From Anolis carolinensis (taxonomy: Eukaryota), in NCBI RefSeq assembly GCF_035594765.1, contig NW_026943820.1:26234647-26298646 (forward strand): 64,000 nt of DNA. The letters run 5' to 3'. Every line of letters begins with the position of its first letter. Positions within the stretch are counted from its first letter, which is position 1. Both the position numbers and the translations under genes were made by a program. Positions 1-64,000 of the stretch are shown piece after piece. The notes under the pieces are model-generated. The model made no database searches. It saw nothing but the letters and a program-made list of their open reading frames with translations, and was not told the origin of the DNA.

Positions 1-1806
1 AAACATCATGTTTTACAATAAATTAACAAAAAAAAAAGCAGTTCAATACATGGTAACGTTATGTAGTAATTACTGTATTTATGAATTTAGCACCAAAACA
101 TCGCAATGTATTGAACATATCGACTACAAAAACATTGACTACTCAAAGGCAGACTGTGTTGGATAATCCAGAACATTGGATAAGCGAAGGTTGGATAAGC
201 GAGATTCTACTGCATTTTCAAAGTAAGGACTGCACAATGAAATAGGAAATAACACTTTCAAACCAGGAACAGAAAATGTTTCAAATTTTGTGTAGCCAAA
301 GCCTTTCCGACTGATGGCCATCAAGCCTCTGTTGAAAAGCTTCGGAAAAAGAGACTCCAACACACTCACAGGCAGGTATTCCATGATTCAATAATTCTTA
401 TTATCAAGTCTTTCCTACTGTTCCCACGGAATATATTTTCCTATTGTTTGAATCCTGGAAAAGCAGGAAACAAGCCTGCTCCGTCTTCAGTATCAAGTTC
501 CTTTTTCTCAGCCTTCTCTTCTCCAAGCTAAAAATCCTTGAAATCCTTTGGAGAGATTCATAGTTTGCAGACTTTTCACCATTTGGGTCACATTTCTTGT
601 GCATCTCTTTCTTGAATTGTGGTGCCCAGATCTGGACACCAGGTTATTCCAGGTTAGGAGGTCTGATTAAAGCGGTATAGAGTTGCATTGTGTAAGTCTT
701 GGTGTTGATCCATACTTCCAAGAAAATAAAACCAGCCACAAACTAGACATACAGACTTATGTCTATGAAATCATTTGCTGCCAACTTCTTTCTCAGTTGC
801 AATTCTACAGTGTTATAAATCCATTTGCACACAAGTAAACTGAAGTTTGGTTTCAAGACCTTACAGCCAGCACAGTCAGTGGGCATGACAATATATACAG
901 TAGAGTCTCACTTATCCAAGCTAAACGGGCCAGCAGAACCTTGGATAAGTGAATATCTTGGATAATAAGGAGGGATTAAGGAAAAGCCTATTAAACATCA
1001 AATTAGGTTATGATTTTACAAGTTAAGCGCCAAAACATCAAGTTATACAACAAATTTGACAGAAAAAGTAGTTCAATACGCAGTAATGTTATGTTGTACA
1101 GTAGTCTCACTTATCCAAGCTAAACGGGCCAGCAGAACCTTGGATAAGTGAATATCTTGGATAATAAGGAGGAATTAAGGAAAAGCCTATTAAACATCAA
1201 ATTAGGTTATGATTTTACAAGTTAAGTGCCAAAACATCAAGTTATACAACAAATTTGACAGAAAAAGTAGTTCAATATGCAGTAATGTTATGTTGTACAG
1301 TAGTCTCACTTATCCAAGCTAAATGGGCCAGCAGAACCTTGGATAAGTGAATATCTTGGATAATAAGGAGGGATTAAGGAAAAGCCTATTAAACATCAAA
1401 TTAGGTTATGATTTTACAAATTAAGCACCAAAACATCATGTTTTACAACAAATTTGACAGAAAAAGCAGTTCAATACACAGCAATGTTATGTTGTAATTA
1501 CTGTATTTACGAATTTAGCAACAAAATATCACGGTATATTGAAAACATTGACTACAAAAATGGCTTGGATAATCCAGAAACTTGGATAAGCGAGGCTTGG
1601 ATAAGTGAGACTGTACTGTCATCCAGAGTTACAGGGTTGTTGTGTATTTTCTGAGCTGTATGGCCATGTTCCAGAAGTATTCTCTCCTGACGTTTCACCC
1701 ACATCTATGGCAGGAATCCTCAGAGGTTGTGAGGCCCCAAGTTTGCCCATACCTCACAACCTCTGAGGATGCCTGCCATAGATGTGGGCACAATGTCAGG
1801 GCATAA

Positions 1807-2284
1807 TGTAAGACAATTTATCTTAAAAAGGCGTTCTGGCACAGGAAGCAATGAGGCAGAAAATCCAGTCTCGTAAGAGTACAAAAGCAAAGTTTATTTT
1901 CACATAGCTATGAGAAGAGGGGACAGCCGTACACCCCAAAAGGTTCGTAGTTGCAAATGGCTGCCGCGAAGCGTGACGTCGTAAACAAAGAATATATATC
2001 TCGGCTTATCTAAACTTGACCAATTACTGAGGGTCTTCTTCACCTCCACACTTCTTTGGCACAAGTGGTGTCTGTGATCTCACTTGTTGACTCTGAGCTT
2101 TCTTCTGACCTTGGAACTTTCTGGAGAAAGGTACCAGCTCAAGAGAAAGGGAGGGGCACAAGTCCTGTGTTACTTTGGCTCATACAAAGAGCTTATTGAC
2201 TATATAAAAGCTAATATGATATAAGCAGAGGCAAAGCTATATATGCAAAAGTCTACTAATTTCTGGCTTATGGTCCCTTCAACA
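1807..2284 (-). mobile_element. Probable solo LTR (ERV-like) in HSF4 intron 1
   Basis: TG...CA ends, minus-strand TATA-like and AATAAA signals, cleanly interrupts a Penelope-derived repeat; no clear TSD. Confidence 0.5.
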
Positions 2285-2417
2285 ATACTTCTGGCACATG
2301 GCCAAACAGCCCGGAAAACACACAACATCTTGTGATTCTGGCCATGAAATCCTTCGACAACACATTGGTCCAGAGTCACTTTCTATGATTTTTCTGCACC
2401 AATCCAGCTGTACTCAC

Positions 2418-2540
2418 AATACTCCAGCAGATGAGATGGTTGGTGTCGGGGTCCTCCACCAACGTCCAGAGTTTGGTGAGAAAAGCGGGGACGTTGCTGG
2501 CGTAGCCGTCCATGGCCAGCGAAGGGGGGGAATCCTGCAT
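2418..2540 (-). CDS. HSF4: Heat shock factor 4, first coding exon (start of HSF DNA-binding domain); remaining exons not found, presumably left of the window
   Basis: Minus-strand translation [41 protein letters not shown] followed by a phase-0 GTGAGT donor at 2417. [15 protein letters not shown] is the HSF DBD signature; position downstream of FBXL8 matches HSF4 synteny. Not in the ORF track. Confidence 0.88.
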
Positions 2541-4408
2541 CGCGATGGGATCTTGGGGCTACACCAGTGCCATCCCTTTGCCCGGCAACCCTCTCTCCGT
2601 CCCTCTCTCTTTCTGCCTATGTCAGAGGGAGCAAGGGCCATTTGGGCTGAGAAAACACCCGCCCACGAGGGTCACATCAGCAGCGGCAGGGCCTGGCTCC
2701 CTTCCAAGCTCAGCACAATCGCATGGGCATGGCCAACCGCCGGGAACAATGCTCCCCGAATGAAAGCTCACTGTATTTGGACGCACAAAAGCTGTGAATA
2801 AAGATGCAGCCTCATGCAAAGAGAATACCCTTGCTTGCACAAACACAGAAGGCCGAGAGGTCAGCACATCACGGGAGAGGGCCTGTTCCGTCTCCCAGGA
2901 GTTTGATTTTACAAGCTGCCCATAGTTGTAGAAATAGCACCTGTTTGCATTTGTTCCAGGGTTGCTGCAGATTCTGCAGCACTCTGATGGTTAGCTATTA
3001 GTAGAGTTTATAGCCAGCTCAGCAAAGTCTTTGCTGCTTGCAAATGTATCTTATTGTTCTGGAGACCACCCCTTTTCCGGGGGAAAGAAGGCTCCATTTT
3101 GAGAAGCCTCTTGCCTTCTAGACTGAAGAAAAACGAACTTAGATGTGCTTGTGTGGCCAAGCCAGGCCAACTCTGACAAAGCCATCATAAGTACTGACCT
3201 GCCTTTAAAACCAGTGCTGAGCATAAATAGGGAAAGACCTGTTCTTTCTAAAAATAGTAGCTTAGCACTGGGGCAGAGAATATCTCAGGATTTCTCAGGT
3301 TTAATATGCTTTTCCTTAATCCCTCCTTATTATCCAACATATTCGCTTATCCAAGCTTCTGCTGGCCCGTTTAGCTTGGATAAGTGAGACTCTACTGTAT
3401 AAACTTTCTAAATAAGAAAGTGACCCTCAATGGAAAGTAAATGTCCACTATCAAGATCAAGTGAATGGAAGATAAGCTGTTTTAAGACAACTTTGCTTTC
3501 AGTATGGACTAATAAAAACACCAGGCCAAGGTGTAAAATGATCCATATTTATTAAAAGCGAGCCTTTATTGTGAATATTGCCAATAATGCTTGAATGGCT
3601 ACAACTATAAAAAGAGTCGGAAAACATTAAAATCTTCTCCTGTATTAAAAAACACTTTAAAATAGAACCTGCATCATCCACAGCAATTCCTTTGTGCTCC
3701 CACCTCCATGTTGCACCAGTGGTTTAAAGCAAAGATGGGAATCGGGAAGCCCTCCCCGTGGTGGTGGACTACAAGTTCCAGCACCCTTATGGTGAAGAAT
3801 GCTGGGAGTTGTAGTCCAACATCCTCTGGAATGGCCTCCCAATTTCCTCTCCTGTTTTAGTGATCCTGACGAACACAGTGCTATGTGGTTTCCATGGATA
3901 TGTTCTGGCAGCATTTTCTCCTGATGTTTTGCCTGCATTTGTGGCTAGCATTTGCAGAGGATCCTCAGAAGATGCCAGTTACAGATGCAGGTGAAACGTC
4001 AGGAGAAAATGCTGCTACAGCTTGGAAACCACAGCACTAAAGTGATTCAGGCCGTGAAAGCCTTCGATGATCCCGATGAACGTCCCGAAGAAGTGTTTGT
4101 CTCATTGTTCCAAAGACGCAACATACTCTGGCAATCGTGGTACCAGTGGTTTGAAGAAAAGATAGTTCCAGCAGCCCATAGTGACAAACTGCTGGGAGTT
4201 GTAGTCCAACATTGTCTAGATGGAGTTCCCATTCCCTTTCCTGTTTTCGTGACCCCAATGAACGTTTGAAGAAGTGTTTGTCCCATCGTTCCAAAGATGC
4301 AGCTCATTCTAGCAGTCAGTTTAGCCATATATTTTTGTCCATTTCCTACTCCAAAGGCCATTTTGCTTTGTATTGGAGGCATGTGGGCACATCCGCATGC
4401 TGACCAAA

Positions 4409-5384
4409 TCACTGGCATGCTGTTGGAGTGTTGCACAACTGTCTCGCTGTTGACAAGAGGTATCTCCTGAGTTTTGGGCAATGCGAGAGGAACGCTATCT
4501 TCACCTCCGAGGAGACCGGGCAGTAACAGTAGACCTCTCGGAGATTCGCGCACCGCTTGGCCAGTTCAATGAGCGCCGCGTTGAGGTTGTCCGAGGCGGC
4601 CGTGGAGAGCTCCAGCACAAACAACGTCCTGCTGTAATTACGAGCCGCGAGCGTCAATTGCTCCACCAGGCAGGAGAAGTCGTTGAAGCGCAGAGCGACC
4701 ACGGGGATGACGGGGTTGAGGATCTGGGCCAGCATCGTGGGGTGAACCTCGCCCGTGAATTCCAGCCCCACGCGGAAACGCGGGTTCCGCCGCAGCATTG
4801 CCCTCCACATCTCGTCGGGGATGCGGGGAAACAAGCCGTTGTAGTAAATCTGCAAGTGCTGGAAGGGCTGCCTGCTCGGATTCAGCATGACCTGAAAGAC
4901 GTTCACGGACAGGCTGACATACGGGACCCCCAAAATAGAGAGATGGGGGCAAATGCCCAGAATGTCTGAAATGGTCTCCGGTCTCACCATGATGAACCCC
5001 AGGGCGCGGTTGTTGATTAGGAGGGCACGCAAATTCGGGCTGCTTATCGCGATCAGTCCCACCATCATGTTGTCTAGGGCGAAAGGCATTTGCCTCACGT
5101 CGAGTGACTGAATCTTGGCCGTTCCCAGTTCCTGGCAGAACCTGCGGATGCTCTGCAAGATGTCCTGACCCGAGTAGCAGAAGGGGCTGATCCCCGTGCA
5201 GATGACCCACAGAGCCCGCAGCCAGCACTTCTGCTTAGTCAACATGTCAAAGAGGTCACAGGTGCTCTTCCGGTTTTCCTCTCGGCTCTGATCGAACATG
5301 ATCTTCAAGGACCGGATGTGCTTCACATATGGGAGAATCCTCACCAGCATGTCTTGGCTCATCTCCAGCGAGTCCTCCTCAAAA
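4409..5384 (-). CDS. FBXL8-like paralogue, last coding exon (LRR region)
   Basis: ORF 4409..5362 shares YSGQDILQSIR, MPFxLD, SPNL, LSILGVxYVSLS, AALIELAKxC and CYC blocks with FBXL8 at 15542-16520. Acceptor tcttctttcag at 5385; phase 2 joins the exon at 7256-7407. Confidence 0.88.
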
Positions 5385-5579
5385 CTGAAAGAAGATTGGA
5401 TCGTATAAACACAGAATCACAGGCTTGGAAGAGACCCCCTCCCAGGGGTCCTGAGTGGAAAAGTTGAAGAATATAAATAATAATAATAATAATAATAATA
5501 ATAGTGTCCAACGTGTGATCCAACGTGTGATCCAATACAACAGCCAGCAGAGTGTCTGCTGTGGACTCGTTGTGTTTCA

Positions 5580-5616
<37 letters not shown>

Positions 5617-5617
<1 letters not shown>

Positions 5618-6325
5618 GGACCTCAAGATTGAACTTCAAAGACTCTGGCAGAAACCAGTGCAGGTGGTCCCGATGGTGATCGGCACACTGGGTGCCGTGC
5701 CAAAAGATCTCAGCTGGCATTTGGAAACAATAGACATTGACAAAATTACGATCTGCCAACTGCAAAAGGCCACCCTGCTGGGATCTGCACGCATCATCCA
5801 AAAATACATCACACAGTCCTAGACACTTGGGAAGTGTTCGACTTGTGATTTTGTGATACCCTGTTTCCCCTAAAAAAGACATCCCCAGAAAATAAGACCT
5901 AGTAGAGGTTTTCCTGAGTTGCTAAATATAAGTCCTCCCCCAAATGTAAGACCTAGCAAAGTTTTTGTTTGGAAGCATGCCCGGCGCCCGCCAAACAAAA
6001 CACCAGAGCATGTAGGATTGGTAAATGTACATACCAGTTGTACATGGAAATAATGGTAGTAACAAGAAATTCTTGATAGGATTCAGAGTTTGTCTGGTTA
6101 TGCTGGTTTGTGATGACAACTACTGCACAGTATATAATAAATGTTGATTTTTTTGTTCAACAATAAAAGTGAATTCTTCTTAATGGAAAAATAAGACATC
6201 CCCTGAAAATAAGACCTAGCACATCTTTGGGAGCAAAAAAAATATAAGTCACTGTCTTATTTTTGGGGAAACAGAGTATGAAATCCAGCATATCTATCTT
6301 GTTTGCTGGGTCATAATAATAATAA

Positions 6326-6374
<49 letters not shown>

Positions 6375-7012
6375 GCAACAACTGGACAATCTGGACAGAA
6401 AAACAAGAAAACTCATGACCATTCATCATTCACTGCACCCTCGCAGTGATGTTGACCGGCTATATCTGCCTAGAAGATCAGGGGGCAGAGAACTCTTGCA
6501 AGTAAAACAAGCAGTCAAAGAAGAAGAACATGCCCTGGCAGAAGATGTAAAGCAAAGCGAAGAACCTGCTTTGATTGAAGTCAAAAATCAGAAACTCCTC
6601 AAAGCACAGCAGACAAAAAACCAGTATAAGAAAACTGCACTACAAACTAGAGCTGACAGCTGGCACAACAAAACATTGCATGGAAAGTTCCTTGACAAAA
6701 TTGAAGGAAAAGCTGATAAGGAGAAGACCTGGCTCTGGCTCACGAATGGGACCCTGAAGAAGGAGACAGAAGGCCTGATCCTTGCAGCCCAGGAGCAAGC
6801 CATCAGGACAAAGGCAATTCAGGCCAAGATTGAAAAATCAGCTGATGACCCAAAATGCAGACTGTGCAAGGAAGCTGACGAAACCATTGATCATCTCCTC
6901 AGCTGCTGTAAGAAAATTGCACAGACAGACTACAAACAGAGGCACAACTATGTGGCCCAAATGATTCATTAGAACTTATGCCTCAAGTACCACCTGCCAG
7001 CAGTAAAGAACT
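5617..7012 (+). mobile_element. Dong/R4-type non-LTR retrotransposon fragments in (TAA)n, with a nested TA-TSD MITE at ~5858-6277
   Basis: ETEGLILAAQEQAI, CRLC..ETIDHLLSCC, RHN motifs of the RLE-type ORF; each fragment starts at a TAA tract. Confidence 0.8.
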
Positions 7013-7255
7013 GGATTATGAATACAGTAGTTTCTCACTCATCCAACCTTCACTTAGCCTACGTTCTGTATTATCCAACGCAGTCTGCCTTTTAGTATTA
7101 AATGTTCGCTTATCTAAAGTTCTGCTGGCCCATTTATATTGGATAAGCAAGACTCTACTGTATCATTTTCTAAAAGGTGATGATCTCTAATCTGTCATGC
7201 TTTTCTTAAAAACAAACAAATCTGGGTAATTTCAGAACAGGAAGGGTCTCCTTAC

Positions 7256-7407
7256 CGGATTTCTGTGAAACTCCAGACGGAAGAGGCAGAAACCGCGTCG
7301 GCCCAGTCCTGGCAGACATAGGAGCTGAGGATCCTGTTTCTGACGGGCAGGAAGGAGAAAATGTAGGAGAGGATCTCTCTTGGGATGAAATTCCAAGGGC
7401 TTTCCAT
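7256..7407 (-). CDS. FBXL8-like paralogue, F-box exon (spliced protein about 375 aa)
   Basis: gccATGg Kozak at 7407; MESPWNFIPREILSYIFSFLPVRNRILSSYVCQDWADAVSASSVWSFTEI is an F-box; CG|GTAAG donor at the same position and phase as in FBXL8. Confidence 0.87.
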
Positions 7408-7985
7408 GGCCAATCTCCTGATGCTATTGGTTGACACCTGCAAGATCTCAACAATCCTCCCTGGATTGAAAGAAAAGAGCTTTTCAGCCCAGTGTGGACA
7501 ACACATGGCCTGCAGGCAGCATGGAGACCCCAAAAGTCAAAGCATCACCCTTGAAGGCAGGCATGGGCAAACTTCAGCCATCCAGGTGTTTTGGACTTCA
7601 ACTCCCACAATTCCTAACAGAGAAGCCCAATGACCAACTGAACATTCTTAATGGGTTGGTAGGAATTGACCTTGGTTTTGGGAGTTGTAGTTCTCCCTTA
7701 TCCAGAGAGCACTGAACCCAGTAAGTGTGAGATCTGGGCCAAACTTGGCACACAGACCCAACATGGCCAACTGCGACTACTTCAGGGTTTGCGGGTGATT
7801 GCCTCAGGAATCTGGGAGTTGTAGTTCACCCTTATCCTGCCAATGATGGATCTAAACTTAAATGATATTACCTAATCAAAAAACAATGCTTTTTTTTTAA
7901 TAATCCGGGCACCGCCGGGTCCATAAGCTAGTAAGTAACATATATAAAATATATTATATTATATTATATTATAATATATTGAATA

Positions 7986-8026
<41 letters not shown>

Positions 8027-9074
8027 CTGTGCCCGGCCACGCGTTGCTGTGGCTTAGTCTGGTGGTGTTGGTCAGTCTACATTAGGTTGTATTTATGCTG
8101 TGACCTCCACCCTTCTTTATACTCACATTAGTAGTAGTATTTGAAGTCTGTTACCTTGTTCAATTTTTCAGTTTTGTGGGTCCGGATTGTGTTTTGTGGT
8201 GTGATTGTGTTGTTACAATCGGGAGGCAAGGCTTTTGCGTTGTGTGGTCAAGTTTTGTATTTCTGGGGCATTTAGTTGTGTGCCAAGTTTCAAATTTCTG
8301 GGGCGTTTAGTTGTGTTGTTATAGTCACAATGCTTTGTTGTGAGTTTTGTGCATCCGGATTGTGGTGTGGTTGTGTTGTTACAACCAGGAGGCAAGGCTT
8401 TTGCGTTGTGTTGTCAAGTTTTGTATTTCTGGGGCGTTTAGTTGTGTTGTTATAGTCATGATGTATTGTTGTGAGTTTTATGGGTCCGGATTGTGGTTTT
8501 GTGGTGTGGTTGTGTTGTTACAACCAGGAGGCAAGGATTTTGTGTTGTGTTGCCAAGTTTTGTATTTCTAGGGCATTTAGTTGTGTTGTTATAGTCATGA
8601 TGTGTTGTTGTGAGTTTTGTGGGTCCGGATTGTGGTTTTGTGGTGTGGTTGTGTTGTTGTAACCGGACGGCAAGGCTTTTGCATTGTGTTGCCAAGTTTC
8701 GTATTTGTGGGATGTTTAGTTTTGTTGTTATAGTCACTGCGCCCGCAACTTTATCCTTTTATATATATAGATGAGTCACAAAAAAACATTAAAATAAGAG
8801 CAAAGGGAAACAATTAACTGGACTATTGTATATAAATATCATATTGATATATATAAATATCACATTGATATATATAAATATCATATTGATATTGTAATGT
8901 AATACAGTATAATAATAATAAAATATAATATTAATTATTACATGTTATATTACTAATAATATTACAGTATAGTGGTATAGTACAATATAGTAATATACAA
9001 TGCTGATACTGTGCTATGCTAATAATACAATATATTGTATGTACGTATAATTTGTAAACACTCTTCGAGGTGAG

Positions 9075-9206
9075 NNNNNNNNNNNNNNNNNNNNNNNNNN
9101 NNNNNNNNNNNNNNNNNNNNNNNNNNNNNNNNNNNNNNNNNNNNNNNNNNNNNNNNNNNNNNNNNNNNNNNNNNNNNNNNNNNNNNNNNNNNNNNNNNNN
9201 NNNNNN
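9075..9206. other. Assembly gap (N run) with duplicated flanks
   Basis: 132 N; sequence 8787-9074 recurs at 9207-9480. Confidence 0.95.
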
Positions 9207-9502
9207 ATTAAAATAAGAGCAAAGGGAAACAATTAACTGGTCTATTGTATATAAATATATTGATATATATATAAATATCATATTGATATTATAATGTAAT
9301 ACAGTATAATAATAATACAGTATAATATTAATTATTACATGTTATATTACTAATAATATTACAGTATAGTGGTATAGTACCATATAGTAATATACAATGC
9401 TGATATTGTGCTATGCTAATAATATAATATATTGTATGTACATATAATTTGTAACAGCTCTGAGACTCCTTCGGGGTGAGAAAGACAGGATATAAATTAT
9501 AT

Positions 9503-9538
<36 letters not shown>

Positions 9539-9729
9539 AAATTTTATATATATTATTTTAATGTTTTTTGTGACTCATGAGTCACAAAAAAAGTATTAAA
9601 ATAAGAGCAAAGGGAAACAATTAACTGGTCTATCGCAAGCCTCCAAAATATGCAAGATAATTTTTAAAGTAATTAAATTAATGGGGAGATTATAATAATA
9701 CAGTAAGTCTATTTTTAAAGAGAATACTG

Positions 9730-10960
9730 TAACAACTCTTTTATTCTATTTTATCTCAAAATAAAGATATTTCAACCAAGATTTTACTCTGTTTTATCCC
9801 AAAATTATAATTTAACAACTCTTTTATTCTACTTTATCTCAAAATAAAGGTATTTCAACCAATATTTTACTCTGTTTCATCTCAAAATTATAATAATTTA
9901 AGAACTCTTTTATTCTATTTTATCTCAAAATAAAGATATTTCAACCAATATTTTACTGTTTTATCCCAAAATTATAATAATTTAAGAACTCTTTTATTCT
10001 ACTTTATCTCAAAATAAAGGTATTTCAACCAATATTTTACTCTGTTTCATCTCAAAATTATAATAATTTAAGAACTCTTTTATTCTATTTTATCTCAAAA
10101 TAAAGATATTTCAACCAATATTTTACTGTTTTATCCCAAAATTATAATAATTTAAGAACTCTTTTATTCTACTTTATCTCAAAATAAAGGTATTTCAACC
10201 AATATTTTACTCTGTTTCATCTCAAAATTATAATAATTTAAGAACTCTTTTATTCTATTTTATCTCAAAATAAAGATATTTCAACCAATATTTTACTCTG
10301 TTTCATCTCAAAATTATAATAATTTAAGAACTCTTTTATTCTATTTTATCTCAAAATAAAGGTATTTCAACCAATATTTTACTCAGTTTCATCTCAAAAT
10401 TATAATAATTTAAGAACTCTTTTATTCTATTTTATCTCAAAATAAAGATATTTCAACCAATATTTTACTCTGTTTTATCCCAAAATTATAATAATTTAAG
10501 AACTCTTTTATTCTATTTTATCTCAAAATAAAGGTATTTCAACCAATATTTTACTCTGTTTCATCTCAAAATTATAATAATTTAAGAACTCTTTTATTCT
10601 ATTTTATCTCAAAATAAAGATATTTCAACCAATATTGTACTCTGTTTCATCTCAAAATTATAATAATTTAAGAACTCTTTTATTCTATTTTATCTCAAAA
10701 TAAAGATATTTCAACCAATATTTTACTCTGTTTTATCCCAAAATTATAATAATTTAAGAACTCTTTTATTCTATTTTATCTCAAAATAAAGATATTTCAA
10801 CCAATATTTTACTCTGTTTTATCCCAAAATTATAATAATTTAAGAACTCTTTTATTCTATTTTATCTCAAAATAAAGGTATTTCAACCAATATTTTACTC
10901 CGTTTTATCCCAAAATTATAATAATTTAACAACTCCTTCATTCTATTTTATTGAAAAACC
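9730..10960. repeat. AT-rich tandem repeat, ~85-bp unit
   Basis: About 14 units of TTCAACCAATATTTTACTCTG...TTCTATTTTATCTCAAAATAAAG. Confidence 0.9.
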
Positions 10961-11149
10961 AAAATAATAATATTTTAACAACTATTTCATTCTATCACAA
11001 AACAAACAAAACTGCTAAAAGGGGAAACTCTCAACCTTTATCCTTCCCACCCACCCACCTTTGTAAATGAACTTTATATTCCAAATATTCCCTTTGTAAA
11101 TGAACTTTAGAAATTAAAATTAATTTTATTTTTCCCTCAAAGGTCTTGC

Positions 11150-11350
11150 TTGAGCGCGAAGCAACCTCCTCACCTGCTTTCAGAAAGCCCCAGTACGCAT
11201 GCGCGTCGCCTGCGGGACACGCGCTCTTTTTAAAGCCCATGGAAGCACGCGCGCTCCAACTGCGCCTGCGCACCATCACCACCGCGTCGCGCCTAAAAGA
11301 AGCCTCTCTGCAAGAGGCGGTGGACTGAACTGCGCAGGCGCGGAGACTGA
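11150..11350 (-). promoter_or_regulatory. Putative CpG-rich promoter and non-coding first exon of the FBXL8 paralogue
   Basis: Isolated CpG cluster with three NRF1-like motifs (ACGCATGCGC ~11195, TGCGCCTGCGCA ~11261, TGCGCAGGCGC ~11331) and a strong minus-strand donor CAG|GTGAGG at 11174/11173. Confidence 0.55.
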
Positions 11351-11559
11351 AGTTTAACCCTTTTCCTCCTGGAGGAAAAAAAAAACTTTTCCCAATGGGG
11401 AAGAGGCAGCAAGGCAGAGAAATTCCAGCAAGTGCAAAGAAAGTTTGCCTTGACCTGGGGGAGCGTCCACACTGCTGAATTAATACACTTTAAATTCATC
11501 CATTTCATCATGCCATGGTCCAGTGCTGTGGAGCCTTGGGAGTTGTAGTTTTCCAAGGC

Positions 11560-13150
11560 TTTATTATTATTATTATTATTATTATTATATTTATAACCTC
11601 GCTTTATGTCCCCAAAAGCATTAATTTAGCAAACTTTCAATGCATCATTATTGTTGTTGTTATTATTATTATTGTATTTATACCCTGCTTTATGTCCCCA
11701 AAAGCATTAATTTAGCAAACTTTCAATGCATCGTAATTGTTGTTGTTGTTGTTGTTGTTATTATTATTATTATATTTATAACTTGCTGTATGTCCCCAAA
11801 AGCATTAATTTAGCAAACTTTCAATGTATCATTATTGTTGTTGTTTTTGTTATTATTATTATTATATTTATAACTCGCTGTATGTCCCCAAAAGCATTAA
11901 TTTAGTAAACTTTCAATGCATCATTATTATTGTTGTTGTTATTATTATATTTATACCCTGCTTTATGTCCCCAAAAGCATTAATTTAGCAAACTTTCAAT
12001 GCATCATTATTAATGTTGTTGTTGTTGTTATTATTATTATATTTATAACTCGCTGTATGTCCCCAAAATTATTATTATTATTATTATATTTATGCCCTAC
12101 TTTATGTCCCCAAAAGCATTAATTTAGCAAACTTTCAATGCATCATCATTATTGTTGTTGTTATTATTATATTTATACCCTGCTTTATGTCCCCAAAAGC
12201 ATTAATTTAGCAAACTTTCAATGCATCATCATTATTGTTGTTGTTGTTATTATTATTATATTTATACCCTGCTTTATGTCCCCAAAAGCATTAATTTAGC
12301 AAACTTTCAATGCATCATTATTAATGTTGTTGTTGTTGTTATTATTATTATATTTATAACTCGCTGTATGTCCCCAAAATTATTATTATTATTATTATAT
12401 TTATGCCCTACTTTATGTCCCCAAAAGCATTAATTTAGCAAACTTTCAATGCATCATCATTATTGTTGTTGTTATTATTATATTTATACCCTGCTTTATG
12501 TCCCCAAAAGCATTAATTTAGCAAACTTTCAATGCATCATCATTATTGTTGTTGTTGTTATTATTATTATATTTATACCCTGCTTTATGTCCCCAAAAGC
12601 ATTAATTTAGCAAACTTTCAATGCATCATCATTATTGTTGTTGTTATTATTATATTTATACCCTGCTTTATGTCCCCAAAAGCATTAACTTAGCAAACTT
12701 TCAATGCATCATTGTTATTATATTTATACCCTGCTTTATGTTCCCAAAAGCATTAATTTAGCAAACTTTCAATGCATCATTATTGTTATTATTATATTTA
12801 TACCCTGCTTTATGTTCCCAAAAGCATTAATTTAGCAAACTTTCAATGCATCATTATTGTTATTATTATATTTATACCCTGCTTTATGTCCCCAAAAGCA
12901 TTAATTTAGCAAACTTTCAATGCATCATTATTATTATATTTATACCCTGCTTTATGTCCCCAAAAGCATTAATTTAGCAAACTTTCAATGCATCATTATA
13001 TTTATACCCTGCTTTATGTCCCCAAAAGCATTAATTTAGCAAACTTTCAATGCATCATTATTGTTGTTGTTATTATTATTATATTTATACCCTGCTATAT
13101 GTCCCCAATACCATTAATTTAGCAAACTTTCAATGCATCATTATGATTAT
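11560..13150. repeat. Minisatellite, ~60-90-bp unit with variable (TTA/TTG)n insert
   Basis: About 20 copies of TATGTCCCCAAAAGCATTAATTTAGCAAACTTTCAATGCATC. Confidence 0.9.
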
Positions 13151-13169
13151 TGTTGTTATTATTTTATTA

Positions 13170-41597: not shown

Positions 41598-41819
41598 GGT
41601 AGTCATGCCTACGCATGCGCGTGTGTGCCCAATGGGACTCATCATCACCCTGAATAGATTGACAGCTTTGCTAATCTATTCCAAAGTGATGATCTTATAC
41701 CGGCGCTACTCTTCCAAGGGTTAGAGGCGATTTATTTCCTCTTCTACAAGGAGATAACTTTACAGCTTGCTTTTCATTTCCCCCAAAGGACAGTATGGGG
41801 CCCTTTGTGGGCCATTGTG

Positions 41820-42240
41820 GTGGGCCGACAACGCAGCCGCTCTCATGTGCAGCCAAGCCCATTCCTTGTCTTTCCTATTGTTTTTTTCCTGCAGGGCAGC
41901 TGGCCAACATCTGCACCACAGCTGCCCCTCCTCCTTTGGACTGAAACATCTGCTTGGATCACGTGACAGGCGCTTGGAGGCAGTCTGTTGCACGGTCTTT
42001 TTCCCAACACATGCAAACTTTGGAGAGATGACACTGGGAAGGAGGAGGGATGTGCCGTGTCTGCATGCAACGAAGGAAAGAGATCCGGCGTGGCTTCGCT
42101 GAGCTAGGATTTCCTGGGCTATACGTTCAGAGGCCGGGGCCTGCCAGAACTAACGCGGGCCAGATGTGCCGACTTGGCAGCCGTGCGCCCAAACTTTATC
42201 GAAAGGATGCGCCGCTGACGTGATTGCGTTGGATGTAAGT
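41820..42240 (+). promoter_or_regulatory. CpG-rich putative promoter and non-coding exon, probably of B3GNT9
   Basis: CpG cluster with E-box TCACGTGAC (~41959), CRE-like TGACGTGA (~42216) and a plus-strand donor GAT|GTAAGT at ~42234. The next strong acceptor of a recognised gene is at 62868. Confidence 0.45.
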
Positions 42241-42300
42241 ATACGGACACTTTAATTCTGGGTTGGGAGGAGAATGTGCTCTTCGGATCCCTCATCTTCA

Positions 42301-43490
42301 AGGTTGCTGTATGTTTTCTGGGCTATATAGCTATGTTCCAGAAGTATTCTCTCCTGACGTTTCGCCCACATCTATGGCAGGCATCCTCAGAGGTTGTGAG
42401 GTACATTAGAAACAAGGCAAGTGAGTTGTAAAAGGCTTTCATGGCCGGAATCACTGGGTTGTTATGCACTTTCTGGGCTGTATGGCCATGTTCCAGAAGC
42501 ATTCTCTCCTGACGTTTCGCCCACATCTATGGCAGGCATCCTCAGAGGTTGTGAGGTACATTGGAAACAAGGCAAGTGAGCTGTAGAAGGCTTTCATGGC
42601 CAGAATCACTGGATTGTTATGCACTTTCTGGACTGTATGGCCATGTTCCAGAAGCATTCTCTCCTGATGTTTCGCCCACATCTATGGCAGGCATCCTCAG
42701 AGGTTGTGAGGTACATTGGAAACAAGGCAAGTGAGTTGTAAAAGGCTTTCATGGCCGGAATCACTGGGTTGTTATGCACTTTCTGGGCTGTATGGCCATG
42801 TTCCAGAAGCATTCTCTCCTGACGTTTCGCCCACATCTATGGCAGGCATCCTCAGAGGTTGTGAGGTACATTAGAAACAAGGCAAGTGAGTTGTAAAAGG
42901 CTTTCATGGCCGGAATCACTGGGTTGTTATGCACTTTCTGGGCTGTATGGCCATGTTCCAGAAGCATTCTCTCCTGACGTTTCGCCCACATCTATGGCAG
43001 GCATCCTCAGAGGTTGTGAGGTACATTAGAAACAAGGCAAGTGAGTTGTAAAAGGCTTTCATGGCCGGAATCACTGGGTTGTTATGCACTTTCTGGGCTG
43101 TATGGCCATGTTCCAGAAGCATTCTCTCCTGACGTTTCGCCCACATCTATGGCAGGCATCCTCAGAGGTTGTGAGGTACATTGGAAACAAGGCAAGTGAG
43201 CTGTAGAAGGCTTTCATGGCCAGAATCACTGGATTGTTATGCACTTTCTGGACTGTATGGCCATGTTCCAGAAGCATTCTCTCCTGACGTTTCGCCCACA
43301 TCTATGGCAGGCATCCTCAGAGGTTGTGAGGTACATTGGAAACAAGGCAAGTGAGCTGTAGAAGGCTTTCATGGCCGGAATCACTGGATTGTTATGCACT
43401 TTCCGGGCTGCATGTCCATGTTCCAGAAGCATTCTCTCCTGACGTTTCGCCCACATCTGTAGCAGGCATCCCCAGAGGTTGTGAGGTCTG
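42301..43490 (-). repeat. Tandem array of 8 x 155-bp Penelope pLTR-derived units, each with a minimal type I hammerhead motif on the minus strand
   Basis: Exact 155-bp period (42356, 42511, 42666, 42821, 42976, 43131, 43286, 43441); minus strand CCT-CTGAGGA-T-GCCTGC..GTGGGC-GAAA-CGTC-AGG. Confidence 0.85.
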
Positions 43491-45721
43491 TTGGAAACTT
43501 GGTTTATATATCTGTGGAAGTTCTTGGGTTATCTTCTGCTCTCTTTTCCCTTCTTTCATCTTCCTTGGCTGCCCAGTTGTCAATGCACACAATGTGTTGT
43601 TGAAGGCTTTCATGGCCGGAATAACTGGGTTGCTGTGCGTTTTCCGGGCTGTACGGCCATGTTCCAGAAGCATTCTCTCCTGACATTTCACCCACATCTA
43701 TGACAGGCATCCTCAGAGGTTGTGACGTCTGTTGAAGTTTCCCCACCACATAGATACATACATATTTTCGCTTTTATTATGTGTACTAGCTGTGCTCGGC
43801 CACGCGTTGTTGTGGCTTATGGGAATCATTTGTTGACCAGGTAGAATAGCAGTGAATAGCCTTGCAGCCTCAAAGCCTGGCCGTTTTCTTCTTATGCGAA
43901 TCCTAGTTTGGTGAGCTGGAATACAAAGGAATAGGCTTTCTGCTTGGAAGGCTGGGTACTTGTGTTCTAGGGGAATGGTTTTTTGGCCAATTTGAATTGC
44001 ACTGAATAGCCTCGCTGCTTCAAAGCCTGGTTGCTTTCTATATATGGGCATCCTTCCTTGGACAGGTTGAATGGGACGGAGTAGCTTCGTGGCTTCAAAG
44101 CCTGGGGATTTTCAACTGAGGGGAAATCTTGGTTGGTCATGTTGAACAGCACTGAATAGCCTTGTTGTTTGCAAGCCTGGCTGCTTTCTACCTTGCAGAA
44201 TCCTTGCTTGGCCAGTTTGAATGGCAATTAATAGTAAATTGGACTATTTTTTCTATTTTTTTTAATTGAAAGACATAGACTGGATGACTATGTCTTTTGC
44301 GGCCAAATTTGGTGTGATTGGGTTCAGTGGTTTTGTTGTTTACTCCATAATAAAACGTCACATTACATTTTTATACATATAGATACATGGTGTAGCATGT
44401 TCAAGCATGATCTGCTGAACTTGTGGACTGAAAAGTTGCAGATTTGAATCCAGGGAGTGGAGTGAGCACCCGCTGTTAGCCCCAGCTTCTGCCAACCTAG
44501 CAGGTTGAAAACATGCAAATGTGGGTAGATCAATAGGTACTGCTCCGGCGGGAAGGTAACAGCGCTCCATGCAGTCATGCCAATGGCCACATGACCTTGG
44601 AGGTGTCTACGGACAACGCTGGTTCTTCGGCTTAGAAATGGAGATGAGCACCAACCCCCAGAGTCGGACACGACTAGACTTAACGTCAGGGGAAACCGGT
44701 TGAGTTCTCTTCTCCCAGTTGTGCTGTGGGTCAGTCTTCCACCAGAAAAAGCACCAAGACACAAGCTGGTAGATTCCAACAGATTTTATTGTACAGAATA
44801 CCAGAACCTTCTCTTTGGCCCATTTATATAGGGGCTCTCACACACCAGAGGGTAATTGAGGTTTTATGGCTGGCCCGTTTTATGGCTGGCATCTGTTCTT
44901 TGTCAGCCGACCGGAGATGTCAAAGACTGGAGATCATGACAAAACCTTTACCTCTATCTATAGATATATATACACTCCACTTGCTTCACTGCCTACAGAA
45001 ACTCTGAAGATGCCGTTAGCCACAGATGCAGGCGAAACGTCGGGAGAGAATGCTGCTGGAACATGACCATACAGCTTGAAAAACTCACAGCAACTCAGGA
45101 CATTAGTGACTGGTTGTTTCGGGCATGTTGATGGGTTTTGTATCCTAGTGCAGTCAGTCCCTGCCAGCCTGGTCTTGGGAGAACCAAGCCCCTCGGTCCC
45201 CCATGAGAAAAGTGGAAAAAGAAATAAGCCATTCATGCTCCGGCACAAGCCAGGCGTCTGTCCAAAATGGCTTATTTTTACTCTTGGCCCGGCTTTCGGG
45301 GAAAGTTTCCCACTGCCTTCCTTCCCTCGGTATGACCAAGAAGGATTTTCCTGTAAGAACCCTGCCACGGAGACAGCGCTTGCGATGGCACGGCCCCGGC
45401 AGGAAGATTTTGCAGAGCCTGGCATCTGCCCAAGCAGCACATCGGAAGAGTTTTGTGCTTTTGACTAAAGGAGGAGACCCCGACGTGAGACCTCCAGGCC
45501 GGAATCATCCCAAGTGAATCCAGGTCTGTAGAGAAGGTTGCAGGGAATCCATTGTGCAAATAACCCTAGACTCTTTCTTCTTCCTCTTCTCTGTAGCTTT
45601 TCTTTCAACTGTTCCTCTTTTCTGCAACCATTCTCTCCTCTACAATGGACTACAATGTCCATTTATCCCGCTCGACAACTGTTCAGGATCTAACAAGAAT
45701 CGTAATCTAATCTATCTACAG

Positions 45722-45849
45722 CAGGGGTCCCCAAACTAAGGTCCGGGGGCCGGATGCGGCCCATCGAAGCCATTTATCCGGCCCCCACGGCACAAGAGCA
45801 TAAGGGGATTGGGCTAAATGACCCAAGGGGTCTCTTCTTCTCTTCCAAC

Positions 45850-45910
<61 letters not shown>

Positions 45911-46013
45911 ATTGAGGCTGGGTGGCCATCTGTCAGGCATGCTTTACTTGTGCTTTTGGTGCACAAAGGCAGAAGGGAATTGGACTAAATGGCCCAAGGG
46001 GTCTCTTCCAACT

Positions 46014-46067
<54 letters not shown>

Positions 46068-46171
46068 ATTGAGGCTGGGTGGCCATCTGTCAGGCATGCT
46101 TTACTTGTGCTTTTGGTGCACAAAGGCAGAAGGGAATTGGACTAAATGGCCCAAGGGGTCTCTTCCAACTC

Positions 46172-46209
<38 letters not shown>

Positions 46210-46311
46210 ATTGAGGCTGGGTGGCCATCTGTCAGGCATGCTTTACTTGTGCTTTTGGTGCACAAAGGCAGAAGGGAATTGGACTAAATGGCCCAAGGGG
46301 TCTCTTCCAAC

Positions 46312-46351
<40 letters not shown>

Positions 46352-46456
46352 ATTGAGGCTGGGTGGCCATCTGTCAGGCGTGCTTTACTTGTGCTTTTGG
46401 TGCACAAAGGCAGAAGGGAATTGGACTAAATGGCCCAAGGGGTCTCTTCCAACCCA

Positions 46457-46505
<49 letters not shown>

Positions 46506-47669
46506 ATTGAGGCTGGGTGGCCATCTGTCAGGCGTGCTTTACTTGTGCTTTTGGTGCACAAAGGCAGAAGGGGGTTGGACCAAATGGCCCAAGGGGTCTC
46601 TTCCAACCCTCTTTATTATTATTATTATTATTAACACTAGCTGTGCCCGGCCACGCGTTGCTGTGGCAAAGTGGTGGGTGGTATTGGTTAAAAATTGTTG
46701 TGTAATTTTTATTTGACGTTATTTGTATTTTTAAAAATTAATTTTATTGTAAGTTATCTTTTCATTTATTATATTTTATTATTTTCTTGTATTATTTTTA
46801 GTTATTTTCTGTTATTATAGTATTTTATTGTATTAATTTTTTGTGTTTTTTATTATTTTTTATTGGGTTGCTAGGAGACCAAGTTGGAGGACCTTAGCCC
46901 AATAACTGGCAGCAATTGGATAAAAGCAATTATTCCTCTCTCTCTAATTAGGACTTTATTTTTCTTTTCTTTTTGTTGTATCAACCTAGAGGCGTGGATG
47001 ATGGGTTGTGTTGTCAAATTTCGAGGTTGGGGGGCCTGTAGTTTTGTTGTTTTGTGGGTCGCCGTGATGCCATCACTTTTTTATATATATAGACTAGCTG
47101 TGCCCGGCCACACGTTGCTGTGGCGAAGTATGGTGGTATGGGAAATAAAGTATTGAGGAATTGGTGGTAGTTAAGATAAAGGGTCCCCTGGGCTGAGTGG
47201 GTTGCTTAGGAGACCAAGTGAGCGGAGCTTAGCCTTCTAACTGGCAGCAATTGGATAAAAACAATTATTCCTCTCCCTCTAATTAGGACTTTATTTTTCT
47301 TTTCTTTTTGTTGTATCAACCTAGAGGCATGGATGAGGGGTTGTGCTGTCAATTTTCGAGGTTGTGGGGTGTTTACTTTTGTTGTTTTGTCCGCTGCCGT
47401 GATGCCATCACTCTTTTATATATATAGATTGAGGTTGGGTGGCCATCTGTCAGGGGTTCTTTGCTTGTGCTTTCAGTGCAAAAAGGCAGAAGGGGATTGG
47501 ACTCAATGGCCCAAAGGGTCTCTTCCAACCCTCTTTTTTATTGTTGTTGTTATTGTTGTTGTTGTTGTTATTATTATTATTATTGCTCAGTGGCCAGCTA
47601 TAGTCTGGCCCTCCAACAGTATGAAGGATCGTGAACTGGCCCCCTGTTTAAAAAGTTTGGGGACCCCTG
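45722..47669. mobile_element. Non-autonomous hAT element carrying an internal minisatellite and two Helitrons
   Basis: TIR CAGGGGTCCCCAAACT / AGTTTGGGGACCCCTG and 8-bp TSD ATCTACAG. Confidence 0.88.
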
Positions 47670-50343
47670 ATCTACAGCAAAACTGGATTTCTTCACTTGC
47701 CTCCTTTGAGTGCTTTCCTTTTTAGCATGCCTTTGCTGCAGTTGCTTTGCATCTTTCTGTTTTTCTTGGCCAAGAGGAACAGATTCCAAGGCTGACCATT
47801 GCACGGCTGGATACGTGAAAGAAATCCGATTGGCTGGATTCAAGTCCCGATTCAAAGCAAGGAGTTAGGTCTGAATCTCGCCTCCAGCTGCCTTTAAACT
47901 CTTCATGGTTGGAATCACTAGCTGTGACTTTTTTGGGCTGCATGGCCATGTTCCAGCAGCATTCCCTCCTGATGTTTCGCCTGCATCTGTAGCTAATGGC
48001 ATCTTCAAAGCTTCTGTTGGCAATGAATCAAGTGGAATGTATATGTATTTAATGTCCAGGGTGGGAGAAAGAACTCTTGTCTGTTTAAAACAAGTGTGAA
48101 TGTTGCCATTAGCAAGCTTGAATAGCATTGAGTAGCCATGAAGTTTGCAAAGTCAATCAGTGAGGGGCAATGTTTGAGAATTATATAAAGATGGATGAAA
48201 AATAAATTAATAGCACTATGAACGATGGACTTTAAACAATAGAGGAAAATAAGCTTTGTAAAAAAAGTTTAGGATACATAAAGATTTGATAATCAAGGGG
48301 TAAAGGAAGATGAACAGAAGTCAACTATATATTATATTTTTATATTATTATTATTATTTGTTCTTCTCCTTTTTTTCTTTTTTCTTTTTTTTGAGGGTAG
48401 GTAGGTAGGAAGTGGTGACTGGACACTAAACTCATTTCCTCACTTTCTTTAAGAAATCTGTTCTCACTCTTTTGCTGTACATTTTTGAAAAATCATAATA
48501 AAAATTATTTTTAAAAAATCAGTGAGGGTATCTGCATAGAGGTAGCCTGCCCTCTGTTGCCTGGAGGCATCCTCTGTTTGGGAGGTGTTAACTGGCACTT
48601 GATTATTCGCTGTCAGGACATTCCACAGATATATACAACGCACTCCACTTACTTCGCTGCCAACAGAACTTCTGAAGAAGCCAATAGCAACAGTTGTAGG
48701 AAAAAACGTCAGGAGAAAGTGCTACTGGAACATGACCATACAGTCTGGAAAACACACAACAACCTTGAAACTCACAGCAATGTGTTGTCGAAGGCTTTCA
48801 TGGCTGGAATCACAGAATTGTTGTGCATTTTCCGGGCTCTATGGCCATGTTCCAGAAGCATTCTCTCCTGACATTTCACCCACAACTGTGGCAGGCATCC
48901 TCAGAGGTATGAGGGTGAAATGTCAGGAGATAATGCTTCTGGAACATGGCCATACAGCCCGAAAAACACAATCCAGAAACTCAAAGCAACCCATCCAAAC
49001 TTGTCTGTTGTGTGTGCCAAGTAGCCACATCTGTAATTCTGTATTTGTTTTTGTCGTGTGCCTTCAAGTTGTGCCTGATTTATGGCAAATCTATTTTCTT
49101 AAAAAGAAAATGGGTTCCCTGGAACTACAAAGACAAGTACCCACTATTACAGTAATACAGAAATCATTAAACCTAAATTTAGTTCAATACAACAATATGA
49201 AAACAGATACAAAAGGCATTGTTAAACAATCAAACAAAGGACTGTGACATTCACAGTAAAAACAGTATTTTTCTCTTGAAGGATGAATTTACTCCTCTTC
49301 TCATAAACAATAAATGTTCTTTAGTTCTTTAATTGTTCCAAATATACAAACTGAGTCCTCTTCTTATATATAATTACTAGCTGTGCCCGGCCACGCGTTG
49401 CTGAGGCAAAGTGGTGGTGGTATTGGTTAAAAGTTGTTGTGGAATTTTTATTTGACATGATTTGTATTTTTTTAATTAATTTTATTGTAACTTATTTTTT
49501 TATTTATTATATTTTATTATTTTGTTGTATTATTTTTAGTTATTTTGTTATAGTATTTCATTGTATTAATTTTTTTAGTGTTTTTAATTATTTTTAGTGT
49601 TTTTTTATTGTTTTTGATTGGGTTGCTAGGAGACCAAGTTGGAGGAGCTTAGCCTTCTAACTGGCAGCAATTGGATAAAAGCAATTATTCCTCTCCTTCT
49701 AATTAGGACTTTATTTTTCTTTTCTTTTTGTTGTATCAACCTAGAGGCGTGGATGATGGGTTGTGTTGTCAAATTTTGAGGTTGGGGGGCCTGTAGTTTT
49801 GTTGTTTTGTGGGTCGCCGTGATGCCATCACTCTTTTATATATATAGATTGTTCTTGTTTCTTTATTATGGATAGTAGACTCCAAAACCACAACCGATTT
49901 CAATTCAAAAGAGTCTTCATCAGGTGGATTGTAGTTCTTTTTTCAGTTGTTTTAAGGTTTTTTTTAATGTGGATCAGAAAGATCTAGGTTTTAACACGCA
50001 TACTCTGCAAACAGTTTGATTCCAATTCAATACAATTTTTTTCTTGGTAGGATTTCTTCTGAGAAGGTGTGCCATTGATTTCCTCCGTGGATGAAAAACT
50101 AGCCTTGTCCAAGATCCCCCAATGCGTTTCCATGGCCGAGCAGTTTTCAAACCTTGGTGTCCTAAATGAACGTTCAAATTATTACATTTCACTGGCTCTA
50201 TGCCTATATACAGGGTGAGGATAACATTGTAATGAGGGATCATAGTGGTTTGAGGGTTGGATTATGACTTTGGAGACCAGGTTCAATTTGCCACTCAGCC
50301 GTGATAATCCACAGAGTGGCCCTGGTCAAATCACACACTCTCA

Positions 50344-51898
50344 TAGAATCATAGAATAGTAGAGTTGGAAGGGACCTCATGGGCCATCCAGTCCAACCCC
50401 CTGCTAAGAAGCAGGAAATCGCATTCAAAGCACCCCCGACAGATGGCCATCCAGCCTCTGCTTAAAAGCCTCCAAAGAAGGAGCCTCCACCATGGCCCCG
50501 GGGAGAGAGTTCCACTGTCGAACAGCCCTTCTCACAGGGAGGAAGTTCTTCCTGATGTTCAGGTGGAATCTCCTTTCCTGTAGTTTGAAGCCATTGTTCC
50601 CTTGTGTCCTAGTCTGCAGGGCAGCAGAAAACAAGCTTGCTCCCTCCTCCCTATGACTTCCCTTCACGTATTTGTACATGGCTATCATGTCTCCTCTCAG
50701 CCTTCTCTTCTGCAGGCTAAACATGCCCAGATCTTTAAGCCACTCCTCATAGGGCTTGTTCTCCAGACCCTTAATCATTTTAGTCGCCCTCCTCTGGACG
50801 CTTTCCAGCTTGTCAACATCTCCCTTCAACTGTGGTGCCCAAAATTGGACACAGTGTGATTCCAGGTGTGGTCTGACCAAGGCAGAATAGAAAGAGGGGG
50901 AGCATAACTTCCTTGGATCTAGACGCTATTCCCCTATTGATACAGGCCAGAATCCCGTTGGCTTTTTTAGCAGCCGCATCACATTGTTGGCTCATGTTTA
51001 GCTTGTTGTCCACGAGGACTCCAAGGTCTTTTTCGCACACACTGCTGTCAAGCCAGGCGTCCCCCATTCTGTATCTTTGATTTCCATTTTTTCTGCCAAA
51101 GTGAAGTATCTTGCATTTGTCCCTGTTAAACTTCATTTTGTTAATTTTGGCCCATCTCTCTAGTCTGTCAAGATCGTTTTGAATTCTGCTCCTGTCTTCT
51201 GGAGTGTTAGCTATCCCTCCCAGTTTTGTGTCGTCTGCAAACTTGATGATCGTGCCTTCTGACCCTTCGTCTAAGTCGTTAATAAAGATGTTGAACAGAA
51301 CCGGGCCCAGGACGGAGCCCTGCTTGTGGCACTCCACTTGTCACTTCTTTCCATGATGAAGATGACGCATTGGTGAGCACCCTTTGGGTTCGTTCGCTTA
51401 GCCAATTACAGATCCACCTAACCGTAGTTTTGTCTAGCCCACATTTTACTAGTTTGTTTGCCAGAAGGTCGTGGGGGACTTTGTCGAAGGCCTTACTGAA
51501 ATCCAGGTACGCTACATCCACAGCATTCCCTGTATCGACCCAACTCGTAACTCTATCGAAAAAAGAGATCAGATTAGTCTGGCATGACTTGTTTTTGGTA
51601 AATCCGTGTTGACTATTAGCAATGACCGCATTTGTTTCTAAGTGTTCGCAGACCACTTCCTTAATGATCTTTTCCAGAATTTTGCCTGGTATTGATGTGA
51701 GGCTGACCGGACGGTAATTGTTTGGGTCGTTCTTTTTTCCCTTCTTGAAGATCGGGACCACATTCGCCCTCCTCCAATCTGCTGGGACTTCTCCCATTCT
51801 CCAAGAACTCTCGAAGATAATTGCCAGTGGTTCTGAAATAACTTCCGCTAGTTCCTTCAGTACTCTTGGGTGTAGCTGATCTGGCCCTGGGGACTTGA
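50344..51898 (-). mobile_element. 5'-truncated CR1 LINE (RT region, frameshifted)
   Basis: ORF pieces with NYRPVSLTS, YLDFSKAFDKV, QGSVLGP, KFADDTKL; (ATTCTATG)n tail at 50341; ACTCTCA TSD; interrupts a tRNA-like SINE. Confidence 0.93.
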
Positions 51899-52361
51899 AC
51901 TCTCAGCCTTATAAAAATCCATGGGGTTTGGTATGTTTTGGAATAGGAGGATATCCAGGGGGTTTCCATAACCACAACACTAGTGGGATTTGGTACAGCG
52001 TAGGTCTTCACGTGGATCTACTGTACGATATTGAGCCACAGAGAATCATGGTCCTAGAGTTGAGAGATTTTGCTGCGAACTCAAAGATGCTGTGAACAGA
52101 GCTGGCAAGTTGTTTTACAAGCGCTGGAGAAAGTGGTGGGAATAAGGAAATGCTGTTGTGTTTTAACAGCAAAAGGCCAAAGGAGTGTGAGCCAAGCTCC
52201 ACTGCAGAGTCCAAGTTCACTCTCAGCACAGAAGAGCCATAAAACTGGCTCTTTCCTCGAATTTGCTGACTGGCCAAGAGGTCGCATTTCATCGATTGTC
52301 CAGTTCGTTGCCTGTAAGCAAACACGGAGCAGGAACTTGTCCTAGCAAGTGTTCCAAATAA

Positions 52362-53910
52362 GTGTTGTTGAAGGCGTTCATTGCCGGAATGACAGCGTTG
52401 TTGTGTGTTTTCCGGGCTGTATGGCCATGTTCCAGAAGCATTCTCTCCTGATGTTTCGCCCACATCTATGGCAGGCATCCTCAAAGGTTGTGAGGTATAT
52501 GGAGAAACTAAGCAAGGAAAGTTTATATATTTGTGGAATGTCCAGAGTTGGAGAAAGAACTCTTGTATGTTTGAGGCCAGTTTGAATGTTGTAATTAATC
52601 GCCTTGATTAGCATTAATGGCCTTGCCAGCTTCATGTCCTGGCTTTTTCCTGCCTGGGGGAATCTTTTGTGTGGAGGTGTTACCTGCCCCTGATTGATTC
52701 ATATCTGGAATTCTCTTTTCAGAGTGTTGTTCCTTATTGACTGTCCTGATTTCAAAGTTTTTTAATACTGGTAGCTAGGTTTTGTTCATTTTCATGGTTT
52801 CCTCCTTTCTGTTGACATTATCCACATGCTTGGATAACTGAATCAATTAGGGGCAGCTAACACCTCCAAACAAAAGATTCCACAGGCAGGAAGAAGCTAG
52901 GACATGAAGCTTGCAAGGCCATTAATGCTAATCAAAGTGGTATATACTCGAGTATAAGCCGACCCAAATATAAGCCGAGGCACCTAATTTCACCACAAAA
53001 AACTGGAAAAACACTGACTCATGTATAAGCCGAGGGAGGTAAATTTCAGAAATAAAAATAGATACCAATAAAATTACATTAATTGAGGCATCAGTAGGTT
53101 AAATGTTTTTGAGTATTTACATAAAGCTCAGATTTAACATAAGACTGTCCAACTCTGATTAAATCATTATTCTCATCTTCTTCAATGTAAATGTGCTTAT
53201 GTATCCTTTTAATAATAACAGAATAAAATAATACATGTAATAATAATAATAAATACAGGAAAATAATACATGTAATAATAAATACAGTAAAACAATAAAT
53301 GTAATAATAATAATAAGACCAGAGTGAAATAATAAATGTATTATTAATAATAAAAAATGGAGTAAAATAAATGTAATAGTAGCAACAATAATAGAGAAAA
53401 ATAATAAATGTAATAATACCAATAATAGAGAAATATAATAAATGTACCATATATTCTTGAGGATAAGCTGACCCAAATATAAGCCAACCAGGACCCTCAC
53501 CGGAGTATAAGCTGAGGGGGAATTTTTCAGTCTTAAAAAAAGGGCTGAAAAACTAGGCTTATACTTGAGTATATACAGTAATCACCTTGATTAGCATTAA
53601 TGGCCTTGCCAGCTTCATGTCCTGGCTTTTTCCTGCCTGGGGGAGTCTTTTGTTTGGAGGTGTTAGCTGCCCCTGATTGATTCATATCTGGAATTCCTCT
53701 GTTTTCAGAGTGTTGTTCCTTATTTATTGTTCTGATTTTAGAGTTTTTGTTAAATACTGGTAGACAGATTGTGTTCATTTTCATGGTTTCCTCCTTTTTG
53801 TTGAAATTGTCCACATGCTTGTGGATTTCAACGTCGTCTCTGTGTAAATAAATACGTCAGGAGAGAATGCTTCTGGAACATGGCCATACAACCCGGAAAA
53901 CACACAACAA
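52362..53910 (-). mobile_element. Penelope-like element remnants (pLTR plus end of ORF), interrupted by a pogo/Tc2-like MITE (~52940-53578)
   Basis: EIHKHVDNFNKKEE-like C-terminus and the hammerhead-bearing pLTR. The same family recurs at ~1620-2365, 3885-4065, 18068-19450, 27763-27925, 31933-32720, 33405-33530, 38350-38860, 44950-45100 and 47905-48975, often as inverted pairs. Confidence 0.7.
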
Positions 53911-55529
53911 TCCTTTTCAAATAAGGCTTGGAGAGTAGGTGACTCATTTGCAGAATTTTCTTGAGATGGAAAGACAAATGATAAGAGATCCATCCGCACG
54001 AGGCCTGAAGCTGGATTTGCAATTAAAGCAGCACAAATATAAAAATGTTGAGCACATTGCTCCCATCATTATAGAAAATCACACATATATGGAGTGACTA
54101 CTGTACATATGCACATATAAATCACTCAGGCCTCCCCAAAGTGGAACCTTCCAGGATGCCTTGAGGATAATAGGAACTGTAGTAATTCTGGAAGGCATCA
54201 AGTTGCCAAAGGCAGATGTTAAAAAATACAATTTCTTTTCCAATGAGATTTTTTCAGATCTTTTTCGTCTCTTGTGCAATATTCAAGGGCCTTCCCTCCC
54301 ACAAAGAGATTCCGGGCTCTGGCCCAAACATTGGAGGCTCCAGGATTTTGCTGGCTTTTGCAGAGCTGTTGGCAGGCGAAATCTCTCAATCATGGAAAAT
54401 GCGGGTTCCCATCCCAACACAGAGTTGAGCCAAGGCCCAAGCCTACAAAGCTAAACTGGGCCAGAATTTGCTGCCAGGGTTGTCATTACAGTATTCTTAC
54501 CCTCTTATATCGGTGTGATGAACCATGGGCCTTGTAGTCCTGCTCAGGACATTGTAATCCCTGATGAAGATGAAAACTTGGGTTTTTTACCTTCCCAGTC
54601 TGAACTGGATTCCTCTCAGCCAGATCCTTCCCAGGCAGATCTGGAAACCTTGCACCTGCAAGAAAGTTGTGCCCCAGAAGTATGTCAAACAACCCCAGAG
54701 CCTACTTCTCCCGTGTTCTTGCGCCGGGAGTTTTGTAAACAACAGAGAAGTTTGGATTCAGCTTCGCGCAGGAGTGCGAGGATAGCAGCTAAGAATGTTG
54801 CCAATTAACATTGGTTCTCGTGAGAATCTTTAAGGAGTTTAACATCTGGTCTCAGAGTTTAGCTTTCGTTTCTGATTCCCAGAGAACCGCTTTGGTGAGA
54901 AAGTTGGACTCTATATAGGTGTTTTGCCCGCGTAGCAACTTCGCGGAGTCAATTCGTCAGCCTACGGAGCGAGTTGTGTCTGGACAGCGCGCTCCGATTC
55001 AAGCCTCGCTTCAGCTCAAGCCTTGCCTTGCTATCCAGCCTTCGCCTTGCTTCCCAGCCTTTGTTTACCTACGGACTTTGCCTTGTTTCCCAGGACTAAT
55101 CCTTGCCTTGTTTCACGGATTTTACCAAGTTATTCCACGGACCTTGTTCTTGTTCTTAGTTACCTTGTTCCACGTTCAAGCCTTGTTTCAAGTATCAAGT
55201 TATTTCCTAGCCACGCTCAAGTTTTATGGACTAAGGACCTTGTCATCTCCCCTCACTTTGCTTGGCAAAGTGAGTGTTTCGGTTATTGGATTACAACTTT
55301 GGACCTTAATATTTCTTATTGGACATTGCTTTTTTGGACTAATTCTGACCTTTCCTGAAGGGTCTAATTCTGGACTATTTTCTATACTTGTTTTTATTAA
55401 CTTTATATATTCCTTCAATAAAGATATTAGTTAGATTCTGGCCTCTGTGTATGGTTATTGGTGCCTCTGCCGCCTGGGTCGTGACAGTTTGACTCCGCCA
55501 CCCATAAGCACCAACTAACCGAGGCCAGG

Positions 55530-56516
55530 ATGTCTACCGGAGCCGCGCCGGCTGGACAGCCGCTCAGCTACACCATCAGCAAGGACGAAGTGGACCGCAT
55601 CCGTGACAGACTCAACGCGCAGGATGGAGAAATAAAAGGGTTGAGGGAGCGCGGAGTTCGCCTCCCGGCCATGGCGTTGCCTACCAAGTTTTCTGGAGAA
55701 GCTGCTAAGGTTCATGTTTTCCGCCGCCAATGTCAAGCTTATCTAGAGGCCCGTGATGCCGAGTTTCCCCAAGAAGACATCAAGGTGGCGTGGGTCTACA
55801 GTCTTCTAGACGGACCAGCGGCTAGCTGGGCGACGGCCCTGTTTGATCAAGCCTCCCCCCACCTAAGTTCAGCACAACGCTTCTTGGATCACCTTAAGGA
55901 GACCTGGGGAATCGAGGACAATTTGGAGGCAGCCGGTCACAAACTCCGGCGCCTCCTTCAAGGAGACAGACCCATGTCTCAGTACATAGCCGAGTTCCGC
56001 GTGCTGGCCCACAACACCGGCTGGAACGATGTAGCCCTCAGAGGACAATTTCGGGAGGGTCTCAACATTGAAATGCTGGAAGAAATCTCCAAGGTGGATC
56101 CTCCCCAGACCCTCGAGGCACTCATTGATCAATGTTTACGGGCTGAAGTCATGATTGCCAACAGGAAACAATGGGTTCGAGGCCAGGGCGGTAGAGCCGG
56201 GGCAAAACCCCCCGCTCCCGCCAGTGTTCAGCCACGTCCGGTGTGGAGACCCCCGCCGCCAACCCCATACCCCAGAGGAGGCGAGGAGGTGCCGATGCAG
56301 TTGGGCAATGTGCGTCCCAGACTAGATGCCGCCGAGAAGGCCCGTCGTCAACGCTTGAACCTCTGCTGGTACTGCGGGAATGGGGGCCACTTCGCCAGAG
56401 AGTGCCCAGCCAAAGGGAAGCCTGCCGCCCGTCTTGCGGCGGCGTCCTCCACGGAGTCGAAGGCGTCTGAGCCGACTGGCACACAGCCGGCGGGGGAAGC
56501 CAACGACCGGGTGTAG
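55530..56516 (+). CDS. gag: Gag (retrotransposon capsid plus CCHC zinc knuckle)
   Basis: PTKFSG, QGDRPMSQYIAEF (MHR-like), EVPMQLG, CWYCGNGGHFARECP. Confidence 0.95.
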   Translation: MSTGAAPAGQPLSYTISKDEVDRIRDRLNAQDGEIKGLRERGVRLPAMALPTKFSGEAAKVHVFRRQCQAYLEARDAEFPQEDIKVAWVYSLLDGPAASWATALFDQASPHLSSAQRFLDHLKETWGIEDNLEAAGHKLRRLLQGDRPMSQYIAEFRVLAHNTGWNDVALRGQFREGLNIEMLEEISKVDPPQTLEALIDQCLRAEVMIANRKQWVRGQGGRAGAKPPAPASVQPRPVWRPPPPTPYPRGGEEVPMQLGNVRPRLDAAEKARRQRLNLCWYCGNGGHFARECPAKGKPAARLAAASSTESKASEPTGTQPAGEANDRV

Positions 56517-59500
56517 AGAGGCTCGCCAACCCGGTCAAAAAATCCATCCAAGAGCCGCCAACCGGGGTCCTGTTCCTTCTCGTGGTCACATTATGGTCAG
56601 CAAAAAGGGGACCCGTCATGATCCACGCCATGATAGACTCTGGAGCTACCAACAATTTCATCGATAGAGAGTATGCCGACTCTCTGGGATTACAATATCA
56701 TGATTTCAAGAATGCCCGTGTGGTGCAAGCCATAGACGGCCGTCCCCTCAAGACGGGCCCCGTAAGCCAGTGGTCGGAACCCACCAGGATGTGGATAAGG
56801 GAACATATGGAAGAGATTTCCTTCTTTGTTACCGAGGTTCCCCATTTCCCTGTGATTTTGGGAATTCCATGGCTGACACTCCACGACCCTAACATCTCCT
56901 GGTCCAACAGAGAACTGCAGTTTGCTTCACCGTACTGCCAAAACCATTGCCTCGTAGCCAAGGTATGCCATGCCACAGACTCCGAGCCCATCATCACCTT
57001 GCCAAAGAAGTACTCCGAGTATTGGGATGTATTCAATGAGAAAGAAGCCGAAAAATTACCCCCACATAGACCTTATGACTGTGCCATTGACTTGGTGGAG
57101 GGGGCCCCGATCCCGCGAGGGCATCTCTACTCCCTGACTGAACCAGAGCAAGAAGCTCTCAGGGAATTCTTAGAGACAAACCTTCGCAAGGGGTTCATCA
57201 GACCCTCTCAATCCCCAGCCGCCTCCCCAGTGATGTTTGTGAAGAAGAAGTCAGGGGAATTACGCTTGGTGGTGGACTACAGAGCATTGAACAATATCAC
57301 CAAGCGGAACAGCTATCCCCTGCCCTTAATCTCGGATCTACTGGACCGACTTCGAGGAGCCAAGGTCTACACCAAGCTGGATCTTCGGGGGGCTTATAAT
57401 CTAGTTCGCATCAGAGAAGGGGACGAGTGGAAGACCGCCTTCCAGACTAAATTCGGATTATTCGAGTCCCGAGTTATGAATTTCGGTTTATGCGGAGCTC
57501 CCGCAACGTTCCAGCATTTTGTCAACGATATTTTTCAGGACTATCTAGACAGATTCTTGATAATCTACCTGGACGATTTTTTGGTGTTTTCCAGATCACA
57601 ATCAGAACATGAGAACCACGTCAAAATGGTGTTGCAACGACTGCGGGATCATGGACTTTATGCCAAGCTAGAAAAATGCGCTTTTGATCTACAAGAGGTA
57701 GATTTCCTTGGCTACCGCATCTCGCCTCTAGGGCTTTCCATGGATCCAGCCAAAGTTTCAGCAGTATTGGAATGGCGGGCGCCAACTAACAAGAAAGAGG
57801 TGCAGCGTTTCTTGGGGTTCGCGAACTACTACCGCAAGTTCATTCCAGATTTTGCCCGCTGGTCCGACCCCATCACTAGCTGCATCCGTGGAAAGCAGCC
57901 TTTCCGCTGGACTGATCAAGCAGAGAAAGGGTTCCAGCAACTGAAGAAACTATTCACCTCCCAGCCAATTCTACAGCACCCAAATCCTGGAACCCCTTTT
58001 GTGGTGCAAGCGGACGCCTCTGATGTGGCAATTGGGGCTGTACTCTTACAACCGGTGGGAGATCACCTCCACCCCTGTGCCTTTTATTCTCGTCAACTAA
58101 CCACACCAGAGAGGAATTACACCATTTGGGAAAAAGAACTACTGGCCATAAAGGCAGCCTTTGAAACTTGGAGACATTGGCTAGAAGGGGCCAAATTCCC
58201 CATTGAAGTCCACACTGATCATCGTAATCTAGAACATCTAAGAACTGCCCGCAAACTAAATCAGAGGCAGCAACGTTGGGCTTTATTCTTTGAACGTTTC
58301 AACTTCCAGATCCATTATGTGACCCCAGCTCAAACCAAGCAAGCAGACGCCCTGTCACGTAAACCGGAATACGCTGCAGGACGCAAGGAGACCTTTGAAT
58401 CCCAACTGCTACAACCTGAGAACTTTGCCACGCTCACAGTGGGGAACACCAAATCCAGTCCCATTGGTTCAACTTCCCCTACTCCAGGACCCATCTGTGC
58501 TCAAGAAATCAGGGCTAGTCAGCAAGCAGATGCCTGGGCGCAGGACCAACTTCGCCAAGGTCTGCATTTTCCCTTTTCGCTTAAAGATGGGCTGCTCTGC
58601 TATAGAAATCATGTTTATATCCCACCCGGACCGGGCAGGGAAAAAGCGCTTCGTCTGTGTCATGACTGCAAACCAGCAGGACACTTCGGACTATTTAAAA
58701 CCATGCATTTGATCCTAAGAGATTTTTGGTGGCCCAAGATCCGCAAGGATGTGGAAAAATATGTCAACACCTGCCCAGTATGCCAGCGCTCCAAGATACG
58801 AAGGGAGAAGTCCTCAGGGCTTTTGCACCCCCTTCCTACCCCATCTCGCCCATGGGAAATAATTTCCGCGGATTTCATCACTGACCTACCACCTTCCTGT
58901 GGATTCACCACGATCTTAGTGGTGGTGGACCTATTCACCAAGTTAGCCCATTTCATTCCCTGCGAAGGCCTCCCCACGGCCAAAGAAACTGCGGATCTAT
59001 TTCTTCAGCATGTTTTCAGACTACATGGATTGCCCAAGAGTTTAGTCACAGACCGTGGATCTCAATTCACCTCTCGTTTTTGGAAGGCACTACAAAAACT
59101 ACTGGGCATAGACTCTCGCTTATCTTCAGCTCATCATCCCCAAACAGATGGGCAAACGGAGCGCACCAATGCCACTTTGGAGCAGTATCTTCGCTGTTAT
59201 GTAAACTACCAACAGGACAATTGGGCTTCTCTGTTACCACTGTCTGAGTTTGCCTACAATAATGGAGTTCAAGCTTCTACAAAAGAAACGCCGTTCTTTG
59301 CAAACTACGGTTTCCATCCACGTTTCTTTCCCCCTGTCATTGAAACTTCAGAAGTTCCCGCAGCAGAGGATTGGCTGCAGGAACTCGCAGCGGTGCAACA
59401 ACTTTTGCTCCAGCAACTGGACCAAGCCAAGGAGGACTATAAACGCCACGCTGACAAACACCGCCAGCCGGGCCCCGAAATCAAGGTAGGAGATCGGGTT

Positions 59501-60256
59501 TTTCTGTCCACTCGCTTTCTGCCCTCCCACCGCCCATGCCGGAAGTTAGATGCCCGCTTCATTGGCCCCTATCCAGTGGTGGCGCAATTAAACCCCGTGA
59601 CTTTCAAACTCCAACTTCCGCGTTCAATGCGCATTCACCCAGTGTTTCACCGTTCCCTGCTCCTTCCGGCGGATGGTGTGCGTCCTGATACAGACCAACC
59701 AGCCCCCCCTCCTGTTTTGATGAATGGGGAGGAGGAGTTCGAGGTTGAGGACATTTTGGATTCTCGCTTTCATCGCCGCCGCCTACAATATCTCATTGAC
59801 TGGGTGGGTTTTGGGCCTGAGGAACGCTCTTGGGAAGACGCCTCCACAGTCCATGCTCCTGATCTAACCCGTCGCTTCCATCTGACCTATCCCACCAAAC
59901 CGCGACCTCGCGCTTCGGGGAGAGGACCCCAGTTTGGGAGGGGCCCTGAGGAGGGGGATAGTGTGATGAACCATGGGCCTTGTAGTCCTGCTCAGGACAT
60001 TGTAATCCCTGATGAAGATGAAAACTTGGGTTTTTTACCTTCCCAGTCTGAACTGGATTCCTCTCAGCCAGATCCTTCCCAGGCAGATCTGGAAACCTTG
60101 CACCTGCAAGAAAGTTGTGCCCCAGAAGTATGTCAAACAACCCCAGAGCCTACTTCTCCCGTGTTCTTGCGCCGGGAGTTTTGTAAACAACAGAGAAGTT
60201 TGGATTCAGCTTCGCGCAGGAGTGCGAGGATAGCAGCTAAGAATGTTGCCAATTAA
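56492..60256 (+). CDS. pol: Pol (PR-RT-RNaseH-IN-chromodomain), in the -1 frame relative to gag, extending into the 3' LTR
   Basis: DSGA, YLDD, DASD, HHCC/DDE, GPY and chromodomain FEVEDILDSR..YLIDWVGFGPEERSWE. The frame is open from 56471; start set at the putative slip site. Confidence 0.95.
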   Translation, partial: GGSQRPGVERLANPVKKSIQEPPTGVLFLLVVTLWSAKRGPVMIHAMIDSGATNNFIDREYADSLGLQYHDFKNARVVQAIDGRPLKTGPVSQWSEPTRMWIREHMEEISFFVTEVPHFPVILGIPWLTLHDPNISWSNRELQFASPYCQNHCLVAKVCHATDSEPIITLPKKYSEYWDVFNEKEAEKLPPHRPYDCAIDLVEGAPIPRGHLYSLTEPEQEALREFLETNLRKGFIRPSQSPAASPVMFVKKKSGELRLVVDYRALNNITKRNSYPLPLISDLLDRLRGAKVYTKLDLRGAYNLVRIREGDEWKTAFQTKFGLFESRVMNFGLCGAPATFQHFVNDIFQDYLDRFLIIYLDDFLVFSRSQSEHENHVKMVLQRLRDHGLYAKLEKCAFDLQEVDFLGYRISPLGLSMDPAKVSAVLEWRAPTNKKEVQRFLGFANYYRKFIPDFARWSDPITSCIRGKQPFRWTDQAEKGFQQLKKLFTSQPILQHPNPGTPFVVQADASDVAIGAVLLQPVGDHLHPCAFYSRQLTTPERNYTIWEKELLAIKAAFETWRHWLEGAKFPIEVHTDHRNLEHLRTARKLNQRQQRWALFFERFNFQIHYVTPAQTKQADALSRKPEYAAGRKETFESQLLQPENFATLTVGNTKSSPIGSTSPTPGPICAQEIRASQQADAWAQDQLRQGLHFPFSLKDGLLCYRNHVYIPPGPGREKALRLCHDCKPAGHFGLFKTMHLILRDFWWPKIRKDVEKYVNTCPVCQRSKIRREKSSGLLHPLPTPSRPWEIISADFITDLPPSCGFTTILVVVDLFTKLAHFIPCEGLPTAKETADLFLQHVFRLHGLPKSLVTDRGSQFTSRFWKALQKLLGIDSRLSSAHHPQTDGQTERTNATLEQYLRCYVNYQQDNWASLLPLSEFAYNNGVQASTKETPFFANYGFHPRFFPPVIETSEVPAAEDWLQELAAVQQLLLQQLDQAKEDYKRHADKHRQPGPEIKVGDRVFLSTRFLPSHRPCRKLDARFIGPYPVVAQLNPVTFKLQLPRSMRIHPVFHRSLLLPADGVRPDTDQPAPPPVLMNGEEEFEVEDILDSRFHRRRLQYLIDWVGFGPEERSWEDASTVHAPDLTRRFHLTYPTKPRPRASGRGPQFGRGPEEGDSVMNHGPCSPAQDIVIPDEDENLGFLPSQSELDSSQPDPSQADLETLHLQESCAPEVCQTTPEPTSPVFLRREFCKQQRSLDSASRRSARIAAKNVAN

Positions 60257-61892
60257 CATTGGTTCTCGTGAGAATCTTTAAGGAGTTTAACATCTGGTCT
60301 CAGAGTTTAGCTTTCGTTTCTGATTCCCAGAGAACCGCTTTGGTGAGAAAGTTGGACTCTATATAGGTGTTTTGCCCGCGTAGCAACTTCGCGGAGTCAA
60401 TTCGTCAGCCTACGGAGCGAGTTGTGTCTGGACAGCGCGCTCCGATTCAAGCCTCGCTTCAGCTCAAGCCTTGCCTTGCTATCCAGCCTTCGCCTTGCTT
60501 CCCAGCCTTTGTTTACCTACGGACTTTGCCTTGTTTCCCAGGACTAATCCTTGCCTTGTTTCACGGATTTTACCAAGTTATTCCACGGACCTTGTTCTTG
60601 TTCTTAGTTACCTTGTTCCACGTTCAAGCCTTGTTTCAAGTATCAAGTTATTTCCTAGCCACGCTCAAGTTTTATGGACTAAGGACCTTGTCATCTCCCC
60701 TCACTTTGCTTGGCAAAGTGAGTGTTTCGGTTATTGGATTACAACTTTGGACCTTAATATTTCTTATTGGACATTGCTTTTTTGGACTAATTCTGACCTT
60801 TCCTGAAGGGTCTAATTCTGGACTATTTTCTATACTTGTTTTTATTAACTTTATATATTCCTTCAATAAAGATATTAGTTAGATTCTGGCCTCTGTGTAT
60901 GGTTATTGGTGCCTCTGCCGCCTGGGTCGTGACAATCGGAAAGAAAACCAAATCCGCCCAGAACAAAAGCAGCGCTTAATCGGAGACTCTCCGTCATATT
61001 CAGAGCTCAAGATATAAGAGTTATGTGCAGCTGACTAAGATCTGGGAAGGCAAAAATGGCTCTGGGTCCATTCCAGTCCGGTTTCAGGCTCGGCCATGGA
61101 ATGGAGAGAGCTTTGGTCACTTTGGAAGATGATCTACAGCGAGAACTCGACATAGAGTGTATCCCTGTTCGTTCTCTTGGACCTCTCAGCGACCTTCGAT
61201 ACCATCCATGGTATCTTTAATGAAGTACGAATTTTTAGTTTACAGATGTTATGTTTAATTGTGTGTTTGTGTTTTAAAAAGGGTAAGTATTACAGTTATT
61301 GCATCTCAGCACTCAGGCTGGTTGCCATGGAGAAGTAGGCAGAGACAATTGCCGTTTAGTTGAAGAAGTGCAGAGTTTAAAAAAGAGAGTCAGTCTGTGC
61401 TCTGATGAGGCACAGGGAAGATTGATCCTAGGTTGATGGGATCAAGAAGACTCAATTGTTCATTTTGAGTCGGTTTAAAATAAGTTTGGTGACTTATTTA
61501 ATGTAGTCTGTGTCCTGGTAAGGCACAGAGAATCTGTGATCGTATATCACAGGGGTGACTGCGGTTTAAAAGTAGTAGAGAAAGAAGTTTTAACTACTTT
61601 AAGTAAAAGAAGTGACACTTTAGAGAGTTTGACTCATCTCATTCTAGTATTGTAACTGTTAATAAAAATACCTCTAAGTGAGAAACAACATTGTAACCAC
61701 TACGCTCTGTGCCTGAATACTCTTGTTATTGTTCTTTCAACATCTAAGCCTCTGTCGCATGTATTATAAACCAAGTTACGCTACCATCTAAAGCGAATAA
61801 GAAAAAGAAAGGAAAAAAAAGTAAAAGGTCTCCTCCCTGAGTCTTTGGTGGTTGCATTTTTACAAATTGGTGGCAGTTGTTATTAGCTCTTC

Positions 61893-62153
61893 GCAGTATC
61901 CTTCTGGATCGCCTGGCTGGGATGGGACTTGGAGACACTGTTCTGCAGTGGCTCCACTCCTTCCTGAAAGAACGTACCCAAATGATGGTGTTGGGGGACA
62001 CCGGCTCGACCTCACGACTGTTGTCTTGTGGGGTCTCACAGGGTTCAGTTCTGTCCCCCATGTTGTTTGACATCTACATGAAGCCACTGAGAGAGATCAT
62101 CAGGGGTTTTGGAGTTCGGTGTCATCTGTACACAAATGACACCCAACTCTACT
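61893..62153 (+). mobile_element. L2/CR1-clade LINE RT fragment (5' part at ~61050-61215, split by an LTR-like insertion)
   Basis: VLQWLHSFL..GVSQGSVLSPMLFDIYM..HLYTNDTQLY. Confidence 0.7.
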
Positions 62154-62935
62154 ACAGTAGAGTCTCATTTATCCAACATAAATGGGCCGGCAGAACGTTG
62201 GATAAGTGAATATGTTGGATAATAAGGAGGGATTAAGGAAACGCCTATTAAACATCAAATTAGGTTATGATTTTACAAATTAAGCACCAAAACATCATGT
62301 TATACAACAAATTTGACAGAAAAAGTAGCTCAATACGCAGTAATGCTATGTAGTAATTACAGTAGAGTCTCACTTATCCAATGTAAACGGGCCGGCAGAA
62401 TGTTGGATAAGCAAATATGTTGGATAATAAGGAGAGATTAAGGAAAAGCCTATTAAACATCAAATTAGGTTATGATTTTACAAATTAAGCACCAAAACAT
62501 TATGTTATACAACAAATTTGACATAAAAAGTAGTTCAATACACAGTAATGCTATGTAGTAATTACTGTATTTACGAATTTAGCACCAAAATATCACGATG
62601 TATTGAAAACATTGACTACAAAAATGCGTTGGATAATCCAGAATGTTGGATAAGCGAGTGTTGGATAAATGAGACTCTACTGTACTATATTTACGAATTT
62701 AGCACCAAAATATCATGATGTATTGAAAACATTGACTACAAAAATGCATTGGATAATTCAGAACATTGAATAAGTGAGACTCTACTGTATTTTTATATTA
62801 TTATTATGCCCCGATTTACTGCAAGTGATGGAATAAACTGCTCTGACCTCTCTCTTCTTTATTTGCAGATGGAAAAGGCCAGCAGACCATTCTCCTAATA
62901 CTACAACGAACGTCTCTTGGAAATTTGTGAAGACA

Positions 62936-64000
62936 ATGAGAGTTCAACTGAAGGGTGATGCCATCTGTACACTCTTCTTGGTGGTAGCGCTCTTCACCAT
63001 CCTCTATTCCCAGCTGGGCCACACTTCCCTTCGAGAAGAACCAGTGAAGGTCCAGAGGAGGCCTTCACCAGCAACAGGCAGGGCTTTCCATGCCCTCCAA
63101 AGAAAGCTGGATGCCAGGCCTACAGCATCAGGGCCCGGAATTATTTCTGCCATGAAGGAGCTCAAGGTGGCCAGTGAAAGCCACGTGGGCACCAGTCCTC
63201 CACCCTCAACACCTTCCGCCTTTGATTTCAGGCAGTACCTTCGGGACAAGGACAACAGGAAGTTTGATATTCTCATTAACCAACCAAAGAAGTGCAAAAG
63301 GAACCCAGGCGGCCCTTTCTTGCTCATTGCTGTCAAATCCCTGGTTGAGGACTTTGACCGCCGGGAGATTGTCCGGAAAACCTGGGGAAGGGAAGGGTTG
63401 GTGAACGGAGCCCAGGTCCAAAGGGTTTTCCTCCTGGCCGTCCCAAAGAATAAGACAACTTTGCCGACCTGGGAGATTCTCGTTCAACAGGAGAGCCAGA
63501 TGTATCGGGACATCCTCTTGTGGGACTTCCTCGATACCTTCTTCAACTTGACTCTGAAAGAGATCCATTTCCTCAACTGGGCTGACGAGTTTTGTTCCAA
63601 CACCAAGTTCATCTTCAAGGGCGATGCCGACGTCTTTGTCAATGTGGAGAACATTGTTCACTTCCTCGAGAGCCGTGATCCCAACGAGGACCTCTTCGTC
63701 GGAGATATCATCTACAACGCACAACCGATCCGAAAGCACAAGAGCAAATACTACATCCCAGAGACAATGTACGGGTTGGGTATGTATCCGGTCTACGCTG
63801 GAGGCGGAGGGTTCTTGCTCTCCAGCAGTACCATGAGGAAACTCTCCCAGGCCTGCAACCAGGTGGAACTCTTCCCCATTGACGACGTCTTCTTAGGCAT
63901 GTGCCTGCAAAGAATCAACCTGAAGCCTGTCATGCATGAAGGGTTCAAGACCTTTGGGATTACCAAGCCCTCCGCAGCCCCTAACCTACAGACTTTCGAT
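62936..64000 (+). CDS. B3GNT9: Beta-1,3-N-acetylglucosaminyltransferase 9 (GT31), truncated by window end
   Basis: MRVQLKGDAICTLFLVVALFTILY (signal anchor), then FDFRQYL, LLIAVKS, RKTWG, DTFFNLTLK, KGDADVFVN, YAGGGG, PIDDVFLGMC; acceptor at 62868; synteny with TRADD. Confidence 0.92.
   Translation, partial: MRVQLKGDAICTLFLVVALFTILYSQLGHTSLREEPVKVQRRPSPATGRAFHALQRKLDARPTASGPGIISAMKELKVASESHVGTSPPPSTPSAFDFRQYLRDKDNRKFDILINQPKKCKRNPGGPFLLIAVKSLVEDFDRREIVRKTWGREGLVNGAQVQRVFLLAVPKNKTTLPTWEILVQQESQMYRDILLWDFLDTFFNLTLKEIHFLNWADEFCSNTKFIFKGDADVFVNVENIVHFLESRDPNEDLFVGDIIYNAQPIRKHKSKYYIPETMYGLGMYPVYAGGGGFLLSSSTMRKLSQACNQVELFPIDDVFLGMCLQRINLKPVMHEGFKTFGITKPSAAPNLQTFD

What the first reader, a model, noticed from the sequence alone, without database searches (positions are those of the whole stretch)
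42301..43490. Retrozyme-like tandem array: 8 x 155-bp units each carrying a minimal hammerhead ribozyme
Seen: on the minus strand each unit reads CCU-CUGAGGA-U-GCCUGC(CAUAGAU)GUGGGC-GAAA-C-GUC^AGG. This gives the hammerhead core CUGAnGA/GAAA, a 6-bp stem II with GU pairs, stem I CCU/AGG (extendable CUC/GAG across an internal loop) and a loopless palindromic ACGU stem III. Six of eight copies have an intact core; copy 3 has GAAACAUC and copy 8 has CUGGGGA. Known: Penelope-like elements carry such minimal type I hammerheads, which work as dimers through the palindromic stem III, and tandem HHR monomers (non-LTR retrozymes, newt satellite 2) are processed to monomeric and circular RNAs. Inference: this head-to-tail array supplies the dimer partners in cis, so a minus-strand transcript would be cut into 155-nt monomers (sites at 42356/5, 42511/0, ...) that could circularise - a candidate squamate retrozyme. 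Two unit subtypes are interleaved (A,B,A',A,A,B,B').
Basis: partly seen in the sequence, partly recalled or inferred. Interest (0 to 1): 0.85.

Follow-up and report, generated by a model that had tools for sequence, protein, structure and literature searches.

The report
Tandem Penelope hammerhead junction repeats
Eight head-to-tail 155-bp copies of the junction piece of a Penelope-like retrotransposon sit here, each carrying that element's already published minimal hammerhead ribozyme. The array is real, but it looks like an ordinary local by-product of a hugely abundant lizard transposon, and nothing yet shows that it makes circular RNAs.

Summary
TRF finds a 155-bp array of 7.6 copies at 42315-43498. 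Eight minus-strand hammerhead (HHR) cores lie exactly 155 nt apart; six are intact, one has ACAU and one has CUGGGGA.

The motif is not special to this locus. The window holds 19 matches against 0.04 expected by chance, 11 of them outside the array.

The published Poseidon_Ac (PAc, Anolis carolinensis) consensus shows what each unit is: the last ~36-41 nt of a Penelope-like element (PLE) pseudo-LTR plus the first ~115-119 nt of its ORF. The HHR stretch is letter-identical to PAc over 76 nt. Unit junctions fall at about +115-119 and the array's 3' end at about +83. These match the two published internal reverse-transcription start sites, which bound the 'tail' at nt 85-119.

The PAc HHR was shown to cleave only with PAc protein, and no RNA-seq ends were found at its cut site.

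A 2026 preprint already reports PLE-derived non-LTR retrozymes in four of the five reptile genomes it sampled, with a mean unit of 176 bp.

Evidence bearing on the retrozyme reading:
- The monomer is not unusually structured (z = +0.99).
- Contigs carrying the junction have only locus-level depth.
- The unit lacks ORF +120-172, which PAc needs in a template in vitro.
- No RNA data were available.

Verdict: a new member of a known kind, of low to moderate interest.

The parts
42315..43498 (-). Tandem array with period 155 and 7.6 copies. Each unit is roughly the PLE pLTR's last 36-41 nt plus the first 115-119 nt of the PLE ORF.
   Evidence: TRF; self-BLAST of the unit; unit phasing; comparison by eye with the published Poseidon_Ac consensus.
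42349..42400 (-). HHR copy 1, intact core. Stem I 5' strand is at 42391-42400, the core plus stem II at 42356-42390, and stem I 3' strand at 42349-42355. The predicted cut lies between 42356 and 42355.
42511..42545 (-). HHR core copy 2, intact. Predicted cut between 42511 and 42510.
   Evidence: 0 mismatches
42666..42700 (-). HHR core copy 3. It has GAAACAUC: the palindromic ACGU of stem III is broken by a CpG-type transition.
42821..42855 (-). HHR core copy 4, intact.
42976..43010 (-). HHR core copy 5, intact.
43131..43165 (-). HHR core copy 6, intact.
43286..43320 (-). HHR core copy 7, intact.
43441..43475 (-). HHR core copy 8. It has CUGGGGA (A6 changed to G) and changes in the stem II loop. 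This copy is preceded by a longer PLE 3' end.
42412..42425 (-). Unit junction, recurring every 155 nt. ORF about +111..119 is joined to pLTR about -41..-36 across an ACAAC(U)CAC microhomology, inside the AC-rich RT start site reported for PAc.
   Evidence: alignment of window copies; published consensus; RT start at 111-118; tail at 85-119
42315..42355 (-). 3'-terminal partial unit from a different PLE subfamily. It ends at about ORF +83, near the first published RT start site, and then meets unique flank.
   Evidence: flank bridged by contigs
43441..43681 (-). A 241-nt upstream unit: ORF +30..+121 of an older copy, joined directly to about 120 nt of a PLE 3' end (ORF end plus a short pLTR carrying a TATA-like ATATATAA at about 43504-43511) and to HHR core 8.
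   Evidence: compared by eye
43682..43745 (-). Ninth, decayed HHR copy with GUGAAAUGUC (two CpG transitions) and about 30 nt of pLTR. This is the 5' edge of the composite.

Best explanation
The array is a non-coding, locally amplified minisatellite. It is built from the pLTR/ORF junction of a Poseidon-type Penelope-like retrotransposon (PLE) in a lizard genome.

**Shown**
- Each 155-bp unit is the last ~36-41 nt of the pseudo-LTR plus the first ~115-119 nt of the PLE ORF.
- Each unit therefore carries the PLE's own minimal type I hammerhead: core CUGAGGA / GAAA, a bulged U before a 6-bp stem II, a weak stem I, and a loopless palindromic ACGU in place of stem III.
- Unit boundaries and the array's 3' end coincide with the two internal reverse-transcription start sites published for PAc (about +85 and +119).

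**Inferred**
- PLE target-primed reverse transcription created the first repeats. Two routes fit: repeated insertion of extremely 5'-truncated copies next to an existing PLE tail, or template switching from about -41 back to the +119 start site.
- DNA-level unequal crossing-over or gene conversion then multiplied two unit types (A and B) to the present eight cores.
- If the minus strand is transcribed, neighbouring units could pair their ACGU palindromes into the dimeric hammerhead and be cut after GUC. Cleavage of this exact ribozyme sequence is known to be weak and protein-assisted.
- I regard the array mainly as a by-product of PLE activity, not as an element with its own life cycle.
For: - **Array and cores:**
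- **Identity to the published element:** the Poseidon_Ac consensus starts with ATG at A9 of the core and ends with ...CUCACAACCUCUGAGG. The unit is letter-identical to it from -19 to +57 and about 85-90% identical from there to +119 (by eye).
- **Geometry:** the cut site lies 26 nt after the ATG, as published.
- **Boundaries:** dispersed copies in the window end at about +77-83 or +116-121. The published tail spans nt 85-119 and the RT start is at 111-118. The array junction lies at +111-119 and the array's 3' end at about +83.
- **Family abundance:** 19 motif matches in 64 kb, and more than 30,000 contigs per run match parts of the stretch at 95% or better.
- **Locus-level junction:** contigs spanning the junction with no differences have 1.3-6.3 times the depth of the unique flank, where the assembly holds 3 identical copies (table 8, records 3, 10, 18, 29).
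- **DNA-level growth:** two B units share the same six differences and three A units are identical.
- **Non-coding:** the remnant ORF stops after 25 codons, and no ORF above 76 aa lies within the 155-bp units.
- **Published scenario:** the local-amplification route is the one proposed for vertebrate PLE-derived retrozymes.
Against: - Rfam hammerhead models do not score the motif at all. This is expected for a loopless stem III, but it leaves the call without model-based support.
- The comparison with Poseidon_Ac was made by eye, because the consensus has no reference id usable in the tools.
- Contig depth is only a rough proxy for copy number, so a small multi-locus family with the same junction is not excluded.
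- Another first-stage note reports a tandem HHR trimer elsewhere in this genome. Short HHR arrays may therefore recur and could be produced by a dedicated process.
- No RNA data could be examined, so an RNA life cycle is untested, not refuted.
- Six of eight cores are perfect, while every dispersed copy in the window is mutated. This could reflect selection and not only youth.
Confidence: 0.75

Rival explanations
1. The array is a true non-LTR retrozyme. It is transcribed on the minus strand and cut by dimeric hammerheads into 155-nt monomers. A host RNA ligase circularises them, and a PLE reverse transcriptase copies them back into the genome as multimers.
For: - The head-to-tail arrangement puts two palindromic ACGU sites 155 nt apart, and six of eight cores are intact.
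- GC content is 48%, below 50% as described for animal retrozymes.
- The array meets the operational criterion of the 2026 preprint.
- The unit contains the PLE RT start site.
- Only the 5'-most copy keeps a longer pLTR with a TATA-like box, which could drive read-through of the whole array (inference).
- A second tandem HHR locus is noted in this genome (unchecked).
Against: - The identical PAc HHR cleaved only with protein, and RNA-seq showed no ends at its cut site.
- The monomer fold is no better than shuffled sequence (z = +0.99), whereas published circles are highly self-paired.
- The unit lacks ORF +120..172. The first 172 nt of the ORF were the minimum for template use in vitro.
- Junction contigs have only locus-level depth, and no other copy of the junction occurs in the window despite about 11 other PLE junction fragments.
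- The A/B pattern is not what rolling-circle copying of a single circle would give.
- No RNA run holds the stretch.
Confidence: 0.15
2. The copy number or the order of units is an assembly artefact. Under this reading the real locus holds only one or two PLE junction fragments, or a much longer array.
For: - Three units are 100% identical, so short reads cannot place them.
- No contig spans the array.
- The ratio of junction-contig depth to flank depth varies from 1.3 to 6.3 among runs.
Against: - The left flank-to-array junction is recovered in four runs from four studies (table 8).
- Contigs identical to the A-type junction exist in all four runs, at depths of the order expected for a few copies.
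- The array has an ordered A/B structure with private variants (A', B'). A collapsed or artificially expanded repeat would not normally show this.
Confidence: 0.08
3. The array is a host-co-opted ribozyme or regulatory RNA locus. One example would be a cis-cleaving element in a host transcript, as with the amniote intronic HH9/HH10 ribozymes.
For: The cores are intact. Other first-stage notes place PLE HHRs in host introns in this genome (unchecked).
Against: - No Rfam HH9/HH10 or other family match.
- Units are 96-100% identical and keep their CpGs, so the array is young, not conserved.
- The sequence is that of an active transposon family.
- No host gene was identified around it.
Confidence: 0.02

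Closest known systems
Poseidon_Ac / PAc Penelope-like element of Anolis carolinensis and its hammerhead (PMC11167929; Repbase consensus in its File S1)
   Same: - The HHR and flanks are letter-identical from -19 to +57.
- The ATG starts at stem II and the cut site lies 26 nt after it.
- Copies end at the two RT start sites (about +85 and +119).
- Copies tend to lie in partial tandems.

   Different: - The unit keeps only about 155 of the 2667 bp. It has no RT or GIY-YIG ORF, and no PLE RT or GIY-YIG ORF turned up anywhere in the window.
- From +58 to +119 the unit is about 10-15% diverged, so it belongs to another subfamily or species.
- A normal PLE tandem has a period of about 2.7 kb, not 155 bp.
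Vertebrate non-LTR retrozymes as PLE derivatives (Li, Clavereau & Pollet 2026, bioRxiv 10.64898/2026.07.22.740005)
   Same: - A TRF array with at least two consecutive complete minimal HHRs.
- Derived from a PLE terminal region.
- Reptile families average 176 bp, and 75% of all families have at most seven repeats.
- The proposed birth is local amplification of a 5'-truncated PLE end.

   Different: - That paper relates retrozymes to pLTRs. Here about three quarters of the unit is the ORF's 5' end, and the boundary maps to the internal RT start site.
- The species list of that paper could not be read, so it is unknown whether this genome or this family was included.
Metazoan non-LTR retrozymes with canonical type I HHRs (Cervera & de la Pena 2020, PMC7229834) and newt satellite 2
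   Same: - Short tandem repeats (150-450 bp) with GC below 50%.
- One type I HHR per unit.
- A weak stem III that calls for dimeric cleavage.

   Different: - Those HHRs have a stem III loop and loop-loop tertiary contacts, and they give abundant, highly self-paired circRNAs.
- Here the HHR is the 'rare minimal variant' of PLEs.
- The monomer is not unusually structured.
- No RNA was seen.
Minimal PLE hammerheads (Cervera & De la Pena 2014, PMC4209133; Lunse, Weinberg & Breaker 2017, cited, not readable here)
   Same: - No stem III loop.
[quoted passage not shown] - Expected to act as dimers, with low activity in vitro.
- Thousands of dispersed copies, some head-to-head.

   Different: In the 2014 paper, tandem min-HHRs were mostly about 3 kb apart (full PLEs), or 100-700 bp apart on opposite strands. 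Here eight lie on one strand at 155-nt spacing.

Membership tests
Hammerhead ribozyme (minimal type I, PLE variant) | Conserved core C3-U4-G5-A6-N7-G8-A9 and G12-A13-A14, an A15.1/U16.1 pair, and H17 not G | tested here: met
   CUGAGGA ... GAAA-C-G-U-C is present in six of eight array copies with no mismatch. Copy 3 breaks the 15.2/16.2 pair and copy 8 has A6 changed to G.
Hammerhead ribozyme (minimal type I, PLE variant) | Stem II closed by a loop, with the bulged nucleotide after A9 typical of PLE min-HHRs | tested here: met
   A 6-bp stem II (two G-U pairs) with a 7-nt loop, preceded by one unpaired U. The architecture is as described in PMC4209133.
Hammerhead ribozyme (minimal type I, PLE variant) | Loopless palindromic stem III that can form a 4-bp helix between two copies | tested here: met
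   ACGU is self-complementary in seven of eight copies and is ACAU in copy 3. Dimer formation itself was not modelled, because in cis it is a pseudoknot.
Hammerhead ribozyme (minimal type I, PLE variant) | Match to the curated Rfam hammerhead covariance models | tested here: not met
   No Rfam hit at gathering score or at E up to 10 in 41800-44200. Those models expect a closed stem III, so this does not exclude the minimal variant.
Hammerhead ribozyme (minimal type I, PLE variant) | Site-specific self-cleavage | not testable with these tools
   Published for the identical PAc sequence. Cleavage occurred only with PAc protein; C3G and G8C abolished it and the double mutant partly rescued it (PMC11167929).
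Penelope-like element (Poseidon clade) fragment | Sequence homology to the pLTR 3' end and the ORF 5' end of a described PLE | tested here: met
   By-eye alignment with the Poseidon_Ac consensus: 76 nt identical, and the remainder to +119 about 85-90% identical. The remnant peptide MPAIDVGETSGENASGTWP matches the published N-terminus.
Penelope-like element (Poseidon clade) fragment | Copies end at the internal RT start sites ('tail', nt 85-119) | tested here: met
   Window copies end at about +77-83 or +116-121. The array junction lies at +111-119 and the array end at about +83.
Penelope-like element (Poseidon clade) fragment | RT plus GIY-YIG ORF (autonomous element) | tested here: not met
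   No such ORF lies in or near the array. The RT fragments at 50813-51797 look LINE-like from their sequence (my reading; Pfam gives only RVT_1), and the 1224-aa pol is Ty3/gypsy. The array is a non-autonomous fragment.
Non-LTR retrozyme | Tandem repeat with at least two consecutive units, each with a complete type I HHR; non-coding; GC below 50% | tested here: met
   (GC 0.486). Criterion as given.
Non-LTR retrozyme | Multi-locus family (evidence of mobility): the same unit at independent sites | tested here: inconclusive
   No other copy of the junction occurs in the 64-kb window. Junction contigs have 1.3-6.3 times the flank depth, where 3 identical copies are assembled. The whole genome could not be searched.
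Non-LTR retrozyme | Monomer predicted to be a stable, highly self-paired RNA | tested here: not met
   MFE is -32 kcal/mol against a shuffle mean of -35.7, giving z = +0.99. The plus strand gives z = +1.64.
Non-LTR retrozyme | Expression as monomeric linear and circular RNAs | not testable with these tools
   No listed holder is on record as RNA. All runs are kept as contigs, and their flank depth looks like DNA.

The most novel reading that the evidence does not exclude
The array is an active squamate retrozyme and the smallest known in animals. A read-through minus-strand transcript, started from the one retained pLTR promoter, would be cut by dimeric minimal hammerheads into 155-nt RNAs. 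These would circularise and be copied by the PLE reverse transcriptase from its internal start site.

If so, the coincidence of the unit boundary with that start site would show how PLE 'tail' priming gives birth to retrozymes.
Probability: 0.12. Interest if true: 0.6.

Novelty: new member of a known kind. Interest (0 to 1): 0.3.

Why it matters
The locus is a clean, young example of how a Penelope-like element's junction fragment becomes a hammerhead-bearing tandem repeat. Its unit boundary falls on the internal reverse-transcription start site mapped biochemically for PAc, and its outer 3' end falls on the other start site.

That gives specialists a concrete substrate for two tests:
- Does dimeric arrangement rescue the weak, protein-dependent PAc ribozyme?
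- Are PLE-derived 'retrozymes' truly mobile, or merely local minisatellites?

It does not open a new class. The ribozyme, its PLE origin and reptile retrozymes are all already described.

Tried and rejected
- **Rfam scans** at gathering score and at E up to 10 gave nothing. I take this as the models' blindness to a loopless stem III, not as evidence against the core.
- **First motif search** used a gap one base too long and found nothing. The corrected pattern was run.
- **MFE folding of a 60-nt HHR segment**, as monomer and as homodimer, did not return the hammerhead fold or the ACGU dimer. The HHR-like structure scores -9.7 kcal/mol against an MFE of -14.4. Nearest-neighbour folding cannot score the core or a cis dimer (a pseudoknot), so I dropped this line.
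- **Search for an autonomous PLE in the window.** The ORF at 52008-52484 starts with the PLE N-terminus but diverges after about 40 residues, at the tail end. The RT fragments downstream look LINE-like from their sequence.
- **Target-site duplication** around the composite: only a 7-nt chance-level match, offset from the ends.
- **Sequencing runs.** All holders are Logan contigs and look like DNA. There are no raw reads and no RNA, so starts, ends and strand could not be examined. The zero-depth bins at 42762-42983 coincide with 100% identical units; I take them as a placement effect, not as absence.
- **Species list of the 2026 preprint** was not recoverable. Lunse et al. 2017 is not held.
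- **Sequence look-up in earlier findings** was blank.
- **Limits I kept to.** The published consensus was compared by eye only, because it has no reference id.

Full report
**1. The observation**

Tandem Repeats Finder reports a single array at 42315-43498 with period 155, 7.6 copies, 96% matches and no indels.

On the minus strand each unit carries CUGAGGA, one unpaired U, a 6-bp stem II with a 7-nt loop, then GAAAC-GUC followed by AGG. A pattern search finds eight such cores in the array, with C17 at 42356 + 155n. Six have no mismatch. The core at 42666-42700 reads GAAACAUC and the core at 43441-43475 reads CUGGGGA.

Three A units are identical, and the two B units share the same six differences.

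It is also incomplete. A ninth, decayed core lies 241 nt upstream at 43682-43716, and ten more copies are scattered over both strands of the window. That gives 19 matches where shuffles give 0.04.

**2. What the unit is**

A full-text search led to PMC11167929, which characterises PAc (Poseidon_Ac), a Penelope-like element (PLE) of Anolis carolinensis, and supplies its Repbase consensus.

The consensus begins with the ORF's ATG inside the hammerhead: the A of the ATG is A9 of the core. It ends with ...CUCACAACCUCUGAGG. In a tandem PLE the ribozyme therefore straddles the pLTR/ORF junction.

Read against that consensus by eye:
- The array unit is letter-identical from -19 to +57.
- It is about 85-90% identical from +58 to about +119.
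- It then switches to the last ~36-41 nt of the pLTR.

The published geometry is reproduced exactly: the ORF begins at stem II, the cut site is 26 nt after the start codon, and C3 and G8 lie before the ATG. The remnant peptide starts MPAIDVGETSGENASGTWP, like the published protein, and stops after 25 codons.

So each unit is a PLE junction fragment without the 2.5-kb RT/GIY-YIG ORF. One dispersed copy (27762-27898) differs from Poseidon_Ac at only about 3 of 89 positions. From this I infer that the genome is an anole or a close relative; that is inference only.

**3. Boundaries coincide with PLE reverse-transcription start sites**

PMC11167929 shows that PAc starts reverse transcription internally, in an AC-rich stem-loop 111-118 nt into the ORF. 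It also shows that genomic copies end at two sites bounding a ~34-nt 'tail' at nt 85-119.

In this window:
- Dispersed copies end at about +77-83 or +116-121.
- The array's internal junction lies within ACAAC(U)CAC at +111-119, a microhomology with the pLTR at about -41.
- The 3'-terminal partial unit (42315-42355) ends at about +83. It belongs to a different subfamily from the internal units.
- The unit upstream of the array (43441-43681) joins +121 of an older copy directly to about 120 nt of another PLE's 3' end.

The whole composite at 42315-43745 is thus a chain of same-strand PLE ends joined tail to head. This is the 'partial tandem' habit of PLEs, taken to an extreme of 5' truncation.

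**4. How the array probably arose and grew (inference)**

Two routes would create the -41/+115-119 junction:
- Repeated insertion of severely truncated copies beside an existing tail. [quoted passage not shown]
- Template switching by the RT from about -41 back to the +119 start site.

Identical A units and identical B units that differ from each other at six shared positions are not what rolling-circle copying of one circular RNA would produce. They point to DNA-level duplication, by unequal crossing-over or gene conversion, for at least part of the expansion.

**5. Is it a working retrozyme?**

*In favour:*
- The array meets the operational definition in that preprint.
- GC content is 48.6%.
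- The head-to-tail layout supplies ACGU partners.
- Six cores are perfect, whereas every non-array copy in the window has at least one core change, mostly CpG-type transitions.
- Only the 5'-most copy keeps a longer pLTR with a TATA-like box.

*Against:*
- The identical PAc ribozyme showed no cleavage without PAc protein, and RNA-seq showed no read ends at its cut site. That construct held a single HHR, so the dimer case is untested.
- The 155-nt monomer is no more structured than shuffles (z = +0.99 on the minus strand, +1.64 on the plus strand). Published retrozyme circles are highly self-paired.
- PAc needed the first 172 nt of the ORF in its template in vitro. The unit stops at about +119.
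- Contigs that span the A-type junction with no differences have 1.3-6.3 times the depth of the unique flank in four runs, where the assembly holds three identical copies. The hammerhead-bearing part sums to 10^5-10^6.
- No other junction copy occurs among the roughly 11 other PLE fragments in the window.

Depth of Logan contigs is only a rough guide, so I treat mobility as inconclusive. No RNA run holds the stretch and no raw reads were available, so expression is untested.

**6. Reality of the locus**

Contigs from four runs of four studies bridge the unique low-coordinate flank into the first unit (table 8, records 1, 9, 17, 26). The internal count of eight cannot be verified with short contigs. 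The varying ratio of junction depth to flank depth may reflect length polymorphism.

**7. Comparison with what is known**

- The ribozyme is the minimal PLE hammerhead of Cervera and De la Pena 2014. In sequence it is the PAc hammerhead tested in 2024.
- Tandem HHR repeats as non-LTR retrozymes were defined in 2020.
- The 2026 preprint reports them in four of the five reptile genomes it sampled, with a mean consensus of 176 bp and mostly seven repeats or fewer, and derives them from PLE pLTRs.
- Rfam's hammerhead models do not detect the motif, as expected for a variant with no closed stem III.
- Earlier first-stage notes on this genome list many Penelope hammerheads and one other tandem trimer. 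I treat these as unchecked leads that agree with the abundance seen here.

**8. Verdict**

The array is a young, non-coding, PLE-derived tandem repeat that fits the published 'non-LTR retrozyme' category on formal grounds. No evidence shows that it is mobile or makes circular RNA, and several indications suggest it is a local by-product.

The one modestly new point is that its unit boundary and outer 3' end map onto the two biochemically defined PLE RT start sites.

Novelty: new member of a known kind. Interest: 0.3.

Noticed in passing
window 54919-60882 (+): An apparently intact Ty3/gypsy-type LTR retrotransposon. The gag ORF is at 55530-56516 (Retrotrans_gag, zf-CCHC). An uninterrupted 1224-aa pol ORF is at 56582-60256 (protease, RVT_1, RNase H, integrase, chromodomain). 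It is flanked by repeated LTR-like ends at 54919-55434 and 60367-60882, which carry the same small tandem repeats.
   Followed up: partly
window 50425-51797 (-): RT ORF fragments that hit Pfam RVT_1 in two pieces and look LINE-type (CR1/L2-like) from their sequence. They lie just downstream of a PLE junction copy at 52364-52516 and are not part of a PLE.
   Followed up: partly
window 1690-1789 and 48710-48964: Head-to-head (inverted) pairs of PLE junction fragments, with two opposed hammerhead motifs a few tens of nt apart. These are the fold-back arrangement known for PLE insertions.
   Followed up: partly
window 904-1496, 25772-26691, 62153-62569: Short tandem arrays (periods 199, 132 and 205 bp) of another dispersed repeat that begins TACAGTAGAGTCTCACTTATCCAAC. 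It is present on both strands and is unrelated to the PLE junction.
   Followed up: no
window 9075-10951: An N gap at 9075-9206, followed by an AT-rich satellite of 86 bp x 14.4 copies at 9723-10951. A further complex array with periods 83, 222 and 311 bp lies at 11573-13170.
   Followed up: no
window-wide: All 11 hammerhead copies outside the 155-bp array carry core changes. Most are CpG-type transitions at the two core CpGs (ACGU to ACAU or AUGU; GCGAAA to GUGAAA). The ribozyme's own essential dinucleotides are therefore the first to decay in this genome.
   Followed up: partly
window 3966-4000 (+) and 45004-45041 (+): Two more divergent hammerhead-like junctions with a different stem II and loop, probably from another PLE lineage. 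The copy at 3966 has CAGAAGA in place of CUGAnGA.
   Followed up: no

Follow-up and report, generated by a model that had tools for sequence, protein, structure and literature searches.

A conserved HMGN-like motif in the LTR-encoded Pol tail of an Anolis Gypsy chromovirus: a predicted nucleosome anchor on the integrase

The Pol protein of an intact Gypsy chromovirus in Anolis carolinensis ends inside its own 3' LTR, and the tail read from U3 carries the HMGN-like motif RRSARIAAK, which is under strong protein-level purifying selection across subfamilies. In this study, we analyzed the element in a 64,000-nucleotide stretch of genomic DNA (the window), together with its copies in the genome and its relatives in other vertebrates. 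We propose, with a probability of about 0.6, that the selected motif, placed behind an acidic spacer, binds the acidic patch of H2A-H2B in the manner of an HMGN arginine anchor and that, together with the chromodomain, it forms a bivalent tether. This reading is drawn from comparison of sequences.

The element and its U3-encoded tail

The element occupies 54514-60934 on the forward strand, where all its parts lie. The 5' LTR (54514..55486) and the 3' LTR (59962..60934) are identical, 973 bp each and bounded by TG...CA, and a target site duplication (TSD), ATCGG, flanks the element at 54509-54513 and 60935-60939. The primer-binding site (PBS, 55487..55498) is followed by gag (55530..56516), in which Pfam found a Ty3 capsid and a CCHC knuckle, and by a pol frame of 1261 codons (56471..60256). 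The two genes overlap, with pol in the -1 frame relative to gag, and no canonical slippery heptamer was evident on inspection by eye at 56490-56520. The Pfam order in Pol was protease, RT, RNase H, integrase, SH3 and Chromo, all ahead of the tail. With its TG...CA LTRs, TSD, polypurine tract (PPT, 59948..59961), PR-RT-RH-IN order and C-terminal chromodomain, and without env, the element is a Ty3/Gypsy chromovirus. The chromodomain (59738..59881) has three cage aromatics at the expected spacing, F at 59738, W at 59801 and F at 59810, picked by eye without alignment to HP1, which places it in group I (classical) as defined in the accessible part of PMC3350952. In the same part of that source, binding of H3K9me2/3 by group I chromodomains was demonstrated for MAGGY only. 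A coding exon of the Galactosyl_T family (beta-1,3-glycosyltransferase; 62870-64000) lies on the same strand about 2 kb downstream of the element.

The initial annotation had claimed that Pol runs through the PPT into U3, and the frame 56471-60256 was indeed open. The PPT is read in frame as EEGDS, the 3' LTR begins within Pol codon 1164 (59962), and 97 codons follow before the stop at 60254-60256. The C-terminus of Pol is ...SASRRSARIAAKNVAN, and its U3-read part terminates in RRSARIAAKNVAN. This tail (59962..60256) contains 15 D/E and 8 K/R, with a net charge of -13 over the first 65 residues and +6 over the last 32, so that an acidic spacer, predicted to be disordered, is followed by a basic end. 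The motif RRSARIAAK (60215..60241) has the RRSxR core of HMGN, with R1, R2, R5 and Ser as invariant positions. An acidic block, DEDENLGF (60011..60034), is kept in all subfamilies as D-E-[DE]-E-N-[LM]-G-F. The TND-interacting motif (TIM) is defined, in the available text of PMC9987994, as a helix, an acidic linker of 8-16 residues and FxGF. DEDENLGF resembles FxGF, but N stands in place of the first Phe and an upstream helix is absent, so the block does not class as a TIM.

Pfam searches of the tail returned no family and no HMGN (HMG14/17) domain at E up to 1, and a PDB search with the last 40 residues gave 0 matches at E up to 10. A protein atlas search for the tail yielded only plant clusters, under 0.9, and no lead. 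In a structure model, the chromodomain had a pLDDT of ~90 and the spacer, modeled as disordered, one below 50. A low-confidence terminal helix was placed at residues 145-172 (pLDDT ~53), including the motif and the preceding 14 codons.

A 10-nt complement of the PBS lies at LTR +430 (54943-54952), 31 bases after the TATA, and in 3 of 10 loci, all of family B, the PBS and the LTR word had changed together in a compensatory manner. Self-priming, for which Tf1 is a precedent, fits both observations, and the element is predicted to self-prime with its transcript start at LTR +430. The mechanism is named in the accessible part of PMC2864245. In the 3' LTR, the TATA lies at 60360, the predicted start of R at 60391 and AATAAA at 60865. 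The U3 ORF had initially been annotated as upstream of the LTR TSS, in agreement with the predicted start, which lies downstream of the U3 frame; expression of the tail would thus depend on the 3' end of full-length RNA alone. Contigs of four presumed-RNA runs contained no joints, and such contigs are uninformative on the start or level of transcription. The U3 frame closes two Anolis gene models in UniRef, P0127 and P0128 (an ATP13A5-like ATPase and an RT protein); for the ATPase, the tail is missing from the NCBI models P0199 and P0200. These ends are either an annotation artefact or exonisation.

Copies, subfamilies and selection on the U3 frame

The pattern of PPT plus LTR start had 5,457 matches in the genome against 526 for the reversed control, giving ~5,000 related PPT/LTR junctions. 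A DNA search with the element's own U3 returned sequences identical to the window copy in 40/40 of the best of 1,110 candidates, and so did a protein search with its own C-terminus in 150/150 scored matches. Copies were sampled by fetching the first 60 of 100 listed PPT/LTR junctions, and 56 of the 60 were lineage members. The motif was in the U3 frame in 54/56 and frameshifted in 2/56. A chromodomain lay upstream in 53 of the 56, and 51/53 read from it to the motif. The U3 frame was 96, 91 or 84 residues long depending on the subfamily, and 86 or 83 in family B, with an in-frame ATG at LTR +5 in every subfamily. One locus (L103) is a chimeric LTR whose start is of family B and whose U3 is of A type, with the frame preserved through the motif.

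A solo LTR of the sister subfamily B lies in the window at 18206..19122 on the forward strand (TSD GGCAT), inside a dispersed short repeat (family D4, 18070-19200). As had been claimed, it holds an ATG-led open frame (18210-18470, 86 codons) with HGPCSP, DEDENMGF and, at 18429-18455, RRSLRIAAR. It was 97-99% identical to the 39 other best matches of its own family. We located 28 of 30 subfamily B loci; all 28 were open, 25/28 read RRSLRI, and private motif changes occurred in 3/28 of these solo-type LTRs. A B-specific junction pattern had 144 genome matches (control, 0), and among 15 such loci, the frame ran from chromodomain to motif in 7, the motif stayed in the U3 frame in 10, and 5 were broken. 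Full-length subfamily B members have the same Pol-U3 fusion. These results identify the solo LTR as a recent sister-subfamily copy rather than an independently constrained relic, so the shared frame reflects selection on replicating subfamilies. The protein-level constraint read from this pair in the initial annotation thus stands for the U3 frame and its motif, from dN/dS and indels, but not for the solo LTR.

We then compared dN/dS along the U3 ORF across copies, as had been suggested. Of 75 loci, 57 had an in-frame chromodomain and motif (18 dropped), and 51 unique copies were left after removal of one chimera and deduplication; the open-frame filter favors open frames and does not favor synonymous change. 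Values were computed with a codon model, raw and with singleton codons masked. For the motif, dN/dS was 0.062 raw and 0.028 masked (p 3e-19 and 2e-22 against 1, values that are generous because the null model used a fixed kappa and block limits were set after viewing the alignment). The chromodomain gave 0.145 and 0.098, the linker 0.73 and 0.63, the U3 start 0.40 and 0.42, the spacer 0.65 and 0.66, the 14 pre-motif codons 0.27 and 0.20, and the whole U3 frame 0.33 and 0.28; the acidic-GF block gave 0.107 raw. At such values for the motif, its conservation is not due to chance.

The same was seen in a set without the open-frame filter, in which 97 of 99 LTR copies were scorable: R1 was kept in 94, R2 in 96, R5 in 95, and S3, I6 and A8 in all 97. 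Each kept residue was encoded by two to five codons (R2 by AGR and CGR, R5 by five codons); synonymous changes saturate the motif, with arginines switching between AGR and CGN. Position 4 varied (A/L/T). Lys stood at an Arg position only once, even though AGA and AGG, from which a single transition gives Lys, are the predominant codons of R2 and R5. Length variants common to at least two copies were multiples of three in 3/3 cases inside the frame versus 7/27 in the non-coding LTR, with two rows discarded and the TATA-to-mid-R stretch outside the count. All three out-of-frame length variants within the U3 frame were singletons. The +2 frame of U3 contained 6-10 stops in 9/9 exemplars.

The candidate anchor and its alternatives

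The initial annotation had matched the motif to the HMGN core. RRSAR of HMGN2 and RRSSR of Dsup are resolved acidic-patch anchors, and in the HMGN2 structure R2 and R5 are the anchoring residues (PMC12487698, accessible part), which confirms the match at RRSAR. Phosphorylation of the serine was modeled to block HMGN2 binding (same part of PMC12487698). According to the available text of PMC13347269, RRSARIAT of yeast Dot5 binds nucleosomes and needs R6, R7 or R10, and acidic-patch mutants abolish binding; 7/8 of its residues are identical to the motif of the element. The positions invariant in the element are those singled out in these parts of PMC12487698 and PMC13347269, and position 4, variable here, also differs between HMGN (A) and Dsup (S).

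On the proposed mechanism, full-length RNA, through its 3' end, would be the sole template for translating the tail, which would stay on the integrase. A flexible spacer of ~95 residues would let the arginine anchor hold any nucleosome, while methylated H3K9 would be favored through the chromodomain. Jointly, anchor and chromodomain may tether the integration complex to chromatin, like foamy virus Gag and MLV p12, with the serine of the motif as a predicted phospho-switch, as in HMGN. Modeling of the last 36 residues in complex with Anolis H2A-H2B, run with neither alignment nor control complexes, gave uninformative scores of 0.02 and 0.03 (mark, 0.34). AlphaFold 3 also fails on the HMGN2-nucleosome complex (PMC12487698, accessible part).

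We next considered relatives outside this element. The closest protein matches were Gypsy Pol proteins of Anolis, Podarcis, frog and fish. RRSxR[ILVM] followed the chromodomain in 6 of 181 chromodomain-bearing proteins, namely four of Anolis, one of Podarcis and one of frog, the last a gene model of uncertain frame; it was found in 0/104 of a further set of chromodomain-bearing representatives. RRSAR[IL] occurred at a frequency of 5e-5 in shuffled sequences. In the Podarcis cluster, the full tail was present in 5/15 members (P0004, P0191, P0196, P0197, P0198), all ending PRRSARLKA, with a spacer that is unalignable with that of Anolis and with different residues upstream of the motif. Proteins of Rhineura (P0222), Vipera (P0229) and Crotalus (P0257), and P0025, have a PPT-like GDSV, an acidic spacer and a basic end, and lack RRSxR[ILVM]. 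These four form one squamate clade (92/91) with the Anolis and Podarcis elements, in which Anolis and Podarcis are not sisters and the inner order is not settled; the motif is thus either ancestral and then degenerated, or convergent. Judged from these proteins, several of them single gene models and possibly decayed copies, the exact motif does not extend to the whole clade. What every squamate relative examined has retained, with no fixed sequence, is a block of net +5 to +7 close to the end of the tail. In 64/181 proteins, the chromodomain was followed directly by an RGRP-type block in place of the motif. Pol of fish chromoviruses (P0010, P0021, P0038 and others) has tails of 44-47 residues with an RGRP block, which we take to be AT-hook-like, and a conserved SPEY/F end. 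The end of the fish tail appears to lie in the LTR, the LTR boundaries outside Anolis being read from protein sequence only.

Several observations count against the anchor. The tails of Rhineura, Vipera, Crotalus and P0025 are acidic and then basic with no exact motif, none of the 104 further representatives has it, Anolis and Podarcis are not sisters in the tree, and an active Gypsy family of the same genome ends right after SH3. The 14 pre-motif codons are also constrained and were modeled with the motif as one low-confidence helix. The functional unit may therefore be a longer basic helix than the motif alone. One alternative, which we consider unlikely, is that the basic end serves the integrase as a nuclear or nucleolar localization signal and the HMGN match is incidental. 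C-terminal basic NLSs do occur in retrotransposon integrases (Ty1), and the charged block common to the squamate relatives would suit such a signal. However, an NLS should tolerate Lys, which was seen in 1/97 copies though the R2 and R5 codons are one transition away, and it does not account for the invariance of S3 and I6.

It is also improbable, in our estimate, that the last 30 residues are a basic helix binding DNA or RNA, either target DNA or the element's own RNA, of which the motif is merely the conserved end. The constraint upstream of the motif, the modeled helix and the Arg-rich blocks of similar charge in snake and amphisbaenian tails are what such a helix would predict. Yet the model is of low confidence, and the invariant pattern is exactly R-R-S-x-R-hydrophobic and recurs in Podarcis despite differing upstream residues.

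We give little credence to a tail that acts apart from the integrase, as a cleaved peptide or as a product of the U3 ATG under host promoters, and alters host chromatin like HMGN. The ATG at LTR +5 in every subfamily and the ends of P0127 and P0128 would favor it. That ATG is part of the terminal TGTGATG, however, and may be fixed for DNA reasons; U3 lies upstream of the predicted transcript start, the NCBI ATPase models lack the tail, and solo-type LTRs carry private motif changes. Finally, although U3 contains promoter elements and the LTR start must stay conserved for integration, conservation at the DNA level (an enhancer or factor-binding site, with the open frame as a by-product) is very improbable and largely refuted by the codon dN/dS, the synonymous saturation with AGR-CGR switches, the in-frame shared indels and the stops in the +2 frame.

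Other Gypsy families and known systems

A second Gypsy family in the genome, family C (L148, L226-L254; e.g., G000:C1:1921562-1924576), has ~45% Pol identity and no chromodomain. Its junction pattern had 1,929 matches versus 498 for the control. Of 30 loci fetched, 20 belonged to the family, and in each of them the frame continued from SH3 across the PPT into U3. The tail, of 137-142 residues, has LRD[IL]F, an acidic linker and FEGF in 19/20, counting one LRDIS copy; an in-frame deletion removed this helix-acidic-FEGF block in 1/20, and the dN/dS of the block was 0.066 (17 unique copies). LRD[IL]F, an 8-residue linker and FEGF follow the TIM as a sequence pattern only, with the helix judged by eye. 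FxGF of the TIM is essential for binding LEDGF/HRP2 (PMC9987994, available text). Three family C junctions stand in tandem, ~5.2 kb apart (L245-L247).

A third abundant Gypsy family (L166-L195), with a single frame of ~1,596 codons and neither chromodomain nor tail, stops right after SH3 in 29/30 loci. Since this family is active in the same genome, retrotransposition in this host can proceed without such a tail. LEDGF/HRP2 is the tether used by lentiviruses. We tentatively suggest, as a possibility we hold to be less than even, that the squamate Gypsy U3 is a swappable cassette of host-mimicking chromatin motifs on the integrase, with an HMGN-type anchor plus chromodomain here and a TIM mimic recruiting LEDGF/HRP2 in family C. 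If so, this genome would house two active families directed to opposite kinds of chromatin, and integration-site choice could be studied as a natural experiment.

To our knowledge, chromatin choice by vertebrate LTR retrotransposons has seldom been put to the test. The predicted anchor is nine residues long, is backed by selection and lends itself to assays with peptides and nucleosomes, and thousands of young insertions in one genome open the targeting prediction to mapping alone. The selection observed here also means that an LTR U3 can double as coding sequence, which matters where LTRs are read as purely regulatory. In Tal1, an R/K change in the integrase C-terminus redirects integration; no link from it to RRSARIAAK could be drawn.

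The element has the same gag-pol and group I chromodomain as the vertebrate V-clade (Amn/Sushi-like) chromoviruses, which include Amn-ichi of Anolis carolinensis (PMC2774666, accessible part). It differs from their fish relatives, whose short tails carry the RGRP block and SPEY/F end, in its acidic spacer and RRSAR. Coding into the 3' LTR is not unique to it, being apparently present in those fish relatives and also known from plant centromeric retrotransposons of CRM group A, whose integrase coding ends inside the 3' LTR (PMC3059260, accessible part); the available text of PMC3601003 contains nothing on coding within LTRs. The CR motif of CRM replaces the chromodomain and has no known partner, whereas in the element the chromodomain is intact, and the motif comes in addition to it and matches a nucleosome anchor of defined structure. 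HMGN (RRSARLSA), Dsup (RRSSRLTS) and Dot5 (RRSARIAT) have the core R-R-S-x-R-[LI] in common with the element, but only this short motif, which here sits at the C-terminus of a Pol polyprotein.

Arginine anchors tether viral genomes or pre-integration complexes to nucleosomes in foamy virus Gag (CBS), MLV p12, KSHV LANA and CMV IE1, and loss of the foamy anchor redistributes integration sites (PMC9040877, accessible part). The word "retrotransposon" occurs 0 times in that part of the review, and no retrotransposon integrase with an acidic-patch motif was found in the literature searched, most subscription papers lying outside it. Those viral tethers are on Gag products or DNA-virus proteins, whereas the predicted anchor of the element is on the integrase; if it is real, acidic-patch tethering would extend from retroviral Gag products to a retrotransposon integrase. 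LTR-coded integrase ends and acidic-patch tethers are thus already known, and what appears new is an LTR-encoded HMGN-type motif on a chromodomain integrase, with its nucleosome binding predicted.
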